DNA of 64,000 nt, taken from positions 10,819 through 74,818 of the forward strand of contig CAISET010000015.1 of the NCBI GenBank assembly GCA_903884505.1, in the 5' to 3' direction. Each line of letters begins with the position of its first letter. The stretch's first letter is position 1. Made by a program: the position numbers and the translations under genes. This document shows, in pieces, positions 1 through 64,000 of the stretch. A model generated the notes under the pieces. It saw nothing but the letters and a program-made list of their open reading frames with translations, was not told the origin of the DNA and searched no databases. Source of the stretch: an uncultured Candidatus Micrarchaeota archaeon. GTDB taxonomy: Archaea > Micrarchaeota > Micrarchaeia > Burarchaeales > Fermentimicrarchaeaceae.

Positions 1-1052
1 GCCTCCTTCCTATCATAGATGAACCTCTTCTCAACCCCGTGCTTCCTATAGAGCGCCTGCACGCAGCACGCTGCGAGCGGAATGCCCTTGTAGGCTGGGC
101 CGAAAACCACATCGAACGAATCCTGCAGGTTATTCGCAATTATGGCGTCAGCGTAAGCCGCGCCAATCCTTGTCATTGCCTTCCCGGAATCCAGGTTCCC
201 CGTATTGAAGAAGTAGGTAGATTTCCTCCCGCTCTTCAGCGTGAAGTCGCCGAACTTCAAAACGTCCTTCTCAATCAGGATGGAGAGGAGCTTGTCATCA
301 AACGGCTCGCCCTTCTCCTTCACGGGCTTCCTTATCTTCAAGGCTGCATTCACCTGCTCGCGAATCTTCCTCGCCTCATCTGCAGGCGTTTCCGAGTTCA
401 TTATGCTCCTTCCAACGATTGCGAAATCCGTCCCGGCTGCAACCGCCTTGTCCGCCTCCCCCCCTTGCGCACCTATTCCAGGCGAGAGGATGAGCGCGTC
501 CTTTGCCTTGAACCTGATGTGCGCGGTCAGCTCGTACTGGTTGCCCGGCGCAATGACCGCAGCGACCCCGACCTGCCGTGCCATCTCCACGAGCTGGTCC
601 ACCTCAGTCTCCCTGAAGAGGTGGCCCTCGCTGCTCATCGCAACGAGCATGAACACGCCCCGCTTCATCTCGTTAGCGACATCAACAATAGCCTTAACCG
701 CCGGCTTCCCCGGGAACCCGTGGCAGGTGATTGCGTCATACCCCTGCTCGAAGTAATATTTCGCCTTGAACCCATTCGTATTGTCGATATCCGCGAGCTT
801 CGCATCAAGAATCACAAATGCGTCACCCGAGAGCTTCTTCAGCCTCTCAATCGCCTCCTTGTGCGTCATTCCCCAGAGCGCCGGGTGCTCCACGTGCATC
901 TTTATCGCGACAATCTCCCTGCTCGCTTCCCGGACAACCCGCTCGACGTTCCTCCAGCCCACATCATCGGCCGCAAGGATTAGCCGCGAATCCCTCTTCT
1001 TCGCAATCTCCAGGAACTTCTTCTTGAACTCAAGCTGCATGTTCTCTTCCAT
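1..1052 (-). CDS. pyrFE: Bifunctional orotidine-5'-phosphate decarboxylase / orotate phosphoribosyltransferase (PyrF-PyrE fusion); C-terminal part lies outside the window
   Basis: Reverse-strand translation from ATG (rc of cat at 1050-1052) gives MEENMQLEFKKKFLEIAKKRDSRLILAADD...ILDAKLADIDNT (ODCase catalytic Lys motif)...DFAIVGRSIMNSETPADEARKIRE (ODCase phosphate loop), then ...DVLKFGDFTLKSGRKSTYFFNTG...AYKGIPLAA (OPRTase motifs). Frame continuity was checked by hand down to position 1. It is absent from the ORF track because it has no in-window stop. Confidence 0.8.
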   Translation of the reverse strand, partial: MEENMQLEFKKKFLEIAKKRDSRLILAADDVGWRNVERVVREASREIVAIKMHVEHPALWGMTHKEAIERLKKLSGDAFVILDAKLADIDNTNGFKAKYYFEQGYDAITCHGFPGKPAVKAIVDVANEMKRGVFMLVAMSSEGHLFRETEVDQLVEMARQVGVAAVIAPGNQYELTAHIRFKAKDALILSPGIGAQGGEADKAVAAGTDFAIVGRSIMNSETPADEARKIREQVNAALKIRKPVKEKGEPFDDKLLSILIEKDVLKFGDFTLKSGRKSTYFFNTGNLDSGKAMTRIGAAYADAIIANNLQDSFDVVFGPAYKGIPLAACCVQALYRKHGVEKRFIYDRKE

Positions 1053-1117
1053 TCTTTCACCTCGAAACCGCAGGGGGACTTCGTCCCCCTTCAGTTCCAC
1101 GCTCCTCCTGATTCCCC

Positions 1118-1921
1118 CTACGACCTCATTTCCTTTCCGCAGGCATCCCTTCTCAGGCTGCCAAACTCCTTCATTTTCGCAATCTTCTTCCCGTCGAAAA
1201 CAGGCCCGTCCCTGCAGACCAGCATGCCGTCAATCGCGCACTGCCCGCAGACGCCGAACCCGCATTTCATGAACCTTTCCAGCGAGGCCTGGCATTCCAC
1301 GCCTTTCTCCCCGCAAATCCCGACCACCTTCTTCATCATCATCTCAGGCCCGCAAGTATAAACGCAATCAAGCTTCTCTTTCCCGAGCAGTTCGGCGAGC
1401 GCATCCGTGGTGAAGCCTTTCCTCCCATCGCTCCCGTCATCCGTGCAGACAACCACTTCCGCACCCGCATTCCGCGCCCTCTCAACGAAGAACAGCTCGC
1501 CCTTCGTCTTCGCGCCAACCACGAAATCCACTTTCTTCCCAGCCTTCCTCAGCTCATCAACCAAGAATCCAAGCGGCGCGCTCCCGCACCCGCCCCCGAC
1601 AACTGCAACCTTCTCCCCCTTCATTTTGAACCCATTGCCAAAAGGCCCCCTGATTCCAACCTGCTCCCCAGCCTTCATCTGGTGCAGCCTCTCGGAGAAA
1701 GCCCCGACCTTCGCAACCGTAACCCAGGCCTTTCCCTCCACGCACCCGCTCAGCGAAAATGGCTTCTCATTCATCCCGGGAACCCACACCATCGCGAACT
1801 GCCCAGGAACAGCCTTCATCCCCAGCTCAAGAATTAGCGTCTTAATCCTCGGGTTCTCTTCCCTCACCTCAAGAATCTTTGCCATTCTCATTTCGCGCGG
1901 CTTACCTGTGGGCAATTCCAA
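1118..1921 (-). CDS. pyrK: Dihydroorotate dehydrogenase electron-transfer subunit (PyrK, FAD/2Fe-2S). The start may be the internal MRMAKILEV at ~1891.
   Basis: 267 aa. It has a ferredoxin-reductase-like fold signature and the C-terminal Cys cluster CGFGVCGQCAIDGMLVCRDGPVF typical of PyrK. It overlaps or abuts pyrD in the same orientation. Confidence 0.85.
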   Translation of the reverse strand: MELPTGKPREMRMAKILEVREENPRIKTLILELGMKAVPGQFAMVWVPGMNEKPFSLSGCVEGKAWVTVAKVGAFSERLHQMKAGEQVGIRGPFGNGFKMKGEKVAVVGGGCGSAPLGFLVDELRKAGKKVDFVVGAKTKGELFFVERARNAGAEVVVCTDDGSDGRKGFTTDALAELLGKEKLDCVYTCGPEMMMKKVVGICGEKGVECQASLERFMKCGFGVCGQCAIDGMLVCRDGPVFDGKKIAKMKEFGSLRRDACGKEMRS

Positions 1922-2822
1922 TCAGCTCCTTTGCGGACGAGAAGCCATTCTTCCCCATCCACTCCTCCATCTCCTTCGAAATCTTCCCGAAAACCTTGAA
2001 CCCGCCACCTGCAACAGCGCTCCCGATTCCAACTGCCGTTGCGCCGGCCATCATCATCTCGAGCGCGTCTCTCCCAGAGCATACCCCGCCAGTTCCTATG
2101 ACTGGAATTTTCACTGCTTCGTAAACATCCCACACGCATCTCACGGCAATCGGCCTTATCGCAGGCCCGCTCACTCCGCCTGCCTTGTTCGCGAGCACCG
2201 GCTTCCTCGCCTCCAGGTTGATTATCATCCCGGGCCCCAGCGTATTCCCCATGTTAATAACATCTGCGCCCGCTGCCTCAACCGCCTTCGCAACTTCTTT
2301 CAGCAGATGAGTATTCGGCGACAATTTCGCTATGAGCGGAATTCCGCTCACCCTCCCTTTCACCGCCTTCACAGCCTCGGCGGCATGCTCCGGCTCATAG
2401 GCAAACGGCACCCCGCTCTCCCTCATCGTGTTCGGGCAGGAAAGATTAGCTTCGAGCATCGCCGGTTTCGCCTCCGCGAGCTTCGCAGCAACATCCCCGA
2501 ACCCCGCCACATCCTTCGCAAAGAAGCTTCCAATTACCGGCGCCTTCACCATTTTCACAGCAGCAGCCAAATCCTTTGCCCCTTCCTCCATTCCGGGGTT
2601 CGAAAGCCCGACCGCATTCACAAGCCCGCACTCCCATTCCAGGACAGTGGGATTCGGGTGTCCACTCCTCGGCTCAGGGCCTATTGACTTCATGGTCACA
2701 GCGCCAGCCCCGCCTTTCGCCGCCCTCTTCAAAGTCGCAGCGCTGACCCCCACTATGCCTGAGGCCAGGATAAGCGGCTTCGACAGCCTCACCCCTGCCA
2801 GTTCCACACCAAGTTCCACCAT
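1902..2822 (-). CDS. pyrD: Dihydroorotate dehydrogenase catalytic subunit (class 1B PyrD)
   Basis: 306 aa, MVELGVELAGVRLSKPLILASGIVG...GLSNPGMEEG...NLSCPNT...IGTGGVCSGRDALEMMMAGATAVGIGSAV. This is the canonical DHOD TIM-barrel motif set (NxSCPN, IGxGG). Confidence 0.9.
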   Translation of the reverse strand: MVELGVELAGVRLSKPLILASGIVGVSAATLKRAAKGGAGAVTMKSIGPEPRSGHPNPTVLEWECGLVNAVGLSNPGMEEGAKDLAAAVKMVKAPVIGSFFAKDVAGFGDVAAKLAEAKPAMLEANLSCPNTMRESGVPFAYEPEHAAEAVKAVKGRVSGIPLIAKLSPNTHLLKEVAKAVEAAGADVINMGNTLGPGMIINLEARKPVLANKAGGVSGPAIRPIAVRCVWDVYEAVKIPVIGTGGVCSGRDALEMMMAGATAVGIGSAVAGGGFKVFGKISKEMEEWMGKNGFSSAKELIGIAHR

Positions 2823-2879
2823 TGGCTAACCTCGGGTAATAAGACGACCTAAACCCTTACGAGGGGCGGCTATAAAAAG
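2823..2879. promoter_or_regulatory. Intergenic region with an AT-rich palindromic box (gctataaaaagc): likely pyrD promoter / thiE terminator region
   Basis: This is the only AT-rich stretch between the thiE stop and the pyrD start. The TATA-like tttttata on the minus strand lies ~25-40 bp upstream of the pyrD ATG. Confidence 0.3.
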
Positions 2880-3527
2880 CTACCGCGAGGCCTTCGCCTC
2901 AGCAATCCTTCTCTTAAACTCCGCAACCCTTCCCGCAATGTCCTCGTTCCCAACCACATCGGAAATTGCAGCAACTCCGTCAGCGCCCGCCATAATTGCC
3001 TCGGTGCAGTTCTCAAGCGTTATCCCACCGATTGCAACAACAGGAATCTCCGCATTCCTTTTCTTCACTTCCGAAATGGCATTGGCGCCAACCGCCCATC
3101 CCGCGTCCCTCTTCGTTTCCGTTGGAAATATGGGCCCCAGGCCGACATAATCCGCCCCTATCTTCGCAGCCCGCAATGCCTCTCCGGGGTTTCTCGCCGA
3201 AACTCCGACAATCTTCCCCTCGCCCATCGCATCGCGCGCAATCGGGTAGGGCGTGTCCCCCTGTCCGACATGCAACCCATCCGCATCTACGGAAACCGCC
3301 ACATCAACATGGTCGTTCACTATGAACAGCACCCCTTCCTTCCTGCAAAGCTCTGCGATGGAGTGCGCCTGCTGTATTATCTCAGGGAGAGGCAAATCCT
3401 TCTCCCGGTACTGCACAATCTTCGCCCCGCCCTTAATGGCATCGATGACCGTCTCAATGACGGGCTTTTTCGAGAGCCTTCTGTTGGTTATGAAATAGAA
3501 ATCAAGCGTCCCTTCCGGAATCTTCAT
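2880..3527 (-). CDS. thiE: Thiamine-phosphate synthase
   Basis: 215 aa, ...GADYVGLGPIFPTETK...AIGGI..., matching ThiE signature motifs. Confidence 0.85.
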   Translation of the reverse strand: MKIPEGTLDFYFITNRRLSKKPVIETVIDAIKGGAKIVQYREKDLPLPEIIQQAHSIAELCRKEGVLFIVNDHVDVAVSVDADGLHVGQGDTPYPIARDAMGEGKIVGVSARNPGEALRAAKIGADYVGLGPIFPTETKRDAGWAVGANAISEVKKRNAEIPVVAIGGITLENCTEAIMAGADGVAAISDVVGNEDIAGRVAEFKRRIAEAKASR

Positions 3528-4324
3528 CCAATCACCTCAACGCGCGCCATCCGTTTCACATCGTCCTCGCCAAGCGAATAAACCTCATCAATCAGCGCAC
3601 TTTTGAACGCCATGGGCGCCTTCGCCCTCTTCGCAGCGAGCTCGCCCGCAATCCCGAAGCAGGCGAGGGCAGCAGCAGCCGCCTTCGCATAATCCTTCTC
3701 AACTGCGCAGAATGCGCCAATCATCGAGGCTGCCATGCACCCGGTCCCCACGACCCTCCCCATCATCTCATGCCCATTGTCTATATTATATACTTCTCCG
3801 GAAGGGCTCGCAACGACATCCCTCTTCCCGGTAATCACAACGGTCGCACCGCTCGCCTTCGCAAGCTTCTTCGCAATCGCATCCAAATCCCCTTCAACGC
3901 TGACCGCCTCAACGCCCTTCGTTTCAGCCTTCGCCCCCGCAAGCGTCCCAATCTCGCTCCTATTCCCCTTAATCACTGCCAGCTTCACCTTCCCCATTAT
4001 CTCCTTCGCCTTCTCCGTTCTCAGCTTCGTCGCCCCGACTCCGACACCGTCAAGAATTACGGGCACTCCCTTCGCATTCGCCATCCTTCCAGCGGAAACC
4101 ATCGAGGAGACAATCTGCGGGGTCAGCGTCCCAATATTGAGCACGAGCGCCCCGGAGATTCCTGCCATCTCGGCCGACTCCTCCTCCGCGTGCGCCATAA
4201 CCGGGAGGGCGCCCACCGCCCTCGTAATCGCCGCGCACTCGTAGATGGTCACCCAGTTGGTGATATGGTGCACTAGCGGCTTTCTCTCCCTCACCCTCGC
4301 AAGAATTCCGCTTATTTCGGCCAC
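3524..4324 (-). CDS. thiM: Hydroxyethylthiazole kinase
   Basis: 266 aa, KPLVHHITNWVT...LVLNIGTLT...VVGTGCMAASMIGAF, matching ThiM/THZ kinase family motifs. The 4-bp overlap with thiE indicates an operon. Confidence 0.85.
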   Translation of the reverse strand: MAEISGILARVRERKPLVHHITNWVTIYECAAITRAVGALPVMAHAEEESAEMAGISGALVLNIGTLTPQIVSSMVSAGRMANAKGVPVILDGVGVGATKLRTEKAKEIMGKVKLAVIKGNRSEIGTLAGAKAETKGVEAVSVEGDLDAIAKKLAKASGATVVITGKRDVVASPSGEVYNIDNGHEMMGRVVGTGCMAASMIGAFCAVEKDYAKAAAAALACFGIAGELAAKRAKAPMAFKSALIDEVYSLGEDDVKRMARVEVIG

Positions 4325-4423
4325 GGACCAATTTCACTCCAATCCCTTTTAATCCTTCTTTCCGCCGATTTACCCACTTCCGGGTAATTACCCTTTTATT
4401 AGTGCATCAGCCAAACCTTCCAC

Positions 4424-5269
4424 ATGAAAACCTACGACATCGTGATAGTCGCGCTGCTCGCGGCAGCCGCGGCCGTATTCCAGCTGGCGCACGGGATAAT
4501 CGGAATCCCGACCGGCTTCGGGATGACGGTCGACCTCGTGGCCGTCCCCGTTTTGCTCGCGTTCTTCATCTTCGGCCTCGAGCATTCCCTCTGGGTGCTG
4601 CTCATCGCCTCCATCGTAATCACGCTCGTCGCGCCCGACTCCTGGCTCGGTGCGAGCATGAAGTTCTCCGCAACCCTCCCCATGGTCCTCATCCCCGCGT
4701 TCTACCTCCTCTCGCGCGAGAAGAAGGCGAGCTTCCCGCTGCTCGCCGCGCTTGCGGTTTTCGCGGCATTCGCGGTTCTCGTGCTTCCCGGCTCCGCGAA
4801 CATTGCCGCGCAATCCACTGCCCTGCAGCTGAACCGGACCTCCGCCTATTCTGTTCCGGGCTTCTCGCTCCAAGGGACCGAGGTGATAAAGGGCACCACT
4901 GTGACCGCAGGCATGCTCCTCCTCGGGCTCCTGCCCATCGCCGTGCTAATACTCCTCTCCGCAGTCCTCCTCTACATCTGGAAGAAGTATGCGGGGGCGG
5001 TCGCGCTCAAGCCCCTCAGGAACGCGCACATAGCCATAGTTGTGCTTGTCGCGGCGCTTGCAGTGAGGGCCCTTGCAACCGTGGTCTCCAACTACTATTA
5101 CGCCGGGCCGCTCTTCTTCGGGATGAGCACGGAAACATTCATGTCTGCGGTTCCCTGGTATTTGATAGCGGGCTGGAACTGCTTCCAGGGAATCCTCGAG
5201 TTCGGAATCGCCTGGGTGCTCGCCTACGGCTTCGGCTTTGCGAAGAGCTATGGTGATTGGGCTGGCTGA
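4424..5269 (+). CDS. Polytopic membrane protein, putative ECF-transporter substrate-specific (S) component. It may carry a thiamine precursor, given its context.
   Basis: 281 aa with ~8 hydrophobic helices and no soluble domain. It sits immediately upstream of ecfA/ecfT, which it overlaps, and next to thiM/thiE. Confidence 0.5.
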   Translation: MKTYDIVIVALLAAAAAVFQLAHGIIGIPTGFGMTVDLVAVPVLLAFFIFGLEHSLWVLLIASIVITLVAPDSWLGASMKFSATLPMVLIPAFYLLSREKKASFPLLAALAVFAAFAVLVLPGSANIAAQSTALQLNRTSAYSVPGFSLQGTEVIKGTTVTAGMLLLGLLPIAVLILLSAVLLYIWKKYAGAVALKPLRNAHIAIVVLVAALAVRALATVVSNYYYAGPLFFGMSTETFMSAVPWYLIAGWNCFQGILEFGIAWVLAYGFGFAKSYGDWAG

Positions 5270-6086
5270 CGCAATCTCACTCGAAAATATTTCGTTCTCG
5301 TATTCCTCCAGCCCGAAGAAGATTCTCGATGGCATCACGCTGCGGATAGCCAAGGGGGGCTTTGTAGGCGTGGTGGGTGGCACGGGGGCGGGCAAGAGCA
5401 CGCTGCTCTACTGTATGAACGGCGTGATTCCGCATCTCGTGGGCGGGCGAATGGAGGGCTCCGTCTCCTTGCTCGGGAAGGATACGAGGAAGAACGGGCC
5501 CTCCTCGCTCGCCAAATCCGCAGGGATAGTCTTCCAGGACCCGGACTCCCAGATATTCGCGCTCAGCGTGAGGGAAGAAGTTGAATTTGGGCTCTCGAAC
5601 CTCGGGGTGAACGGGCAGGAGCGCACTTCCCGCGTGGAACAGGCGCTCGCAGAAACAGGGCTCTCGGGCCTTGAGGACGAGAACCCCCGCGAGCTCTCAG
5701 CAGGGCAGAGGCAGAAGGTGGCAATCGCCTCAGTGCTTGCCATGGACCCGGAAGTCCTTCTCCTTGATGAGCCGGTCTCGTCGCTTGACTGGCGGAGCGC
5801 CCGCGACATCTACGAGCTTTTGAAGGGGCTAAACCAGAAGGGGAAGACCATCGTAATAGTCGAGCACAATACTGAATGGCTTGCCGATTACGCCGACCGG
5901 ATAGTCGGAATAGCAAATGGCGGAATCACGCTTGATGGCAAGGCCGAAGAGATTCTTGCTGATGAGCGGCTCGAGAAGCTGGGGCTGAAGGTTCCCTGCG
6001 CAGTGCAGATCTCCTGCGAGCTCGGGCTTGGCGAATGCGCCCACACCCCGCGGCAGCTGGTCCGCATCCTGAGGGGAGTGAAATGA
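5238..6086 (+). CDS. ecfA: ECF transporter ATPase component (EcfA/CbiO family ABC ATPase)
   Basis: 282 aa. It has Walker A GGTGAGKST, the ABC signature LSAGQRQKVAIA and Walker B LLLDEPVSSLD. Confidence 0.85.
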   Translation: MRRAMVIGLADAISLENISFSYSSSPKKILDGITLRIAKGGFVGVVGGTGAGKSTLLYCMNGVIPHLVGGRMEGSVSLLGKDTRKNGPSSLAKSAGIVFQDPDSQIFALSVREEVEFGLSNLGVNGQERTSRVEQALAETGLSGLEDENPRELSAGQRQKVAIASVLAMDPEVLLLDEPVSSLDWRSARDIYELLKGLNQKGKTIVIVEHNTEWLADYADRIVGIANGGITLDGKAEEILADERLEKLGLKVPCAVQISCELGLGECAHTPRQLVRILRGVK

Positions 6087-6156
6087 TAGCTTACAGGAAA
6101 GGCGCACCAGTCCAATCCGCCCTGAGGGGAGCGAAATGATAGGCTACAGGAAGGGC
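6068..6156. repeat. 53-bp-period tandem duplication of the ecfA-stop/ecfT-start junction
   Basis: cctgaggggagTgaaatgatagCttacaggaaAggc (6068-6103) is repeated as cctgaggggagCgaaatgatagGctacaggaaGggc (6121-6156). Copy 1 holds the ecfA stop and copy 2 the ecfT ATG. Confidence 0.6.
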
Positions 6157-6819
6157 AGTTCGTTCCTCCATTCTCTGGACCCAAGGGTGAAGCTCTTCTG
6201 GCTCATCCTCCTCTCCCTCTTCCTAGTATTTCTCAGGGCTCCAGCAATTGCCATTTCCGCAACGCTTGCAAACCTCATCCTTCTCCAGCTCTCAGGCATA
6301 ACGCCTGCGGACTTTTGGAAGGACATGCGTGGAATCCTCATCTTCGCTTTGATTCCAATCCCCCTCCAATTATTGGCGGTCGGAAGCCTCCAGCTTGGCA
6401 TTCTCAACTCTCTCATCCTCATCAACCTGCTCTCCAGCGCCTTCCTATTCATCTCGACAACAAAAGCCGGCTCATTGATTGGCGCCCTTTCGTGGTTCCG
6501 CGTTCCCCCCTCCCTTTCCTTCGCAATCGCGCTCTCCCTCAGCTTCATCCCAATTCTCCAGGACGACCTGCACAAGGCAAGGGTTGCGCAGGCGGCAAGG
6601 GGAGGCAGGCTCACAAAGCCCTCGAGCGTAATCCCCACTATAATACCGCTCTTCCACGGAATCTTCTCCCGCGCAAGAACACTCTCGATTTCATTGGACG
6701 CAAGGGGTTTCGACCCGGAGAAGAAGATGGAGGTGAGGCTTGCAATGAATGCCAGGGACTATGCCTTCCTCTTCTTCGCCTTCGCCTTCCTTTCAGCGCT
6801 TGCGCTCACAGCCTTTTAA
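6136..6819 (+). CDS. ecfT: ECF transporter transmembrane (T) component (EcfT/CbiQ)
   Basis: 227 aa membrane protein carrying the CbiQ/EcfT signature ...ARVAQAARGG.... Confidence 0.8.
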   Translation: MIGYRKGSSFLHSLDPRVKLFWLILLSLFLVFLRAPAIAISATLANLILLQLSGITPADFWKDMRGILIFALIPIPLQLLAVGSLQLGILNSLILINLLSSAFLFISTTKAGSLIGALSWFRVPPSLSFAIALSLSFIPILQDDLHKARVAQAARGGRLTKPSSVIPTIIPLFHGIFSRARTLSISLDARGFDPEKKMEVRLAMNARDYAFLFFAFAFLSALALTAF

Positions 6820-6823
6820 ATTT
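6812..6823 (+). promoter_or_regulatory. TATA box (ccttttaaattt) of the acd gene; it contains the ecfT TAA stop codon
   Basis: Matches the window-wide consensus ccttttaa, placed 25 bp upstream of the ATG at 6844 (leaderless arrangement). Confidence 0.5.
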
Positions 6824-6843
6824 GAGTTGAGCGAAAATAGGGT

Positions 6844-9018
6844 ATGTATAAGCAGGCCGTTTCCGCTGCACAGGATGAAAAGGCAAAACCGAACGGCAGG
6901 CGCCTTCTTTCCTCTCTCGAAGCCGAACAGCTTCTCAATAAGTACGACATCACCCTGGCAAAGAGCATGATGCTCCCGCTCGGCGAGATAAACGAATTCA
7001 CGCTGAAGGCCGCTGCCAAGCTCGCAAGGGAGTTCGCAGACGAAACCAAGGGCACATTCGCAATCAAGCTCATTTCGCCCGACGCAGTCCACAAGTCCGA
7101 CGAGGGCTTCGTCCGGCTCGGCGTGCGCCCGAAAAAAATCGAGGACGCACTCTTCGAAATCTGCTCAAGCGCGAAAAGCAAGAACTACAAGATTGAAGGA
7201 ATCCTCGTGCAGGAGATGGCAAAGGAAGGTCTTGAGCTTTTCGTTGGCGGGAAGCAGGACCCGCAGTTCGGCCCCGTGGTCGTCTTCGGCGAGGGCGGCC
7301 TTCTCGTGGAATACCGCAAGGACCTGCATATGAGAATTTGCTCGGTGAACGGCAGCGACCCCGTGGGCATCAGGATGGACATAGACGAGGCGCGCCGGCT
7401 CATAAATGATGCTGCCATAGTCGAGGTGATGGGGGGCATCCGCGGCCTTCCGAAAAGGGATGCGGAGGCTGTCGCCGGGCTTCTCGTAAACGTTGCTACG
7501 CTTCTCTGCGAGCATCCCGAAGTGAAGGAGCTTGACCTCAACCCGGTAATCTCGCACAAGGAGGGCTATTCAATCGTTGATGCAAGGATAGCCGTAGGCG
7601 GTCCCGAGGGGCTCGAGCTCAGGCGCGAGACCGGGATGGATGCGGAGAAGAAGTTGGAAGGCCTGCGCCAAATCATGCACCCGAAAAGCATCGCGGTCAT
7701 CGGCGCCTCAGAGACCAATCCGACCTGCAAGGCAATCGTTGAGAGGATTAAGGGCTCGAAATTCGGGAAGAATGGCGGGCAGTTCTACCTCGTCAGCAAG
7801 AGGTCTCCGGAAAAGGAAACCATCTGTGGCATGGAATATTTCGGCAGCATCTCCGAAATTCCCGGCAGCGTGGACCTTGTGGTAATCGCGGTCCGTCCCG
7901 ACATAGTGCCGGAGATGCTCAGGGAATGCGGGCGCAATGGCGTGAAGGGCGCAATAATAATCACGGACAAGTTCAAGGAGGCTGGCTTCGCGGAACTGGA
8001 GGAGGAACTCGTGAAAGCCTCAAAGGAGAGCGGCGTCCCATACATCGGCCCCAACTGCGTGGGGGTCATCAACCAGCGTTCGGGCGTGGATACGATCTTC
8101 ATTCCCCACGAAAGCTTCCTCGTGCCCGAGAAGCCCGGTGGCATAACCGTGGTCGCGCAGAGCGGCGCGATGGGGGTTTCCACGCTGCGCATGCTGGTTG
8201 GCAGCGGCATATCCTTCGCAAAGTTCATCTCAGTCGGCAATGCCTCCTGCATCAACACCGTCGACCTGCTCCGTTACCTGAAAGACGACCCTGAAACGGC
8301 CGTGATAACTCTCTATGTGGAGGGACTCCCGAACGGCAAGGAGTTCATGCAGCTTGCGCGGGAGGCCAGCGAAACGAAACCGGTCGTCCTGCTCAAGGGT
8401 GGCAAGTCCGACGCAACCTCCAAGGCAGCCAGCTCGCACACCGGCTCCGCAATAGGTTCCTGGGCCATATGGGAGGCCGCGCTCAGGCAGGCCGGAGTGG
8501 CTAGCTGCGGAAGCCTCGCGGAGCTTGCCGCAGTCTCAACCGCATTTGCCACGCAGCCCGTTTCAAAGGGGAAGAGGGTCGGCGTTGTCACAAATGCCGG
8601 CGGATTCGGAGTGCGGATTGCGGACGAGCTGGATGCGAGCAGGCTCGAACTGCCCCAACCCGGCGATGAGTCGAAGGGCAACCCGCTCGACCTACTGGGG
8701 AATTCGGACACCGAAAGTTTCCTGAAGGCGGTGGAAGCTTTCCTCAAGGACCCGAACTTCGATTGCGTAGTGATAGCGCCGGTCTTCGGAACCGCGGGCA
8801 TCGACGTGCAGGGGCTGGCAGAAGGGATACTCAAACTTTCGAAGGACACCAGGAAGCCCATCATTGTGAGCACGCCCCTCCACGGGCCGGTTGAAGGCTT
8901 CGCGAGAATACTCGGGGAGAACGGCATACCAGTCTGCATCTCGGAAAAGGCCACTGCCAAGGTAGTGCGCTCCCTCTGGGCGCGGGGAAGGTTCCTCGAG
9001 CGCTGCAACGGGAACTGA
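6844..9018 (+). CDS. acd: Acetyl-CoA synthetase (ADP-forming), fused beta-alpha (NDP-forming acyl-CoA synthetase)
   Basis: 724 aa. The N-terminal half is an ATP-grasp domain (ACD beta-like). The C-terminal half has CoA-binding and ligase-CoA domains (SIAVIGASE..., GPNCVGVIN, VVTNAGGFGV). Confidence 0.85.
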   Translation: MYKQAVSAAQDEKAKPNGRRLLSSLEAEQLLNKYDITLAKSMMLPLGEINEFTLKAAAKLAREFADETKGTFAIKLISPDAVHKSDEGFVRLGVRPKKIEDALFEICSSAKSKNYKIEGILVQEMAKEGLELFVGGKQDPQFGPVVVFGEGGLLVEYRKDLHMRICSVNGSDPVGIRMDIDEARRLINDAAIVEVMGGIRGLPKRDAEAVAGLLVNVATLLCEHPEVKELDLNPVISHKEGYSIVDARIAVGGPEGLELRRETGMDAEKKLEGLRQIMHPKSIAVIGASETNPTCKAIVERIKGSKFGKNGGQFYLVSKRSPEKETICGMEYFGSISEIPGSVDLVVIAVRPDIVPEMLRECGRNGVKGAIIITDKFKEAGFAELEEELVKASKESGVPYIGPNCVGVINQRSGVDTIFIPHESFLVPEKPGGITVVAQSGAMGVSTLRMLVGSGISFAKFISVGNASCINTVDLLRYLKDDPETAVITLYVEGLPNGKEFMQLAREASETKPVVLLKGGKSDATSKAASSHTGSAIGSWAIWEAALRQAGVASCGSLAELAAVSTAFATQPVSKGKRVGVVTNAGGFGVRIADELDASRLELPQPGDESKGNPLDLLGNSDTESFLKAVEAFLKDPNFDCVVIAPVFGTAGIDVQGLAEGILKLSKDTRKPIIVSTPLHGPVEGFARILGENGIPVCISEKATAKVVRSLWARGRFLERCNGN

Positions 9019-9028
9019 CGTCTCCCAG

Positions 9029-9042
9029 CTTATTATTTAAGC
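9029..9042 (+). promoter_or_regulatory. TATA box cttattatttaagc, 25 bp upstream of the ATG at 9065
   Basis: AT-rich box in a GC-rich background, with spacing matching the other promoters in the window. Confidence 0.4.
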
Positions 9043-9064
9043 AACCGAAGCGAAAAAATTAGCG

Positions 9065-10228
9065 ATGCACGCTGGCAAGGCCGCACTCCTTTCGAAAATC
9101 ACTTCGCGCTATCCCACTCTCCGCTCAGCACCGCTCAAGGAGACGGTTTCGGGCTCCTCCCCGCCTTCTGTTTTCATCGGCACCTACGGCTACCCGAAGG
9201 TCTTCGTCGGCCCCCTCCTCCCCCCTTTCCTCGGCAACACGAAGCTCTACGACACGCCCGAAGAATGGATTCCGCGGGGAATGGAACAGGCGGACGTGAT
9301 GGCAAAGCGCCTGCAGCTCATCCGCGGGAAGGAGGCGGTCGATGTGCGCGACCAGGGGAAGATTTCCGAACTATCAAGGGAAATAGCGCTCGCAAAAAAC
9401 TCCACAGAGGTTGAGGCCACCTTCAAATCAATTCCAAGGGGCGGCTTCCTCAACGAGGAGGTGCAGCCTTTCGGCCCTTCCGCTGACCTGAAGGATTTGA
9501 GAATAAACGGAGGAAAATGGGACCACAAGCTCGAAAAGGCATACAACGACACCGACCTCCGCGCAAAAGACGCCGTCCTCGAGCTCTATGGGGATGGCGC
9601 GCAATTCTCCGACATCCAGCGCGCATTCAGCGTCGGCGCATTCGGCCTGAAGAAGAACAGGAAATTCGTCCCTACCAAATGGAGCATAACCGCAGTCGAC
9701 AGCACCCTCTCCAGCAACCTTCTCTCCGAAATCCAGGCATTCCCGCTCCTCGAAGCCCCGCAAATCTACGAGTTCGAGTCCTTCAGCAACAAATATGCCG
9801 CGCTCTTCTACCCATCCCTCTGGCAATTCGAGTGGATGGAGGCATTCTTCTCGCAATTCCCCGGCTCCCCCCACATCTCAATCTTTGCCGACCACGAATA
9901 TGCGGAGGGGAAGAAGGAATATTCGCAGGTGGGCGGCTGCTACTACTCGGCAAAGCTGGCAGTTTTGGAGAAGATGAAGGAGATGCAGAGGCAGGCAGGC
10001 GTTCTCATCCTCCGCGAGGCCTACTCCGACTACGTTCCGCTCGGCGTCTGGAATGTGAGGGAGAACCTGAGGCAGGCGGTGCAGCAAAAAGCAACGGAGT
10101 TCGACTCCTTCACCGAAGGCCTCAACTACGCCTTCTCCAGGCTCAAGGTTCCCGAGAAGGACTGGCGCCAGAACAGCGAGACGCTGAAGAATAAATTGCG
10201 GCAGTCTAGCCTTTCTTCTTTCCTCTAA
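9065..10228 (+). CDS. Conserved hypothetical protein (possibly Nre-family-like; weak recollection)
   Basis: 387 aa soluble protein with good coding statistics and its own promoter. No motif was recognised with confidence. Confidence 0.45.
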   Translation: MHAGKAALLSKITSRYPTLRSAPLKETVSGSSPPSVFIGTYGYPKVFVGPLLPPFLGNTKLYDTPEEWIPRGMEQADVMAKRLQLIRGKEAVDVRDQGKISELSREIALAKNSTEVEATFKSIPRGGFLNEEVQPFGPSADLKDLRINGGKWDHKLEKAYNDTDLRAKDAVLELYGDGAQFSDIQRAFSVGAFGLKKNRKFVPTKWSITAVDSTLSSNLLSEIQAFPLLEAPQIYEFESFSNKYAALFYPSLWQFEWMEAFFSQFPGSPHISIFADHEYAEGKKEYSQVGGCYYSAKLAVLEKMKEMQRQAGVLILREAYSDYVPLGVWNVRENLRQAVQQKATEFDSFTEGLNYAFSRLKVPEKDWRQNSETLKNKLRQSSLSSFL

Positions 10229-12750
10229 CGCCCCGCAATCCGCATGAGCGACTCCTTGTGGTCCGGAGTCAACAGGAACTCCGGATCGTAGGCGCGCGCA
10301 TCCTCCAGAAGGTAACGCAATCTTCCGATTGGCCTCGTTTCCTTGAACTTTTCGTAGCCGCAGCCGCCGTATTTCGCCGTCCATTCCACCATCGCGTCCA
10401 TCTCCTGCCGGGTTGGTGCAGAGAGCTGCGAGCGTTCGTCTTTCAAATTTCCGGCCAAGGTATTGCGGAGGATTTCGGGCCTCAGGTCGTCATTGAAAAA
10501 TACGTGCGCAACTTCCAACGCGCTCCGCAACTGCGAGACGGGCCCCTCGTATCTGACCAATGCAAGAGCCTCCCTATTCCATCCCTTTGCCCTCGCTTTC
10601 TCCAGCACTTTCCAGCGCGCCCTGACTTCGGGAGGCGCGAACTCCGCCAGGTCCCGCTGCGTAGAGCAGCGGCTTATCCTCCAGATCCGCTCCCCCAGCT
10701 TGCCGGGCAGCTCTTCGCGCAGTTGTGCGCGCCCCATTTTCCAGTATTCGCGCACGGCATGCACTGCGATGTTTCCTGCATCCGCGAACTCGGTTATGGA
10801 TACCTGGGCATGCATCTTCCGGTGCCATGCGCCCTCCAGGCGCTCCTCGGCCACCCCGGCCGCCACCTTCAGCCGCTGGACAAGCGCCTCCTCGCGCGCA
10901 ACGCGCAGCCGTTCCACCCGCGCTTTCAGTTTCGCCGGAAGGACGTTCTCGCGCCGCAGCGCGCCGCTGGGCACGAATAGATACACAAGCCTCGGCTCGG
11001 AGATGTTTGCGGCCTTCGCGGCGCCGGATATTGGCATCAGGAGCGTAGCGGCCCTCCTCCCCGCGCGCATCTCTTCCACGTCTTCCTCGAGGAACTCGAC
11101 CGCTTTTTCGGCGCACTTGAGGTACGTTCTCCTCCATTCGGCGGGGAGCCGCTCGACGCGCATCCTCAGCCCGTCCGGGAGATTCTTGCGCCAAGCGCCG
11201 GCGCTCGGCTTGAAGAAATCGTCAAACTTCCGCGCCTTCAAGTTCCCCTCCTTCGCGGCCTTCGAGATTGGCATCGTGAACTTCGCGCGCTTCCTCCCGG
11301 CCTTAATTTCCCTCAGGTCATTCTCAAGCCATCCTACAAATTTCCCGAGGCATTCGTTGAAGTGCCTCTCATGCGCACCCATGAGGCTCTCGATGCGGTT
11401 TCTGAGGGCTTTCGGGAGGTTCTCGCGCCTCTTGGCATTGCTTGGCCTGAAATAATTTTCTAAGGTGCCCCATTCGATGTTGCCCGCTATGGCAGCATCC
11501 GAGACAGGCATAACGGAAACCGCCTTCCGCTTGCCCGCCTTCATCCCGGCAAGATAATCTTCGTAGAACTTGACCGATTTCTCAAGGCATTCATGGAAGT
11601 GCTTCTCATACGCACCCATGAGCTTCTCAATCCGTTTTCTGAGGCCGTCCGGAAGGTTCTTGCGCTGCTCGGCTTTGCTTGGGACGAAATAATCGGTTAA
11701 GGTGCCCGATTCGATGTTGCCTGCCTCGGCGGCTTCCGAAGTCGGCATACGGGGATTCGCCTTCCGCTTGCCCGCCTTCATTTCCCCAAGATACTCTTCA
11801 TAGAATTTGACTGACTTCCCGAGGCATTCATCGAAGTGCCCCTCATACGCACCCATAAGGTCCCCAATCCGTTTTCTGAGGCCGTCCGGAAGGTTCTTGC
11901 GCAACCCGGCATTGCTTGGAGCGAAATAATTCTGCAAGGTGCCCAACTCAATATTGCCTGCACTTGCGGCATCCGAGACAGGCATATAGGAACTCGCCTT
12001 CTGCTTGCCCGCCTTCATCCCGGCAAGATAATCCTCGTAGAACTTGACCGATTTCTCAAGGCATTCGTTGAAATGCTTCTCATATGTTCCCATAAGGCTT
12101 TCGATGCGGTTTTTGAGGCCTTCCGGAAGATTCTTGCGCAGATCAGCACGGTCTTGTGCGAAATAAGCATTTAAGGTGCCCAATTCAATATTGCCCGCCT
12201 TGGCGGCATCTGAGACGGGCATACGGGAAACCGCCTTCCGCTCGCCCGCCTTCATCCCGGCAAGATAATCCTCATAGTATCTGGCTGATTTCTCAAGGCA
12301 TTCAACGAAGTACTTCCCATATTCATTTCTGAGCGATTTGACGCGTTTTCCGAGGCTATCCGGCAAACTCCGATGCCGTTTCAAGTTCCAGGGGGTGAGG
12401 AAACGGGTCAGCGCAGTCGTCTTCATCTTCGCCTCACGTGCAGCATCGGCCATGGGCATTTTCCTGCTCACGGTTTTCTCTCCGGCTTTCATCTCCCCAA
12501 GGCGGTTCTCAAGGAATCCCAGCGCCTTTTCAATTTTGGCGACTGTTTTCCCGACTCCCGGGCGCAGTCCCTCGCCATCGCCGAGCGCAAGCTTTCCAAT
12601 CAGGGCCCCGGGTTCCGGCATCGCCTGCCCGTTGCTAACAGCAAGAGCCTCCCGTTGAGCGACTTCTTTCCCCGCATGCAGCATACGCAAAATTCCGCTC
12701 TTCAGGTATAAATTGATGGCGCCGGGCCTTGCGCAATTGTTGCAGCCCAT
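10225..12750 (-). CDS. Alpha-helical tandem-repeat protein of unknown function (~8 x 78-aa repeats). The probable true start is the internal MLHAGKEV at ~12684.
   Basis: Up to 841 aa. The repeat unit is LPDGLRKRIExLMGAYEKHFxECLEKSVKFYEDYLAGMKAGKRKAxxxMPVSDAAxAGNIELGTLxNYFxPSNAxxRKN. A TATA-like aatttata box lies inside the first 20 codons, ~25 bp upstream of the internal ATG. Confidence 0.6.
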   Translation of the reverse strand: MGCNNCARPGAINLYLKSGILRMLHAGKEVAQREALAVSNGQAMPEPGALIGKLALGDGEGLRPGVGKTVAKIEKALGFLENRLGEMKAGEKTVSRKMPMADAAREAKMKTTALTRFLTPWNLKRHRSLPDSLGKRVKSLRNEYGKYFVECLEKSARYYEDYLAGMKAGERKAVSRMPVSDAAKAGNIELGTLNAYFAQDRADLRKNLPEGLKNRIESLMGTYEKHFNECLEKSVKFYEDYLAGMKAGKQKASSYMPVSDAASAGNIELGTLQNYFAPSNAGLRKNLPDGLRKRIGDLMGAYEGHFDECLGKSVKFYEEYLGEMKAGKRKANPRMPTSEAAEAGNIESGTLTDYFVPSKAEQRKNLPDGLRKRIEKLMGAYEKHFHECLEKSVKFYEDYLAGMKAGKRKAVSVMPVSDAAIAGNIEWGTLENYFRPSNAKRRENLPKALRNRIESLMGAHERHFNECLGKFVGWLENDLREIKAGRKRAKFTMPISKAAKEGNLKARKFDDFFKPSAGAWRKNLPDGLRMRVERLPAEWRRTYLKCAEKAVEFLEEDVEEMRAGRRAATLLMPISGAAKAANISEPRLVYLFVPSGALRRENVLPAKLKARVERLRVAREEALVQRLKVAAGVAEERLEGAWHRKMHAQVSITEFADAGNIAVHAVREYWKMGRAQLREELPGKLGERIWRISRCSTQRDLAEFAPPEVRARWKVLEKARAKGWNREALALVRYEGPVSQLRSALEVAHVFFNDDLRPEILRNTLAGNLKDERSQLSAPTRQEMDAMVEWTAKYGGCGYEKFKETRPIGRLRYLLEDARAYDPEFLLTPDHKESLMRIAGR
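10650..12570. repeat. Intragenic ~234-bp tandem DNA repeats encoding the 78-aa protein repeats (most similar copies ~11400-12330)
   Basis: Near-identical nucleotide blocks, e.g. ggcattc(g/a)ttgaagtgc..tcatacgcacccatgag, repeated with a 234-bp period. Confidence 0.7.
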
Positions 12751-12835
12751 GCCATTTGCCGCACGCTGCGGCAGCGCAGGCCGAGCCGCTGGCGAGGGGA
12801 TTCGGGAGCAAGTCTGCCGTCGAAAACTCTGGCAA

Positions 12836-12861
12836 CCCTTTTAAAGGCTTCCGTTTAAAGG
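12836..12861 (+). promoter_or_regulatory. Two tandem TATA-like boxes (cccttttaaagg / ccgtttaaagg) upstream of the giant surface-protein gene
   Basis: Same ccttttaa-type consensus as the other promoters, in the divergent intergenic region between the repeat-protein gene (-) and the giant gene (+). Confidence 0.4.
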
Positions 12862-12961
12862 TTTCCTTAGTGGTCGCAGGGCATCCGTCGCCAAAGAATC
12901 TTATCCTAAACGAAGGGTGCCCACTATACTTCCCGAATGCGGAGTCCTACGGGGTGGGTGC

Positions 12962-15900
12962 ATGAAAAATAAGAAAAACCGTGGAGGAGCAGGAGATACC
13001 GCCTCCCAAACTGCGGATTGCGTCTTTTCGTCTGCAGGGAAAGCCATGCTTCTTGTCCCGGTTTTGCTCATAATTTTCTCCCTTAGCGCAAGCGCTGCCG
13101 TTTCATTCAGAGGCGACTGGCCGAACGACGGCAACAGTTACCGCGTTGAGATATATGACCTAGGGCAGGCCAGCCCGTGCGACAATGAGTCGGACAATGG
13201 TACTCTGCTGGCTGGCTCAGGAAACATCCAGGGAAACGACCAATTTGATTCCAACGACGAGTATCTCCTTCCTCTATCCTTGACGTCAAGCGGCAACCTG
13301 TACATATATTTCTGCAACTCAGCAGACAACACGACCCTCGTTTCTTACGTGAGGAACACTACGGCTGGCTCCAATGTGGAGCTTGACTTTGGCAAAGTTG
13401 TGGGCACGGCTGCCACAAACAACGATTTGGGCAGCAAATACGTCCACGTATGCGACGCTTTGAACGGCGGCACCAACATAGCATCGAGCTCAGCACTCAC
13501 TGCTGCGGACGGCTCATATACGCAGTATTATTACCTTGACGAGCCTTCGGTTGCAACGGGAGGAACCAACATCCCTAACCTCTACATCTTCTTTGATAAT
13601 GACAACTCAAACAAATGCACCTTTGACGCGACGAAAATAGCGGGCCTTCACGTAATCCCAAGCACGCAACTGCCTTATAACTACGGCGTAAATATCAGCT
13701 ACTCTCCTGGCACGAAACTCAGCTCGAATGCGCACGCCGACATAATGGCGAGCGGCTACCTCAAGGTCCAGCGCGCTGCAGGGGACAATGAATTCGTCGG
13801 CATGACCGGCGAACTGACTGGCGGGGCAGGCGCATACAACCTCTACTACCAGAATCCGGCTACTGGCACGCTCACTGTTTACGTTTACACCGGCGCAGTC
13901 CCGGACACGACTCCCGAAGAGATTATTACGGGATTGGCGAATGGCGCAAGCGGCAATGCGCTTGACCTGTCGGTCAGGATAAGCGGCAGCGTCCCGAGCG
14001 ATGTCGCTACCGTCACAACGACCATCGGCGGACTGACATACAACGTGAGCACGATAGCAGGCACGCCAAAGACGTACAACCTTTACATACCTACGGGCCA
14101 GGCTCCGGCCATAGCGTTCAAGGACGCCGGCGGAGCCACGCTCTTCACCTATAACTACGGCGCTTCGGTTGGCAGCGACGACACGCTCAACGTCGGGAAG
14201 CTCTACGGAAATGTGCATGCGAACCTGGACGGCGCCGGGAACACTATACAGGTGTTTGAGGACAGTGCATGCACCGCGAACGGGAGCATCGAATCGCTTG
14301 CGGTAGTGCCACATACCGCAAACTCTCCGGACTACGTGGCGTATTTCGCTGACGGCAAGAACTCGACGGGCCCGGACTACTGGGTTGGGATAAATGACAG
14401 CGGCTACACCATTTGCGGCAACGGGTTCCAACTGTCAAGCGAAGAGAGGAACATGGACTTCACATCGCTTATAACCGGGACTGTCTCGGCAGGCATATAC
14501 ACTGCAGGTGCCATGGCACTGGACGCCGACGACGACGGCGTTTATTCCGCGGGAGACCCATTCACCACCCACTTCGACACGTCACACAATTACGAGCTTT
14601 ACGTCAACTCGAGCGGTTCGCACAATATACTGGCATTCTCCACGGTGGCAGGCGGCTACCCGGGCACGCTTGAGCTGAACATCTCAAAAACAATAGCGGT
14701 GGATACGACATTTAACGTCGGGCAGGTTGACTGGCAGGCCGCGAACGTCAGTGCGGACCTCACTGGCGCGAGCGCAGTGTGCGGCACAGGCGCGTGCTGG
14801 CTGAGCGTGTACAACGGCACATCGGATGTTTCGTCCAAAACAAAGACCTTCGCTGCCGATGGCAGCCAGTTCTACGCGGTCCCGGCAGGCACGGTCGACT
14901 TCCAGATATGGGGAGATGGTGGCCTCGTATCCTACGTTTCCGGCTACACTCCGGACGCGGATTACCGGGTCACATTCGAGCCAGGGTATAACGTAACGAT
15001 GACTGCGCCGGCGGGCATGATATGGGCCATAACGGGAGGCGGAACTTTCGCGAACTATTCTTCAAATGCAGCTGGAGAGCAGATATACGTGGACAAGTCC
15101 GAGGAGGAGCTTCCGACCACATACACCTACAGCGCGTATACCACTTCCCCGACCACGCTCAGGCTTAGCTGGGGCAGCAAGGACGCCAGTACCGACGCAA
15201 CGTGGGAGGTTGACAAGGTTTCCGGAGCCTCGCCTGCTATCCTAGACGTTTCAGGAAGCGACACGGGTGACATCCAGGTAGCCTCAAATCTTACGGCCTG
15301 CCGTGCAGGAACCTTCGTGAGCAGCGAATTAGTGCAGCCAGCCAGCGGCAACTATGCACAATATTATGAAGGCTCAGCAGCGACCTATTACGTCAGGGCC
15401 AGATATGCAAAAGCAGGCACGGGCAACTTTGATTCGTGCGTCAAATTCTCAGGTTCAGGTGGCGGTGCCTCGGATACGGCTGGTCTCGTCGAGGTGACGG
15501 GCACGGTCCCATCAACCAGCCTTGGAGTCAAGGACCTAACGGAAGTGGGTGCGGATAATGCCGAACTCAGCGGCTGGACTACTGCGAATGATAGCGGAGA
15601 TGATGCAACAACCCTAAGTTTCTACAGCAATGTCTACCACCTAGTCTCACTCAAAGATACTGCGGCAACCACCGCACACGTGAGGTTTTATATCTCCGGT
15701 CCAGGAGTTGCCTTGATAACACAAGAAGACTTGGCCCTTGCCGGAAGCTCAACAACCGTAAACGTTGATGACATAAGGGGCAATGTTCCGGCACTGCTTG
15801 ATACTGCCGTTTTAGAGGGCAGCACAGCGAGCGGTGAGATATGCGGCGGGACACCACCAATCCCCGGCAGCAAAGTTGCTGTTGCTACAGCAAGCGACCC

Positions 15901-18900
15901 GGGCTACAGGCTGTATGCCAAGGCGACTGGGGCATCCTTCTACGTGAACTTCTGTGATACGAATAATACAGAAGGCCTCGGAGCAAACACAAAGCTCCTT
16001 GAAGAGTCAGTCACAACGACCAGCAGCGGTGGGCACACTTTCTTGCTGAATGTTTCAAGGGTAGGTGGCGCGGCGCACGCCGACCTAACTGACGGCGACG
16101 ACCCATTCTCGGTCTATTCGGGCTCAGGCTGCACCACTCCGCTGAGCAGCGAAACCCTTTACGGCCTTAACCCCGGCACCTACGCAGGAAGCGAAAACTA
16201 CTCGCAATACTACCAAACTTCTGGCGCAGGAAACTATTACCTGGGTGTCGTGGAGGACGGAAACACTTCCTGCATGAGGTTCAGCGGAGGCGTAGCGGGC
16301 TCTAATGATGTAGTGGACATAACAACGAAACTGAGCGGCACCGTGCCAACAGCGATAACCAAGGTTGCAGCGGCGAACGCTAGCGGAGACGGCACAATAG
16401 ACGCATTCACAACGGACATAACGGCTGGCGCATACGCACTTTACATTCCATCAGGCTCAGCAACATCTAGCGCACTTGCGTACGAAGGCGCAACCCTCAG
16501 GCTGAACCGGACGAAGGACCTGAGCGTCAGCGACGCGAACTTCGACGTTAATGAGGTGCACGGTGACAAGTCCCTGCTCCACTCGGATATCAGGGGCGGC
16601 ACGTGGTACATCGAAGTCTGGAATACGGGTGGAGGCAAGGTTTCTTCCGAGACCGTGGACATGGGTGGAGGCTCCGGAACATACAAACAGTTCTACGAGG
16701 ACCACCTAGGCTACGATATCCGGATTTACAATGCGTCGCACGAGCTCGCATACTATGTATACGGTTATAACCCGGGAGTCAGTGGCGGAGACGACCTCAC
16801 TTTTGAGCCGGATACCAAACTCACAACGACCGCGCCTACCGGAATCGCGGCGGTGGAGGCTATAGACAAGACTCGCGATGACTTCACATACCGCGACAAC
16901 ACATCGGCACCCTCAAACCCATACTTCACGATGTACGTTGCGAACAGCACCAGCTATGATTTGAACGCCTACACCGACTCTTTCACCACGCTCGGGCTTG
17001 CGAGAACTGTCGCACTGGGAACGGACAAGGACCTTTCCGGCGGCGACTACGAGTGGATTATCGGCGAGATAACCGGCAACTGCGCGAACATCAATTCAGC
17101 CCTGAAACCTGCCGGAGGCCCTGGAGCGATGCACGTTAAAGTTGTCGACGATTACACCAACATCGGCGGCTGGGCAGAATACTCCTCCCAGACCGTTGAC
17201 CTTGTCACAACCTGTGGGACAAGCCCAAGCTATATGCAGTATTACGATGAGTCCGATGTCAAAAACGCGACAAATGCAGACATCGTTTTCACCATATCGG
17301 GCAGTGACTACTTTGTTATCAAAGATTACGCACCCGCGACCAACCCGGACGTCATGACCCTGGAGCCGCAGTATGAGCTTACAATCGTTGATCCTGGCCC
17401 AAGCGACATACAAAGTGCCAAGTTCAACCTTACGGCAGGCGCGCTTGGAACCGGAACTGCGGCCGTCGAGATTGTTGCGGACGGCTCGGCCAACCTAGTA
17501 CAGCTTTCCAGCATTTACCTGCCAGCCAAGAGCGGATATACCTTCCATGCATACACCGCAACTGACCTAAGCGGCGAAGTCCTGGAGAGGAACAGCAAGG
17601 CTATGGCCGCGGATGACGATTGGAATATCGCGGATGTCACTGGCGCGAATGCAAGCATACACGCAGACCTGGCGGATGGAACGCACAGGATATTTGTCTA
17701 CGCAAACGACGACTCCACAATCGTTTCCGGGATACAAAGCGGAACGCAGTACGCGACCGTAGGGGACTACACACTTTACTACGACGTGGATGATGCGGGC
17801 GCTTCAGCCTACATCCAAGTCACAACCAACACCTCAGCCCTCCTGACCAGGTACAAATACGCGCTCCCAGGTCTGGTCGGCGGCGACTCGCTCACATTCG
17901 AGCCGGACACGCTGCTGAACGTGACCTACCCCGCAAGCCTGAACGCGGGCAGCTTCAGCTACAATGACGGCACGTACAACTATTACATAACGGCAGGAGA
18001 GAATGGCGGGGACACCTACGTCCAGAGCGGCTCGGGCTACAACTTCAGCGCCTACACCGGCGCTGCATGGACGACCGAAGTCCTGCGCAGGGCAGGCAAG
18101 GCCGTCGCCCCGGCTACAACCAGCTGGGACATTGCCGAGGTCACGGGCAACAGCACTTACCTGCACCCATACCTCATAGGGCACCAGGTGAAGATATATA
18201 ACAATACGGATACGGGCATGGTTTCCGGGATAGAGGGCGGACAGCAATACGTTACAATCCCCGCGGCTGGCAACAACTACACGATTTACTACGACGTTGG
18301 CGACGCGGACGGTTCAATGTACATACACATAAACAGCCCTGCGCTGCTGTTAACCCGGTATCACTACAACGGCCCCCAGTTTGCAGGCGCAGGTTCGCTC
18401 ACCTTCCAGCCGGACACGCTGATAAACGTGACTTACCCCGCAAGCATGAACAACGGCAGCTTCAAGTACACCGATTCGGGCGGCTTCGATTATCTCATCA
18501 AAGCAACGGAGAACGGCACCTACGTCGAGGCCGATAAGAGCTTGTACAACTTCAGCGCGTACAGCGATGCCGCATGGTCGGCACTCGAGCTCAACCGGAC
18601 AGGCAAGACGGTCACCGCGCCGACGACCCCGTGGAACATCGCAGACGTTTACTGGAACACTACATACGTGAACGGCGATCTTAGCGGAGCCGCAGCGCAG
18701 CTCGAAGTTTATACGACTGCGGGCAGCCTGGTATCATCCGAAACAAGGACCTTCGACGCAGACGACTACCAGTATTACGAAGTGCCCGATTCCGGGAACG
18801 TGGACTTCAGGGTGTACGACAACCCGGGCGCAGCAGTGCTGTTCTACGCCTACAACTTCACGCCGAGCGCGGCCGGAAACACCATGTTCGAGCCATACTC

Positions 18901-21900
18901 CCCGGTAGTCGCCCATGCCCCGGGCACAATACACAGCTGGGCGATACGTGGCCACAATTTCACGTACCGCGACAACACGACTAGCTTGATAATCTACGTA
19001 GATTATCTCGAAGAGTACTATAACACAGACTACATATACAAGGCTTACACCGGCGACTTTGCTGGAGACGTGCTGTCAATGGGGCCCAAGGACGCGAGCC
19101 TGAATCCCCACTGGTATGTGAACACGGTTACGAACCCATACATACACAACGACCTGGTAGGCTCGGCAAACCTGACTGTCGTTTACCTCAATGCAGGCAC
19201 AGATACCGACTGCGATACCGCAACCGCGCTTTCCTCCCCAACGGACCAGATATGGGCAAACGGAATCAAGAAGTATTATGAGGGAGAAGGAGCGGGAGCC
19301 AAGTACGTCGAGATAAAGGTCACCAATGGTTCGTATGTAACGTGCATCAACACGCTCGGCCTGGAACCTGTAGGCGGAGACCAGAACACGGATTATGACC
19401 TTGACGTGAAGACGAACGGCACTGTGAACAGCGGAATCGTGACCGTCTACATAGACTCGAATCCGACTTCAAATGACGACATCTCGCAGGCAACAGTGGC
19501 GAGCGGTTCGGTGAAGCTCTACAATATCTACTGGGCTGGCGCCAGCCCTGCGGACATAAGCTACAACGATTCAACCACTAAGCAACTGGACCTCACAGGC
19601 AGGAATCTCACCACAAACCCAACAACGATAAACGTCGGTAAGGTTTCAGGACTTTCGCATCCGGACATGACCACCGCGCAGGTCTACTTCGATAGTGCAT
19701 GCAACACAACACAACTGAGCACGGAAACCACGGGCGAGCCGTTTAATGCCAGCGGAACACCCCCATATGCGTACCAGCGGTACTTCGAGGACAACGGGAC
19801 ACAGTACCTCGCCGTGAGCGACGGCGTCCACACAACCTGCGGAACCGGCGGCTTCACCCTTTCAAATGAGGACGCAACAATAAACATGGGGAGGATGGTA
19901 AGCGGGTCGACGCCATCATCAACCTATGATGTGGTTACATGGGGAGGACTCCCTGCCGATGCTGACATTGTTTCTATAGCGGCAAATATGAGCGGAGGCG
20001 CAACTAATGACTTCACAACTTCGCCAGTCTCCACAGGGCCAGCGGCTCCAGACGATTACGTGCTGTTCGTTGACTCGGATGCGCTGGGGCTCTCAACAAC
20101 AATGCTGGACTTCTATGCCAACATTACCCCAACTGGCTTGGTGTTTGACAAGGCAGTAGACCTCTCTGCTTTAGACAACGTGACGAACGTCGCAAAGGTG
20201 GCAGGGCTTGCCGATGCGGGGCTCTGGGGAGGACAGTTCAGAGTGTGCGATGCGATACCTTCCCTTGCAGATTGGGGGGGCTGCACGACATATCTTGATA
20301 GCGTGCCCGTTATGCCGGCGAATGGCAGTCTGGCTACGCTCGACTACGACCTGTTCTTTGAGCAGCCAGCGGTAACAGACTATTACGTCGAGCTCCACAG
20401 TACGGGAGCTTACGGGGGAGCGCCATCATACACATACCACTTAGTTTCCACAACCCAATCCGGAGACTACATATACCAGGACTTTGACGGCGTTGTGTTT
20501 GGAACTGTAAACGAGACCTACAATGCAACAGTGCCGATACCAAACGTTGAGGTGAACGTGTACACTGGCATCACAGATCTCGTAAAGGCTTACACCGATG
20601 CCGCCGGTTACTACGAGCTATACTCCGGGAGCTCCAGTGGCCCGATGTTCATTGGCGAGCCTGCCATGCCTTACGGAGTAGCCTACAACATGAGTTTCCA
20701 GAAGGCAGGTTACGTGACGAGGGACTGGAATACAGATCCTAATGACACAACCGATTATTCGACTCCGTTCGTGGACAGCTCAAGCCCATTGGGCGACTTT
20801 GGAATAAACGGCGCTGCCTATCCCCTCGCTGGTGCCATAGGCCCTGACCGATTATACCTCCAGCTTCTCAGCGGGATAATCGTCAATGTTACGGACCTTG
20901 GAGGAAACCCGATAAACGACGCGACCGTCAGCATATATGACTGCAGCTTCAGCAGCAATCCGGCCGACTGCACTACAATCGGAACGTGCACGAATCCGCC
21001 CGGAGGAGTATTGACTGGCAACTGCACATTGGCAGCAGCAAACAACCCAGATGCATATCCGGGGCAGTACTTCTTCGCCGGGACAACAACACCGGGCGAC
21101 TACGTCCAGATACGGGTTGCGAAGGCGCCATTTGACACGCAGTTTGACCCAGACCCAAATGCAAGCGTCAACAATAATATAGGAGGAGGAGGCGCACTCC
21201 AAGCGCTCGTAAAGACAATACGCATGATAAATCCGGCGCCCAAATGCAGCTTGGAAGTCACGGCACCGGGCGGCATGTCCTACCAAGACAGGCAGTATCT
21301 TGTGGTAGCGAACGACTCCGCAGTCAAATTCGTCGTGCAGTGCGGTGAAGCAGGCCTCGACGTCACCGGAGACATGTCTCCGCTTGGTGGAGACCCGCTC
21401 GTCAGCTTCTACCCCGACTACGCGCTCGGAACCGTTTACAACCACTGGCAAGGCATCAACGCGTCGGACGACACCTACAGGCTACCCATCAACGCCTCCG
21501 ACGGAGTCAACACCTGGCAGGGCCTGGGCTACGTTGAAGTTGACGGCACGCCCCCAGGCATCTACGACTACTATCCCCACGGAGGCACGTTCAACACTAA
21601 GAGCGTGACTTTCGGTGTCTGGACCGATGAGATTGCAGTCTGCCACTACGACACTAACCCCAACGACATCTTCTGGAACATGTCCTACACGATGGCAGGC
21701 GACGGATCGCAGCACACCGGAATGGTCTATGCCGACAATGGCGCAAACACGGTTTACGTAAGATGCGCAGACCGCTTAGGCAATGCAATGAACACAAGCC
21801 AGGAAATAAGCTTCAACGTCGACGCAGTGGCGCCAAGCGTAACCAACGTAAGCCCGGCATACCTCATCAAGCCGTACAATGCAACCAACCGGGGCAACGT

Positions 21901-23287
21901 CTCCATAATGACGGACATGGACGCGGATTGCAGGTGGGACGCGGCCGAGATGAACTATACCAACATGCCCCTTAACCACAGCTTCAACACTACGGGTGGC
22001 CACTGGGCCAACCTTGCGAACGCAACTCCGGGCCAGGGCCTCAACATGTTCTTCATCCGCTGCAGGAGCAAGGGAGGAAGCGCAATCGAGATGAGCTCGT
22101 CAGCGCTGTTGGCCTTCAACTATGACACGATTCAGCCCACGATATACGGGCTGGGCTGGTATCTGGACGATGGGGCGCAAAAAATGTACCTGGACTTTGC
22201 GTCCGATGAGCCGCTCGACCTGAGCTCGCTCGCCCTGACATTCAACAACACCCCGATGACCCATGACGGCGGCAACGGCATGAACTTCGTATACAGCTTC
22301 AACTACTCTGCACTCCCCGATGGGACCTACGAAGTCAACATGACGTCATGCAAGGACCTTGCGGGCAACATATGCGTGCAGAGCGGCGTGCTACTCGGCG
22401 AGTTCCCATTCGATGTGACAATCGACAGGGCGGCGCCCGCTATATCCGGTGTCGGCTACAACGCGAGCACGTGGAACCTTACTGCCACGACCAATGAGAG
22501 CGCGACCTGCAAGTGGTCATGGGCGAATGAGGACTACTGGGACATGCCGAATGCAATGACCGGGTCGGGCACGGGCCACTTCGCATTGGTGCCACTGCCT
22601 GAAGGGTCATACAACATCTACATCAAATGCGCGGACGGGTCATACAACGTCGGCAACTATACCTACAGCGTGAGCGTGGATACGATGCCGCCGGTGATAA
22701 CCGCCTCGAGCCCGACCGGCGTAATCGCAACGAGCTCGCCAACGCTCAACGTGACGACGAATGAGGCGTCAATCTGCAGGTATGCAACCAGCGCGTTCAA
22801 CTATGACGCGGGCGGCATTCTGATGGACAACACAACGAGCGGGCTTGTGCACACGAAGCCGCTGAGTGGGCTGAATGACAGCACCTATCTCTACTATGTG
22901 CTCTGCCGCGACGCTGCAGGGAACACGATGGCTTCGCCGCTGCCCATAACCTTTGTCATAGACACCCGCGGCAACTTCAACTACACCTATGACCTGAGCG
23001 TGGGCTGGAACAACTTCTTCCTGCCGAGGATAGTCCTCCAGAACTTCACCTCGCTTGGAGGAAACTACACGGTCAAGAACGTGCTCGAGACAAAGGGCGG
23101 ACTGACAAACACGAGCTACAACATGCTGTATTACAGGAACGCCACTTCGTGCCCGGCGCAGAACGGAAGCTGCTGGAGGTCGTATGTGCCCGGAGACACG
23201 GCGAACGACCTGACGGAGTTCAACGACTGGGACAACCTGCCTTACTGGATACACATGCTGCTGGCAGACAGGCTGGAGATACCGTAA
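12962..23287 (+). CDS. Giant secreted cell-surface protein (~3440 aa; adhesin/S-layer-associated type, heavily N-glycosylation-sequon rich). Alternative starts are GTG 12917 and ATG 13046.
   Basis: Single 10.3-kb ORF. The N-terminal signal peptide is MLLVPVLLIIFSLSASA. Composition is biased to N/T/S/G/Y/D with very frequent N-x-S/T sequons. There are at least 6 internal ~170-300-aa repeats (e.g. GGDSLTFEPDTLLNVTYPASLNAGSF / GAGSLTFQPDTLINVTYPASMNNGSF) and C-terminal ~95-aa Cys-bracketed domains (C(R/K)(W/Y)...Y(Y/L)YV(L/K)CxDxxGN). Confidence 0.8.
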   Translation: MKNKKNRGGAGDTASQTADCVFSSAGKAMLLVPVLLIIFSLSASAAVSFRGDWPNDGNSYRVEIYDLGQASPCDNESDNGTLLAGSGNIQGNDQFDSNDEYLLPLSLTSSGNLYIYFCNSADNTTLVSYVRNTTAGSNVELDFGKVVGTAATNNDLGSKYVHVCDALNGGTNIASSSALTAADGSYTQYYYLDEPSVATGGTNIPNLYIFFDNDNSNKCTFDATKIAGLHVIPSTQLPYNYGVNISYSPGTKLSSNAHADIMASGYLKVQRAAGDNEFVGMTGELTGGAGAYNLYYQNPATGTLTVYVYTGAVPDTTPEEIITGLANGASGNALDLSVRISGSVPSDVATVTTTIGGLTYNVSTIAGTPKTYNLYIPTGQAPAIAFKDAGGATLFTYNYGASVGSDDTLNVGKLYGNVHANLDGAGNTIQVFEDSACTANGSIESLAVVPHTANSPDYVAYFADGKNSTGPDYWVGINDSGYTICGNGFQLSSEERNMDFTSLITGTVSAGIYTAGAMALDADDDGVYSAGDPFTTHFDTSHNYELYVNSSGSHNILAFSTVAGGYPGTLELNISKTIAVDTTFNVGQVDWQAANVSADLTGASAVCGTGACWLSVYNGTSDVSSKTKTFAADGSQFYAVPAGTVDFQIWGDGGLVSYVSGYTPDADYRVTFEPGYNVTMTAPAGMIWAITGGGTFANYSSNAAGEQIYVDKSEEELPTTYTYSAYTTSPTTLRLSWGSKDASTDATWEVDKVSGASPAILDVSGSDTGDIQVASNLTACRAGTFVSSELVQPASGNYAQYYEGSAATYYVRARYAKAGTGNFDSCVKFSGSGGGASDTAGLVEVTGTVPSTSLGVKDLTEVGADNAELSGWTTANDSGDDATTLSFYSNVYHLVSLKDTAATTAHVRFYISGPGVALITQEDLALAGSSTTVNVDDIRGNVPALLDTAVLEGSTASGEICGGTPPIPGSKVAVATASDPGYRLYAKATGASFYVNFCDTNNTEGLGANTKLLEESVTTTSSGGHTFLLNVSRVGGAAHADLTDGDDPFSVYSGSGCTTPLSSETLYGLNPGTYAGSENYSQYYQTSGAGNYYLGVVEDGNTSCMRFSGGVAGSNDVVDITTKLSGTVPTAITKVAAANASGDGTIDAFTTDITAGAYALYIPSGSATSSALAYEGATLRLNRTKDLSVSDANFDVNEVHGDKSLLHSDIRGGTWYIEVWNTGGGKVSSETVDMGGGSGTYKQFYEDHLGYDIRIYNASHELAYYVYGYNPGVSGGDDLTFEPDTKLTTTAPTGIAAVEAIDKTRDDFTYRDNTSAPSNPYFTMYVANSTSYDLNAYTDSFTTLGLARTVALGTDKDLSGGDYEWIIGEITGNCANINSALKPAGGPGAMHVKVVDDYTNIGGWAEYSSQTVDLVTTCGTSPSYMQYYDESDVKNATNADIVFTISGSDYFVIKDYAPATNPDVMTLEPQYELTIVDPGPSDIQSAKFNLTAGALGTGTAAVEIVADGSANLVQLSSIYLPAKSGYTFHAYTATDLSGEVLERNSKAMAADDDWNIADVTGANASIHADLADGTHRIFVYANDDSTIVSGIQSGTQYATVGDYTLYYDVDDAGASAYIQVTTNTSALLTRYKYALPGLVGGDSLTFEPDTLLNVTYPASLNAGSFSYNDGTYNYYITAGENGGDTYVQSGSGYNFSAYTGAAWTTEVLRRAGKAVAPATTSWDIAEVTGNSTYLHPYLIGHQVKIYNNTDTGMVSGIEGGQQYVTIPAAGNNYTIYYDVGDADGSMYIHINSPALLLTRYHYNGPQFAGAGSLTFQPDTLINVTYPASMNNGSFKYTDSGGFDYLIKATENGTYVEADKSLYNFSAYSDAAWSALELNRTGKTVTAPTTPWNIADVYWNTTYVNGDLSGAAAQLEVYTTAGSLVSSETRTFDADDYQYYEVPDSGNVDFRVYDNPGAAVLFYAYNFTPSAAGNTMFEPYSPVVAHAPGTIHSWAIRGHNFTYRDNTTSLIIYVDYLEEYYNTDYIYKAYTGDFAGDVLSMGPKDASLNPHWYVNTVTNPYIHNDLVGSANLTVVYLNAGTDTDCDTATALSSPTDQIWANGIKKYYEGEGAGAKYVEIKVTNGSYVTCINTLGLEPVGGDQNTDYDLDVKTNGTVNSGIVTVYIDSNPTSNDDISQATVASGSVKLYNIYWAGASPADISYNDSTTKQLDLTGRNLTTNPTTINVGKVSGLSHPDMTTAQVYFDSACNTTQLSTETTGEPFNASGTPPYAYQRYFEDNGTQYLAVSDGVHTTCGTGGFTLSNEDATINMGRMVSGSTPSSTYDVVTWGGLPADADIVSIAANMSGGATNDFTTSPVSTGPAAPDDYVLFVDSDALGLSTTMLDFYANITPTGLVFDKAVDLSALDNVTNVAKVAGLADAGLWGGQFRVCDAIPSLADWGGCTTYLDSVPVMPANGSLATLDYDLFFEQPAVTDYYVELHSTGAYGGAPSYTYHLVSTTQSGDYIYQDFDGVVFGTVNETYNATVPIPNVEVNVYTGITDLVKAYTDAAGYYELYSGSSSGPMFIGEPAMPYGVAYNMSFQKAGYVTRDWNTDPNDTTDYSTPFVDSSSPLGDFGINGAAYPLAGAIGPDRLYLQLLSGIIVNVTDLGGNPINDATVSIYDCSFSSNPADCTTIGTCTNPPGGVLTGNCTLAAANNPDAYPGQYFFAGTTTPGDYVQIRVAKAPFDTQFDPDPNASVNNNIGGGGALQALVKTIRMINPAPKCSLEVTAPGGMSYQDRQYLVVANDSAVKFVVQCGEAGLDVTGDMSPLGGDPLVSFYPDYALGTVYNHWQGINASDDTYRLPINASDGVNTWQGLGYVEVDGTPPGIYDYYPHGGTFNTKSVTFGVWTDEIAVCHYDTNPNDIFWNMSYTMAGDGSQHTGMVYADNGANTVYVRCADRLGNAMNTSQEISFNVDAVAPSVTNVSPAYLIKPYNATNRGNVSIMTDMDADCRWDAAEMNYTNMPLNHSFNTTGGHWANLANATPGQGLNMFFIRCRSKGGSAIEMSSSALLAFNYDTIQPTIYGLGWYLDDGAQKMYLDFASDEPLDLSSLALTFNNTPMTHDGGNGMNFVYSFNYSALPDGTYEVNMTSCKDLAGNICVQSGVLLGEFPFDVTIDRAAPAISGVGYNASTWNLTATTNESATCKWSWANEDYWDMPNAMTGSGTGHFALVPLPEGSYNIYIKCADGSYNVGNYTYSVSVDTMPPVITASSPTGVIATSSPTLNVTTNEASICRYATSAFNYDAGGILMDNTTSGLVHTKPLSGLNDSTYLYYVLCRDAAGNTMASPLPITFVIDTRGNFNYTYDLSVGWNNFFLPRIVLQNFTSLGGNYTVKNVLETKGGLTNTSYNMLYYRNATSCPAQNGSCWRSYVPGDTANDLTEFNDWDNLPYWIHMLLADRLEIP

Positions 23288-23338
23288 GGTTCTCCTTCCC
23301 TTTCATTTTTATCATTCATTCTGGATTGGGGTGAGTAA

Positions 23339-24661
23339 ATGGTCAGAAACGGGATGTTGGTATTCGCCTTCCTGCTAGCAAGCGCGCTTCTTGTCTCTGC
23401 GGACGTCGGGGTGGGTGACTGGACGGGCAATCTGTTCATCAACGGAAACATTGCCCCTTCAAATGCCGACGGCATTCCGATATGCGCCTACGTTGGCAGC
23501 AGCTCCACGCCCAATGACGACACCACGGTGGGCGCCGAAGCGAGCGGCTATTACCTGCTGCATGTTTTTGCTTCTGCCGGCGAAAATGTCAATTTCAGGG
23601 TGTTCTGCGAATATCCCGTGAATGAGAACCCCCAGGCTTGGAGTGCAAGCCCGCCAAGGCATTACCTCAACCTCACAATAACCCACACGACTCCCCCAGT
23701 CATAACCGTGATAGCGCCCATCGGCAGCAGCGTGCCATCCGGCAGTGTTGCGATGATTGTTGCCACTGACGAGCATGCGACATGCAGGTATTCGACCACG
23801 CCGGGAGTGGCATACGGGAGCATGGCTTCGGCAACCACCTCAACGCTTGGTACCACGCATACATGGGCCATCTCCGCGCCTGCAGACGGCACGGTTTACA
23901 CCTACTATGTTAAGTGCAGGGACCAATTCGGCTTCATCAGCAGCGATGCAACGGTAAGCTTCACCACGGCGGGAGGCGGAGGAGGCGGCGGAGGCGGTGG
24001 CGGCGGAGGAGGCGGTGGAGGCGGCGGAGGCGAAGCCGGACCCACGCCAACGCCACGGCCAGGTGCGTCCCCGGGAGCAAGCCCTCTGCCTCCGGGATGC
24101 TCCCTACTCGGGGGCCAGTGTGCCGATGCAACCGACTGCTGTGATGCCGGCGCGACATGCGCGAACTACGTCTGCACCCAGCCGCAGATAACTCCCACGC
24201 CCAGCGGCAGGTTCGTGAACCTCACAGTCCCTGGAACAGTCACCGTAAATTCGACCGTGCGCCTGCACGTGACAGACGCGGTGACCGGGGCATCGATCGC
24301 GAACGCGACCGTGACAGTGACGACGCCGAGCGGTGAGCTGATAACCCTAGTCACGGATTCATACGGGGCTGCCAGCTTCTTTGCAGCCGAAATCGGCCTT
24401 TACAACTACGGCATCATCGGCTTCAGGTTCTCCATGCCCAAATCAACAAATTCGCTGGCGCCGTCCGGGCCTGGCGCAACGCCTACGGCCGTCCCGAGCA
24501 TCACCCCAAGCCCAAGCCCGACGCCTGGCGGAGGCGGATTGCCGCCCTGGGCAGGGCTGGCTGCGCTCGTTGTGGTAGTCTTAATGGTCGCAGTTGCGGC
24601 TGCGGGCGCGTTCATCCTCGCCCACAGGCACCACGGGCGCAAGCAGAAAAAGAAGAAGTAA
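23339..24661 (+). CDS. Membrane-anchored surface protein. Signal peptide, then the same Cys-bracketed domain as the giant protein, then Gly22 tract, P/T linker, Cys-rich knot, and a C-terminal TM helix with a basic tail.
   Basis: 440 aa: MLVFAFLLASALLVSA signal; TCRYSTTPGVAYGSM...YTYYVKCRDQFGF domain; GGGGGGGGGGGGGGGGGGGGGG; ...TPSPSPTPGGGGLPPWAGLAALVVVVLMVAVAAAGAFILAHRHHGRKQKKKK (PGF-CTERM-like sorting-signal architecture). An RBS-like ggggtgag lies before the ATG, suggesting an operon with the giant gene. Confidence 0.7.
   Translation: MVRNGMLVFAFLLASALLVSADVGVGDWTGNLFINGNIAPSNADGIPICAYVGSSSTPNDDTTVGAEASGYYLLHVFASAGENVNFRVFCEYPVNENPQAWSASPPRHYLNLTITHTTPPVITVIAPIGSSVPSGSVAMIVATDEHATCRYSTTPGVAYGSMASATTSTLGTTHTWAISAPADGTVYTYYVKCRDQFGFISSDATVSFTTAGGGGGGGGGGGGGGGGGGGGEAGPTPTPRPGASPGASPLPPGCSLLGGQCADATDCCDAGATCANYVCTQPQITPTPSGRFVNLTVPGTVTVNSTVRLHVTDAVTGASIANATVTVTTPSGELITLVTDSYGAASFFAAEIGLYNYGIIGFRFSMPKSTNSLAPSGPGATPTAVPSITPSPSPTPGGGGLPPWAGLAALVVVVLMVAVAAAGAFILAHRHHGRKQKKKK
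23972..24037 (+). repeat. (GGN)22 simple-sequence tract encoding a poly-Gly22 linker
   Basis: ggaggcggaggaggcggcggaggcggtggcggcggaggaggcggtggaggcggcggaggc, in frame within the 23339 gene. Confidence 0.8.
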
Positions 24662-24676
24662 GCAGAGGGGTTACAC

Positions 24677-26110
24677 ATGAGCAGGCTCATCCCTTTCCTC
24701 CTTATTTTCCTTGTCTGCAGCATAGCTCTCGCGGATAGCGCGGCGGATGTAAACCAGGCAGCGACTCCTTTTCTGCTGCAGGGTGAAACCTTCACAAAGG
24801 CGCTCCACGTGATAGGGGGGCGCGACTACTACTTCGTGTCCATCAACGGCACGGAATCCATCGTGTTTGCGACTTATGGGGGCGTGCGCCCGGTATCGAA
24901 TGAAAGCGAGCTGAGGGACCTTCTCGCGCAGGAGCTCTCCGAAACGAACGTTTCCGTGGAGGCGTTCCTCCCCAACAGCACCGAGAAGGACAGGATATGG
25001 GGGTATGTGCTCGCTTTCAACGAGAGCAGGAAGAGGGAGCGCGACTGCGCGGCTCTAATAGGCATGGACAGGTTCCCCTGCTATGATTTGGAAACGTGCT
25101 GGCGCGCCTGCTACACCCCCGCATGCCAGACCATGAAGCTGGGCTCCGGCGCCTTTTTCCTCACCCTCGAGCAGAAGATGTACCTCAACATAACGTTCAT
25201 AGGCGGCAACATGTCGGAATTCGGGGAAACGCTCTACGCGCTCTCGCCAAACAGCACCACCACACGGACCGAATTGGAAAGCCTCTTGGGCAACATCCGG
25301 GGCATACGGGAGGCCTGCGGGAATGTCGAGTCAAATTCCATCCAGCAGCGCAGCGGGGTAGGCTTCTGCTACGCGGTGGTATACGAATATGGGGGGCTGA
25401 TAAATGCGTCCGCGGATATAACGCGCAGGAGGGATGCGCTGATGCCCCTCTTCACAGCGGATGAGACCGCTTCGCTGCTCCACAACCGCACGCTCGAGCG
25501 GCTCGGGGTGAAGGAGGCCAACCTTGCCCGCCCGCTATGCCTCCAGGTGAAGGGCGATGCCGAGGTGGAGCTCGGGCGGGCCAAGGCGAGCGCAAACCGG
25601 GCCCTCTCGCTGGTCTCATCCGCGGAAATCTCTTCGGATAAGCAGGAGCTGGATGCGTCATATGCTGGCCTGGACTGCGCGAACTCGTCAAACCAGGGGA
25701 TACGGGCATTCAACTCATCATTCTACCGCATCTCCGCGGGCCTGAACGCTGCCGCGTCCAGTGCCATACGCGCGTATGAAAGCACCTCGCAGAAGCTGAA
25801 TGGCTCGAAATCCCAGCTTTCCGCGCTTCAGGCGCAGGCCCCGAACGATGAGGAGGTGCAGGCGGTTGCGGCAAGCATCGCGGCCCTGGACTCGCGGCTC
25901 AGGGCGATGCCCAATCCGGAAGAGCTGCCGCAAATCAGCGCGGAGATAGGCGGCAACACCTCGAGGATGGCGGAGCTGAAAGCGCAGTTTGAGCAGCGGC
26001 AAACCTTCAACTACTACGCGTTAGGCGCGGGCGCAGTTCTCATCGCCATGGCGATTTTTGTCGCCGCAAGGGCCATGAACTCCACCCCAAAGAAGAAGAG
26101 CAGGGGCTGA
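24677..26110 (+). CDS. Secreted, C-terminally membrane-anchored protein with a coiled-coil region (unknown function; third gene of the surface-protein operon)
   Basis: 477 aa: N-terminal signal MSRLIPFLLIFLVCSIALA, many N-x-S/T sequons, an Ala/Gln/Ser-rich helical segment, and a C-terminal TM helix plus KKKSRG tail. An RBS-like gaggggt lies 8 bp upstream. Confidence 0.6.
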   Translation: MSRLIPFLLIFLVCSIALADSAADVNQAATPFLLQGETFTKALHVIGGRDYYFVSINGTESIVFATYGGVRPVSNESELRDLLAQELSETNVSVEAFLPNSTEKDRIWGYVLAFNESRKRERDCAALIGMDRFPCYDLETCWRACYTPACQTMKLGSGAFFLTLEQKMYLNITFIGGNMSEFGETLYALSPNSTTTRTELESLLGNIRGIREACGNVESNSIQQRSGVGFCYAVVYEYGGLINASADITRRRDALMPLFTADETASLLHNRTLERLGVKEANLARPLCLQVKGDAEVELGRAKASANRALSLVSSAEISSDKQELDASYAGLDCANSSNQGIRAFNSSFYRISAGLNAAASSAIRAYESTSQKLNGSKSQLSALQAQAPNDEEVQAVAASIAALDSRLRAMPNPEELPQISAEIGGNTSRMAELKAQFEQRQTFNYYALGAGAVLIAMAIFVAARAMNSTPKKKSRG

Positions 26111-26150
26111 GCATCCGCCGCCCCTTTTCGCCTAAGCCGGGAGCATTGCG

Positions 26151-26165
26151 CAATTTATATAATCC
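26151..26165 (+). promoter_or_regulatory. TATA box caatttatataatcc, 25 bp upstream of the ATG at 26186
   Basis: AT-rich box with the conserved leaderless spacing. Confidence 0.4.
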
Positions 26166-26185
26166 TCTTCTGCGAAATATGCCTA

Positions 26186-27109
26186 ATGGATAAGCAGAAG
26201 AAGGTCCCTTCCACGATATTCTCCAAGCCCCTTGGCGGGCGTGTGGAGGCCGACATAAAAACAGTCCTGCCCCAGCTTCCGGGCGCACCTTCTGACATGA
26301 CGCTGCGCGAAAGGCTCGGCAGGCTTTCAGCGCGCCTTCGGCCTTCGCTCAGGCCTTTCGCGAAATCCACGATAATCGTCGATGAGCAGAAGGCTTTCGT
26401 CAAGGAGGTAGCCGGGCTGGTTTACGAAAAGAGGGAGAAGCTGAAGGGGAAGGCGAGGCCAGTCATAGTTGCAATCGGCGGAAGGCGCGGGGCGAGCAAG
26501 AGCGGCAGCAGCGACGAGCTTGTGGCCGAGCTGGGAAGGAGGGGCCTGAAGGCGAAGGTCGTGCACATGGACAGCTACTTCAGGCAGGATGTTGACCCGG
26601 GCTCGATGGACCGCTGGGACAATCCTTACAACAGCGATTTGAAGCTCGCAGCATCAGCCCTGAAAATCCTGAGGAAGGGCAAGCCCGCGAAGATTCTTGA
26701 AGGCGGAAACGGGAAGATAGCCGAGCACGATGTATCTCCAAAGGAATTCCAGGTCATAATCGTGGAGGGCGTGCATGCCCTCAACCTGAAAATCTCCAGG
26801 CACTGCGACATCCGCGCATTCATACACGTGGCAGAAGGCCTTCAGTCCGAGCGTGTCCTCACGAAAGATATGAACAAGCCGAGCACGTTCGAGGAAAGGG
26901 TCCCCTGGGACTACAGGATAGGGATGAGCGAGCGCTCGAACAGGTGGTTCTGGCGCTACAACTGGCCGCGCATAAAGAAGGGCGACGCCGACGTTCTCTA
27001 TGTGGTCCGGCCCTCGGAGCGCGACGTTGACCGCATCTTGGAGTGGGCGGGGCTTCAGCATAGGAAGGATGAGCTCATGAAGCGCTGGCAAGTGGAGCCG
27101 CAGCCTTAA
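26186..27109 (+). CDS. P-loop nucleoside kinase of the uridine kinase / phosphoribulokinase (PRK) family
   Basis: 307 aa. It has the P-loop VIVAIGGRRGASKSGSS, then HMDSYF...WDNP...LLxGKxxxxP (UK/PRK-family motif order). Confidence 0.6.
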   Translation: MDKQKKVPSTIFSKPLGGRVEADIKTVLPQLPGAPSDMTLRERLGRLSARLRPSLRPFAKSTIIVDEQKAFVKEVAGLVYEKREKLKGKARPVIVAIGGRRGASKSGSSDELVAELGRRGLKAKVVHMDSYFRQDVDPGSMDRWDNPYNSDLKLAASALKILRKGKPAKILEGGNGKIAEHDVSPKEFQVIIVEGVHALNLKISRHCDIRAFIHVAEGLQSERVLTKDMNKPSTFEERVPWDYRIGMSERSNRWFWRYNWPRIKKGDADVLYVVRPSERDVDRILEWAGLQHRKDELMKRWQVEPQP

Positions 27110-27141
27110 CCAATATATTCTTCTCCTGCGGAAAATCACCT

Positions 27142-28347
27142 GTGCATGAAAAGACGATTGTAAACCCCTGGCCGAGGGTACTTCCTCCCGAGCCGGCTAC
27201 GTCGCAAAAGCTGGCGCTCGGCCCGATAGTCCCGATGCTCAGGGCGGCCGAAGTCGCTTCCCTGGAGGGGCGGCACGCAGCCGTCGGCGCGTTCAACATA
27301 AACTTCTACAGCCAGGCAGAGGGAATCCTGGAAGGCCTGAGGCGCGCAGAGGCGCCGGGGATATTGCAGGCGAGCCGCGGGGCGAACAAGTTCCAGGGCG
27401 GGCCGGAGAAGATAGCGAAGATGGCGGCAGAGGCAATAAAGGACTCCAAGCATCCGCTCCCGGTCTGCCTTCATTTGGACCACGGGGACGACGCAACCGC
27501 AATCGAATGCCTGGGCGCAGGCTTCGGCTCGGTCATGATTGATGTTTCAAAGCTGGACTATGACGCGAATATTTCTGCGGTAAGGGAGATTGTAAATCTC
27601 GCGCACCCAAGGGGCATCTCGGTTGAGGCAGAGCTTGGCGAGCTCTCAGGGGTTGAGGAGGATATCAAGGCGGAGAAGAGCACCTACGCCGACCCCAGGA
27701 AAGTCGCGGGCTTTTTTGAGAAGAGCGGCGCGGACGCGCTCGCAATCGCATACGGGACCTCGCACGGCCCGAGCAAGGGGGCAGGGGTGGGGAAGCTGGC
27801 AATCAGGATAGTTGACGAGTCGTACAGGGAGATGGGCGCGAACGGCCTGAACTTCGAGCATTTCCTTGTGAGCCACGGCTCCTCAACCGTTCCGCAGAAG
27901 CTGGTGGATGAAATCAACTCCTTCGGCGGCCAGATCAAGAGCGCGCAGGGAATCCCGATGGAGAAGATAGAAGCGGCGATAAAGGCAGGGATAAGGAAGG
28001 TGAACATAGACACGGACCTGAGGCTCGCAATCACAGCGACTTTCAGGCGCTATTTCGCAGAGAACCCGGGAATAGAGAGGGGCTCGCCCAACCTCGCAGG
28101 AATAAAGAAAGTCCTTGATGAAAAGCCTGCGACCATAGACCCGAGGGACTGCCTCGGGCACATAGACAAGGAGCTCATGCGCAGCAGCCCAAGGGGAAGC
28201 GATATTGAGGAGATTATGGGCCTTGTTAAGGCGCGCGTCGCCTCGCACGTGGAATATCTCTGCAGGGCTTTCGGGTGCGCAGGGCTGGCTGAGAAGACCG
28301 AAGGCCACTCGCTCGAGGAGATGGCTGCGTCCTACTCCAGGCAATAG
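27142..28347 (+). CDS. fba: Class II fructose-1,6-bisphosphate aldolase (FbaA/tagatose-bisphosphate aldolase family). The start may be the internal MLRAAEV at ~27232.
   Basis: Motifs HAAVGAFNINF, PVCLHLDHG, SVMIDVS and AYGTSHG, typical of zinc-dependent class II aldolases. Confidence 0.8.
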   Translation: MHEKTIVNPWPRVLPPEPATSQKLALGPIVPMLRAAEVASLEGRHAAVGAFNINFYSQAEGILEGLRRAEAPGILQASRGANKFQGGPEKIAKMAAEAIKDSKHPLPVCLHLDHGDDATAIECLGAGFGSVMIDVSKLDYDANISAVREIVNLAHPRGISVEAELGELSGVEEDIKAEKSTYADPRKVAGFFEKSGADALAIAYGTSHGPSKGAGVGKLAIRIVDESYREMGANGLNFEHFLVSHGSSTVPQKLVDEINSFGGQIKSAQGIPMEKIEAAIKAGIRKVNIDTDLRLAITATFRRYFAENPGIERGSPNLAGIKKVLDEKPATIDPRDCLGHIDKELMRSSPRGSDIEEIMGLVKARVASHVEYLCRAFGCAGLAEKTEGHSLEEMAASYSRQ

Positions 28348-28370
28348 GCAGGCATTCGCAATCCGCCTAA

Positions 28371-28415
28371 TTAGTTAATATATTTAACTATTCATACCAT
28401 TAACTAGTGATGGTT
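28371..28415 (+). promoter_or_regulatory. AT-rich promoter/operator with two palindromes (TAGTTAA-tatat-TTAACTA and ACCATtaactagtgATGGT) just upstream of marR
   Basis: Inverted repeats flank or overlap a TATA-like core 6-50 bp upstream of the marR ATG at 28421, fitting MarR-type autoregulatory operators. Confidence 0.45.
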
Positions 28416-28420
28416 AGGCC

Positions 28421-28870
28421 ATGAACGAAGATTTGTCCGGGAGGATTGTGAACAACCTGGTGCAGCTGGTGCGCGTATCCCACTCCATAATAGTGCATGG
28501 CGACGCTTCCGGACCCAAAATATCTCCGCTCGACCCGCACTACGGGATCCTGTGGCTGCTGCAGAAGGAAGGCCTGCCGATGTCAGAGCTCGGAAAGCGG
28601 CTCCACCGCTCCAAGCCTAACATGACCGCAATAGTCAACAAGCTCATCGATGAAGGGAAGGTGAAAAGGCTGCCGGACAAGGATGACCGGCGCGTAGTGC
28701 GCATCATGATGACCGAGAAGGGGAGGGAGTTCCTCAAGGACGCCAAGCAGGCAGTCAGGGAGAATATGAGGAAGAGCCTTTCCGGCATAGACAAAGCTGA
28801 GCTTGAGGCGCTTGCCGAGGCATTGGAGCGCGCGAACAAGGTTGCAGCTAAGATGGGGCAGATGCGATGA
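28421..28870 (+). CDS. marR: MarR-family transcriptional regulator
   Basis: 149 aa winged-helix region: ...LPMSELGKRLHRSKPNMTAIVNKLIDEGKVKRLPDKDDRRVVRIMMTEKGRE.... First gene of an efflux operon, with a 4-bp overlap to the next gene. Confidence 0.85.
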   Translation: MNEDLSGRIVNNLVQLVRVSHSIIVHGDASGPKISPLDPHYGILWLLQKEGLPMSELGKRLHRSKPNMTAIVNKLIDEGKVKRLPDKDDRRVVRIMMTEKGREFLKDAKQAVRENMRKSLSGIDKAELEALAEALERANKVAAKMGQMR

Positions 28871-29631
28871 GCGAGCGCAAGGAATCAAAGGGAACCCGGG
28901 CGAAAGCGGCTGCAGTGCCCTACGCGGAGCCAACGGCGCAGGCTGTTGAGGCTCACGCGAAACTGGTTGTTCCGCAGCACGGCGGGCAAAAAGGGGACGA
29001 GAAGAAGAACATCATCTCCCAGATAACGGGCCACCCGCTTTTCGCAGAAATCGTGTTCGCCGTCCTCCTCGTAGCATTCGTCGGCGGGTTCCTCTACTGG
29101 CAGGACATGCAGGGCAAGATATACATAGAGAAGGCCGAGATAAGCGCGCCGCTAATCGCACTGGCACCGCAGGCGCCAGGGCCCATCGAGCAGGTCTACG
29201 TCCATGAGGGCGACAAGGTCTCAAGGGGACAGCGTCTCGCAAAAGTCGGGGACCAATACATCATAGCAAAGACCTCCGGAGTGATAGTTTGGATTAACGA
29301 TGCGCCCGGGCAGATGGCGACCGCACAAACCCCGGTCGTGGAGATGATAAACCCGTGGGACCTGCGCCTCATCGGCCGCATACCGGAGGACAAGGGGCTG
29401 AGCGACATAAGGTCGGGGCAAAGGGTCACGTTCACGGTTGACGCGTTCGGCTCCAAGGAATACGAGGGAGTGGTCGAATCCGTCGGTGAGTCCGCGCGCC
29501 AGTCTGACATAGTCTTCAGCATCTCGGACAAGCGCGAGGAGAGGGAGTTCGACGTGACCGCCTGGTTCGACACCTTCACCTACTCGGAACTCAAGAACGG
29601 GATGTCTGCGAAAATGACGATTCACAAATGA
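28867..29631 (+). CDS. HlyD/EmrA-family membrane-fusion (secretion) protein
   Basis: 254 aa with an N-terminal TM anchor and biotinyl-lipoyl-like/beta-barrel segments (IYIEKAEISAPLIALAPQAPGPIEQVYVHEGDKVSRGQRLAKV...). Translationally coupled to the MFS gene. Confidence 0.7.
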   Translation: MSERKESKGTRAKAAAVPYAEPTAQAVEAHAKLVVPQHGGQKGDEKKNIISQITGHPLFAEIVFAVLLVAFVGGFLYWQDMQGKIYIEKAEISAPLIALAPQAPGPIEQVYVHEGDKVSRGQRLAKVGDQYIIAKTSGVIVWINDAPGQMATAQTPVVEMINPWDLRLIGRIPEDKGLSDIRSGQRVTFTVDAFGSKEYEGVVESVGESARQSDIVFSISDKREEREFDVTAWFDTFTYSELKNGMSAKMTIHK

Positions 29632-31115
29632 TTCGCATGGCCGATTTGCGCGACAACACCCGCTGGCTGATACTCCTTACTGTGATAATCGGCACCTTCA
29701 TGGGTAGGCTGGACCAGACAATCGTTAACCTCGCGCTGCCCAAGATAATCAGCGAGTTCTCAATCAGCGTCCCGGATGCGGGCTGGATTGCAACCGCCTA
29801 CATACTCGCGAACGCAATTTTCGTGCCAGTGTGGGGAAAGCTCGGCGACACGCAGGGAAGGAAGAAAATCTACATTCTCGGATTCACAATTTTCATTTTC
29901 GGCTCGGTCCTCGCGGGACTTGCCTGGAATCTTAACTCGCTGATAGTGTTCCGCATCATCCAGGCAATCGCGGGCTCGGCGGACTATCCGACCGCAATGG
30001 CGATAATCGCGGTCACTTTCCGGCAGGGGAAGGAGCGCGCCGAGGCACTAGGCATCTGGTCCGCGTCCTTCGCAGCCGCGGCAGTGTTTGGCCCGCTCCT
30101 AGGCGGCCCGCTCATAGACACGTTCGGCTGGCGCTCGATTTTCCTCGTAAATTTGCCGGTCGGCATCATCGGCCTCATAATGGCGCTCATCTTCGTGCAG
30201 GAATCCAAGGGCAGGCCGACCGCCAAGTTCGACATCTGGGGCGCAATCACGCTCGGCATCTGCCTTTCTTCCTTCGTCCTTGTCCTGGACCAGGGGCTTG
30301 ACTGGGGCTGGATGTCGACGAACAGCCTGCTCTGCTACTTTGGGACGGTTGTTTTCGGCTGCATCTTCTACCTCATAGACTCGAGCCACCCGGAGCCGAT
30401 TGTCGATTTCAAGTTCTTCAAAATTAACGCGTTCGTGAATGCGCTCGTCAACAACGTAGTGGTCTTCATGGGCATGATGGGAGGCCTCTTCATCCTGCCC
30501 GTCTTCGTGCAGACATACCTCGGCTACAGCGCGACGGAGACGGGCTACCTTTTCATGCCCATGGCGTTCAGCATGCTCATCGCGGCGCCGATAGGCTCGA
30601 GCCTCATAGGCAGGGTCCAGCCGAAGTATGTCATTGCATTCAGCACGCTGCTCGCAGCAATCGGGCTTTTCCTGTTCACGGGCCTTGACCCGCGCTCAGG
30701 CGCCCTCGACCTAATTCTCCCGATAGTTATCATGGCTTTCGGGATGGGCATCGGCATGCCCCAGAGGACAAACATCATCGCCTCCGCAGTGCCCGAATCG
30801 GAAATAGGCATAGCGTCCTCGGTTCTCGCACTGGCAAGGAACATAGCTGGCGCATTCGGCATCGCGCTCTTCGCCACCATACTCAAGGAAAGCACGGGAA
30901 ACTACGCTCTCGCGCTCGCCCAGAACACTGTCATTAATACGCTGGACCCGATGGTAAAGGCGGAAGTGATAGCGCTGGTGGCGCTGAAGGCGCAGATGCT
31001 TGCATACCACGAGGTGTTCATCATCGCCTCTGCGATATTGCTCGCAGGCGCAGCCCTCGCCCTCACGATAAAGGTGAAGGAAACGAAGACAGGACGGGAA
31101 GTCTTCGCGGACTAG
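29628..31115 (+). CDS. emrB: MFS transporter, DHA2 (EmrB/QacA) drug:H+ antiporter family, 14 TM
   Basis: 495 aa with MFS motifs (GRLDQTIVNLALP, GKLGDTQGRKK) and a length/topology typical of DHA2. Confidence 0.85.
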   Translation: MIRMADLRDNTRWLILLTVIIGTFMGRLDQTIVNLALPKIISEFSISVPDAGWIATAYILANAIFVPVWGKLGDTQGRKKIYILGFTIFIFGSVLAGLAWNLNSLIVFRIIQAIAGSADYPTAMAIIAVTFRQGKERAEALGIWSASFAAAAVFGPLLGGPLIDTFGWRSIFLVNLPVGIIGLIMALIFVQESKGRPTAKFDIWGAITLGICLSSFVLVLDQGLDWGWMSTNSLLCYFGTVVFGCIFYLIDSSHPEPIVDFKFFKINAFVNALVNNVVVFMGMMGGLFILPVFVQTYLGYSATETGYLFMPMAFSMLIAAPIGSSLIGRVQPKYVIAFSTLLAAIGLFLFTGLDPRSGALDLILPIVIMAFGMGIGMPQRTNIIASAVPESEIGIASSVLALARNIAGAFGIALFATILKESTGNYALALAQNTVINTLDPMVKAEVIALVALKAQMLAYHEVFIIASAILLAGAALALTIKVKETKTGREVFAD

Positions 31116-31174
31116 CTGCTCTTCTTCCAGGCAACTGCCATCGCACGTTTCATTCCAGCAGGAAGTTCTCCTAC

Positions 31175-33628
31175 TCACCGCTTCCTCTTCCAGGCAACTG
31201 CCACTGCGATTCCCCCAAGCCCTGCCAGGATGAAGCCGAGCGGGCAGGTTGAAGGCTGCGGTGTGGGTGAAGGTGAGGCTGTCGGCATCGGAGTCGCGGT
31301 CGGGACCGGTGTCGGAGTCGCAGGCGATTGCAGCTGCGGTGCGAACGAATACACATAGGGGTTGCTCGCGTTGTACCTCTGCCAGTAGTCCTGGTTGTCA
31401 ATTGGTATCGGCGCAGAGATGGAAGTGCCGGTGCTGAGGGTTATGTTCGCTGTGGCGTTGCAGTTGTTCGTCGGCGGGTAGAAGTACGGCATCTCGCCCC
31501 TCCGCACGGTCACGGTGTAGTTGTAGCCGCCAGGCCCTTCGCCGCAGTCGAACAGCCAGGAGACGGTCATGTTGTATTCCTCTGCCGGAGAGCCGTCAGG
31601 GTTCGTGACGTTTAGCTGGATGAAGTTGCCGGGTATCTCGGGCGAGTCGTAGCGCTTCTCGTAGATTGGGTTCCCGTATGCATCATTGTGATATATTTTC
31701 GTGTACCCGATGGCTTCCCCGGACTCCCAGTAGTAGTGGTTCATGTAGTCATAGAAGAATCCGTGCGCCGCGAATATCTCGTCGAGGTTGTCCTGGCCAT
31801 TGTTGTCGCAATCGCCGTGTAGGCCCGGGAGACTCGAATCGTTGAACGCGCGGTAAAGGTCCCAGACGCTCGAGATGTAGCGCGTGCCTGAAAATGGCTC
31901 GCCGAACGTGTGCTGGGAGCCTATCACGCTCCATATCTGGTCACGGCTTAGGTGCACGCAATCCTTCCCGTTCACGGTGTTGTTGTACCCGAGGATGTTG
32001 ACTGCCTGGAACAGGGTGGACTGGTGGTTCAGCATCCTGTAAAGGGTTGAGGCGACCGCCATCTCCTCCGGGTTCCTGACATCGGTGTCCAGGTTTATCG
32101 CCGAGCCGGGCTGCCCGACCCAGTAGTCGTGCTGGTCCGTGTAGTTCCAGTACTGGAGGTTCATCACGCTGAAGAATTCAGCCCAGCCCTCTTCCCAGGA
32201 GTCCGTGGAATTGGGGTTGGACCAGCTTCCGTGGTTGTTGCCTGAGCGCACTGGCAGGCAGTTGAACCTGTCCAGCATCACATGGTGGCCGAACTCGTGC
32301 CACTCCATGTTCGTTGGCGAGGCGTCATAGAAGACGTTGTCATATGAGTTCTGGTTGTCACAGAAGTGTATCCAGTCATCGCTCGGAGGATTCCCGCACC
32401 AGGCTCCGAAGTGGCAGGCGTTGCAGCTCCCGCAGCCCGGCGACTTGTACCAGAACTCCTCCGGAGGCAAATAATCGATTGGAGTGCCGAGCGCCACTCT
32501 TGTGAAATATGATGCTTCCCAGGCGTGGTAGTATATCTTCGCCAGCACGCGCTCCTCGCCCTGATCGAAAGTGAGGTTCATGGCGTAAGTTTCCGGCCTG
32601 GAGAAATTCATAATCGCGGTCTTGCTAAGCACAGCCACCTTGTCGGGGTAGACGTGAATGGCGATGGAGTTGTTCACATCCTCGAGGAAAACAGTGACTG
32701 TCAGCGAACCTGCAGTGTGGTTTGTCAGGTTGACTCCGGGAACTACGACGTAGCCGTTCGAGTCCGTGTAGCCGTCGTAATCGAATGCCAACGAGGCGTG
32801 TTGTACGCAGTACTGCCCCGGCGGGCAGTACTGGCTGCCGCCAATCGGTTCGGTCACGTATCTGGCAGTTACCTTGGCATCCCTCAGTGGCTTCGTCACG
32901 TTATCCTTGTCCACGAACTGGGCCGAGCCGAGGCGGAAGTTGCATTTCGTGACATTGTTGCAGCCGGCGGCGCAGTGATAGCCGTTGGAAATCAGGCAGA
33001 GGCCGAGCTGCTGGCCGCAGGCCTTCTCCACGTATTCATCGCCGTAGCAGCCGGTTGTGCAGTTGGTGCAGTTCTGCGGCGGAGCGGTCTGTATTGGTAT
33101 GGGGGTGATGGAAGGTGACTGGATTGGCAACGGCGTCACCATGGGTGTTGCGGTTGGAGTCTGAGCCGGCGTTGGCGTCGGAGTTGGCGCGGGTGCGGCA
33201 GCGCATCCAGGCATTGCTGCGCTGCATCCATACGGGCAAGCGGTTGACTGGGCGTACTGGCAGGCACCGGTCGCACTCCTGTATCCTCCGGAATAGTAGA
33301 TTCTGTCCGAGCAGTAATCGTTGCACGGCGCTGGCGTCGCCGTTGGAGTCGGCGTGGGAGTGGGCGTCGGCCTCGGCGGCGAGTAGCATGCGGTGCCGTC
33401 CCGCGTGCATTGCCCGGATTCGCAGGCGGTGTCCGTGCGGCATGTGCAATTCCCATACACGACCGAGCAGCCGTAGTGGTAAGTGCCATCAGAGCAATAT
33501 TCGAACGGGCAGTAAGGCGTCGGAGTCGGGGTCGCAACCGTCCTTGCATTGGCAGCAAGCGCGAAAAGGGCCAAAACTGCAAATGCTAAAACCGCTCTGA
33601 CTTTCATATGACTCACCTCCGAACTCAC
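31175..33628 (-). CDS. Secreted zinc metallopeptidase (HEXXH). It has Cys-rich N-terminal modules, P/T linkers and a PGF-CTERM-like C-terminal anchor.
   Basis: 817 aa: signal MKVRAVLAFAVLALFALAANA; Cys-rich repeats (YCPFEYCSDGTYHYGCS.., CNDYCSDRIYYSGGY..); a CarbopepD-reg-like segment; the HEFGHH motif followed by EEGWAEFF (candidate third ligand); and the C-terminus ...TPVPTATPMPTASPSPTPQPSTCPLGFILAGLGGIAVAVAWKRKR. Confidence 0.65.
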   Translation of the reverse strand: MSSEVSHMKVRAVLAFAVLALFALAANARTVATPTPTPYCPFEYCSDGTYHYGCSVVYGNCTCRTDTACESGQCTRDGTACYSPPRPTPTPTPTPTATPAPCNDYCSDRIYYSGGYRSATGACQYAQSTACPYGCSAAMPGCAAAPAPTPTPTPAQTPTATPMVTPLPIQSPSITPIPIQTAPPQNCTNCTTGCYGDEYVEKACGQQLGLCLISNGYHCAAGCNNVTKCNFRLGSAQFVDKDNVTKPLRDAKVTARYVTEPIGGSQYCPPGQYCVQHASLAFDYDGYTDSNGYVVVPGVNLTNHTAGSLTVTVFLEDVNNSIAIHVYPDKVAVLSKTAIMNFSRPETYAMNLTFDQGEERVLAKIYYHAWEASYFTRVALGTPIDYLPPEEFWYKSPGCGSCNACHFGAWCGNPPSDDWIHFCDNQNSYDNVFYDASPTNMEWHEFGHHVMLDRFNCLPVRSGNNHGSWSNPNSTDSWEEGWAEFFSVMNLQYWNYTDQHDYWVGQPGSAINLDTDVRNPEEMAVASTLYRMLNHQSTLFQAVNILGYNNTVNGKDCVHLSRDQIWSVIGSQHTFGEPFSGTRYISSVWDLYRAFNDSSLPGLHGDCDNNGQDNLDEIFAAHGFFYDYMNHYYWESGEAIGYTKIYHNDAYGNPIYEKRYDSPEIPGNFIQLNVTNPDGSPAEEYNMTVSWLFDCGEGPGGYNYTVTVRRGEMPYFYPPTNNCNATANITLSTGTSISAPIPIDNQDYWQRYNASNPYVYSFAPQLQSPATPTPVPTATPMPTASPSPTPQPSTCPLGFILAGLGGIAVAVAWKRKR

Positions 33629-34227
33629 GCCTGCCTTATTTCAATCGTCTTCACCACGCTCTTGAGCGGGGCGCCGTTGTAGGAGACCGTGACCGTGAAA
33701 TTGTGCAGCCCGTAAGAGATGCCCGTGCACGTCGTGCATGAGGGCACGTTGAACCCGAAGTGCTGTTCGCTCTCCCCCTGCGGAAGGTCTAGCGTCATCT
33801 GCGTATCCATGATATTGCGGCCCCTCGAGTTGGTGATGCCGACAAGCGAGACGTTCACCCCCTGGAGCCTGCGCGCGGCGGTTATGTTCACGACTATCGC
33901 CATCTGGTCCAGCGCGTGATAGGAATCCCCGTCAGTATATACTTCGAGCGAAGTTATATCCTCGGGCAGGACAGCGCCGGAAGGCGTGGGGCTGGCAAGC
34001 GATTGCGTGGGCGCAGGCGTAGGGGTTGCGACGGGAGTTGCGAAGGGCGTTGGCGCTGGCGTCGGAGTCTGAACTGGAGTTGGCGTGCTCATCGGGGTAG
34101 CCACGGGGGTTGGCGTTGGCGCGGGAGGCACATTTCTGTCAATCCCACCGCTATATACTACTATTGCCGCTGCCGCCATCACGACTGCGAGCAGAACCAC
34201 AACAAGAATCCAGGTCTTCATACTCAT
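33625..34227 (-). CDS. N-terminally anchored extracellular protein with a P/T-rich linker (unknown function), co-transcribed with the metalloprotease
   Basis: 200 aa: MSMKTWILVVVLLAVVMAAAAIVVY signal-anchor, (PT/PA) linker, then a ~100-aa domain. 4-bp overlap with the downstream protease gene. Confidence 0.5.
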   Translation of the reverse strand: MSMKTWILVVVLLAVVMAAAAIVVYSGGIDRNVPPAPTPTPVATPMSTPTPVQTPTPAPTPFATPVATPTPAPTQSLASPTPSGAVLPEDITSLEVYTDGDSYHALDQMAIVVNITAARRLQGVNVSLVGITNSRGRNIMDTQMTLDLPQGESEQHFGFNVPSCTTCTGISYGLHNFTVTVSYNGAPLKSVVKTIEIRQA

Positions 34228-34241
34228 GCCCCCTTTGATTT

Positions 34242-34356
34242 CAGAACCCCCGATGCGCTGGCTTTAGTCGCCTTCGGCGACAACTGCGCAACTCACGTTG
34301 CGCATCGCCAACTTCGTTGGCGACTGCCTGTTGCGCGTTGCGCAACATCGTCGGTT
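34242..34356. repeat. Hairpin-mosaic repeat element, copy A (4 mini-hairpins; shared termini CAGAACCCCCGATGCGC...GCGCAACATCGTCGGTTCCTGAAC)
   Basis: GTCGCC-TTCG-GCGAC, GCGCAAC-TCACG-TTGCGC, GCCAAC-TTCG-TTGGC, GTTGCGC-GTT-GCGCAAC. Homologous to the elements at 34541, 43781 and 50827. Confidence 0.8.
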
Positions 34357-34469
34357 CCTGAACTTCTGTTTTCCGCTGGCGCTTTTTATTATGTTCTTAC
34401 AATTTCCGATTGAACGCTTTACCATACGCAACCCGATGGTAATCGGATATGCGTTGGGAAAGGGTTCAA

Positions 34470-34540
34470 AGCAGAGGATGGGAGTCGAACCCATCTGTTC
34501 CGGTCTGCAGCCGGACGCGTAGCCGCTCCGCCACCTCTGC
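34470..34540 (-). tRNA. tRNA-Cys (anticodon GCA)
   Basis: Minus-strand sequence GCAGAGG-TG-GCGGAGCGGCTACGCG-TCCGG-CTGCAGA-CCGGA-ACAG-ATGGG-TTCGACT-CCCAT-CCTCTGC-U. It forms a 7-bp acceptor stem, a 5-bp anticodon stem with loop CUGCAGA (anticodon GCA), a T-arm with a TTCGA(C)T loop, and a U discriminator. Confidence 0.9.
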
Positions 34541-34700
34541 AGAACCCCCGATGCGCAGGCTTGAGTCGCCTTCGGCGACAGCTGCGCAACTTCGTTGCGC
34601 ATCGCTCTTCGTTCCAAACGAGCTCGCTCACCGCGCATATCCAGTCGCCTTCGGCGACTGCCTGTTGCGCGTTGCGCAACATCGTCGGTTCCTGCACCTC
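34541..34700. repeat. Hairpin-mosaic repeat element, copy B, immediately 5' of tRNA-Cys (in its presumptive leader)
   Basis: Same termini as copy A: agaacccccgatgcgcaggcttga-GTCGCCTTCGGCGAC-...-GCGCAACTTCGTTGCGC-...ctcgctcaccgcgcatatcca-GTCGCCTTCGGCGAC-tgcct-GTTGCGCGTTGCGCAAC-atcgtcggttcctgcac. Confidence 0.8.
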
Positions 34701-34752
34701 CGCCGCTCTGGCGGAGGAGCTTTCTATATTGTGTTAGTCTGGTTTAAAAACG

Positions 34753-35742
34753 CTAGGAGAGGAAGGCGTCGTAGCTGTGGACATCGACAGGCTCATCATC
34801 CAGGAAGATGCGCTTATCCTTCACCGTTTCGCCGATAGCAACTAGTTTTCCGCCGGCTGCCTCAACCGCCTTCTTCGCCTTCCCGAAATCTTTCTTCCGC
34901 AGGGAAACGAGCAGTTCGTAGTCCTCACCCCATTCGAGGAGGCGCACCGGGGAGGCATGCTGCTGGAGGTGGGCGAATTTTTTCGCTTCGGCGGAGAAAG
35001 GCAGCTTCTTCGATTCGAATTTGAACCCGCAGCCGCTTGCATTCATCAGCTCAAGCGCGGAAGCGAACAGGCCGTCCGTGATATCCATCGCCGCAATTCC
35101 GCTGCGCAATTTCGCGAGTGCTCTCCCCTCCTTCAATCTTGCGCGGGGATTGGTGAATGCGCTGATAAGGCGCTCTTTCGCCTTGCCATCCATCTCCCCC
35201 TTCGCCTTCCCCAAAAGAATCTGGCAGCCGCAGTAGGCGTCCCCCAGGTTTCCGGTCACGCATAGGACATCGCCGGGCCTGGCATTCGAGCGCCTGAGCA
35301 TCTCCTTCTCTCCGCTGCAAACTCCGAGCGCGGAGCCGCAGAGCGTCAGGATGTCCGCCTTCTTCGTATCGCCGCCTGCGAACGAGCAGCCGTGCTCCCT
35401 GCAAGCGGAGTCTATTCCCGATGAGATGCGGCGGGCGAACTCGAACTCCATCGCGGGCGGCAGGCCGAAAGCGACAAGGAGCGCAAGTGGCTCTGCGCCC
35501 ATGGCAGCAAGGTCCGAGAGATTGGCAACCGCGACCTTTCTCCCGATTGCCTCGGGTGGCATCATCAGGGGGAAATGCGTTGGCGCGAACATTATATCCG
35601 AGGTGATCACAAGCTCCGAATCCTTGTGCCTTATCGCCGCCGCATCATCGAGGCCGGCGGGAATTGAAAGCGAGGAAGAGGCGTAAAGGCCGCGCGCAAG
35701 CGCCTCGACAATCCTCTTCTCCCCGAGCTGCGAAAGCTTCAT
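34753..35742 (-). CDS. thiL: Thiamine-monophosphate kinase
   Basis: 329 aa: MKLSQLGEKRIVEAL...AVANLSDLAAMGAEP (near-exact ThiL motif)...GGDT...EDYELL. AIR-synthase-related fold family. Confidence 0.8.
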   Translation of the reverse strand: MKLSQLGEKRIVEALARGLYASSSLSIPAGLDDAAAIRHKDSELVITSDIMFAPTHFPLMMPPEAIGRKVAVANLSDLAAMGAEPLALLVAFGLPPAMEFEFARRISSGIDSACREHGCSFAGGDTKKADILTLCGSALGVCSGEKEMLRRSNARPGDVLCVTGNLGDAYCGCQILLGKAKGEMDGKAKERLISAFTNPRARLKEGRALAKLRSGIAAMDITDGLFASALELMNASGCGFKFESKKLPFSAEAKKFAHLQQHASPVRLLEWGEDYELLVSLRKKDFGKAKKAVEAAGGKLVAIGETVKDKRIFLDDEPVDVHSYDAFLS

Positions 35743-35824
35743 GGAACAGAGCTGCGCAGCGAGCTTTTATAACCCATGCTGCAATTATTAAGCGGTAATG
35801 AAGTCGAGTTTCTAAGGTGATAAT

Positions 35825-36913
35825 ATGAACCCGTTCGAGAAGATGCTGCCGCCCGTAATAATGAGCGCGGACGAGCAGCTTTCAAAGGGAATAAGCGAGC
35901 TGGAGAAGTCGAAGACCTGCGTGGTCGTCGTCAGGGGAAGCGATTACTACGGAATCCTGGACGACAGGAGCATCGAGAAGATGCGCTCGGACCCAATGAC
36001 CACAAAAATAAGCGCGGTAGCCGAGACAGCGCCCCTTATCCCGAACGGCGCATCGCTGCTGGACATCTGCAAGCTCTTTTTCGCAGGCCCGTACAAGTCG
36101 CTGCCGGTTCAGGACGGCGGGAAGGTAATCGGAGTCATTACCAGGACGCAGGTGATTGAGTCGCTGCTGAGCATGGGCTTGCTCGACGGGAAGGTCAGCG
36201 AATTCATGAACGCTCCCGCAGTCACGATAGTCGAGACCGCGACGCTCGCGCAGGCGAGAGCGAAGATGAGGGAGATGAACGTGAGGCGCCTCATAGTCTG
36301 CAACGAGAAGGGCGGAATCTCCGGGCTCGTGAGCACCTATGACATGAAGAAGGCGGTCCCGAAGCAGAAGGCGCCCTTCGTGCATGACAAGTATTCTACG
36401 GATAACCCGCCGGTCGCCTCGGCGATGAGCGAGGAGGTACTGATTATAAAGCCTGAATCGTCGCTTTCGGAGGCCGCGAAGAAGATGGTCGAGGGCGGCG
36501 TCGCCTCCCTCGTGGTGATGGATGGCCAGAAGCCCGTCGGGCTGCTGAGCGCAAGGGACCTTTTCGAGTCCATAATGTTCAAGGAAAAGGCGCCGGTCTA
36601 CATCTCAGGCCTTGACAACGAGGGAAGGCAGTTCGCAGAGGAAATAACCTCGGAGTGCGAGAAAGAGGTGGAGCGGCTCGGGAAGAGCTTCGACCTGGAA
36701 TACCTTGCGCTCCATTTCAAGCGCTACGGGAGGAAGCACTCCATCCACGCGAGGCTCAAGACCAACCAGTTCGGGATAATCTCCGCGAGCAACCACGGGT
36801 TCGACATGCAGGGCGCGCTGCACGGCGTTCTCGCAGAGCTCAGGACGATACTGATGGACCAGAAAATAGACCCGATGCATGAGAAAAGAAGGAAGCCCTT
36901 CAGGGGCCTCTAG
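35825..36913 (+). CDS. CBS-domain protein (two CBS pairs)
   Basis: 362 aa with four CBS-like segments (e.g. VVVRGSDYYGILDDRSI, PVQDGGKVIGVITRTQV, LIVCNEKGGISGLVSTYDM, LVVMDGQKPVGLLSARDL). Confidence 0.75.
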   Translation: MNPFEKMLPPVIMSADEQLSKGISELEKSKTCVVVVRGSDYYGILDDRSIEKMRSDPMTTKISAVAETAPLIPNGASLLDICKLFFAGPYKSLPVQDGGKVIGVITRTQVIESLLSMGLLDGKVSEFMNAPAVTIVETATLAQARAKMREMNVRRLIVCNEKGGISGLVSTYDMKKAVPKQKAPFVHDKYSTDNPPVASAMSEEVLIIKPESSLSEAAKKMVEGGVASLVVMDGQKPVGLLSARDLFESIMFKEKAPVYISGLDNEGRQFAEEITSECEKEVERLGKSFDLEYLALHFKRYGRKHSIHARLKTNQFGIISASNHGFDMQGALHGVLAELRTILMDQKIDPMHEKRRKPFRGL

Positions 36914-36926
36914 CTGGTGTGGCCGG

Positions 36927-37325
36927 ATGAGTAAAACGCAGAGGGGCATAGTCACCGCGCTCGTGATGGGCGCAGTCCCGCTCCTCCACGTTTTCCTATT
37001 CTGGAAGTTGTGCAACGAGGCGAAGGTCCGCTGGAAGCTGGCGGGGTTGAACTCGACCCTCTATGCGGCGGCGCTCCTCATCCCTGTACTGAACATCTAT
37101 CCGCTGTACCAATTCCTTGTGCTCGTTAGCTCGAACCTGGAAAAGGATGGGAAAAAGGGCTACGGGCTTCCGCCCCTGGCGCTTTCCATCGCGGCCTCAG
37201 TCTGGCCGCTCGCCCTGATGCCCCTCGTCTGCCCCATCGTGCTGCTGCTGGCCTGGCTCGCATGGCTCTATATAATCTACAGGACGCAGTCGCTATTCAA
37301 CGAGAACGGCGTGGAAACGCTCTGA
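36927..37325 (+). CDS. Small integral membrane protein (unknown)
   Basis: ~132 aa from MSKTQRGIVTALVMGAVPLL with 3-4 hydrophobic helices, ending exactly where thiD begins. The ORF track extends it to 36879, inside the CBS gene. Confidence 0.4.
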   Translation: MSKTQRGIVTALVMGAVPLLHVFLFWKLCNEAKVRWKLAGLNSTLYAAALLIPVLNIYPLYQFLVLVSSNLEKDGKKGYGLPPLALSIAASVWPLALMPLVCPIVLLLAWLAWLYIIYRTQSLFNENGVETL

Positions 37326-37334
37326 GTGGCCTTT

Positions 37335-38108
37335 ATGCGCAAGCCCTCCCTCCTGATAATATCCGCGTCTTCCTCAGATGGCTGCGCAGGCATGCAGATG
37401 GACATCCAGGCCGCGGCAAAGCTCGGAGCCATTCCCGCGTGCGCAATAACCGCAGTCACCGCGCAGAATTCGGTTGGCGTGCAGGGCATCTGGCCCGTTC
37501 CGGTGAAAGCCATCCGCCAGCAGATAGATTCCGCATTCTCAGACCTCGACATCTGCGCCGTGAAAGTCGGGATGCTCTGGGGAAAGCAGGCGGCAATCGA
37601 AGTGGCGCATTCGCTGGGAAAATGGGGCGCACTAAATGTTGTCTTCGACCCGGTTATGGGTGCGCAGAGCGACAGGAAGGGAATGGCTGAGAAAGGCGCA
37701 GAGAACGCCTTCCGCGCAGTTTGCGCAGTCAGCGACCTGGTGACTCCAAACCTTGAAGAGGCAAAAGCGCTCACAGGAATAACTGTTCGCGACCAGGAAT
37801 CTGCGTCCAAAGCCGCATGGAAGATTATGGAGACCGGCGCGCAGGCAGTCCTGCTGAAATCTTACCCTTGGGACAAAGGCGTTCTCGCGGACCTCCTATT
37901 CAATGATGATGGCCTCGGAATCTTCAAGAAAAAGAAGCTTGCAACTTCAACGCACGGCGGCGGCTGCCTCCTCTCCTCAGCGATTGCGGCAAGGATGGCG
38001 CTAGGCGACAATCTCATTGACGCGGTCTCGGCCGCGGAGACTTGCATCGAGCAGGCGATTGCAGGAAGCGTGCAGGCAGGCTGCGGAATCCGGTGCGTGA
38101 AACTTTAG
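37335..38108 (+). CDS. thiD: Hydroxymethylpyrimidine / phosphomethylpyrimidine kinase
   Basis: LLIISASSSDGCAGMQMDIQAA..., ...TPNLEEAKAL..., ...THGGGCLLSSAIAARMALG... are ThiD/PdxK ribokinase-family motifs. The ORF track gives an alternative GTG at 37326. Confidence 0.85.
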   Translation: MRKPSLLIISASSSDGCAGMQMDIQAAAKLGAIPACAITAVTAQNSVGVQGIWPVPVKAIRQQIDSAFSDLDICAVKVGMLWGKQAAIEVAHSLGKWGALNVVFDPVMGAQSDRKGMAEKGAENAFRAVCAVSDLVTPNLEEAKALTGITVRDQESASKAAWKIMETGAQAVLLKSYPWDKGVLADLLFNDDGLGIFKKKKLATSTHGGGCLLSSAIAARMALGDNLIDAVSAAETCIEQAIAGSVQAGCGIRCVKL

Positions 38109-39463
38109 TCAGCACCGAAAAGAGACTGGGCGACTTCTGCGAAACGCTCCATGCGCAATTTTGCGATCGGTGAGTCGTAATGCGCGTGGCTGAAGTTGTA
38201 TTCCACGCGCCCAGAATCCGCATTATAAGCATGATAAATGGCCGCGAACCTTTTCGAAAGCTCCTCAACCTCGAGCAGCCTGAATGCCTCATCCAGGTAA
38301 AACGCGAACTCTGCGACCTGCTGGCCGCTAACGAGCAGTGAATCAGCGTAAATCCCGAGTTCCTTGTCTTCGGAAGGCCTTTTGCCGATTGCCTCATTTA
38401 TCTTCTGCGGAAGCTTCTGGGAATTGAGGTGGATTACGCCGAGTTCCATGAAGAATCCCTTCAGCTGCCTTACCAGCTCCTCCTCGAACTTCCTCTGCAC
38501 TTCCGCCTCAATGTCGTTCGAATGCCTTGCGAGCTCCACTTCCACCTTCTCATCCACCTTTGCGCGCATCCTCTCCTCGCGCGCCGCCTGTGCGCTGAGA
38601 TAACCCTCCATTATACTCAGCATCCTCTTCCTCTGCTCGGCCTCCTCCTGGTCATCTGCAAATTTGTTATCGGGTTTTGAAAGCAGGGCGGTGACTCTGG
38701 AGCGGACGTCTCCCACACCCCTTGCCTCTGCCAGTTTCGGGGCATCCCTCTGCTCTTCGAGCTGCCCCTTTATTTTCACTCTCCACTCCTCCGCAACCTG
38801 CTTCTTCAGCTTCTCCCGCAGCCCCATTTGCGAAGGGGTCGCAGGCCCTGTAAAAAGTTTGTCTTGTTCCTCAAAATCGGCATTCAGCAGCCTGGAGCCG
38901 AGCTTCGCGAAGCGCTTTGAATGCGCAAGCTCGCGCAGCACGTCCTTGGCAGCGCCGCCGTTCTCCCCGACGAGCGTTTTTGAAATGCCCCGTACACATC
39001 CGAGGTACTTCTCCTCCGCAGCAGCGTCCATCACGTCCCAATGCTCCTTCGCCATTCCCTTCTCCTGTGCCGCGTAAGCGCTGATTGTTGCGCGCGCATA
39101 CTCGAGCCAGCCATCCGTATCCCTGAGGAACCCTTCGGCAACCTCCAGGCGCCGTGCGCGCTCCTGCGCTTCAAGCGTCTTCTTGTCCGGGGCAAGAGGC
39201 AAGTAAGAGGGGAGATGCATCTCGCTTTCCTTAATCCCATCCTCCCCCGTAAAGAAGCCAGGCGCGACATCCTCGCCATACCGCGCAAATAAGAAGCACA
39301 TGGGAAGGTTTACGTCCTCGTCCTTCGCATGCTCCGCCATCTTCAGCCTCGTCCCCGGAAGAAGCTTCTCTAGGATTTCGGGGAGCGTCTTCGGCCTTTC
39401 CTTCGGCTCGGCATCCTTTACCAGCATATTATTCCCGGCCACCCGCATATTTATGGCGTTCAA
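38105..39463 (-). CDS. Hypothetical soluble protein, largely alpha-helical/coiled-coil, divergent from the pilin operon
   Basis: 452 aa with good coding statistics, a charged helical middle region and no recognised motif. Confidence 0.45.
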   Translation of the reverse strand: MNAINMRVAGNNMLVKDAEPKERPKTLPEILEKLLPGTRLKMAEHAKDEDVNLPMCFLFARYGEDVAPGFFTGEDGIKESEMHLPSYLPLAPDKKTLEAQERARRLEVAEGFLRDTDGWLEYARATISAYAAQEKGMAKEHWDVMDAAAEEKYLGCVRGISKTLVGENGGAAKDVLRELAHSKRFAKLGSRLLNADFEEQDKLFTGPATPSQMGLREKLKKQVAEEWRVKIKGQLEEQRDAPKLAEARGVGDVRSRVTALLSKPDNKFADDQEEAEQRKRMLSIMEGYLSAQAAREERMRAKVDEKVEVELARHSNDIEAEVQRKFEEELVRQLKGFFMELGVIHLNSQKLPQKINEAIGKRPSEDKELGIYADSLLVSGQQVAEFAFYLDEAFRLLEVEELSKRFAAIYHAYNADSGRVEYNFSHAHYDSPIAKLRMERFAEVAQSLFGAD

Positions 39464-39494
39464 GTTAAAATAAATGCCCTCCGCCGAGGGCGCG

Positions 39495-39512
39495 GTAAAA
39501 ACCTTTTTAACC
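39495..39512 (+). promoter_or_regulatory. Promoter of the pilin operon: BRE/TATA ggtaaaaacctttttaac, 24 bp upstream of the ATG at 39534
   Basis: The ccttttaa-type box is shared with the three giant pilin-like gene promoters. Confidence 0.5.
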
Positions 39513-39533
39513 CCCTCTCCAAATTATAGGCTC

Positions 39534-40064
39534 ATGCGACGGAACAAGGGACAGGCATCCATTGATTCGCCTTCGGCGAAAGCTCGCCGCCTGCTGGGGC
39601 AGGCGTCGATGGAACTTCTAATCACCCTAGCCTTCGCCCTCGTGATGCTCATACCAATCACCATCCTGGTCTACCTGCAGACGTCCTCCGGCTCGGAGCA
39701 GCTGGCGATAGACCAGGCGCAGCAGAGCGCGGCAAGGCTTAAGAACATCGCGGACACCGTGGCGGCCCAGGGCCCGCCGGCGAAGGCGACTATAAGCATA
39801 GTGATTCCACAGAGGCTGAACAGCATAACGATAGGCAGCGCCTCCGCGCCAGGAATAGGCAGGGAGATAATCTTCCACGTAGCGACTTCGGCTGGAGACA
39901 CCGAGATAGTCGCGACAACGCTTTACAATGTTACCGGCGACCTGAGCAACTACACGAAGGCAGGCACGTACCCCATCTATGCTGAAGCTGTGGACGACTG
40001 CCGCACATGTGATGGGAACATCATCGGGCCTGGCCTTCCATGCGTGGTCATCTGTCCGGCGTAG
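39534..40064 (+). CDS. Type IV pilin-like protein (class III signal peptide, Gln+1) P1. The leader holds an internal duplication and a hairpin module.
   Basis: MRRNKGQASIDSPSAKARRLLG|QASMELLITLAFALVMLIPITILVYL. The KG/LG-Q cleavage motif is followed by a ~20-aa hydrophobic helix. The ORF track starts at 39474, upstream of the promoter. Confidence 0.65.
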   Translation: MRRNKGQASIDSPSAKARRLLGQASMELLITLAFALVMLIPITILVYLQTSSGSEQLAIDQAQQSAARLKNIADTVAAQGPPAKATISIVIPQRLNSITIGSASAPGIGREIIFHVATSAGDTEIVATTLYNVTGDLSNYTKAGTYPIYAEAVDDCRTCDGNIIGPGLPCVVICPA

Positions 40065-40074
40065 GGGTGGAAAA

Positions 40075-40539
40075 ATGCGCCGCGCACAGCAGAGCGTTGA
40101 ACTTATGGTCGTGTTCGCGACAGCGCTTGCCACGTTCATAATCTTCTACGCGCTCTTCGCCCAGCAGTATGGCGAGGGCGCGCGCAGGCAGGCGGAAACG
40201 GACGGGACGACACTCACGCAGCAGCTTGCGGAGGAGATAAACATCGCGGCGCGCGCAGGCGACGGCTATTCGAGAAAAATCAGCTACCCGGCGAGAATTC
40301 CCGGGGCCATCAACTACTCGCTGGAGATAAACAACCGCTCCGGCTCGGTGGACCTCGCGATGGAGATGGGCTCGGGCTCGTTCTTCCTTTACTCCGCGCC
40401 TACGCTCACGCGCAACATAACGGGCGAGCCGGCGTATGCGTCCGCATACGGCTACTCCCTTATAATAGCCAGGGGGGCGGCGTATGTCGAGAACAGGGGC
40501 GGGATGATAATCATAAACCAGACAAAGGCGGTCAGATGA
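40075..40539 (+). CDS. Type IV pilin-like protein P2
   Basis: MRRA|QQSVELMVVFATALATFIIFYALF, then a ~130-aa globular part. Starts 10 bp after the P1 stop. Confidence 0.65.
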   Translation: MRRAQQSVELMVVFATALATFIIFYALFAQQYGEGARRQAETDGTTLTQQLAEEINIAARAGDGYSRKISYPARIPGAINYSLEINNRSGSVDLAMEMGSGSFFLYSAPTLTRNITGEPAYASAYGYSLIIARGAAYVENRGGMIIINQTKAVR

Positions 40540-41177
40540 GCTCCCTGAAAGGCCAGACGTGGTCCTACGACCTCGTGATAGCGGTAGTGGTGTTCATGCT
40601 CACCCTCGCATTCCTCATCTTCTTCTGGTGGAGCGTCTCCACGACCATCGGGATGCCGCGGGGGGAGAAGCTGTCGGAGGATGCGAGTGCGATGGCGGAC
40701 GTCCTGCTCTCGCCCGGGAACCCCGCCGACTGGAACGGCACGGTGGACACATCGAACTCGACCTTCTGGGCCAATATAAGCCTGCTCGGAATCGGCGAGG
40801 GGTTCGGCTCCCCGAAAATTTCACAGGACAAGGCCGAGAAGATTCTTGCGATGAACGGAACGAACTACACCGAGCTGAAAGGGAGGTTCATCTCCCCCTA
40901 TAACTTCTACGTGGAGATGAAGGAGTTCTACAACTGCTCGGATCCGGGGGTGGAGTCCTCGCCAATCAACTGCACAGGACGGGGAATTGCGCCCGGCTCG
41001 CCCGAATACTCGGAGCTGGAGCATTATGTCCAGGTCAGCGGGCAGAACTTCACGCTCGGCATCCCGCCATCGGCAGGCGGAGCCCGCTCAGCCGCGGTGG
41101 TGAACAGGTTCGCGATATACAACAATTCATTGGTGAAGCTGAAGGTAGTGCTATGGACAAACCAGACCTGGCAATGA
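40536..41177 (+). CDS. Type IV pilin-like protein P3
   Basis: MSSLKG|QTWSYDLVIAVVVFMLTLAFLIFFWW. ATGA start/stop overlap with P2. N-x-S/T rich. Confidence 0.65.
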   Translation: MSSLKGQTWSYDLVIAVVVFMLTLAFLIFFWWSVSTTIGMPRGEKLSEDASAMADVLLSPGNPADWNGTVDTSNSTFWANISLLGIGEGFGSPKISQDKAEKILAMNGTNYTELKGRFISPYNFYVEMKEFYNCSDPGVESSPINCTGRGIAPGSPEYSELEHYVQVSGQNFTLGIPPSAGGARSAAVVNRFAIYNNSLVKLKVVLWTNQTWQ

Positions 41178-41671
41178 ATAGGAAAGGCGTGGTCCTTACC
41201 ATGGACGCGCTCTTCGCCCTAGCCCTGCTGCTCATCTCCGCGGTACTGATAATAATGATGCTCGCAAGGCCGAGCGCACAGCAGCCCCCGGGCTCCCAGG
41301 CAGCGGGCGACATGATGGACTCGCTCAAGTCCATGAAGCTCGCGGAGCTCGACGGCAACCCCCGCTACCCATACGCCAATTACGTGCTCCACAACAACCT
41401 CACGAGCGCGTTCAACCGGACCGTAATCGAGGCGATTGCGGACCTCTACATGTCCAACAAGACGGGCGAGGCGCAGAACCTTTCGAGCGAGATGCTCGAG
41501 CCCGCCATCCCCGGCGACTACGGGGTGGACCTGATGATTGAGAATTCATCCACCTTCAACAGCATGTTCAGCTCTTCGCGGGGTGCGCAACGGAATTACG
41601 TCAGCGTCGCAAGGCACTTCATATACTACAATAACGTGACGCGCGAGATAAGGCTGGTGCTTTACAAATAG
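41174..41671 (+). CDS. Type IV pilin-like protein P4
   Basis: MNRKG|VVLTMDALFALALLLISAVLIIMML. The ATG overlaps the P3 stop (caATGAat). The ORF track's upstream start at 41153 is less likely. Confidence 0.6.
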   Translation: MNRKGVVLTMDALFALALLLISAVLIIMMLARPSAQQPPGSQAAGDMMDSLKSMKLAELDGNPRYPYANYVLHNNLTSAFNRTVIEAIADLYMSNKTGEAQNLSSEMLEPAIPGDYGVDLMIENSSTFNSMFSSSRGAQRNYVSVARHFIYYNNVTREIRLVLYK

Positions 41672-41679
41672 GTGAAAAC

Positions 41680-43752
41680 TTGGAAAAACGCAGAAATGTG
41701 CTCAAAGGATTCTTCTTCACGCTACTGATAGTCGTGCTGTTCTCGCTCATCCTCCTCTCGCTGCGCGCCTGGATGAAGGGGCAGCAGGGTCCCGAGGAGC
41801 TGAATGCGGTAAGGGAACGGGCGGATGCAATGACCAGCATGATGGGCTCATGCGCCGCTGACGCGGACAGGATGACCTACCTCGCAGGCAACCGCTCGCT
41901 CTATTATGCGGCGTTCTATTCCGCCTACAACCTGACCGCGCACAGCAGCTCCAACCGCAGCGCCTACGAGATAATGTGGAACGCATCGCTCAACGGCTCC
42001 CCGAACTACGGTGTTCCGCCGGACACGTGCACTGCAGGCTCAAGCTTCTGCTATTTCGCAAACCAGACCGAGAACGCGACAATGGGCCTCTGGTGGCAGG
42101 GATTTGCGGCTGCCGCAGAAAAATACGGCTTCGACGCAAGCTGGCGACTCCACAGCTTCAACGCTTCCCAGTCCTCCCTCTCCGGAGTCTCGATTGCGCA
42201 CACCGCCAGCTTCGGGCTCAATGATTCGGCCGGCGTCGCATCGTTCAACAGGACGGTCTCGTTCAACAGGACCGTGAACATAACCGGCTTCGAGGACCCC
42301 ACGCACGCCATCTTCACCGACGGCGCAACACACCGCAACATCACCTGGTGGCCATACGACGCAAGCTATAATCTCACCTCAACAATCGCCACCGCAAGCA
42401 ACGGAAGCGGCTGGGTTTATGGCAATGCCACAACAATCCCCGGATGCTGCGTGGTCGACAACTGCACGGACGGCACGTTCGATGCCGTGGACTGGAACAC
42501 GACGCTCGTGGTAAACGATTCCAGCGCGCTCGCAGCGAACTGCCCTGATGCCGTGGCCAACAACTTCCGCGGAATCCTCTCCAACTACGGGAACGATTCC
42601 ATGTCAAGCATCACGGTCCCGAATGCATTCAACTTCGTCGGCGACATAACCTCCCTGGTGCCGAACGGGACCGCCGTGCTCATAAACAACGAAGGCGACA
42701 CGCACGAGGCCCTGGACGTGGAGGGGCTGCGCAACCTCACCGAATACGGCGCGTACTACAGGGAGAACCAGAACGCCCCGGACTTCATGATGCGGCTCGA
42801 GATGAATTTCAGCAACTCTCCATACGGGATTGAGTCGCTGATGAACTACTCGGAGGTCACGGACGCCGGCTTAAACCGCTCCTGGGCGGACTATTATTTC
42901 ATCAACGGGACCAGCTGCTCGGACTTGGCATCGGGATGCTTCAAAATCAAGGGGACCCTGAACTGCGAGAACTCCACGAACTGCAGCGACGACTCGGCAA
43001 TCCATTTCAGGCTGGACAACGAGACCGTGGTGGCGCAGCTTCCGGGATGCGTGCAGCCCCCTTCCGGGATGGTCGGGTGGTGGCATTTCGACGAGGGGAC
43101 CGGAACGAACGCCGCAGACAGCTCGGGAAACGGCAATAACGGGACGGTAAACGGCGCAACCTGGAACTCCAGCGGGATGTTCGGGGATGCGCTGACGTTT
43201 GACGGGAGTAATGATTATGTGAATACGACTTCGTCCGCCGGGTTATCCGGAGATTTTACGCTAGAAGCGTGGTTCATCGCAAATACCGTCCCAAACAGCA
43301 AAGGAATCGTAAGTGCCGGCTGCCAAACACCGTCGCAAAATTGTACAGATATAATGGGGTATGACGATAATATAACCGCGTTCATTGGGAGCGGTGGGGC
43401 ATACCTCTACTTGGTGGGGAACACGCCAATTGCTACAGATACCTGGTATTTTGCAACGGTAACCTATAACAGCACAACCCAGAATGTTTCTTTGTATGTT
43501 AATGGCGCGTATGACGCGAGCGCAATCCAGGCTACAACCGTTTCATTAACGCCTGTCTTCGGCAGGTTCTATTCCAATTACAACGATTATTATTTCAACG
43601 GCACCATCGACGAGGTCGCAATCTACAACCGCGCCCTCACGCAGGATGAGATTCAGGCAATCTACAATGCGGGCCCCGCAGGAATGTGCTACGGCATGAG
43701 CATGCCGCACCTCAACTACTACGGGATGGAGAACCTGACCCTGCCGAACTAG
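41680..43752 (+). CDS. Large pilin-like protein P5 with a C-terminal concanavalin-A-like lectin (LamG_3) domain; putative pilus adhesin
   Basis: TTG start. MEKRRNVLKG|FFFTLLIVVLFSLILLSL. ~450 aa are N-glycosylation-sequon rich. The C-terminal GMVGWWHFDEGTGTNAADSSGNGNNGTVNGATWNSSGMFGDALTFDGSNDYV...TWYFATVTYN...GTIDEVAIYNRALTQDEIQAIY is a classic LamG/Laminin_G_3 signature. Confidence 0.7.
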   Translation: MEKRRNVLKGFFFTLLIVVLFSLILLSLRAWMKGQQGPEELNAVRERADAMTSMMGSCAADADRMTYLAGNRSLYYAAFYSAYNLTAHSSSNRSAYEIMWNASLNGSPNYGVPPDTCTAGSSFCYFANQTENATMGLWWQGFAAAAEKYGFDASWRLHSFNASQSSLSGVSIAHTASFGLNDSAGVASFNRTVSFNRTVNITGFEDPTHAIFTDGATHRNITWWPYDASYNLTSTIATASNGSGWVYGNATTIPGCCVVDNCTDGTFDAVDWNTTLVVNDSSALAANCPDAVANNFRGILSNYGNDSMSSITVPNAFNFVGDITSLVPNGTAVLINNEGDTHEALDVEGLRNLTEYGAYYRENQNAPDFMMRLEMNFSNSPYGIESLMNYSEVTDAGLNRSWADYYFINGTSCSDLASGCFKIKGTLNCENSTNCSDDSAIHFRLDNETVVAQLPGCVQPPSGMVGWWHFDEGTGTNAADSSGNGNNGTVNGATWNSSGMFGDALTFDGSNDYVNTTSSAGLSGDFTLEAWFIANTVPNSKGIVSAGCQTPSQNCTDIMGYDDNITAFIGSGGAYLYLVGNTPIATDTWYFATVTYNSTTQNVSLYVNGAYDASAIQATTVSLTPVFGRFYSNYNDYYFNGTIDEVAIYNRALTQDEIQAIYNAGPAGMCYGMSMPHLNYYGMENLTLPN

Positions 43753-43780
43753 TTAGCCCTTTTGGATGGCAACAAATTCA

Positions 43781-44105
43781 TGCCGCCTTGCGGCAACAGC
43801 TTGCCCGCCACCAAGCGGGCAATCGCCTGCTGGCGAAATGTTGGCAACTGCGGCCGCCAACGCTCGCTGCCATATCCAGCCGCCTTCGGCGATTGATTTC
43901 GCCTTGCGGCGAAAGCTTTCGCATCCCGGATGCGAAATTTTAGCGGCAAAGCCGCTAAAGCTGTCGCTTTGCCGCGGGCAAAGCGCCATTGAGTCGCCTT
44001 TCGGCGACAGCTCAAATCGCCTGCGGCGATAACTGCGCAACTCACGTTGCGCATCGCCAACTTCGTTGGCGACTGTCTGTTGTTTCGCCCCGCTCAACAA
44101 CATCC
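43781..44105. repeat. Hairpin-mosaic repeat element, copy C (longest, ~13 mini-hairpins) in the convergent intergenic region
   Basis: TGCCGC-CTTG-CGGCA, GCCCGC-CACCAA-GCGGGC, GTTGGC-..-GCCAAC, CCGCC-TTCG-GCG, TTCGCC-TTGCG-GCGAA, TTCGCATCC-CG-GATGCGAA, AGCGGC-AAA-GCCGCT, CGCTTTGCC-GCG-GGCAAAGCG, GTCGCC-TTTCG-GCGAC, ATCGCC-TGCG-GCGAT, GCGCAAC-TCACG-TTGCGC, GCCAAC-TTCG-TTGGC. The 3' end is a degenerate copy of the shared terminus. Confidence 0.75.
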
Positions 44106-44135
44106 TAAAAGCGCTAGCGGAAAATGCCAAACTCT

Positions 44136-45128
44136 TTACGTAAGTATCCCGGCGAAGACGGTGCTGAATATCCAGTTCGTCATGAAGAAGATCGACAGCC
44201 CGGCAGCCATGATGAAGGGCATTATCCTTAGGCCGTTGGCGGAATTGCCGGTCTGTATGACCGCTATTATAAGAGACGCGATTGCCGTGGTGATGATGGT
44301 CGAGAGAAGGGAGAATGCGAAGAAGTCCGAGGACGTGATTCCGGGTGGCTGGGGCGAGAGGAACATCATCCCGCCGGTCGGCAGGCCCTCGGGGTTCTGC
44401 TCCAGCACCCTGTCCCATATGACGTTCGTGATGTTTATGAGCTGGTTGGACAGCGCATAGAGCAGGGGCGCGCCGACCACGCTCGCGAATATTATGAATA
44501 TGACATACATCAGCATCATTCCGGAAATCTCCTTGTGGAGCAGCTGCAGGTTCCTTATGTCCTGCCCCGTCTTCTCGAGCAGCGCCGCGACCTCGCCACC
44601 TGCCGACATCCCCTCAACGAGGAGGTTTATCGTCCTCTCGAGCGTCTTCGACTGGAACCGCGTCCCGAGCCTCTTTATCGCATCCATGAAAGGCTCGCCG
44701 CTGAACGTCCTCTTCGTGACCATCTCCACCTCCTGCGAGAGCAGGCCGAACTCGGGCCTGGCGGCGAACCACAGCGCCCGGTCTATGGGCATGCCGGCGC
44801 GCACATTGGCGCTCGCGAGCTGGAGGAACTCCGGGAGGATGTTCTCCACCTTGTTCCGCCTGTCGTCTATCCTGAGGAGCAGCCACGCATAAATTATCCC
44901 AAGCGCCACGAATATGAGGCACAGGGAAACTATCAGCGCATATTTCGGAAGGAACGGGTTGATGAGGAAGAACGAGACCAGCGGGACGATCGCGCAGAGC
45001 ACCATAACCGTGCCCACGAACGCCTCGGGCCTCATGTTCACTCCTGCCATCGAGAGCGTGCTCGCAATTCCCATCACGAAGTTCCTCGGAAACATCCTTC
45101 CCAGTGCGTTAAGCTCAACCATATTCAA
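44136..45128 (-). CDS. Type II secretion system F-domain membrane protein (FlaJ/TadC/EpdK-like pilus platform protein), C-terminal-half paralog
   Basis: 330 aa with ~8 TM segments and the T2SSF-like cytoplasmic segment (...LLQLASANVRAGMPIDRALWFAA...). 4-bp overlap with the upstream platform gene. Confidence 0.75.
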   Translation of the reverse strand: MNMVELNALGRMFPRNFVMGIASTLSMAGVNMRPEAFVGTVMVLCAIVPLVSFFLINPFLPKYALIVSLCLIFVALGIIYAWLLLRIDDRRNKVENILPEFLQLASANVRAGMPIDRALWFAARPEFGLLSQEVEMVTKRTFSGEPFMDAIKRLGTRFQSKTLERTINLLVEGMSAGGEVAALLEKTGQDIRNLQLLHKEISGMMLMYVIFIIFASVVGAPLLYALSNQLINITNVIWDRVLEQNPEGLPTGGMMFLSPQPPGITSSDFFAFSLLSTIITTAIASLIIAVIQTGNSANGLRIMPFIMAAGLSIFFMTNWIFSTVFAGILT

Positions 45129-46111
45129 ACCTCGAAGTTCGGCCTTGAAGAACTCATCATCGCAAGGAAGATGTACTGCAGCACCCCGAGCAGGAACAGC
45201 ACGATGAGCAGCATATTGAAGTCAATCTTTATGTTGATGAATGAGGTCAGGATAATGCCTATCGCGATGCCCAGCGAGGGCAGTATGATCCCGAAAAGCA
45301 TGTAGAACATCGTGATCGGGTTCAGCGTCTGCCCGTACCTCTTGAGCGCGATAACCTGCTCCTGCGAAATCTGGCTCAGCACTATCTCGAGCGCCAGCGC
45401 CATGTCGGCGCCGGACCTCATCGATGTGACCATCTGCAGGAGTATCTGCCTGAACGGCTTGGAGGTGTTCATGTCGCTGGACTCCTGCATGGCGATCTCC
45501 GCGGGCACGCCGCTCTGTATCCTCTCCACAATCTTCCCGAATTCCTCGCTCGCCACCCCGTAGTTCCTGCTGACGTTCGCCATCGCGTTGAAGAGCGGGA
45601 CGCCGGACTTTATGGCAATAAGCATGTCCCTCCCGGCGAAAAGCACGTCCCTGTCGAGGTCCTTCTCCCTCGCCTTTATCTTGACTTTCGGATACTGTAT
45701 AACCCACAGGAAGACGGCCGCGAAAACCAGCGGTATCACGAGCAGCGTTAGGAGCAGCGGCAAACTCAGGGTGGTCGCCAGCACTGCGAACAGTACTCCG
45801 CCCCCAAGCGCGAATATGGTTGCGACAATGAGGGTTTGTGCGATGAATTTTGGCGCGTCCATCGGCATGTTCGCCCTCTTCAGGTTCTTCTGGAGCTCCG
45901 GGAACCGCTTCTCTAGGAGCCTGAGGCCTATCTTGATATAGTCGGTCCGCTGCTTCGCCTCCACCCGCGGGAACTTCTTCGGAGGCGCCTTCTCAGCTTC
46001 CGTCCTCTCCACCAGGGCCGCCGTCTCCTTCTTCTGCTTGGCGCTGAGCTTCTTCTTCGCCTCCTCTATTGCAGCCGCAACCTCTGCAGCGCTTTTCTCA
46101 GCCATAAGCAT
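45125..46111 (-). CDS. Type II secretion system F-domain membrane protein (FlaJ/TadB/EpdJ-like pilus platform protein)
   Basis: 328 aa: cytoplasmic N-terminus, then TM helices and a T2SSF segment (...FAGRDMLIAIKSGVPLFNAMANVSRNYG...EIAMQESSDMNTSKPFRQILLQMVTSMRSGADMALALE...). Confidence 0.75.
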   Translation of the reverse strand: MLMAEKSAAEVAAAIEEAKKKLSAKQKKETAALVERTEAEKAPPKKFPRVEAKQRTDYIKIGLRLLEKRFPELQKNLKRANMPMDAPKFIAQTLIVATIFALGGGVLFAVLATTLSLPLLLTLLVIPLVFAAVFLWVIQYPKVKIKAREKDLDRDVLFAGRDMLIAIKSGVPLFNAMANVSRNYGVASEEFGKIVERIQSGVPAEIAMQESSDMNTSKPFRQILLQMVTSMRSGADMALALEIVLSQISQEQVIALKRYGQTLNPITMFYMLFGIILPSLGIAIGIILTSFINIKIDFNMLLIVLFLLGVLQYIFLAMMSSSRPNFEV

Positions 46112-46115
46112 CCAC

Positions 46116-46922
46116 TTACTCTTCCTTCATCTCTTTTTCTATCTCCTCTTTTAAGCGTTCCTCTCTTCTCTTCTTTTCCTCAGAGGACATCCTCTCCGAT
46201 ACCTTCCTGGCGATCTCCTCCTTGAGCACCTTCGCGCGCTCCATCCGCTTTGCCTCATCATCGGTCGGCTTCGCCTCGGGCTGCGGTTTTCCCCCCGCTT
46301 CCGGCGCCTGGGACAACTGCTGTGCGGCGGCCGGCTTCCTCTCCTCCATCTTCTCAAACAGCGTCTTCCTCGGGGCCTTCCCCATGAGCTTGGCAAGCCG
46401 CTCCCCCATCAGGCGCCTCTGTTCCTCCTCGCTGACAGCCGCAGTTGGCGCCTTTACCTCGGGCCTGGTTGGCGGTGCGGCAGGCAGTATCTTCCGCTGC
46501 CCAGCAGGCTCGACTGGCCGCGGCGAAGGGGCCTCGGCGGCGGGCTTCTCCGCCTTTGCTGCGGGCTTCGCTTTGACCTCTTCCTCCGCGAACCTCCTCT
46601 TCATCTTCTCCAGCTCTTCCTGCCCACGCTTCTCCCCTTCCTCCGGCGAGACCCTCGCCGCGCGCGGCGCAGCAGCGGCAGCAGGCACCCGTCCCTGCAC
46701 CACCCCCAGCTTGGCCTCGATGCGCAGCGCATCCTCAAGCGCCTTGTCGAAGCTCATCACGGAGATTTCGGTCGGGTCCTTCTCCTCGAAAAGCGCGGCG
46801 CCGGCGAGCTTCTCCTTCGGGATCTCCGGCATCAGGACAAGCAGCCCCTCAAGCCTCTTCACCTCGGCAATCGCCTCGCTGAAAAGAGCCTGGTCCACGT
46901 TTGGCAGCCTTTCTTCCGGCAT
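46116..46922 (-). CDS. Highly charged K/E/A/P-rich low-complexity protein (pilus-operon accessory; unknown)
   Basis: 268 aa with EEEVKAKPAAKAEKPAAEA-type tracts. Lies between the ATPase and platform genes on the same strand. Confidence 0.4.
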   Translation of the reverse strand: MPEERLPNVDQALFSEAIAEVKRLEGLLVLMPEIPKEKLAGAALFEEKDPTEISVMSFDKALEDALRIEAKLGVVQGRVPAAAAAPRAARVSPEEGEKRGQEELEKMKRRFAEEEVKAKPAAKAEKPAAEAPSPRPVEPAGQRKILPAAPPTRPEVKAPTAAVSEEEQRRLMGERLAKLMGKAPRKTLFEKMEERKPAAAQQLSQAPEAGGKPQPEAKPTDDEAKRMERAKVLKEEIARKVSERMSSEEKKRREERLKEEIEKEMKEE

Positions 46923-46931
46923 TGCACCACG

Positions 46932-48443
46932 CTACCAAAACTGCTCGGGGTTGAACTGCGCATCGGACTGGACCATGTTAAGGACATCCTCGGGGCTCCT
47001 GTAATACCTCGCGATGACAAGCCCCACGTCATCCACTGACATGACCTTGTTCTTGAACATCCACCTGAGCACCTTGGACTTCTCGGCTATGCTCTCGCCT
47101 ATCTCCTGGTGCGTCATGCCAGCATAGAGCGCGAGCGTGTCAGCAAGCACGCTCATCTCGTTCAGCTCCTTGATAGCATCAGTCTTCAAGTCCCATCTGT
47201 AGAGCACGTTCACGTCCCCGCCCTTCGTCACTTCCGCGAACTCCAGCACGCGGCGGATTCCGAGCCTCCTGTGCCTGAACTGGACCACTATCGCGCTGAT
47301 GGCATCCAGCATGGTCTTCGGGATGTTGACGGGCGGGTTTATCAGCCTTGTAATCGTGTCGCCGGCATTGTCCGCGTGCAGTGTCGCGTAAACCGAGTGC
47401 CCCGTGTGCATTGCCTCGAACAGCACCTCTGCCTCGCGCTGCCTTCGAATCTCTCCCACCAGCATCCTGTCGGGCCTCTGCCTCAGGGAATTGACTAGCA
47501 GGTCCAGCATCGTGACCTCTCCCTTCCCCTCGACATTCGCCTCCCTTGTAATCATGGGCACCCACTGGAAGAACTTGGGCAGCGTCAGCTCCCTCGTGTC
47601 CTCAATCGAGACTATGCGCTGGTTCGGCGGGATGAACGCGGAGATGGCGTTGAGGAAGGAGGTCTTCCCGCTCGCGGTCCCTCCGCTCACAATCACCGAG
47701 AGCTCGTTCTGGAAGCAGAGCCAGATGAGCGCAGCCACTTCCGGAGAAATGGTGTTCTTCTCCATCAGGCGCGTTATTGTCCAGGGGTTCCTTGCGAACT
47801 TGCGGATTGTAATCGTGTTGCCGTGCATGGAGACCGGGAACAGCGTGGCATTCACACGCTCCCCGCTCGGCAGGTGTGCGTCCATCAGCGGGTTCAAAAT
47901 GGTTATCTGCTTCCCAATCCTCCTGCCTATGGAAGCGGCATGCTCGTAGATAGCCTCCTCGCTCTTGAGCCTTATGTTCGTCTTGCACCATCCATACGTC
48001 TTGTGGTATATCCAGACGGGCTCATCCGCGCTGTTGACGACTATCTCCTCGAGCTGGTCGTCATGCAGGGGCGGCTCCAATTCGCCCATCCCAAGCATCT
48101 GCTGTATCAAATATGATGCCAAAATCTTCTTCGTGTCTTCGCTGAGCGTCATGAAGTGCTTCTCGAGCAGCCTCGTGGCCTTCTCCTCGAACTTCCTCTT
48201 CACCTGCTCGGCCATCCTCGGATTGATAAGCTCGCTGACATCGAGCTTCACCTCGGTTATGAGCTCTCCCTTCAGCGTGTTCAGGACTATCTTCGTCCCT
48301 TCCCCCAGCCCCGGTATGGCTATTTCATAAAGGGGCACGAAGTCCCTAGTCTGCAAAATCCTGACATTGACCGGTATCCCGTCTGCGTCTATGCTGTACT
48401 GGTCAAGCAGCTTCTCCTCGCCTTTTCCCGCAACATCAGCCAC
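46932..48443 (-). CDS. Type IV pilus / archaellum-family secretion ATPase (FlaI/TadA/PilB-like, VirB11 superfamily)
   Basis: 503 aa with Walker A GGTASGKTSFLNA, Asp box IVSIEDTRE, Walker B/His box ...RPDRMLVGEIR...TGHSVYATLHA. Confidence 0.9.
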   Translation of the reverse strand: MADVAGKGEEKLLDQYSIDADGIPVNVRILQTRDFVPLYEIAIPGLGEGTKIVLNTLKGELITEVKLDVSELINPRMAEQVKRKFEEKATRLLEKHFMTLSEDTKKILASYLIQQMLGMGELEPPLHDDQLEEIVVNSADEPVWIYHKTYGWCKTNIRLKSEEAIYEHAASIGRRIGKQITILNPLMDAHLPSGERVNATLFPVSMHGNTITIRKFARNPWTITRLMEKNTISPEVAALIWLCFQNELSVIVSGGTASGKTSFLNAISAFIPPNQRIVSIEDTRELTLPKFFQWVPMITREANVEGKGEVTMLDLLVNSLRQRPDRMLVGEIRRQREAEVLFEAMHTGHSVYATLHADNAGDTITRLINPPVNIPKTMLDAISAIVVQFRHRRLGIRRVLEFAEVTKGGDVNVLYRWDLKTDAIKELNEMSVLADTLALYAGMTHQEIGESIAEKSKVLRWMFKNKVMSVDDVGLVIARYYRSPEDVLNMVQSDAQFNPEQFW

Positions 48444-48456
48444 TCAACACCACCCG

Positions 48457-49632
48457 CTAGCCCTTCTTCTCCCCCTCAACCTTCCAGATGTTCTTCATCG
48501 AGCCCTTCATCTCCTTCTGCTTGTGCTCGTATTTCTCCTTCTTCTTGTCCGTCTCGGCGAGCCTGCTCTTCGCATCTTCTATGCGCTTCAGGATCTCGTC
48601 CATCGTCATCTTCCCCTTTGAGAAGTCGAGCAGCCCCAGCCCCGAAATAATCTTCTCTAGCTGCTCGCTGATCTCCTTCTTCTCCTCCCGCATCCTCTTC
48701 AGCTCGGCATCGGTCCTGCGCAGCTTCTCAAGCCTGGCATCGAAATCCTTCACGACTGCCTCTGCGTCCGCAATCCTCTTGTCGAGCTCGGCTGACGCGC
48801 CCTTGACATCGGAGTCGGACTTCTTCCCGGCCCCCACGAACCCGCCAATCTTCTTCTCGAACTCGGCCCTGACCTTCTTCACGTCCGTTTCGGAATCCTT
48901 CAGCCTCTTCTCCAGGCCGGTTGCCCTCGCCTTCAGCTCCTCGTGCTCCTTCTCGCGCGCATCCAGCCTCTGCTCGATATCCTTGGACTTCTTCCCCACT
49001 TCCGCAACATAAGCGTCAAGCTCCTTCCTGAGCACCCTGAGCTGCTCCAGCTCGGGCCCCATGGCCGTCAGCGCAGCCTCGAGACCCTTGTCCTCCGCCT
49101 CAGAGCCTTCCGCAATCTTCGCCTCATCGTCAATCTGCGCCCTGAGCGCGACAATCCTCGACTCGAAGCCCTTAGAAAGTTCCGAAATCCTGAAGTTGAC
49201 CTCCTCCTTCTCCCTCTTCAGCTCGTGCATCTTCTCCAGCTGGTTCTTCACGCCGCCCATCTTGACCTCGAAGGCCTCGCTTATCTTCGAGAACTCGTCC
49301 TGCAGCGAATCCAGCTGCTTGCTCAGCTCCATAATCTCCTCGAGCTGCGATTCGCCCACCCTCACCGCTGCCGCGCGCCTGTCCGAAATCTCGGAGGCCT
49401 TCACCTCCATCTCCTCCTTCGTGCGCGCGACCCAGACAAGATAGACTTTCGTAAGCTGGTACTCGATTTTGATAAGCCCCTGCTCCTCGAGGACGGTCGC
49501 CCATTCCTCGAGCACCTGCCTCGACAGCCCCATCCTCAGGGCCGCCTCGTTTATGTCAATCCTCTGTTCTTCCCTGACAAGCTTTATGAACGCATCCACG
49601 CCGGTGCTTATCATTCCCAAATCGAGCGCCAT
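48457..49632 (-). CDS. Winged-HTH plus long coiled-coil protein, first gene of the pilus-assembly operon. The ORF track's alternative start is 49677.
   Basis: N-terminal ...GVDAFIKLVREEQRIDINEAALRMGLSRQVLEEWATVLEEQGLIKIEY (wHTH-like), then ~300 aa of heptad-rich E/K/L sequence. The internal ATG at 49632 lies ~22 bp downstream of the palindromic TATA region. Confidence 0.5.
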   Translation of the reverse strand: MALDLGMISTGVDAFIKLVREEQRIDINEAALRMGLSRQVLEEWATVLEEQGLIKIEYQLTKVYLVWVARTKEEMEVKASEISDRRAAAVRVGESQLEEIMELSKQLDSLQDEFSKISEAFEVKMGGVKNQLEKMHELKREKEEVNFRISELSKGFESRIVALRAQIDDEAKIAEGSEAEDKGLEAALTAMGPELEQLRVLRKELDAYVAEVGKKSKDIEQRLDAREKEHEELKARATGLEKRLKDSETDVKKVRAEFEKKIGGFVGAGKKSDSDVKGASAELDKRIADAEAVVKDFDARLEKLRRTDAELKRMREEKKEISEQLEKIISGLGLLDFSKGKMTMDEILKRIEDAKSRLAETDKKKEKYEHKQKEMKGSMKNIWKVEGEKKG

Positions 49633-49640
49633 GCCCAGAA

Positions 49641-49670
49641 CTTTTATTAATAGCATTAATAAGCTTTTAG
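49641..49670. promoter_or_regulatory. Bidirectional promoter with perfect palindrome TTATTAAT-AGC-ATTAATAA flanked by cttt/aagctttta
   Basis: The only AT-rich island between the divergent pilus-assembly operon (-) and the gene at 49696 (+). TATA-like halves sit ~25 bp from the starts on each strand. Confidence 0.5.
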
Positions 49671-49695
49671 GTGTCATTATAAACGTCGTGATGCC

Positions 49696-50802
49696 GTGGC
49701 ACTGAAAGAGCAGCTCCTTTCGACCGTTTTGAAGAAAGAGGAGCTGAGCCCCATCGAGCGGTTCAAGTTCGAAAGCCTGCTTTCTGACAAGTTCGGGAGG
49801 GATGGCCTGCGCGTCTATTTTCTCATAAACGGGATCAACACCGTGCAGCAGATGCTCTCGCAGACCGGAGTCAGCGAGAAGAGGCTCCTCGAAATCCTTA
49901 ATTTCGCGTCCGACAGCGGGGTCATCCGAATCGCGCCCACGCTTCTCGAGGACGTCCCTTCCGGGCCGGCCCCTGGCGTGGCGCCAGACATGGCGAGGGC
50001 GAAGGCAGGCGTCATGCCCACTCTCCGCTCATCCGCTGAGAAGAAGCTCTATGACCAGTTCGGCCAGCAGGGCGTTGATGTCTACCGGCTCATGGACAAG
50101 GTCAGCCTCCCTTCCGAAATCCTCTCCCGCATCCCAATCCAGGAGGCAAAGCTGCTCGAGATACTCAAATACATGCAGAAGGAGGGCCTCATCGGGCTGC
50201 AGGCCCCCGAGGAGGCGCCCGCCGAGATTGAAGAGGAGGAGATTCCCGCGCCAAGGGAGGAAGCCCCAAGGCCCGTTAAGGCGCAGATGCCCCCGAAGCT
50301 TCCAACCCAGGAGCTCGCGCTTCCCCCGCGGCCAGTCTACCTCCCAATAAAGAGGCAGCTCGGCCTTTTCGGAAAGCTGAAGATAGAGGCGGAGCTCATC
50401 AAAAGGTTCGGCCAGCACGGCATGCACCTCTACTCGCTCATAGACGGCGAGAGGACCACCATCAAGCTTTCCAAAATCTCCAGGTACCCGATGTCGCTCA
50501 TCGACAGCATGCTCGACATCCTTTCCGCGCACGGCGCAATCGAGCTGCGCGAGCTCACCGGGGACGAGATAAGGGAGCGCTACGGGGAGGAGGGGCTCGC
50601 AATCTACGACGTCTACGGCCGCGACGGCGTGCTCATCTACGAGATGATAGACAAGCGCGCCACAATCAAGGAGATAATAATGGCAAGCGGCCTCCCGCCC
50701 AAGCGCGGGGTTGAGATTTTCGCCTTCATCCACAAGATCCTCGGGCTCGAAATCCCGCTGGACACCAACATCCTCTACAGGCAGCTCGGGATAGAGGAAT
50801 AG
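49696..50802 (+). CDS. Protein of four ~50-85-aa internal repeats (unknown function; upstream partner of the giant pilin-like genes)
   Basis: GTG start, 368 aa. The repeats are LLSDKFGRDGLRVYFLINGINTVQQMLSQTGVSEKRLLEILNF.., KKLYDQFGQQGVDVYRLMDKVSLPSEILSRIPIQEAKLLEILKY.., ELIKRFGQHGMHLYSLIDGERTTIKLSKIS..SMLDILSAHG.., DEIRERYGEEGLAIYDVYGRDGVLIYEMIDKRATIKEIIMASG.. Confidence 0.5.
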   Translation: MALKEQLLSTVLKKEELSPIERFKFESLLSDKFGRDGLRVYFLINGINTVQQMLSQTGVSEKRLLEILNFASDSGVIRIAPTLLEDVPSGPAPGVAPDMARAKAGVMPTLRSSAEKKLYDQFGQQGVDVYRLMDKVSLPSEILSRIPIQEAKLLEILKYMQKEGLIGLQAPEEAPAEIEEEEIPAPREEAPRPVKAQMPPKLPTQELALPPRPVYLPIKRQLGLFGKLKIEAELIKRFGQHGMHLYSLIDGERTTIKLSKISRYPMSLIDSMLDILSAHGAIELRELTGDEIRERYGEEGLAIYDVYGRDGVLIYEMIDKRATIKEIIMASGLPPKRGVEIFAFIHKILGLEIPLDTNILYRQLGIEE

Positions 50803-50804
50803 CC

Positions 50805-53800
50805 ATGTCCCGAAACCGTGCCCAATCAGAACCCCCGATGCGCAGGCTTGAGTCGCCTTCGGCGATTGTGTCGCCTTCCGGCGACAGCTCGCCAACTTCG
50901 TTGGCGACTGCTGCGCAACTTCCGTTGCGCATCGCTCTTCGTTCCAACGCGATTTGCGCTTCGGCGCAAATGCGTCGCAGTTCGCCACCGAGGCGAACTT
51001 GCGAACGAACTCGCTCGCCGCGCATATCCAGTCGCCTTCGGCGACTGCCTGTTGCGCGTTGCGCAACATCGTCGGTTCCTGAACCTCCGCACATCAAAGG
51101 TCAGGCAGCCATAGAGTTTCTTATTACAAACGGCTGGGCCATCCTCGTCGTAGTCATCCTTCTCGCCGTCCTCTTCTACATAGGAGTTTTGAGCCCCCAG
51201 AACACCACGCCTAACACCTGTCTTTTCCAACCCGGCTTCTCCTGCTACACATTCAAAGTGGGAAATGTAACCGGTTCCCTGGAACTGGATTTTGGCCAGG
51301 CGACAGGCAAATCAATTCTAGTCACAGGAATCTCCTGCTCCCAGAACGCAACTGCCGCACTCCATACATCTCCCCTTGCGGAGGACATCACCGTCCCATC
51401 AGGCGAGCATCGCTGGATTGCCGGGGGAACTTCCAACAACAGCGGCATCATCTGCGAAGGCGCGACAGGCGTGGCAGGTAGCAGGTACAAGGGCACAGTC
51501 TGCGTAAATTACATCGAATCCGACGCCAACGCCCAAAGATTAATCTGCGGAGACATAAACGCGAGGCTTGAGCCGGCATCCATACCCCGCGGGAGCCCGA
51601 CAACTACGCCATACCCGACTCCGCCGCTAGGAGCGACTCCCATCACCGACTGCTCCTCCAGCCCCATCATAATCAGCTCTCCGGGCTATTACTACCTGAA
51701 CAGCAGCCTTACCTCAAGCGGCAACAACTGCATAGAAATAACCGCGGACGCCAGCAACTCCATCCTGGACTGCTATGGCCACAGCATAACCGGCACACCC
51801 TACAGTGGCGCGGGCATCTATCTGCAGGCCACCACTGGAGTAACTCTGAGGCATTGTGTCGTTAGCACATTCTATCAGGGCATTCTCCTGGGCCCTTCCT
51901 CCACTGGCAACATCATCACGGACAACACCGCCAGCTCGAACCAACATGGCATCTTCCTTCAGTCGGCCAACGGCAACACCATAACCGGCAACATTGCCAA
52001 TTCGAACGGCGACACGGGCATCTACTTCTTCTCCTCGAGCGACAACAACCTTACCGGCAATAACGCCCTTGCAAACAACGGCTACGGCATCTATACGGAC
52101 GGCAACTCGGCCAACAACCTGTTCACGGGAAATGCCGCCTGCTGGAACCGGAACCAGGACGTCCACTGCGACGTGTCCCAGAGCGAGGGCAATGATAACA
52201 TCTGCATGCCCTACGAGGAAACCGTCTGCTCGGGCAGCATCACCTGCAACCCCGTCTGTCCGGCTCCCCCGGCTCCCGCATGCGCGCCAGGCTTTGTGGT
52301 GAGTTCCTGCGACTGCGTGCTGAACGTTCCCGGCAATTACACGCTTGAAAGCGACCTGAATGAGACGCAGGGCGGCGACTGCATAGATATCATAGCAAAT
52401 GATTCGAACCTCGACTGCCAGCACCACAGCATCACGAGCCAAAGCGGCGGCACCGGCATAATGATAGTCAACTGGAATACCTATAGCATAAGCGGAGTGA
52501 GCGTTGAAAACTGCAACGCCAGCAACCTCTCATATGGAATTTACGCATACGGCGTGTACAACAGCACAATAACGGACAACATTGCCAGCGCGAACCAATA
52601 TGGCATCTTCATCCAGTCGTCCAGCGGCAACATCATCTCGGGCAACACCGCCAACTCGAACCCCAATACCAACATCTACCTCTCTTCCGCAACAGACAAC
52701 AACCTCACGGGCAACACTGCCCTCGCAAGCATCAACGGCTACGGCGTCTATGCGGACGGCAGTTCGAGCAACAACCTGCTCACGGAAAACTCCGCCTGCT
52801 GGAACCAATACGGGGACGTATACTGCGACGCGCCCCAAACTGAGGGCAACGGCAACATCTGCATGCCATACGAGGGAACCGCGTGCCTGGACAGCATCAC
52901 CTGCAACCCCACATGCCCATCGCCTTCCCCACCGGATTGCGCACCGGGCTGGGTGGTAAGCTCCTGCGGCTGCACGCTGAACATGCCTGGCAACTACACA
53001 CTGGAAAGCGACCTGAATTCCACGGGCGGCGACTGCATAGACATCACGGCAAATGGTGCGAACCTCGACTGCCAGCACCACAGCATCACAACCCAAGGCG
53101 GAGGCAACGGCATAATGATAGCCAACTGGAATACCGGCAGCATAAGCGAAGTGAGCGTTGAAAACTGCAACCCGAGCAACTTCAGCGTTGGCATCTACGC
53201 GTATGGCTTGAGCGGCGGCAACATGAGCGGCAACACCGCCAGCGCCAATTCCGAGGGCATGATGCTGCAGAACTCCAACGGCATTGAAATCACGGGCAAT
53301 ACCGCCAGCTCGAACTCCGATGTCGGCATCCTCCTATCGTCATCAAGCGACAACAACCTCACGGGCAATCACGCCACTGGGAACAACGGAATCGGCGGCA
53401 TCTATGCGGACTCCGGTTCCAGCAACAACCTACTCACGGACAACACCGCCTGCTGGAACACATATTATGGCATCTACTGTGATGCGCCCCAAACTGAGGG
53501 CAACGGCAACATCTGCATGCCATACGGGGAAACCGCGTGCTTGGGCAGCATCACCTGCAATTCCGAATGCCCGCCGCCTGAGCCGCCCGCCTGCGCCCCA
53601 GATTGGGTGGTGAATAGCTGCTCATGCATCCTCGGAGTGCCGGGAGATTATACGCTTGATTCCGACCTGCATTATTCGGACTACAGCGATTGCATAGACC
53701 TCTATTCCGGCGCAAGCGGCTCAACCCTCGACTGCCAGGGGCACAGCATAACCGGAGTTCCGGGCATGGGGCAGGGCATCGCACTCTGGTCCAATAACAT

Positions 53801-55514
53801 CACAGTCAGGAACTGCAACCTGGCCAATTTCAGCAACGGCATCGTTGCCTTCACCACCCACGGCAGCAGCATCATCGGCAACAACGTCAGTTCAACCGAC
53901 TATGGCATCTCCCTATGGTCTTCTTCAACCAACGATACTATTGCGGGCAACAACGCCAGCTTTAACATTTTTGGCATCACGCTGAGTTCGTCCAGTGGCA
54001 ACAACTTCACGGACAACATAGCCATGAACAACACTGCCACCGGAAATTCATTTGCCGACTTCTATTGCATATCGTCGGATTCAAACGGTGATTATGGCAA
54101 CGTCTGTGAAACGCAGGCTGGCTGCGAGTCGTGGCTCGGCTGCGGCCTTATGCCCGCCTGCAGTTCCAGCATCACAGAATGCTGCGTAATCAACTCCACT
54201 GGCTCATACTCGCTCGCGGACGATATCTCTGCCGCCGGCGACTGCATAAGCATCCTGCCCGGTGCTAACGGAGCGACGCTTGACTGCGGCGGCAAGACTA
54301 TTACGGGGCCGGGAAACAGCGGCAACGGAATCCAGTTGTTCGGCACAAGCGGAGTGACTGTGGAGAACTGCGGAGTCAGCGGCTTTATGTACGGCATAAG
54401 CTTGTCATCAGCAAACGGCAATGCAATAACAGGCAACAACGCCAGCTCAAACGGCCAGATCGGCATTTTAATGAGTGCATCAAACGGCAATGATATCACG
54501 GGCAACACAGCTAATTCAGACTATAGCGGCATCAGCATGTCGTATTCCGATGGCAACACGATAACCGGCAATACGGTCTCGAACGGCAACTCGAACGGCC
54601 AAGGTATCATTATGTCCCAATGCGATGGCAATGCCATAACCGGAAACACTGTCACCCTGAACTACTACGGTATTTACCTCTCGTATTCAACCGACAACAC
54701 AATCTCCGGCAATATCGCAAACTCGAACCACTTCGGCATCGAAATAGAGTACTCGAGCTACAACAACACCGTGACTGGCAACACTGCCTGCTGGAGCGGT
54801 GAACTGAATAAGAATATCTACTGCGATGTTGCCCAAAACGACGGCGGCGGCAACATCTGCGCACCTGAGGGCCCGAACACGGTCTGCTCGCACAACGTCT
54901 CCTGCGGTTCCGGATGCCCGCCGCCCCTTCCGCCCTCCTGCGCCCCCGGCTGGGTGATAAGTACCTGCCCATGCACCATCGGAGTGCCGGAGAGCTACAC
55001 GCTTGATTCGGACATTAATTACACGAACCCGTCTGGTGGAACCTGCATAACAGTGTCGGCAGGGGCCAGCGGCGCGACCATAAACTGCCAAGACCACAAC
55101 ATCACAGGCTCAGGAAGCGGCTTCGGCATCTCCCTTTACAGCGTCAACGGCATTAGTGTCGAGAACTGCAAAGTGAGCAACTTCAGCAAGGGCATCTACC
55201 TCAGTTACGCCAATGGCAACACCCTAACTAACAACATCGCCAGCTCGAACCACGATACCGGCATCATGATCGAAGGCTCCAACAACAACACCTTTACGGG
55301 CAACACCGCAAACCAGAACACCTACGAAGGCATGTACCTGCAGTACGGAAGCACAAACAACAACTTCACGGGCAATACGGCAATTGGCAACTCGGACTAC
55401 GACTTCATATGCAACAGCTTGAACTCCAACAATGACCTCGGCGGAAATGTATGCAGCAACCGAGATTCCTGCGGCCCGAACCCGCCCTATTGGCTCAACT
55501 GCACCGCACCGTAG
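50805..55514 (+). CDS. Giant pilin-like beta-helix protein B1. The class III signal ...HIKG|QAAIEFLITNGWAILVVV puts mature Gln at 51102. Five ~215-aa Cys-rich-linker + parallel beta-helix modules follow. The start codon is uncertain.
   Basis: 1569-aa ORF. The first 99 codons are read through hairpin element D, with no ATG/GTG/TTG just upstream of KG|Q. The module is ...ACWNxYGDVYCDAPQTEGNGNICMPYEGTAC..SITCNPxCPxPxPPxCAPGWVVSSCxCxLNxPGNYTLESDLN...DCQHHSIT...NNLTGNTA... (PbH1/NosD-like repeats). Confidence 0.65.
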   Translation: MSRNRAQSEPPMRRLESPSAIVSPSGDSSPTSLATAAQLPLRIALRSNAICASAQMRRSSPPRRTCERTRSPRISSRLRRLPVARCATSSVPEPPHIKGQAAIEFLITNGWAILVVVILLAVLFYIGVLSPQNTTPNTCLFQPGFSCYTFKVGNVTGSLELDFGQATGKSILVTGISCSQNATAALHTSPLAEDITVPSGEHRWIAGGTSNNSGIICEGATGVAGSRYKGTVCVNYIESDANAQRLICGDINARLEPASIPRGSPTTTPYPTPPLGATPITDCSSSPIIISSPGYYYLNSSLTSSGNNCIEITADASNSILDCYGHSITGTPYSGAGIYLQATTGVTLRHCVVSTFYQGILLGPSSTGNIITDNTASSNQHGIFLQSANGNTITGNIANSNGDTGIYFFSSSDNNLTGNNALANNGYGIYTDGNSANNLFTGNAACWNRNQDVHCDVSQSEGNDNICMPYEETVCSGSITCNPVCPAPPAPACAPGFVVSSCDCVLNVPGNYTLESDLNETQGGDCIDIIANDSNLDCQHHSITSQSGGTGIMIVNWNTYSISGVSVENCNASNLSYGIYAYGVYNSTITDNIASANQYGIFIQSSSGNIISGNTANSNPNTNIYLSSATDNNLTGNTALASINGYGVYADGSSSNNLLTENSACWNQYGDVYCDAPQTEGNGNICMPYEGTACLDSITCNPTCPSPSPPDCAPGWVVSSCGCTLNMPGNYTLESDLNSTGGDCIDITANGANLDCQHHSITTQGGGNGIMIANWNTGSISEVSVENCNPSNFSVGIYAYGLSGGNMSGNTASANSEGMMLQNSNGIEITGNTASSNSDVGILLSSSSDNNLTGNHATGNNGIGGIYADSGSSNNLLTDNTACWNTYYGIYCDAPQTEGNGNICMPYGETACLGSITCNSECPPPEPPACAPDWVVNSCSCILGVPGDYTLDSDLHYSDYSDCIDLYSGASGSTLDCQGHSITGVPGMGQGIALWSNNITVRNCNLANFSNGIVAFTTHGSSIIGNNVSSTDYGISLWSSSTNDTIAGNNASFNIFGITLSSSSGNNFTDNIAMNNTATGNSFADFYCISSDSNGDYGNVCETQAGCESWLGCGLMPACSSSITECCVINSTGSYSLADDISAAGDCISILPGANGATLDCGGKTITGPGNSGNGIQLFGTSGVTVENCGVSGFMYGISLSSANGNAITGNNASSNGQIGILMSASNGNDITGNTANSDYSGISMSYSDGNTITGNTVSNGNSNGQGIIMSQCDGNAITGNTVTLNYYGIYLSYSTDNTISGNIANSNHFGIEIEYSSYNNTVTGNTACWSGELNKNIYCDVAQNDGGGNICAPEGPNTVCSHNVSCGSGCPPPLPPSCAPGWVISTCPCTIGVPESYTLDSDINYTNPSGGTCITVSAGASGATINCQDHNITGSGSGFGISLYSVNGISVENCKVSNFSKGIYLSYANGNTLTNNIASSNHDTGIMIEGSNNNTFTGNTANQNTYEGMYLQYGSTNNNFTGNTAIGNSDYDFICNSLNSNNDLGGNVCSNRDSCGPNPPYWLNCTAP
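50827..51090. repeat. Hairpin-mosaic repeat element, copy D (8 mini-hairpins), inside the 5' end of the first giant pilin-like gene
   Basis: Starts cagaacccccgatgcgcaggcttga-GTCGCCTTCGGCGA... and ends ...GTCGCCTTCGGCGAC-tgcct-GTTGCGCGTTGCGCAAC-atcgtcggttcctgaac, as in copies A and B. Confidence 0.8.
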
Positions 55515-55586
55515 CCCATCCCTTCTCCTGCCCCACTCCGCCGCCATAGCCTGCATCCTCTCCGGCGCCTCAACTCCCAAATGCCC

Positions 55587-55602
55587 GAAAAGCCTTTTAA
55601 GC
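55587..55602 (+). promoter_or_regulatory. Promoter of B2 (gaaaagccttttaagc); TATA ends 24 bp before the GTG at 55624
   Basis: Shared motif aaa(a/g)cc(c)ttttaa(a/g), also found upstream of P1, B3 and B4. Confidence 0.5.
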
Positions 55603-55623
55603 ACTCTTCCGCCAACCTTAGCG

Positions 55624-57075
55624 GTGGTTCCCTTGGGAGAGAAGCGCGCTCAATCGGCTCTTGAATTTCTCATGACCTACGGCTGGGCCATAGTACTCAT
55701 ACTCGCCGCCATCGCAGCCCTCTACTACTTCGGATTCTTCGAATCCACCCGCTACGTCCCGAGGAGCTGCACGCTGCAGCCCGCGCTTCCGTGCGACACC
55801 TACGTGATGGGCTACAACGCGAGCGCCACCGAGCCGCTCTCCTTCAAGATGCTGAGCCACAACGGCCTCGGTTCCGACATAAACCTCACCGGCTTCTCCA
55901 TAAGCGTTGAAAACATCGGAGGGGTGGGGACGAACACCTACCAGGGCGCATGCTCCAGCTATGACAACACCACCCAAACAATCTCCTCGCTCACGCATCC
56001 GGGCAATCTCATCATCTGCGATGCAGACATACCGGACACGGACCGCATCCCGCGCATCGGCGATCCGGTCCGCTTCACGATAACAATGTATTACGTCAAC
56101 TGCGAAACCGACCCGAACTACCACACGACGGGCTCCTGCTTGGGAGGCACCGCGCACACCGTGCAGGGCTCGGTGAACACGCAGCTCGAGTACGAGCACG
56201 AAATGCCCTACCCCACCCCATGCTGCCCGCTCCCAACCCCGTCCCCAACTGCCAGCCCATCCCCGTCACCTTCGCCAACTGCAAGCCCGTCCCCAAGCCC
56301 CTCACCTTCGCCAAGCCCATCGCCTTCGCCCAGCCCTTCCGTGACCCCATCCTCTTGCCCGACTGGAGGCGGAACCATATTGGCCTGCCCATGCACCATA
56401 CACGGGGCGGGCACGTATACTTTGGGCGATGATCTGAACCCGAATCCAGACGGCTTCACCTGCCTGGTAGTGCAAAGCGATTCCGACAATGCAGTAATCA
56501 ACTGCGATGGCCATAACATCACGGGCCCAGGCGATTTCGGCGTTGTCGTATATGCCAACGGCGTCACCCTTGAGGGCTGCAACATACATCAGTACGGGAA
56601 GGGCATCGTGACTTACGGCAACAACACCATCATAACGAATAATAGGATGACCGAGGGCGACATAGGGATAGACCTTGAAAGCAACGGAAACCGCGTAACC
56701 GGCAACAACGCATCACACAATGGCTATCCCTTAGTTGCCGGCACTGGACTCATAGTAGGCGGCTCCAACAATGTGATTGAGAACAACTATTTCGATTCGA
56801 ACTGGGGCGGCACCGGTTCCTACGAAGGGGGCATTGGCATCGACATAGAAGGGTCGTCGGCAAGCGGCAACAATTTCACAAACAACGAGGCCATCGGGAA
56901 CAACTACTGGGGCGTTTACCTCGGCTATCTCACCCACACCGATAACAGGTTCACGGGCAACACGGCGACCGGCAACCCGCACGGAGACTTCAAATGCAAT
57001 TCGGCAAGCGCCATAGACGGTGACAACATCTGCTCGGACGATCAAGGCTGCAGCAGCTGGCTCCACTCCTGTTGA
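55624..57075 (+). CDS. Pilin-like beta-helix protein B2 (GTG start; alternative TTG at 55633). Class III signal ..EKRA|QSALEFLMTYGWAIVLILAAI.
   Basis: ~480 aa: a conserved ~170-aa post-pilin domain shared with B3/B4 (DTSRY(I/V)PRxC.LQP.L.C..., NCE(A/T)DP(D/N)YHTTG.C), an (SP)n linker, a Cys knot, then parallel beta-helix repeats (..VTGNNASHNGY.., ..FTNNEAIGNNYWG.., ..FTGNTATGNPHGDFKCNS..). Confidence 0.7.
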   Translation: MVPLGEKRAQSALEFLMTYGWAIVLILAAIAALYYFGFFESTRYVPRSCTLQPALPCDTYVMGYNASATEPLSFKMLSHNGLGSDINLTGFSISVENIGGVGTNTYQGACSSYDNTTQTISSLTHPGNLIICDADIPDTDRIPRIGDPVRFTITMYYVNCETDPNYHTTGSCLGGTAHTVQGSVNTQLEYEHEMPYPTPCCPLPTPSPTASPSPSPSPTASPSPSPSPSPSPSPSPSPSVTPSSCPTGGGTILACPCTIHGAGTYTLGDDLNPNPDGFTCLVVQSDSDNAVINCDGHNITGPGDFGVVVYANGVTLEGCNIHQYGKGIVTYGNNTIITNNRMTEGDIGIDLESNGNRVTGNNASHNGYPLVAGTGLIVGGSNNVIENNYFDSNWGGTGSYEGGIGIDIEGSSASGNNFTNNEAIGNNYWGVYLGYLTHTDNRFTGNTATGNPHGDFKCNSASAIDGDNICSDDQGCSSWLHSC

Positions 57076-57150
57076 CCCCAAAAGCCAGCCTGAACAGCCT
57101 TCCGCCATTTCCCCGCAGTGGCGTCCTTGCGCAGAACCGGCAAAAGCGCC

Positions 57151-57166
57151 AAAAACCCTTTTAAAT
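57151..57166 (+). promoter_or_regulatory. Promoter of B3 (aaaaacccttttaaat); TATA ends 26 bp before the GTG at 57190
   Basis: Lies inside the ORF-track ORF (57118 start), which argues for the downstream GTG/TTG start. Confidence 0.5.
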
Positions 57167-57189
57167 CACCTTCTGCCCAGTCTTCCCGG

Positions 57190-60100
57190 GTGGTCCCTTT
57201 GAAGAACAGCGGGCAGTCGGCACTTGAGTTCCTCATGACCTACGGTTGGGCCCTACTCGTGGTATTGGTCTTCATCTCCGCCCTCTACCTATTCGGCGTA
57301 TTCGACACGAGCCGCTACATCCCGAGGCAGTGCTACCTGCAGCCCGGGCTCGAATGCACCTCCTTCAAGATGATGAAAAACGAGAGCAACATGACGGTCG
57401 AATTTTCGGGCCGCAACGACTTCGGCTATGACATCGGGTTCGCAAACAACACGGCGACGCTGTTGGCCGAGAACATAGGGGGGATAGGCAAGAACAATTA
57501 CACCGGCACCTGCTCACCCTCCATAGTAAGGGCGGGCACCACCTACACCTGCATCATCAACATCACGGACAATGCGCGCGTCCCCGCGCTCGGCGAAATG
57601 CGCAGGATGTCGCTTTCATTGGGTTTCAAGAACTGCGAGGCCGATCCGGACTACCACACGACCGGCGACTGCTTCACGGTTCTTGCGCAAGACCACACGC
57701 TCACGGGTGAAATCGCCACGCAGATGGAAAACTACCAGAGCCTCAGCCTCTGCGGCAACGGCATATGCGATGACAACCTCGGAGAGACCAATGACACCTG
57801 CTCCCAGGACTGCAACGTCACCGCCGTGGGCCTGCAGATAGCCGCAGACCCGCAAGCCATACCGGCCGACGGCACCTCCTCCTTGCTGGTAACGGTAACA
57901 GTCCTGGACATATTCAGCCACCCCATCGAGGGCGCCTTGGTCCATTTCGAGAAGAACACCAGCGTGGGCTCTTTCAACGTTGACAGCAACACCACCGATG
58001 CGAACGGCCAGGCGACCGTCACCCTGACTTCCGGCAACAGCGAGGCGCAGGTGCAGATAAACGCAACATCCGACACCGCGACGGGCAGCACGGTCGTCGC
58101 CTTCACCTTCGGCTGCGGCGTGATTATCTCGGAGGACACAAACCTCACGGACGACCTTTCCTCCACCAGCCCCGGCTGCTGCATCATCATCGCGGCGGAC
58201 GGCGTAACGCTTGACGGCATGGGCCACACCATTTCCGGCGGCGGCGTCGGGAACGGCGTTTGCGCAATCAACCGCACCGGCGTGACCGCCAAGAACCTCA
58301 GGCTTGCAAGCACCAACTACGGGATATACTTTGAGAACACGAACGACAGCTTCATCACGGGCAACAACGCAACCCCGGACAACGAATACGGCATCATCCT
58401 TAACCTCTCCAACGGCAACAGCCTCTCCGGCAACACCGCCAGCAGCAACGGCGCATACGGCATCTTCCTCACCGCCAGCGCATTCAACATCTTCACGGGC
58501 AACAACATCACCAACAATTCCGGCGACGGCATCTCCCTCGCGAGCAACAGCAATTCCAACAACTTCACCGGCAACAACGTAACCTACAACACGGGGAACG
58601 GCATACGCCTGGACTCCATCAGCAATAGCAACCTCACGGGCAACCGCGTCTGCAGCAACACCGTCTCGGACTTCAGCTGCTCCGGCTCGGCCAACAACCC
58701 GGATGGCAACGTTTACGACACCAACTCCGGCTGCACGGAGATTACGCAGACCGTGGACTGCGCAGGCGAGCACACCATCAATGACTGCACCACGGTTTCC
58801 TCCTCCGGCACATGGCACGTGGGACGGGACATAGGGTTCACGGGCGGCACCTGCTGCATCAACATCACCGCAGACAACGTCGTGATTAACGGCTCCAGCT
58901 ACTCCATCACCGGCGACAACGCCACAGGAAGCATGGGCGTGTGCACGTACGACAAGCAGGGCATCACGGTCGCGGACCTGACCACTGCTTCGGTGCAATA
59001 CGGAATCTATTTCTCCAACACGCAAAGCAGCATTATAACGCGCTGCAATGCCAGGAATACGCTCAGCGGGAGCGGCATCCGCCTTGATTACTCCAATTCA
59101 AACAACATCACGGGCACCAACGTGACCTCGAACGATGCAGCCGGCGTCCCGCGCAATGGTGCCATCTACCTGAACAACTCGGACAGCAACAGGATTACCG
59201 GGAGCAATGCAAGTTCGAACAGCGCGGGAGGCATCCTGCTGCATTATTCCGACAGCAACACCATCTCAGGCAACACTGTCACTTCGAATTCGGGGCCTAG
59301 CGTAGGAGGCATTTACCTAGATGGCAGCAACAGCAACAGCATAACGGGCAATACTGTCAGCGGGAATAGCGACGGCATAGGATTGTTAGGTAATGTGGAG
59401 CCCCCCTACGCCTACTGCTGCAACTCCAACACCGTCTCGGGCAACAGCGTTACAAACAACGGCGTAGGCATCGGCCTAGACTGCAGCGGCGGGACAGGCG
59501 ACGGCCGCAACAACGTCATCTCAGACAACAACATCTGGTCAAACAGCGACAACGGCATTGGCATAACTTCTTCCATACTCGATACCACAATACTGAGGAA
59601 TAACATCACCTACAATACCCATGGCATCGAAGCAATTTTCGGCATGGGCGGCTCTTACATGACAATCGCAGGGAATAACATAAGTTCGAATTCGTTAAGC
59701 GGCATCGTCATAGAAGATGGCGATGTGAACACCATAGCAAACAACACCGTCAATTCGAATAGCCTCGGCGGCATCCGGCTTCACTACTCGACGGGCAATA
59801 CCCTAACGAACAACACATTTAATTCAAATACGGAGACCGGCATATGGCTGCAAAATTCCAACAACACCCAACTCAGCAACAACACGGCCTGTTTCAACTC
59901 CGTAATAGACTTCAATTGCAGCGAAGGCGCGACCAACGACTGGGGCAACAACTTCTACGATTACAACTCAGGGTGCGGCATATTCCAAATCGCCAACTGC
60001 TCATTCTCGCCAATCAGCGACTGCGGCATAATCTCCTCCAGGGGAAACTATTACCTGACGGATGATATCACATTCACGGGCTCCGGCTGCTGCATCAACA

Positions 60101-60465
60101 TAACGTCAGACAACGTCCTCCTCGATGGGAAGTACAAGTCCATAGGGGGCAATGGCAACGGGTACGGGGTCTGCGCCACCGGGAGGCTGAACGTGACGGT
60201 CCAGAATGCCACCGTGTGGGGCACTGAATACGGCATCTACTTCGACGGGACGAACAGCAGCTACATCCTAACCGACATCATGAGCGGGAACACCTATGAC
60301 ATATACGCGCTCTCATCCATCAGCAACACGATTGCAAACAACCTTGCCTGCTCAAGCGATCCCAGTTGGGGCCTCTATTGCTCCGGCTCGAGCGGCACCT
60401 TCACCGATAATAGCTGCAATAACCAGAGCGGATGCGGCGCCACCTGCTCACCCTGCGTGGACTAG
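57190..60465 (+). CDS. Giant pilin-like beta-helix protein B3 (GTG 57190 or TTG 57199: MKNSG|QSALEFLMTYGWALLVVLVFI)
   Basis: ~1090 aa: pilin N-domain, Big_1-like Ig domain (LQIAADPQAIPADGTSSLLVTVTVLD...ANGQATVTLTSG), then three long parallel beta-helix repeat arrays (..GNNxT.N.GxGI.L..S.SN..TGN..), each preceded by a Cys-rich segment. Confidence 0.7.
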   Translation: MVPLKNSGQSALEFLMTYGWALLVVLVFISALYLFGVFDTSRYIPRQCYLQPGLECTSFKMMKNESNMTVEFSGRNDFGYDIGFANNTATLLAENIGGIGKNNYTGTCSPSIVRAGTTYTCIINITDNARVPALGEMRRMSLSLGFKNCEADPDYHTTGDCFTVLAQDHTLTGEIATQMENYQSLSLCGNGICDDNLGETNDTCSQDCNVTAVGLQIAADPQAIPADGTSSLLVTVTVLDIFSHPIEGALVHFEKNTSVGSFNVDSNTTDANGQATVTLTSGNSEAQVQINATSDTATGSTVVAFTFGCGVIISEDTNLTDDLSSTSPGCCIIIAADGVTLDGMGHTISGGGVGNGVCAINRTGVTAKNLRLASTNYGIYFENTNDSFITGNNATPDNEYGIILNLSNGNSLSGNTASSNGAYGIFLTASAFNIFTGNNITNNSGDGISLASNSNSNNFTGNNVTYNTGNGIRLDSISNSNLTGNRVCSNTVSDFSCSGSANNPDGNVYDTNSGCTEITQTVDCAGEHTINDCTTVSSSGTWHVGRDIGFTGGTCCINITADNVVINGSSYSITGDNATGSMGVCTYDKQGITVADLTTASVQYGIYFSNTQSSIITRCNARNTLSGSGIRLDYSNSNNITGTNVTSNDAAGVPRNGAIYLNNSDSNRITGSNASSNSAGGILLHYSDSNTISGNTVTSNSGPSVGGIYLDGSNSNSITGNTVSGNSDGIGLLGNVEPPYAYCCNSNTVSGNSVTNNGVGIGLDCSGGTGDGRNNVISDNNIWSNSDNGIGITSSILDTTILRNNITYNTHGIEAIFGMGGSYMTIAGNNISSNSLSGIVIEDGDVNTIANNTVNSNSLGGIRLHYSTGNTLTNNTFNSNTETGIWLQNSNNTQLSNNTACFNSVIDFNCSEGATNDWGNNFYDYNSGCGIFQIANCSFSPISDCGIISSRGNYYLTDDITFTGSGCCINITSDNVLLDGKYKSIGGNGNGYGVCATGRLNVTVQNATVWGTEYGIYFDGTNSSYILTDIMSGNTYDIYALSSISNTIANNLACSSDPSWGLYCSGSSGTFTDNSCNNQSGCGATCSPCVD

Positions 60466-60473
60466 CCTTTCAT

Positions 60474-60487
60474 AAGCTTTTTTAAAC
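60474..60487 (+). promoter_or_regulatory. Promoter of B4 (agcttttttaaaca); TATA ends ~26 bp before the GTG at 60511
   Basis: Same box and spacing as for B2/B3. Confidence 0.5.
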
Positions 60488-60510
60488 ACCCTGCTGCCAA
60501 TTTCCGTACT

Positions 60511-62142
60511 GTGATAGCTCCGGGAAAAAGGCACGGGCAATCCGCGATTGAATTGCCTTCGGCAATAGCTCGCAGATCGCACGGGCAATCTGCGATTGAA
60601 TTCCTCGCCACGTACGGCTGGGCCCTCCTCATCATCCTCGTATTCATCGCCGCCCTATACCTATTCGGCGTATTCGACACGAGCCGCTACATCCCGAGGC
60701 ACTGCTCACTGGAGCCCGGGCTCGAGTGCTCCTCCTTCAAGATGATGAAGAACGACACGTACATCACCGTGGTCTTCTCGGGCTACAACGGCCTCGGCTA
60801 CGACATAGGGTTCGATGCCGGCACCGCAACCCTGATGGCCGAGAACATAGGGGGCATAGGCAAGAACAACTACGTGGGCACGTGCTCTCCATCCCTGGTC
60901 AGGAAAGGGACGCCCTATACCTGCGTAATCATCACCAAGGACATGAACCGAACCCCTGCGCTCGGAGAGGCACGAAGGATGGGCATCTCACTCACATACA
61001 AGAACTGCGAGACAAATCCCGCCTACCTCGCAAACCGCACGGCAGCCAACTGCGCCGCCCCGCTCGCCCAGAGCCGCACGGTCACGGGCGAAATGGCCAC
61101 CCAGATGGAAAGCTATTCCGACACCCTATGCGGGAACGGAATCTGCGACGACAACCTGGGGGAAACCGCTTCAAACTGCCCGGCCGACTGCCTGCCCCGG
61201 CCATTCAGCATGCACCTCGCCTCCAACCAGTCCGCCATAACGGCAAACGGCTCCTCCTCGCTTCTGACAGCGACCCTCTTCGACCAGTTCGGCAGCCCGC
61301 TCCCCGACTTCGAGGTTGATTTCAGCCAGAACTCCACCGATGGGTCGCTCGATTCCAGCTCGGGCACCACGAACGACACCGGGCAGGCCAGCGTCACCCT
61401 CACCTCGGGAACAACCCCGCAGTGGGTGCTCGTGAACGCGACGGCGGGCTCGGCATCCGGGATTACGGTCGTGGTCTTCACAGGGGCCGCCCCGACTCCA
61501 ACTCCTACCCCAACCCCCACACCAACTGCAACTCCGACGCCAACGCCCACACCTACTCCAACCCCCACGCCGACCCCAACTCCGGCACCGACCTGTCCCG
61601 ATTCCGGGCAAACGGAGTTAACGACTTGCACCGGAACGCCGATTTCGAGTGCCGGCACATACGTCATGTGCCACAATCTCACATCTTGCACGGGCTTTAC
61701 GATAGGCGCAGACAACGTTTTGCTGGACTGCCAGGGTTACTCGTTGATCGGCTCCGGGAGCGGAACAGGCATGTACATGCTCGACCGCACCGGAGTGAAC
61801 GTGACTAACTGCAACATTCAGAGCTTCAGCTTAGGCATGTATCTCAACGGCGGCAGCGGCAGCCATGGCTGCAGGGTTACAAACAACAACTTCACAAGTG
61901 ACACCACTGCAATGCAGGTATGGCATTCATCATACAGCAACCTAATCCAGAACAACAGGATTACGGGCGCCACGAATGGGTTTTATGTCGCCTTGAGTGC
62001 CTCTAGCAACACATTCACAAACAACATCGGAACGAGCAACACTTACGACTTTATCTGCGCTAGCGAAGGATCTGGCAACACCGCCACCGGGAACACCTGT
62101 ACCTACCGCGATTCCTGCACCTGGGTCGATTGCGGATCGTGA
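60511..62142 (+). CDS. Pilin-like beta-helix protein B4 (GTG 60511 or TTG 60553). The leader carries a 24-bp duplication around a TTCG hairpin.
   Basis: MIAPGKRHGQSAIELPSAIARRSHG|QSAIEFLATYGWALLIILVFI. Same N-domain and Big_1-like domain as B3 (78% identical stretches), a (TP)n linker, a Cys knot and a short beta-helix array. Confidence 0.7.
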   Translation: MIAPGKRHGQSAIELPSAIARRSHGQSAIEFLATYGWALLIILVFIAALYLFGVFDTSRYIPRHCSLEPGLECSSFKMMKNDTYITVVFSGYNGLGYDIGFDAGTATLMAENIGGIGKNNYVGTCSPSLVRKGTPYTCVIITKDMNRTPALGEARRMGISLTYKNCETNPAYLANRTAANCAAPLAQSRTVTGEMATQMESYSDTLCGNGICDDNLGETASNCPADCLPRPFSMHLASNQSAITANGSSSLLTATLFDQFGSPLPDFEVDFSQNSTDGSLDSSSGTTNDTGQASVTLTSGTTPQWVLVNATAGSASGITVVVFTGAAPTPTPTPTPTPTATPTPTPTPTPTPTPTPTPAPTCPDSGQTELTTCTGTPISSAGTYVMCHNLTSCTGFTIGADNVLLDCQGYSLIGSGSGTGMYMLDRTGVNVTNCNIQSFSLGMYLNGGSGSHGCRVTNNNFTSDTTAMQVWHSSYSNLIQNNRITGATNGFYVALSASSNTFTNNIGTSNTYDFICASEGSGNTATGNTCTYRDSCTWVDCGS

Positions 62143-62263
62143 TGCTCGGTAGGTTCGCAGACCACCAAGGGGGCAACTCCGTATAACAAAGACCGGCTGC
62201 TGCTCGTGGCTCACCTGCCACTAACGCGAAGATAACTCCGCGGCATTTCCCCCGCTTCTCACC

Positions 62264-62280
62264 AAATTCTTTTATATATC
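62264..62280 (+). promoter_or_regulatory. smc promoter (TATA attcttttatatatc) with an SD-like gagga before the ATG
   Basis: AT-rich box 40 bp upstream of the ATG at 62321; gagga at 62309-62313. Confidence 0.4.
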
Positions 62281-62320
62281 TTCCCGCCAATCCACCCTCT
62301 TGCGGCCAGAGGACTAGAAT

Positions 62321-64000
62321 ATGCTATTCGTCAGCAGGGTGAAGCTGAGGAACTTCAAGAGCTTCCGCTTCGCGGACATACCGCTGGCAAGGGGGTTCAC
62401 GTGCCTAGCTGGTCCCAATGGATCGGGGAAGTCGAATGTCGTCGACAGCCTTAGGTTCGCGTTCGGCGAGCTGAGCCTGAAGGGGCTCCGGGCGAAGAGG
62501 ATTCCGGACCTGATTACAACCGGCGCCGAGAAGGCGGAGATAACCGTCTTCCTTGACGGGGAGAAGAAGTACGAGATTAAGCGCGCAATCAGAGGGGACG
62601 GCAAGACGCTCTACAAGCTCAACGGGAAGAGGACGACGCGCACGGCCGTGCTTGACGTCCTGCGGCCGCACGGCCTGGAGGAGAGCGGCCACAACGTAAT
62701 CGCCCAGGGCGAGGTGCAGCGCTTCATAGACCTTAATGCGAAGGAAAGGCGCGAGATAATCGACCGCGTGGCAGGCATCTCGGAGTTCGAGGACAAGAAG
62801 AAGGAGTCCCTGAGCGAATTGGGGAAGGTCGAGCAGAAAATCAACGACGCAACAATCGTGATGAAGGAGAGGGAAGGCTTCCTCACCGAATTGGAGAAGG
62901 AGAAGGACGACGCGCTGAAATACAAGGAGGCCGCGGACTCCCTCCGCCTCTCGAAGGCATCGCTCCTACATTCGGAATTGAACAAAACCGATTCAGAGCA
63001 CACGAAAGTCTCGGAGAAATACCTCGAGCTGAAGGGGAAGGAAGACGAGATAAAGAACGCGACCGAGGCGCTTGACGGGCAGATTACTGAGCTTGAGACG
63101 AAGAAATCCGCAATAGTCAAGGAGATAAACGAGAAGGGGGAGCGCGAGAAGAGCGGCCTCGTGAGCCAGGTGCAGGAGCTGCAGACGCAGATAAGCGTCG
63201 CAACCGCAAACCGCTCAGAGAAGGAGAAGGAGGCCGCAAGAATAAAGGAGAAGCAGAAGGCCCTTTCGGAAGAACGGAAGGAGCTTGAGGGGAAAGTCTC
63301 GAAGTTCGATTCCGATTCCACCGACCTGAAGGGGCAAGCCGCCTCATTCCTGGATTCCATCACCGCCTTCCTGAAAGAAAAAAACATCGTGCTCAAGGAC
63401 GCGGAAGAGATGGGAAGGCATTTCGGCGATTTGAAGAAGAAGGCCTCGGACCTCTCGAAGAAGATTGAGGAGAAGCGCTCGGCCCGCTCCGCCGCTGAAG
63501 TCGAGGCGGAGAAGCTGATGGCGAAGAAAGGCTTGCTGGAGGCCGAGCTCTCCAGGCTCGCTTCCTCCGCCTCCTCCCCGAACGAGGCGAGGCGCAAGGA
63601 GCTCAATTCCCAGCTGAAGGCGATTGGCGAGGAGCTTTCCTCCCTTGACCAGCAGCTCGAGAAGCTCTTCTCCCAGGAGAAGGAGTTCAACAGGAAGGTC
63701 CCGGAGCTCGAGAAGAAATTCCTCGAGGCCCGCGACAAATACACGACGGCCGCAACGAAGCTCTCGGCCCACAAGGAGTCGCCCGAGCAGCAGGCGGTCA
63801 CGGCCGTCCTGGAGCTCAAGGAGCGCGGCATGCTTCCCGGAGTCCACGGCACCGTCGGCGACCTGTGCAAGTTCAAGGACGACGTCGCAGTCGCAATCGA
63901 GGCTTCCGCAGGCCCGCGCCTGAATTATATTATTGTCGATTCCGCAGACGTCGCCTCCAAGGCGATAGAATATTTGAAGCAGAGGAGAATGGGCCGCTGC
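62321..64000 (+). CDS. smc: Chromosome segregation protein SMC (N-terminal 560 aa; continues beyond the window)
   Basis: MLFVSRVKLRNFKSFRFADIPLARGFTCLAGPNGSGKSNVVDSLRFAFGE (SMC N-terminal Walker A head), then a long coiled coil. No stop within the window, so it is absent from the ORF track. Confidence 0.9.
   Translation, partial: MLFVSRVKLRNFKSFRFADIPLARGFTCLAGPNGSGKSNVVDSLRFAFGELSLKGLRAKRIPDLITTGAEKAEITVFLDGEKKYEIKRAIRGDGKTLYKLNGKRTTRTAVLDVLRPHGLEESGHNVIAQGEVQRFIDLNAKERREIIDRVAGISEFEDKKKESLSELGKVEQKINDATIVMKEREGFLTELEKEKDDALKYKEAADSLRLSKASLLHSELNKTDSEHTKVSEKYLELKGKEDEIKNATEALDGQITELETKKSAIVKEINEKGEREKSGLVSQVQELQTQISVATANRSEKEKEAARIKEKQKALSEERKELEGKVSKFDSDSTDLKGQAASFLDSITAFLKEKNIVLKDAEEMGRHFGDLKKKASDLSKKIEEKRSARSAAEVEAEKLMAKKGLLEAELSRLASSASSPNEARRKELNSQLKAIGEELSSLDQQLEKLFSQEKEFNRKVPELEKKFLEARDKYTTAATKLSAHKESPEQQAVTAVLELKERGMLPGVHGTVGDLCKFKDDVAVAIEASAGPRLNYIIVDSADVASKAIEYLKQRRMGRC

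Follow-up and report, generated by a model that had tools for sequence, protein, structure and literature searches.

The locus described here raises the question of what is encoded by four long tandem genes that stand beside a set of pilus assembly genes, and whether their products are pilins or surface proteins of another kind. The genes lie in a 64-kb stretch of DNA (hereafter designated the window) from a Micrarchaeota (DPANN) relative, a tiny archaeon of symbiotic type, in which four co-oriented plus-strand ORFs, B1 (50805–55514), B2 (55624–57075), B3 (57190–60465), and B4 (60511–62142), together span 11.3 kb (50805–62142). Their general layout is the same, that is, a class-III-type signal peptide, a hydrophobic helix, and a Cys-containing pilin domain of about 150 aa that is predicted to fold as a beta-sandwich, after which come linkers and right-handed beta-helix modules of a sugar-binding type. 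The modules number six in B1, a pre-pilin with a 98-aa leader, and one in B2, where a Pro/Ser/Thr linker precedes the module (56335–57072). In B3 and B4, the pilin module is followed by a Cys knot and a Big_1 domain, leading to three modules in B3 and, through a (TP)n linker, to one in B4. The four intact ORFs and the common N-terminal architecture bear out the first-pass annotation, which had recognized four paralogous pilin-type genes. B1 and B3 are 99.9% and 99.7% identical to the database proteins P0055 and P0012, respectively.

Assignment of B1–B4 to the pilins rests on a motif, a profile, and gene context, with no curated family behind it; curated pilin and class-III-signal models (Pfam up to E = 5, and NCBIfam) gave no match to the N-termini. 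All four proteins have the cleavage-site motif (K/R/H/S)(G/A)↓Q-x-A-x-E-F-L (arrow, predicted cleavage) followed by a hydrophobic stretch of about 25 aa. At the cleavage site, the four leaders show KRA↓Q, NSG↓Q, SHG↓Q, and IKG↓Q, continuing into xAxEFLxTYGWA and a hydrophobic run, so that each shows the features of a class III signal, namely a charged leader with G or A at −1 and a hydrophobic helix of 20–25 residues. Among 31 family members, Q1 and E5 are invariant and L7, Y10, W12, C40, and C48 nearly invariant. The post-signal domain is indeed shared by B2, B3, and B4 (70% identity between B3 and B4, 43% between B3 and B2), to which the first-pass annotation had limited it. However, B1 carries this domain too; its pilin module (51102–51629 by alignment), in which a Pro-rich linker comes after the alpha-1 helix and the Cys-containing beta domain, is 22–24% identical to the N-domains of the other paralogues, with Cys residues at like positions, and is matched by the same profile. 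The predicted structure of the B3 N-domain (pLDDT 91, pTM 0.79) consists of a helix (residues 2–26) and a beta-sandwich. Mature B1 would be about 1470 aa long, beginning at the predicted Q (51102).

Genes for pilus assembly adjoin this array. On the minus strand are two TadC/FlaJ-like genes (44136–45128 and 45125–46111), both with 328-aa products annotated beforehand as T2SSF (Pfam T2SSF, 2e-16), a gene for a 268-aa protein (46116–46922), an ATPase gene (46932–48443; Pfam T2SSE, 1e-38) whose product is 51–71% identical to those of Micrarchaeota and other DPANN loci, and a gene for a coiled-coil/winged-helix protein (48457–49677). On the plus strand, a 368-aa four-repeat protein (49696–50802) is encoded immediately upstream of B1, and an operon (39534–43752) comprises small pilin-like genes (ATG at 39534; 39979–40539; 40536–41177; 41153–41671) and, as its last member, a gene for a 690-aa pilin-like LamG protein (41680–43752). 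The ATPase gene is 2.4 kb away from B1–B4, and the T2SSE ATPase, the two T2SSF genes, and the minor-pilin/LamG operon all fall within 11 kb. B1–B4 are thereby linked to both a pilus ATPase and platform proteins, and synteny of the complete set extends to other assemblies; moreover, the order LamG-like, B3-like, B4-like recurs in another organism (L165). This neighbourhood fits 'system 1' of a survey of archaeal type-4 filaments (10.64898/2026.04.22.720090) and clade 1 of PMC4858521. Within the 64 kb, no prepilin peptidase gene was found, and the window contains no small stand-alone pilin bearing the QxAxEFLxTYGWA helix, so that no filament partner is apparent there; both results, like the lack of a match to curated models, weigh against the modular-pilin reading.

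A HMMER profile of the N-domain gave 6699 matches at E ≤ 1e-3, of which 43 reached E ≤ 1e-30. Many of the matches are stand-alone pilins of about 160 aa, which align to profile positions 1–150; about 25 clusters exceed 500 aa (the longest, 2134 aa), match the profile from end to end, and also contain Big_1 and NosD/Beta_helix domains. These results point to an as yet uncharacterised archaeal family of modular pilins (sensu Raynaud et al. 2021), in which the pilin module is joined to at least one domain from outside pilus biology, here Big_1 and NosD/Beta_helix/para_beta_helix, in B1–B4 and likewise in their relatives. In four relatives of B1 (P0025, P0029, P0031, and P0033; total lengths, 778–1757 aa), the N-domain is 84–96% identical, whereas the arrays are only 42–59% identical. 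We propose from these comparisons that the pilin module may be a constant carrier and the beta-helix array a variable effector, with the number and the sequence of the modules changing among close relatives.

The same evidence bears on a rather unlikely alternative, that B1–B4 are cell-envelope proteins whose class III signal and helix serve only to anchor them in the membrane or to form a short pseudopilus, as in the Sulfolobales bindosome, with the arrays contributing to the surface coat of the cell instead of decorating a long pilus. The bindosome establishes that surface proteins other than pilins can carry class III signals (10.64898/2026.04.22.720090); its proteins are functional non-filament proteins with a pilin-type N-terminus that need a pilus-like ATPase and platform pair. 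In a related Micrarchaeota locus, L058, the protein encoded at the same syntenic spot by the pilus genes is made of beta-helix repeats but has a signal of the ordinary Sec type, and bulky subunits of 1000–1470 aa are hard to fit into a filament body. The N-domain of B1–B4, however, goes beyond a mere signal, being a complete pilin module with homology over about 150 aa to thousands of stand-alone pilins, and tight linkage of the genes to assembly genes is seen in two organisms. Bindosome proteins, in contrast, consist of signal, helix, and solute-binding domain only and sit with ABC transporters, whereas B1–B4 have a whole pilin domain, lack any solute-binding domain, and stand beside assembly genes. 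Because of these adjacent genes and the wider family of the same architecture, adhesive surface display is the best reading, in agreement with the pilus-displayed adhesive modules suggested at first. B1–B4 are thus probably modular type IV pilins of Micrarchaeota displayed as adhesins, for which we infer processing, filament incorporation, display, and binding.

Self-alignment of B1 resolved six tandem modules (51630–52235, 52236–52892, 52893–53546, 53547–54140, 54141–54893, and 54894–55511) of 198–251 aa, one more than the first-pass annotation had counted. The opening C-x-x-x-C-P-x-P-x-P-P-x-C-A-P, formerly ascribed to every module, is present in modules 2, 3, 4, and 6; module 5 has a short variant, and module 1 comes after the Pro-rich linker. 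Module pairs are 39–68% identical in protein and 66–79% in DNA, so that the intragenic duplication stands but cannot be called recent. The beta-helix fold, with about 7 rungs in about 170 aa per module, is confirmed by Pfam NosD/Beta_helix matches (E = 1e-93 for B1, 2e-51 for B3, and 2e-8 for B4), by NCBIfam para_beta_helix repeats (16 in B1, 6 in B3, and 2 in B2), and by an AlphaFold model of B1 module 2 (pLDDT 88) that resembles solved right-handed beta-helices. B2 has no Pfam match; its para_beta_helix score is 32 bits (cut-off, 19.45).

By Foldseek, the structures most like a B1 module belong to phage tailspike depolymerases, AlgG/AlgE epimerases, a GH87 glucanase, and alginate lyases, and matches to PDB profiles include NosD (5e-16) and AlgG (1e-8). 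These likenesses would suit polysaccharide-modifying enzymes (depolymerase, lyase, or epimerase) displayed on the pilus or the cell surface to open the glycan coat of a host, and glycan-degrading modules had been suggested earlier; we consider this improbable. Only the generic Beta_helix, NosD, and para_beta_helix models match, with no glycoside hydrolase or lyase family at E < 0.01 in Pfam, and the scores are far under the cut-offs (20 vs 700 bits for the AlgG equivalog, 140 vs 300 for the NosD subfamily). The D-x-H-[DE] motif (such as DPHD of AlgG/AlgE) is absent from all four proteins, and about 7 rungs in about 170 aa compare with at least 10 rungs and cleft-forming loops in the enzymes (TM relative to target, 0.1–0.3). 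Six near-equivalent repeats, moreover, suggest a scaffold or avidity and not catalysis. As for membership in the NosD family itself, the TIGR04247 scores of 140, 84, and 21 bits all fall short of the cut-off (300), and the window contains no nos genes (nosZ or nosFY context included); the relation to NosD is limited to the shared CASH beta-helix fold. B1–B4 resemble NosD/CASH-domain and archaeal surface-layer beta-helix proteins (Jing et al. 2002, cited in PMC5498576) in their parallel beta-helix repeats of about 22 residues and in a presumed extracellular, carbohydrate-associated nature, but differ from them in having modules that are short, Cys-capped, tandem, and attached to a pilin.

The Big_1-like domain previously noticed in both B3 (57838–58104) and B4 (61213–61464) was verified by Pfam (E = 5e-13 and 3e-12, respectively). 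The Cys knot of B3 (CGNGxCDDNLGE..C..DC) lies between the pilin module and Big_1, and the three beta-helix modules occupy about 58090–58734, 58723–59967, and 59965–60432; in B4, the (TP)n linker (61492–61590) leads to the single module (61579–62109). N-glycosylation sequons, described initially as extremely dense, occur at 1.5–3.7 per 100 aa in B1–B4, above the 0–0.6 of cytoplasmic and membrane proteins of the window, but this excess is compositional, being equal to that of shuffled sequences with the same N/S/T-rich composition.

A BRE/TATA-like box, aaaaNCC(C)TTTTAA, stands 22–25 nt ahead of the GTG codon of B2 (GAAAAGCCTTTTAAG, 55587–55601; 22 nt), B3 (CAAAAACCCTTTTAAA, 57150–57165; 24 nt), and B4 (CATAAGCTTTTTTAAA, 60471–60486; 24 nt), the last being kept in the L165 orthologue. 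B1 has no such box of its own. The earlier view of a common promoter in three of the genes therefore holds, although their starts, given as GTG or TTG, are all GTG. With leaderless transcription taken to require a box centred about 26–28 nt upstream of a start codon that is also the transcription start, the box positions support B2–B4 promoters of predicted leaderless type. Since the same box also precedes the first small pilin gene (box at 39495–39511, ATG at 39534) and an unrelated gene (6844), it represents a generic strong archaeal promoter and is not specific to the paralogues. Low-abundance subunits would not be expected to have promoters so strong and so close to the consensus, which speaks against modular pilins; such promoters suggest abundance, as a surface coat would have.

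The missing promoter and odd 5′ end of B1 are due to a modular palindromic repeat element, and the first-pass annotation overlooked such in-frame elements, which sit between duplicated cleavage-site codons in the leaders of B1, B4, and a small pilin. The B1 element (50827–51090, plus strand; about 265 nt) lies in frame within the first 98 codons of the ORF, contains about 9 hairpins and imperfect terminal inverted repeats (CAGAACCCCCGATG / CATCGTCGGTTCCTG), and has a predicted RNA fold of −139.7 kcal/mol (z, −7.7). Further copies at 34241–34363, 34540–34703, and 43780–44090 make four loci in 64 kb. The B1 copy is also present in the independent samples L083/L085 and is absent from the close relatives of B1 with 84–96% identical N-domains. 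B1 would be transcribed from the transcript of the upstream gene, through the element. The leaders of B1 and B4 are atypically long because of such inserts; that of B1 would require removal of 98 aa, far above the usual length, which is a further point against a modular pilin.

It is highly improbable that the locus is a decaying or silent repeat-ridden island, in which B1 especially has been inactivated by its 5′ element. B1 is promoterless with a highly structured 265-nt insert in its leader, gene callers place its start downstream of the helix, and one assembly has different genes after the 368-aa gene. However, all four ORFs are intact across 11.3 kb, the same sequence recurs with the ORFs unbroken in several samples, and the promoter boxes are conserved. 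The B1 insert is in frame and stop-free, although chance would give this in roughly 1 of 5 cases. Indeed, B4 is under purifying selection, with a dN/dS of 0.34–0.40 against its L165 orthologue.

The B4 leader has an in-frame hairpin insert (60531–60602) with 24-nt direct repeats (60531–60554 and 60579–60602; 23/24 identical), each encoding HGQSAIE, between which lie a hairpin, AATTGCC-TTCG-GCAAT (60551–60566), and AGCTCGC; the cleavage motif is thus duplicated. The L165 orthologue has three modules of the same element family at the same site, and the small pilin gene (ATG at 39534) likewise contains this hairpin in frame, together with a second copy of the GQ motif (39549–39614). Several database proteins, and no fewer than four other Micrarchaeota loci, show the same arrangement with unrelated hairpin sequences. 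Full copies of the element have no short flanking duplication; the B4 insert has its 24-nt direct repeat. Rfam gave no match to the element, and no transposase for it was seen. Like Rickettsia palindromic elements, it is short, palindromic, multicopy, and in frame in protein genes without destroying them (PMC10969869), and like pneumococcal BOX elements, it is modular, its ends being conserved and its internal hairpins varying in number. It differs from these and from REP elements in being archaeal (DPANN), in recurring at one type of site, the cleaved leader beside the cleavage-site codons, and in its flanking duplication of these codons (about 22–24 nt). Tentatively, a Micrarchaeota family of hairpin elements might preferentially colonise the codons around the prepilin cleavage site as a 'safe harbour', where duplication of about 22–24 nt would regenerate (K/R)G↓Q-x-A-x-E-F-L downstream and the inserted peptide would be discarded with the leader. 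If true, this would be either a new target-specific, gene-sparing mobile element or a set of hairpins selected as RNA structures and placed in the leader because leaderless pilin mRNAs have no other dispensable coding stretch.

Bacteria are known to have modular pilins onto which adhesion modules have been grafted, among them ComZ with a beta-solenoid and PilC with a ConA-like lectin, and the longest in a bacterial survey has 860 aa (PMC8179133). As in Streptococcus sanguinis PilB/PilC, CofB, and ComZ, B1–B4 combine an N-terminal pilin carrier, a linker, and a non-pilin adhesion 'effector', encoded in a pilus locus; the 690-aa protein of the window, like PilC, has a LamG/ConA-like domain. B1–B4 differ from the bacterial proteins in their archaeal class III signal (Q1...E5, EppA/FlaK-type), in a predicted Ig-like beta-sandwich pilin fold instead of an alpha-beta roll, in having up to six tandem effectors in 1470 aa (family maximum, 2134 aa), as known here from sequence, and in occurring as four tandem paralogues. 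The Epd-type/'system 1' (clade 1) pili of Methanococcales, Thermococcales, and DPANN similarly have one ATPase, two TadC/FlaJ-like genes, many pilins, leaders ending in G or A before Q, and large LamG/DUF2341-type putative adhesins (PMC4858521, 10.64898/2026.04.22.720090); there, small pilins and large adhesins are separate, whereas here the arrays are fused to a full pilin module. In the surveys, 'beta-helical sheets' and large signal-peptide proteins receive no more than a general mention (PMC4858521, 10.64898/2026.04.22.720090).

As modular pilins, B1–B4 would be made as pre-pilins with a positively charged leader ending in G or A, Q1...E5, and a helix of about 25 hydrophobic residues, to be cleaved before Q by a class III signal peptidase whose gene would lie outside the window. 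The ATPase and two TadC-like platform proteins would insert the pilin module, presumably a disulfide-stabilised Ig-like beta-sandwich of about 150 aa, into a pilus composed mainly of small pilins with the same alpha-1 helix, and B1–B4 would be low-abundance subunits exposed at the tip or surface. A flexible Pro/Ser/Thr linker, or a Cys knot and Big_1, would join the pilin to 1–6 Cys-capped beta-helix modules, and these long acidic, probably N-glycosylated stalks may bind glycans or proteins on the surface of a partner cell or substrate. Collectively, B1–B4 probably represent a large, previously undescribed archaeal counterpart of the bacterial 'modular pilins', and the family most likely consists of adhesins.

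Four intact ORFs on the + strand, B1 (50805–55514, ATG start), B2 (55624–57075, GTG), B3 (57190–60465, GTG), and B4 (60511–62142, GTG), encode paralogous proteins for which modular type IV pilins is the best-supported reading of the sequences. Most of what the first-pass annotation observed here is correct. The sequence (K/R/H/S)(G/A)-Q-x-A-x-E-F-L-x-T-(Y/N)-G-W-A lies close to the start of each protein. Behind it come a hydrophobic stretch and then ~150 residues in which cysteines are conserved (the shared domain after the signal, hereafter the N-domain). In alignments, the N-domain, proposed for B2, B3, and B4 in the first-pass annotation, is 70% identical between B3 and B4 and 43% between B2 and B3, and it is also present in B1, where it had gone unmentioned, at 22–24% identity to the others with unchanged Cys positions. 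These identities and the shared Cys positions show that the domain common to the paralogues is real.

None of the curated pilin models (Pfam, NCBIfam) matched the N-domains, and a Pfam search of the N-domains and the small pilins at E ≤ 5 gave no meaningful match. When the B3 N-domain was used in a word-indexed protein search, one full-length relative and ten helix-only matches came back, making the domain look misleadingly rare; an exhaustive HMMER run with the profile built from five N-domains corrected this, retrieving 6699 proteins at E ≤ 1e-3, of which 43 reached E ≤ 1e-30. Many of the matches, ~150–200 aa long and aligned to profile positions 1–150, are stand-alone pilins of typical form (M-x-K-(G/A)-Q-x-A-x-E-F-L-M-T-Y-G-W-A...), and ~25 clusters of >500 aa (maximum, 2134 aa) match the profile over its full length. 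Among eight of these long clusters scanned, Big_1 lies right behind the N-domain in seven, and NosD and/or Beta_helix occurs in five. An exact look-up of a 480-aa version of B2 returned no database record. Gln1 and Glu5 are invariant in 31 N-domain relatives, and the B3 N-domain model built with them (pLDDT 91) consists of a helix (residues 2–26) and a subsequent beta-sandwich, the structural neighbours of which include FlaF, a Pyrobaculum pilin, Aap, and archaellins, with scores no better than those of other Ig-like folds. B1–B4 are filed as putative pilins on the basis of motif, profile, and genomic context, and not of a curated model. Between the pilin domain and Big_1, B3 (57739–57816) and B4 (61120–61200) contain a ~25-aa four-Cys motif, CG(N/D)GxC...GE....CP.DC, which is without a Pfam assignment and hardly varies within the family (columns C180, C185, C196, and C200 of alignment A2).

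The C-terminal parts are built from beta-helix modules. Pfam NosD/Beta_helix models matched B1 (E = 1e-93), B3 (2e-51), and B4 (2e-8), and the Big_1 domain proposed for B3 and B4 was found in both. B2 had no Pfam match; it was matched at 3e-40 by an HMM made from the B1 modules and exceeds the cut-off of NCBIfam para_beta_helix. The AlphaFold model of B1 module 2 (pLDDT 88, pTM 0.87) is a right-handed beta-helix of ~seven rungs. With PDB sequences, a B1-module profile matched NosD (5e-16) and AlgG (1e-8); phmmer with two single B1 modules found no match there, and the profile was required. The beta-helix prediction thus stands on the Pfam, NCBIfam, and HMM matches, the AlphaFold model, and the PDB profile matches. 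B1 comprises six tandem modules of 198–251 aa, not five, with pairwise identities of 39–68% in protein and 66–79% in DNA; the intragenic duplication is therefore real, but at such DNA identity its description as recent is unsupported. The Cys/Pro-rich opening C-x-x-x-C-P-x-P-x-P-P-x-C-A-P, ascribed to every B1 module, is present in four of the six. B3 consists of Big_1 plus three modules behind its N-domain, and a single module, preceded by a (PS)n or (TP)n linker, is present in both B2 and B4.

Among solved structures, the module 2 model comes closest to phage tailspikes, the AlgG/AlgE epimerases, and enzymes related to them. An enzymatic role of B1–B4, including the glycan degradation suggested at first, is nevertheless not supported, since the matches are to generic repeat models only, with the NosD and AlgG models far under cut-off, and the modules are short and lack a DPHD-type motif. 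NosD function (score below cut-off, no nos context) and C5-epimerase (catalytic motif absent) were likewise rejected. Experiments on S. sanguinis PilB have demonstrated adhesion by modules grafted onto pilins, and the same has been inferred for >1200 bacterial proteins (PMC8179133). On the best reading, B1–B4 share this principle of a pilin with a grafted effector but are much larger; they would be a large archaeal variant of the known modular-pilin principle, in a family that exists but is undescribed. In such a protein, the pilin module would allow uptake of the subunit by the pilus machinery, and the grafted beta-helix arrays would be displayed for adhesion; we infer all four steps, namely cleavage, assembly, display, and binding.

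The surroundings of the genes are those of a pilus locus. The pilus ATPase (46932–48443, −; T2SSE, 1e-38) is 51–71% identical to ATPases from Micrarchaeota and other DPANN genomes, and is adjoined by two TadC/FlaJ-like genes and a coiled-coil protein. On the far side of the ATPase locus lies an operon of four small pilin-like genes and a 690-aa pilin-like protein (41680–43752, +), which has a C-terminal LamG/ConA-like domain and a partial match to the NCBIfam 'TafC fimbrial protein'. This arrangement is the 'system 1'/clade 1 layout of one ATPase, two platform genes, and many pilins described for methanogens, Thermococcales, and DPANN (10.64898/2026.04.22.720090, PMC4858521). LamG proteins linked to pilus loci have been noted in the Micrarchaeota strain Mia14, and a counterpart of the 690-aa protein on another contig (L004, 11145–14624, −; >1160 aa) contains a beta-helix segment, making this second large protein of the locus modular as well. 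No prepilin peptidase gene was found among 30 window ORFs searched. Elsewhere, a 3456-aa ORF (12917–23287, +), with a Sec-like N-terminal hydrophobic stretch and one weak Pfam match (Big_13), probably encodes a giant surface protein of a type common in DPANN genomes. An SMC (chromosome segregation) gene (62340–64000, +), starting ~200 nt past B4 and running off the window, marks the end of the pilin cluster.

Immediately upstream of B1, and probably co-transcribed with it, is a gene for a 368-aa protein (49696–50802, +) of four ~80-aa repeats (FGxxGxxVYxLIDGxxT...), which has only a sub-threshold Pfam match and none in NCBIfam, and which is kept beside the pilus ATPase in other Micrarchaeota (L058). 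In L058, from another Micrarchaeota genome, the position of B1, after the 368-aa gene homologue and divergent from the pilus ATPase, is occupied by a protein of beta-helix repeats whose signal peptide is of the ordinary Sec type (2–1819, −). This protein is the best support for the main rival explanation, that B1–B4 have a bindosome-like or envelope-anchored role; the 'mega-pilin' interpretation is the best reading. In two other assemblies (ERZ1426813 and ERZ1426565), an identical 368-aa gene is followed, 429 nt on, by a gene other than B1 in the region equivalent to window 50803 onward: in ERZ1426813, a 157-aa gene and then acylphosphatase and glycosyltransferase genes replace B1–B4, and the short contig ERZ1426565 has only a partial 116-aa gene where B1 would be. 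This variant may stem from a replacement at the repeat element in some strains or from chimerism in the assemblies.

Relatives of these putative modular pilins combine a constant carrier with a variable effector. Four close relatives of B1 (P0025, P0029, P0031, and P0033; 778–1757 aa) have N-domains 84–96% identical to that of B1 and arrays just 42–59% identical, and the same pattern recurs in other lineages (P0022/P0027 and P0035/P0036). In a contig from another organism (L165), the gene order LamG-like, B3-like (1515 aa), B4-like indicates that such a tandem cluster exists outside this genome as well. B4 is 53% identical to its L165 counterpart with dN/dS of 0.34–0.40, indicating that the genes are under purifying selection. 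Among 257 complete pilin-like ORFs in the related loci examined (median, 145 aa), 26 have at least 300 aa and one at least 1000 aa, placing the B1–B4 cluster at the extreme end of the length distribution. None of 80 related ATPase loci combined a class III motif with a beta-helix within the 10-kb range. Shufflon-like C-terminal switching was rejected, as all the genes point the same way, have promoters of their own, and lack inverted repeats in between.

The BRE/TATA-like boxes of B2, B3, and B4 (GAAAAGCCTTTTAAG, CAAAAACCCTTTTAAA, and CATAAGCTTTTTTAAA, respectively) end 22–25 nt upstream of the GTG, the spacing expected for leaderless archaeal transcripts. Box and spacing are conserved upstream of the B3-like and B4-like genes in L165, and the boxes are plausibly strong promoters. 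The promoter boxes claimed for the paralogues are thus present but not peculiar to them, because the first gene of the small pilin operon (ATG 39534) and an unrelated gene at 6844 have the same box at the same spacing. A scan for sigma-70 promoters and intrinsic terminators, which is of bacterial type and irrelevant to archaea, found sites fewer than, or no more than, in shuffles.

The ATG of B1 (50805), preceded by a GAGG-like motif, lies two bases past the stop of the upstream gene, and the 98 codons after it are not protein-like, whereas relatives of B1 have ordinary leaders (e.g., MKRG/QAAIEFL). This stretch holds one copy (50827–51090) of a modular palindromic element, further copies of which lie at 34241–34363 and 34540–34703 and, in degenerate form, at 43780–44090. 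The B1 copy folds as RNA into ~nine hairpins (−139.7 kcal/mol, z = −7.7) and is in frame without stops, by itself a ~1-in-5 event because the element is stop-free in most frames. An assembly artefact was rejected, as the insert is present with 99.9% identity in other samples. Between conserved ends (CAGAACCCCCGATGCG... and ...CATCGTCGGTTCCTGAAC), the element carries c(UUCG)g-type hairpins whose number varies; GCCTTCGGC was counted 9 times (1.4 expected). The copies at 34241–34363 and 34540–34703 flank tRNA-Cys (34470–34540, −), each sitting between a TATA-like box and the gene downstream of it; Rfam identified tRNA-Cys only and nothing for the hairpin element. An intergenic copy at 43976 opens with GGGCAAAGCGCCATTGAG (GQSAIE), followed by a hairpin.

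In-frame elements in leader peptides are the least expected feature of the locus. B4 (60531–60602) and the small pilin at 39534 (39549–39614) each contain one in-frame hairpin module of the B1 element family, with 16 codons from the first GQ of the cleavage-site motifs to the second. The leaders read HGQSAIE-LPSAIARRS-HGQSAIEFL in B4, with 24-nt direct repeats (23/24 identical), and KGQASID-SPSAKARRLL-GQASMELL in the small pilin. The L165 orthologue of B4 has three modules at the same site (6520–6640), and its motif copies (QSAFE/QSAFE) are closer to each other than to those of the window (QSAIE/QSAIE), which points to independent or recent insertion, or conversion. Four loci from other Micrarchaeota (L012, ~15400; L040, ~13204; L043, ~8860; L063, ~6281) are laid out in the same way, and their hairpin sequences are unrelated, the inserts being flanked by a ~21–24-nt duplication of the cleavage-site codons. 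The layout recurs in P0064, P0069, P0083, P0125, and P0136, the leaders of which contain a second cleavage-type motif; P0065 and P0142 have extended leaders only, with no clear second motif. Such inserts occur in ~7 of 292 pilin-like N-termini in the related loci examined. Of seven inserts folded, five fold better than 97% of shuffles. The nearest known analogues of the inserts are the Rickettsia palindromic elements, whose insertion into genes is in frame, and the modular BOX/REP elements (PMC10969869). If target-specific, the leader elements would add a new case of selfish DNA that makes use of a protein part destined to be discarded.

As for glycosylation, mature B1–B4 have 1.5–3.7 N-x-S/T sequons per 100 aa, compared with 0–0.6 in the cytoplasmic and membrane proteins of the window; similar values are seen in the LamG protein (5.5) and the 3456-aa protein (2.6). 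The sequon density called extreme is thus above that of cytoplasmic and membrane proteins but equals that of same-composition shuffles, B3 alone standing at +1.9 sd; B1–B4 offer many potential sites with no signal of selection beyond composition.

Micrarchaeota, like other DPANN archaea, live attached to other cells. The means by which they recognize and hold a host are largely unknown, and the usual suspects are pili and large surface proteins (PMC5498576). B1–B4 join the two, with adhesin-like beta-helix arrays fused to a complete pilin module beside a pilus motor, and would carry the modular-pilin principle over from bacteria to far larger proteins in archaea. With a conserved carrier and arrays of variable module number in close relatives, they are candidate determinants of host specificity.

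Follow-up and report, generated by a model that had tools for sequence, protein, structure and literature searches.

The question raised by this locus is from which codon the giant pilin gene B1 is translated. B1 is a single frame of 1569 codons running from an ATG at position 50805 to position 55514 of the window (the whole 64-kb stretch of DNA analyzed here), and direct reading, the list of open reading frames and the translation agree on this. Between the ATG and the class III cleavage site HIKG|QAAIEFL lies, in frame and without stops, a mosaic of hairpins with inverted-repeat ends, which we call element D (50827-51089, plus strand). The translation starts with MSRNRAQS, continues with about 87 element-derived codons and then reaches PPHIKG|QAAIEFLITNGWAILVVVILLAVLFYIGVL. 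The initial annotation had already described a frame open from ATG 50805 to the cleavage site and an insert of about 264 bp within the 5′ end of B1, and both descriptions hold. It also stated that no canonical start codon precedes the cleavage site and offered three readings: that the element destroyed the start and the promoter of B1, that it encodes a long leader, or that translation begins at a non-canonical codon.

We delimited element D by its alignment with two further copies (A and B), by the list of hairpins, by the predicted fold and by its exact termini. It measures 255 nt from end to end (50827-51081), or 263 nt including a tail shared with copy B which extends to about 51089. The 5′ terminal inverted repeat CAGAACCCCCGATGCGC (50827-50843, plus strand) occurs in three exact copies in the window, and elsewhere no match with up to three mismatches was found; the 3′ terminal inverted repeat CAACATCGTCGGTTCCTG (51064-51081, plus strand) likewise has three exact copies in the window. 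As in MITEs, CAGAACCCCCGATG pairs with CATCGTCGGTTCCTG, and the two ends are paired in the lowest-energy fold. The interior holds about ten perfect hairpins with stems of 6-9 bp, and the predicted RNA fold reaches −142.6 kcal/mol (z = −7.1 against shuffled sequences). Hairpin density over the 64 kb peaks at element D and at three other places. The core hairpin GTCGCCTTCGGCGAC occurs nine times with up to two mismatches, where 0.4 occurrences are expected. Stop codons are absent from four of the six frames of the element; the openness of the B1 frame alone therefore says little.

Copy A (34242-34367, plus strand) measures 119 nt between its inverted repeats and is located in the 5′ UTR of a minus-strand gene at 33625-34227. 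Copy B (34540-34701, plus strand; 155 nt between the inverted repeats) adjoins the 5′ end of the minus-strand tRNA-Cys gene (34470-34540), the only tRNA gene found in the window, and separates it from its likely promoter. All three copies with inverted-repeat ends thus follow the start signal of a gene and precede its mature part, lying in a 5′ UTR, a tRNA 5′ leader and a pilin leader. Copies A and B are non-coding and no peptide is common to the three copies (119, 155 and 255 nt), so that we have, within 64 kb, three dispersed copies with identical ends and without coding capacity, as in a MITE family. Element D corresponds to copy B with two blocks of additional hairpins in its interior, and the parts common to B and D are nearly identical, which argues that the insertion in B1 is recent. 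Copy A shares other units with a hairpin array C (43781-44105, plus strand), which has no inverted-repeat ends, lies between convergent genes and contains a relic of a pilin site (RGQSAIE) followed by three hairpins. The result is a mosaic: the palindromic units are short and GC-rich, and both their number and their order vary. Element D is a member of a family of palindromic, non-coding hairpin-module repeats which resembles REP/BIME elements, MITEs and the Rickettsia RPEs. A, B and C are extragenic; D and two smaller inserts, in the pilin gene B4 and in a small pilin gene at 39534, are inside open reading frames. We found no direct repeat flanking A, B or D that could be a shared target-site duplication. 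The 3′ end of the element (a 21-mer) had no match in GTDB genomes or in metagenomes, the 5′ end (a 17-mer) none in viral contigs, and the whole element none by blastn among plasmids and phages. Rfam contains no family for element D nor for 15 hairpin-bearing loci.

Is the original start of B1 still present? The upstream gene (49696-50802, plus strand; 368 aa, from the list of open reading frames) has a weak HTH match only, all its Pfam and NCBIfam matches being below threshold. It ends with the TAG at 50800-50802, and the ATG of B1 comes 2 nt later, so there was never room for a promoter of B1's own. No TATA box is found within 400 nt upstream of ATG 50805; a TATA-like cattataaac precedes the upstream gene, and the promoter at about 49655-49682 must drive B1 too. 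Within the upstream gene an SD-like GAGG is read at 50794-50797 (plus strand), 7 nt before the ATG (−11 to −8), and further genes inside operons of the window are preceded by this motif at equal spacing, as the gene 1902-2822 is by gaggttagccaATG. The first codons, MSRNRAQS (50805-50828, plus strand), encode a short basic leader with a first pseudo-cleavage site. They resemble the leaders of the paralogues P0002-P0009 (MGIRSSNNRAQ, MAGKSLRAQ and MRRAQ, compared with MSRNRAQ in B1) as well as the first site of the two-site leaders described below, and by sequence would be a typical class III leader. Since a typical leader and an ATG led by an SD-like motif are in place, the original start codon of B1 is still there. 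Of the first reading of the initial annotation, the destroyed start and promoter do not stand: the start is intact and a promoter had no room. The proposed dependence on the transcript of the upstream gene exists, but it predates the insertion of the element. What remains of this reading is a possible loss of function, to which we return.

The public gene call (P0001, 1441 aa, 100% identical and beginning with MSPQNTT) starts at a TTG at 51189-51191 (plus strand) and omits the signal peptide and the transmembrane helix of B1. The segment between the cleavage site and this TTG encodes a helix identical to that of the paralogues P0002-P0009. The pilin helix is thus encoded ahead of the annotated TTG, and the true start of B1 must lie upstream of 51102.

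The initial annotation was right that no ATG, GTG or TTG lies between the element and KG|Q; there is none in any frame within 51082-51101. It overlooked, however, five in-frame start codons inside the element: ATG 50838, GTG 50868, TTG 50901, TTG 50925 and ATG 50970, the last of these being the last candidate before the real cleavage site. Translation from one of them on a polycistronic transcript would give a leader of 44-88 amino acids, and ATG 50970 in particular would open a very basic 44-residue leader beginning with MRRSSPPRR. We consider such an internal start quite improbable. None of the five is preceded by an SD-like motif, nor by a TATA box spaced as in the leaderless genes of the window, and all are inside or adjoin stable stems, whereas ATG 50805 has an SD-like motif and the position expected for stop-start coupling. 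The contrast which the initial annotation drew between B1 and the other giant pilin genes broadly holds: B3 and B4 start with GTG codons (57190 and 60511), each about 25 nt past a TTTTAAA box, and B2 has by translation a GTG start and a leader of 9 amino acids.

The reading best supported by these data, and one that we hold somewhat likelier to be right than wrong, is that B1 is translated from ATG 50805 through element D into a leader of 99 amino acids. This is the second reading of the initial annotation, favored by the context of the start codon and by the recurrence of the two-site layout. The codons H-I-K-G at 51090-51101 (plus strand) are by translation positions −4 to −1 of the real class III site, so that cleavage falls between 51101 and 51102. 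HIKG|QAAIEFLITNGWAILVVVILLAVLFYIGVL heads a hydrophobic stretch of 25 amino acids (Kyte-Doolittle maximum over 15 residues 3.37). The leader is rich in Arg, Ser and Pro, its net charge is +13 and its Kyte-Doolittle maximum is 1.0 versus 3.4 for the pilin helix; these values would fit a segment which stays in the cytoplasm. It is not a short leader of a few to about 30 amino acids: it counts 99 from ATG 50805, and even from ATG 50970 it would count 44, compared with 4-17 in the paralogues and 4-34 in the comparison set overall. We know of no class III leader as long as 99 amino acids.

The mature part of B1 (51102-55514, plus strand) consists of the pilin N-terminal helix and NosD/beta-helix repeats (Pfam NosD 1.2e-93, Beta_helix 2.5e-74), and its N-terminal 60-70 residues are identical to those of the paralogues P0002-P0009, which were retrieved from ENA assemblies (ERZ14268xx). 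GTDB genomes contained no relatives of B1. A housekeeping protein, ADP-forming acetyl-CoA synthetase, has as its closest outside match one of 35% identity, which speaks for a deep archaeal lineage. The N-termini of B1, B3, B4 and the 39534 gene have no Pfam or NCBIfam match at E up to 1, so that membership in class III rests on the motif and on the gene context. Homologues of T2SSE (1.1e-38, 46932-48443) and T2SSF (45125-46111 and 44136-45128) are neighbors; no gene for a prepilin peptidase of the PibD/EppA/FlaK type was identified within the 64-kb window. We also considered that the 99-residue leader is a protein domain, as a long N-terminal extension conserved among orthologues would suggest, and rejected this. 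No protein homologue exists among 1.84 billion representatives, the lone match being a spurious 21-fold repeat protein; a word-index search with the leader returned two ordinary pilins only, and the leaders of the paralogues are short. Without conservation at the protein level, the leader is not a domain.

The initial annotation did not see that the architecture of B1 recurs, with B4 and the 39534 gene as small versions of it. The shared layout is a start codon, a pseudo-site, one or more in-frame hairpins and the real site; past the hairpin no further start codon occurs. Besides B1, at least nine pilin genes have it: B4 and the 39534 gene of the window and seven from other metagenomes (two genes in L001, one in L003, one each in L060 and L061, and two in L125-L127); the survey was a single-frame search, and out-of-frame, that is dead, examples are beyond its reach. 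In the B4 leader (60532-60602, plus strand) the cleavage-site codons form a direct repeat of 23 nt (60532-60554 and 60580-60602, 22 of 23 identical) around an in-frame hairpin insert of 25 nt. A tandem duplication as source of this insert was rejected, as what follows the second repeat bears no relation to the 25 nt between the repeats. In the small pilin gene (39534-39614, plus strand) the leader reads MRRNKGQASID-SPSAKARRLL-G|QASMELL, with a hairpin at 39566-39580 between the two sites. The L061 leader even has three sites and two hairpins. All nine genes lack a start codon near the real site and can be read only from the upstream start.

The pair L125 and L127 is instructive. Downstream of the leader the two genes are 98.2% identical, while their leaders differ by +42/−3 nt, which corresponds to one versus three hairpins and keeps the frame; site 1 holds a cluster of four substitutions. 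The L127 leader shares 43 identical nt with copy A of the window, and about 90 nt, including the site codons, at about 90% identity with array C. In the alignment of the hairpin stem 98% of 60 cells pair, four of six pairs are changed on both sides, and none of 500 shuffles reaches the score; the stem is kept by compensatory changes. In B4 and genes like it, the duplicated cleavage-site codons span 18-23 nt and travel with the cassette. ATTGA precedes every hairpin, which might suggest targeting of TTGAT as by IS200/IS605-type elements, but it is at the same time part of the A-I-E codons which accompany the cassette. Hairpin cassettes are common to unrelated archaea and to intergenic arrays, and they use a 20-mer which is also abundant in bacterial hairpin mosaics. 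Such hairpin-module repeats have settled repeatedly in the leader-coding segment of class III (type IV pilin-like) genes of this archaeal group. Full-text searches of the literature retrieved no paper which prints the hairpin sequence, and none, the pilus census (PMC4858521) included, which reports class III leaders with hairpins or with duplicated sites.

These genes also bear on the third reading of the initial annotation, a non-canonical start at the cleavage site, for example at ATC 51093, giving M-K-G|Q. ATC AAA GGT would indeed resemble the short paralogue leaders MKRG and MRRA. There is, however, neither a promoter nor an SD-like motif ahead of the ATC, and such a start is unnecessary, as the nine other hairpin-insert pilins likewise have no start near the real site. 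A related thought is that the start of another pilin was joined to B1 by an assembly artefact, since short-read assemblers can be misled by repeats of 120-260 nt. The spacing of the 368-aa gene and B1 is identical in two independent ENA assemblies from different samples, which argues against a misjoin at the repeat. We give hardly any credence to either the ATC start or the artefact.

A stronger challenge to translation through the element is that B1 is dead or strongly down-regulated, the insertion being recent and selfish and the in-frame, stop-free state luck. The structured region of 300 nt, with a fold as stable as −142.6 kcal/mol and about ten very stable hairpins, could impede or block translation, or the long leader, which has no precedent in the comparison set, could block membrane insertion or cleavage. 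B2-B4 and giant pilin paralogues elsewhere would make up for the loss, and many paralogues with almost the same N-terminus are indeed present in the same assemblies. An insertion is in frame with a chance of one in three, and with four of six element frames free of stops the open frame is weak evidence of selection. Moreover, as the near identity of B and D makes the insertion recent, the intact 1569-codon frame is not proof of continued function. Against this stand the smaller inserts which nine other pilin genes have retained in frame, among them the strain pair differing by 39 nt, and the fact that start codon, SD-like motif, leader, cleavage site and all 1569 codons of B1 are intact. In addition the tRNA-Cys gene, the sole tRNA gene found in the window, evidently copes with copy B, which separates its 5′ end from its promoter. 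We regard a dead B1 as unlikely, if still a contender. Given the smaller hairpin inserts in pilin leaders of unrelated archaea, B1 is probably still working.

We suggest that the expression of B1 proceeds in the following way. B1 would be co-transcribed with the gene 49696-50802, and translation from ATG 50805 would produce a prepilin with a 99-residue, non-hydrophobic leader in the cytoplasm. Prepilin peptidase would then cut at the predicted site KG|Q and release a normal mature pilin. The insert would be tolerated in the B1 leader as copy B is in the tRNA-Cys 5′ leader, because in both cases the stretch is removed during maturation. The hairpins could spread by recombination or gene conversion with the cleavage-site codons (...CAG TCG GCG ATT GAG...) as homology, and such recombination would leave a duplicated site around the hairpin or hairpins as its signature. 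That the cassettes carry site codons, vary in number between strains and are shared across archaea points to dispersal by recombination at a conserved coding motif, a mode of spread that would be undescribed for palindromic repeats.

The elements have much in common with known repeats. Like RPEs and intragenic MITEs (PMC10969869) they are short, multicopy, palindromic and non-autonomous, and they sit in frame in coding genes, where they would be translated with the host protein without destroying it; the B1 frame stays open over 50805-55514. RPEs, however, encode a conserved peptide and are found in surface loops of mature enzymes (PMC10969869), whereas the copies here share no reading frame, the peptide is without homologue and the location is a leader which would be cleaved off. 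Further, the host is an archaeon and element D is a variable string of different hairpins. REP/BIMEs and MITEs (PMC3184786, PMC10969869) are likewise built from GC-rich hairpin units of about 20 nt, which vary in order and number and are joined by short linkers; their copies, too, are scattered close to gene ends and fold strongly as RNA, and A, B and D have terminal inverted repeats like MITEs. REP/BIMEs and MITEs are extragenic by definition while D is intragenic, and the modules here travel with a copy of the pilin cleavage-site codons. B1 itself looks like other genes with class III signal peptides of the archaeal type IV pilin-like proteins (PMC4858521), with a basic leader, (K/R)(G/A)|Q directly before the hydrophobic helix and adjoining T2SSE and T2SSF homologues, but differs in its predicted leader length (99 aa, against 4-34 aa in the leaders compared) and in its upstream pseudo-site.

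The strain-variable cassettes may act as a switch, of length or of frame, for surface filaments. Phase-variable CTCTT repeats are located in the leader-peptide coding region of the Neisseria opa genes. There, too, the number of units in a cleaved leader varies between strains, changes in length are harmless and the frame can be switched. The units here are hairpins of 18-25 nt with differing sequence and not a short tandem repeat, and only in-frame states are seen in our single-frame survey, so that switching would be hypothetical.

For annotation the consequence is practical. The public call of B1 starts past the transmembrane helix, the protein is therefore filed without a signal peptide, and gene finders will err likewise wherever hairpins sit in the leader. 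Should the 99-residue leader indeed be synthesized and then removed, prepilin processing in archaea accepts leaders much longer than has been assumed, and the cleaved leader would offer selfish palindromic DNA a place to insert without harm. The wider cassette pattern may be of greater interest than the case of B1.

Element D also bears a canonical bulge-helix-bulge motif, absent from the initial annotation, with an outer helix of 8 bp, a central helix of 4 bp and an inner helix of 7 bp. A script search whose topology was derived from the tRNA 37/38 intron geometry located the 5′ strand cgatgcgc-AGGC-[TTG]-agtcgcc at 50836-50856 and the 3′ strand ggcgact-GCCT-[GTT]-gcgcgttg at 51040-51061 (plus strand), with correct topology; the 3-nt bulges are on opposite strands and the handedness is that of hBHBh′. 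The identical motif is present in copy B at 34557/34660, and copy A has one U-U mismatch in the 4-bp central helix. Nested with it is a weaker motif (4/4/3 bp) on the minus strand, again of correct handedness, in A, B and D.

The archaeal tRNA-splicing endonuclease could thus excise a 203-nt intron from the B1 mRNA (cuts after 50849 and 51052) and the ends could be religated. B1 would then be read from GTG 50818, which by sequence is in frame with the pilin after removal, with a leader of 27 amino acids, MPNQNPRCAGFARCATSSVPEPPHIKG. The motif resembles that of archaeal introns in tRNA, rRNA processing stems and cbf5 mRNA (PMC2738675, PMC12558985) in its two opposite 3-nt bulges 4 bp apart, its flanking helices of 8 and 7 bp and its handedness, but it is not part of the lowest-energy fold: the fold with the motif lies higher by 8.1 kcal/mol in D and by 7.3 kcal/mol in B. 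As 203 is not a multiple of three, removal would throw the SD-led ATG 50805 out of frame into a stop (TGA 51081) and leave only the unsupported GTG 50818. The motif is made of arms of the repeated hairpins, so that chance is hard to rule out, and its two or three copies, mismatched in A, are non-independent and show no covariation. We know of no homologous spliced gene for it. Introns of this type in mRNAs are known from a few crenarchaeal genes only (PMC2738675). Splicing of B1 therefore appears highly improbable. Much the same holds for the broader idea of a stealth mobile element which the host tRNA-splicing endonuclease cuts from RNA in either orientation, an idea that we rate as very improbable. 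If true, a DNA repeat would act as an archaeal intron in mRNAs and pre-tRNAs and would be a concrete source of intron gain. The inverted repeats themselves form a proper bulge-helix-bulge on the minus strand only.

A type IV pilus-like locus occupies 44-62 kb of the window, which is archaeal with a G+C content of about 57%. TATA/BRE-type promoters lie about 25 nt ahead of leaderless starts in the window and SD-like GAGGTG motifs precede operon-internal starts. The locus carries two T2SSF genes, a T2SSE ATPase and a coiled-coil gene on the minus strand. On the plus strand is a gene of 368 aa (49696-50802), and downstream of it follow four large genes with NosD/beta-helix repeats, the giant pilin genes B1 to B4. 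The B1 open reading frame extends in a single frame from ATG 50805 to 55514. Its translation begins with MSRNRAQS, continues with about 87 Arg/Ser/Pro-rich codons and arrives at PPHIKG/QAAIEFLITNGWAILVVVILLAVLFYIGVL, the slash marking the cut of the class III signal-peptide cleavage site; LESPSAIVSPSGDSSPTSLATAAQLPLR is a peptide stretch of the predicted leader. Sequence, reading frame and translation thus agree with the initial annotation, which had placed a hairpin-mosaic element inside the 5' end of B1.

The element in B1 (copy D, 50827-51081) has the inverted ends CAGAACCCCCGATGCGC and CAACATCGTCGGTTCCTG, each of which occurs exactly three times in the window, namely in D and in the copies A (34242-34360) and B (34540-34694). 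A short tail in common with B carries D to about 51089, and in the alignment D corresponds to B with two further hairpin blocks in its interior. The interior consists of strings of perfect hairpins with stems of 6-9 bp, loops mostly TTC(G) and linkers of 2-4 nt such as AGCT. Array C (43781-44105) has internal units in common with A and is without the ends. Hairpin density and core motif are far above chance in the window, and the RNA of D folds with -142.6 kcal/mol (z = -7.1). The element matches no Rfam family, and no homologue of its translation was found among 1.84 billion representative proteins, save a spurious repeat protein.

Where does B1 start? The public protein P0001, 100% identical to B1, begins at TTG 51189, past the hydrophobic helix. 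This helix is residue-for-residue identical to the N-termini of the B1 paralogues P0002-P0009, thus TTG 51189 cannot be the true start. The paralogues have ordinary leaders (MRRA/Q, MKRG/Q, MGSDHRA/Q, MAGKSLRA/Q, MGIRSSNNRA/Q). Codons 1-8 of B1, MSRNRAQS, look like one of these class III leaders in full, cleavage motif included; they are followed by the element, a second motif HIKG/Q and the helix. ATG 50805 is positioned 2 nt past the stop of the upstream gene and is preceded by GAGG at the spacing seen at other operon-internal genes of the window. There is no space for a promoter between the two genes and no TATA box within 400 nt upstream of the ATG, so B1 would always be read from the transcript of the upstream gene. 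The proposal that the element had destroyed promoter and start of B1 therefore does not hold, as the ATG and its GAGG are intact and the space for a promoter was never present. The start codon layout of B1 is as had been described, to which we add that the element itself contains five in-frame ATG, GTG or TTG codons, the most downstream being at 50970. Initiation at one of these we consider improbable, for none of them has an initiation signal. Even taken together, a non-canonical start and an assembly artefact are hardly credible: this reading is unsupported, and two samples were assembled with the same gene spacing.

The predicted two-site layout, with hairpins between an upstream copy of the cleavage site and the real one, is not peculiar to B1 and is the decisive context for this gene. 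The leader of B4 (60532-60602) reads VIAPGKRHGQSAIE-LPSAIARRSH-G/QSAIEFL. The site codons form a direct repeat of 23 nt on either side of a 25-nt insert, which contains a single in-frame hairpin, ATTGCCttcGGCAAT, and then AGCTCGC. The event is recent, since the duplicated 23 nt differ by one base (22/23 identical). The small pilin gene at 39534 (leader 39534-39614, MRRNKGQASID-SPSAKARRLL-G/QASMELL) likewise has a single hairpin, TTCGCCttcGGCGAA, then AGCTCGC, in frame between the duplicated site. The layout also occurs in unrelated metagenomic archaea with 51-62% G+C. Contig L001 has two adjacent two-site pilin genes with the hairpins TTTTCGCtgcGCGAAAA and TTTTCACtccGTGAAAA, L060 has the two-site layout as well, and L125-L127 contribute two genes. 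In L003 (MAQKRAQNAIK-SPSATARILRA/QNAMEFL) hairpin and linker are identical to a module of the window over 22 nt. The leader on L061 (reverse strand, about 1123-1260) has three sites and two different hairpins, KAQSAIQ-..-RGQSAIE-SPSATARQLH-G/QSAMEFL, hence the unit of site and hairpin can be repeated. None of these two-site genes of window and metagenomes has a start codon between hairpin and real site; they are thus readable solely by beginning at the upstream start and crossing the hairpin. Neither the archaeal pilus census (PMC4858521) nor full-text literature searches yielded a description of class III leaders with hairpins or with a duplicated cleavage site.

The stems show compensatory changes: 98% of the cells pair, both sides have changed in four of six pairs, and the observed pairing score is not attained in any of 500 shuffles, in an alignment which was hand-trimmed around the hairpin and is thus biased towards structure. 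The encoded peptide varies freely (SPSAT, LPSAI, SPSAK, FSLRE). As the stem is kept while the peptide changes, the constraint is on the nucleic acid and not on the peptide.

As the best reading, we think it somewhat probable that B1 is translated from ATG 50805 through the element as a long leader. Among the known cases of hairpins in pilin leaders, D is the largest. Translation from this ATG would yield a predicted leader of 99 aa with a net charge of +13 and without hydrophobic segment. Such a leader could remain cytoplasmic during insertion of the helix and cleavage of the prepilin at KG/Q by the peptidase. That B1 is instead silent or crippled appears rather unlikely to us, and this reading keeps its weight for several reasons. 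An in-frame insertion is a one-in-three event and the element seldom contains stops; the open frame, which we confirm, is matched by four of the six frames of the element being stop-free. Copies B and D are nearly identical, so that the insertion is young and the intact frame proves little. The leader of 99 aa is three times the longest of the comparison set. Finally, the search for two-site leaders was limited to one frame and is blind to dead out-of-frame cases.

We also searched for bulge-helix-bulge motifs in which the 5' strand runs from the outer helix through a central helix of 4 bp and a bulge into the inner helix, the 3' strand having the mirrored arrangement. Copies D (50836-50856/51040-51061) and B (34557/34660) bear a canonical motif on their plus strand, in which cgatgcgc-AGGC-[TTG]-agtcgcc pairs with ggcgact-GCCT-[GTT]-gcgcgttg (helices of 8, 4 and 7 bp). 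All three copies have a weaker nested motif (4/4/3 bp) with minus-strand handedness at their inverted repeats. Although the canonical geometry in D and B is striking, excision of the element from the RNA at this motif is very improbable. Forming it costs 7-8 kcal/mol relative to the lowest-energy fold, the central helix is interrupted by a mismatch in copy A, and the copies are not independent. Moreover, removal of the 203-nt intron would put ATG 50805 out of frame with a stop at TGA 51081, leaving only GTG 50818 in frame.

The positions of copies A and B conform to a rule by which the element is tolerated in stretches that are either discarded or not translated. Copy A is part of the 5' UTR of the gene 33625-34227. 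Copy B adjoins the 5' end of tRNA-Cys (34470-34540, minus strand), overlapping its first base. It stands between the tRNA and its sole TATA-like box, TTTTTAAA (about 34735-34745, minus strand), so the primary transcript of tRNA-Cys would have to begin with about 170 nt of structured leader, and copy B would belong to the part that is cut off by RNase P. According to the predicted structure, element and cloverleaf form separate folds. The tRNA gene is bracketed by A and B in the same orientation (34242-34701).

The hairpins also vary between strains. L125 and L127 represent one locus in two samples, 98.2% identical downstream of the leader. The first pilin leader has one hairpin in L125 (274-375, MNKKGQSAIESPAATARRLRG/Q) and three in L127 (190-330, MRKGQSAIEPPSATAKVAFGDNCATHVAHRLLRG/Q), a strain-level polymorphism of net 39 nt, in frame. 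Four substitutions are clustered in site 1, within its 12 nt, and look like a conversion tract. The stretch imported in L127 shares 43 identical nt with copy A and, including the G-Q-S-A-I-E codons, about 90% identity over about 90 nt with the intergenic array C. Site codons and hairpin blocks thus move among pilin leaders, intergenic arrays and organisms. We infer that the modules may spread via recombination on the conserved cleavage-site codons; this would explain the copy of the site flanking the hairpins. In Neisseria, opa phase variation involves repeats of varying number in cleaved leaders. The variable hairpin number recalls these, the likeness being in the repeats alone and not in switching.

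The nearest analogues of the element are Rickettsia palindromic elements and other intragenic MITEs, which make in-frame fusions (PMC10969869), and REP/BIME mosaics (PMC3184786). In contrast to these the element is without target-site duplication, is not extragenic and has copies without a common peptide. Because it lacks defining features of each, it is a new variant and not a member of either group.

The 20-mer AGTCGCCTTCGGCGACAGCT occurs, among the matches listed, in more than 120 metagenome contigs (L005-L124) and 12 viral contigs (L128-L139), almost all in another, apparently bacterial context (gut, soil, prophage). There it is preceded by cctc(a)tc, followed by cccccNNNgggggagcc and often arrayed with other hairpins. 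Thus, among these matches, the hairpin-plus-AGCT grammar exists in Bacteria too. Fifteen loci carrying the hairpin match no Rfam family.

Public calls of these pilins often begin within or beyond the signal peptide, as at TTG 51189 in B1 and in L003 (1462), where the call starts at the M of QSAMEY; databases therefore systematically lack the signal peptides of this family. The paralogues P0002-P0009, at least some of which occupy separate loci within the same assemblies, have just 45-59% identity overall, yet their first 60-70 residues are almost invariant (compare 51102-51300). This suggests that recombination or conversion may keep the 5' ends alike. The lineage of the window is apparently deep; the best match of a housekeeping enzyme outside it has 35% identity. 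The largest open reading frame of the window encodes 3456 aa (12917-23287).
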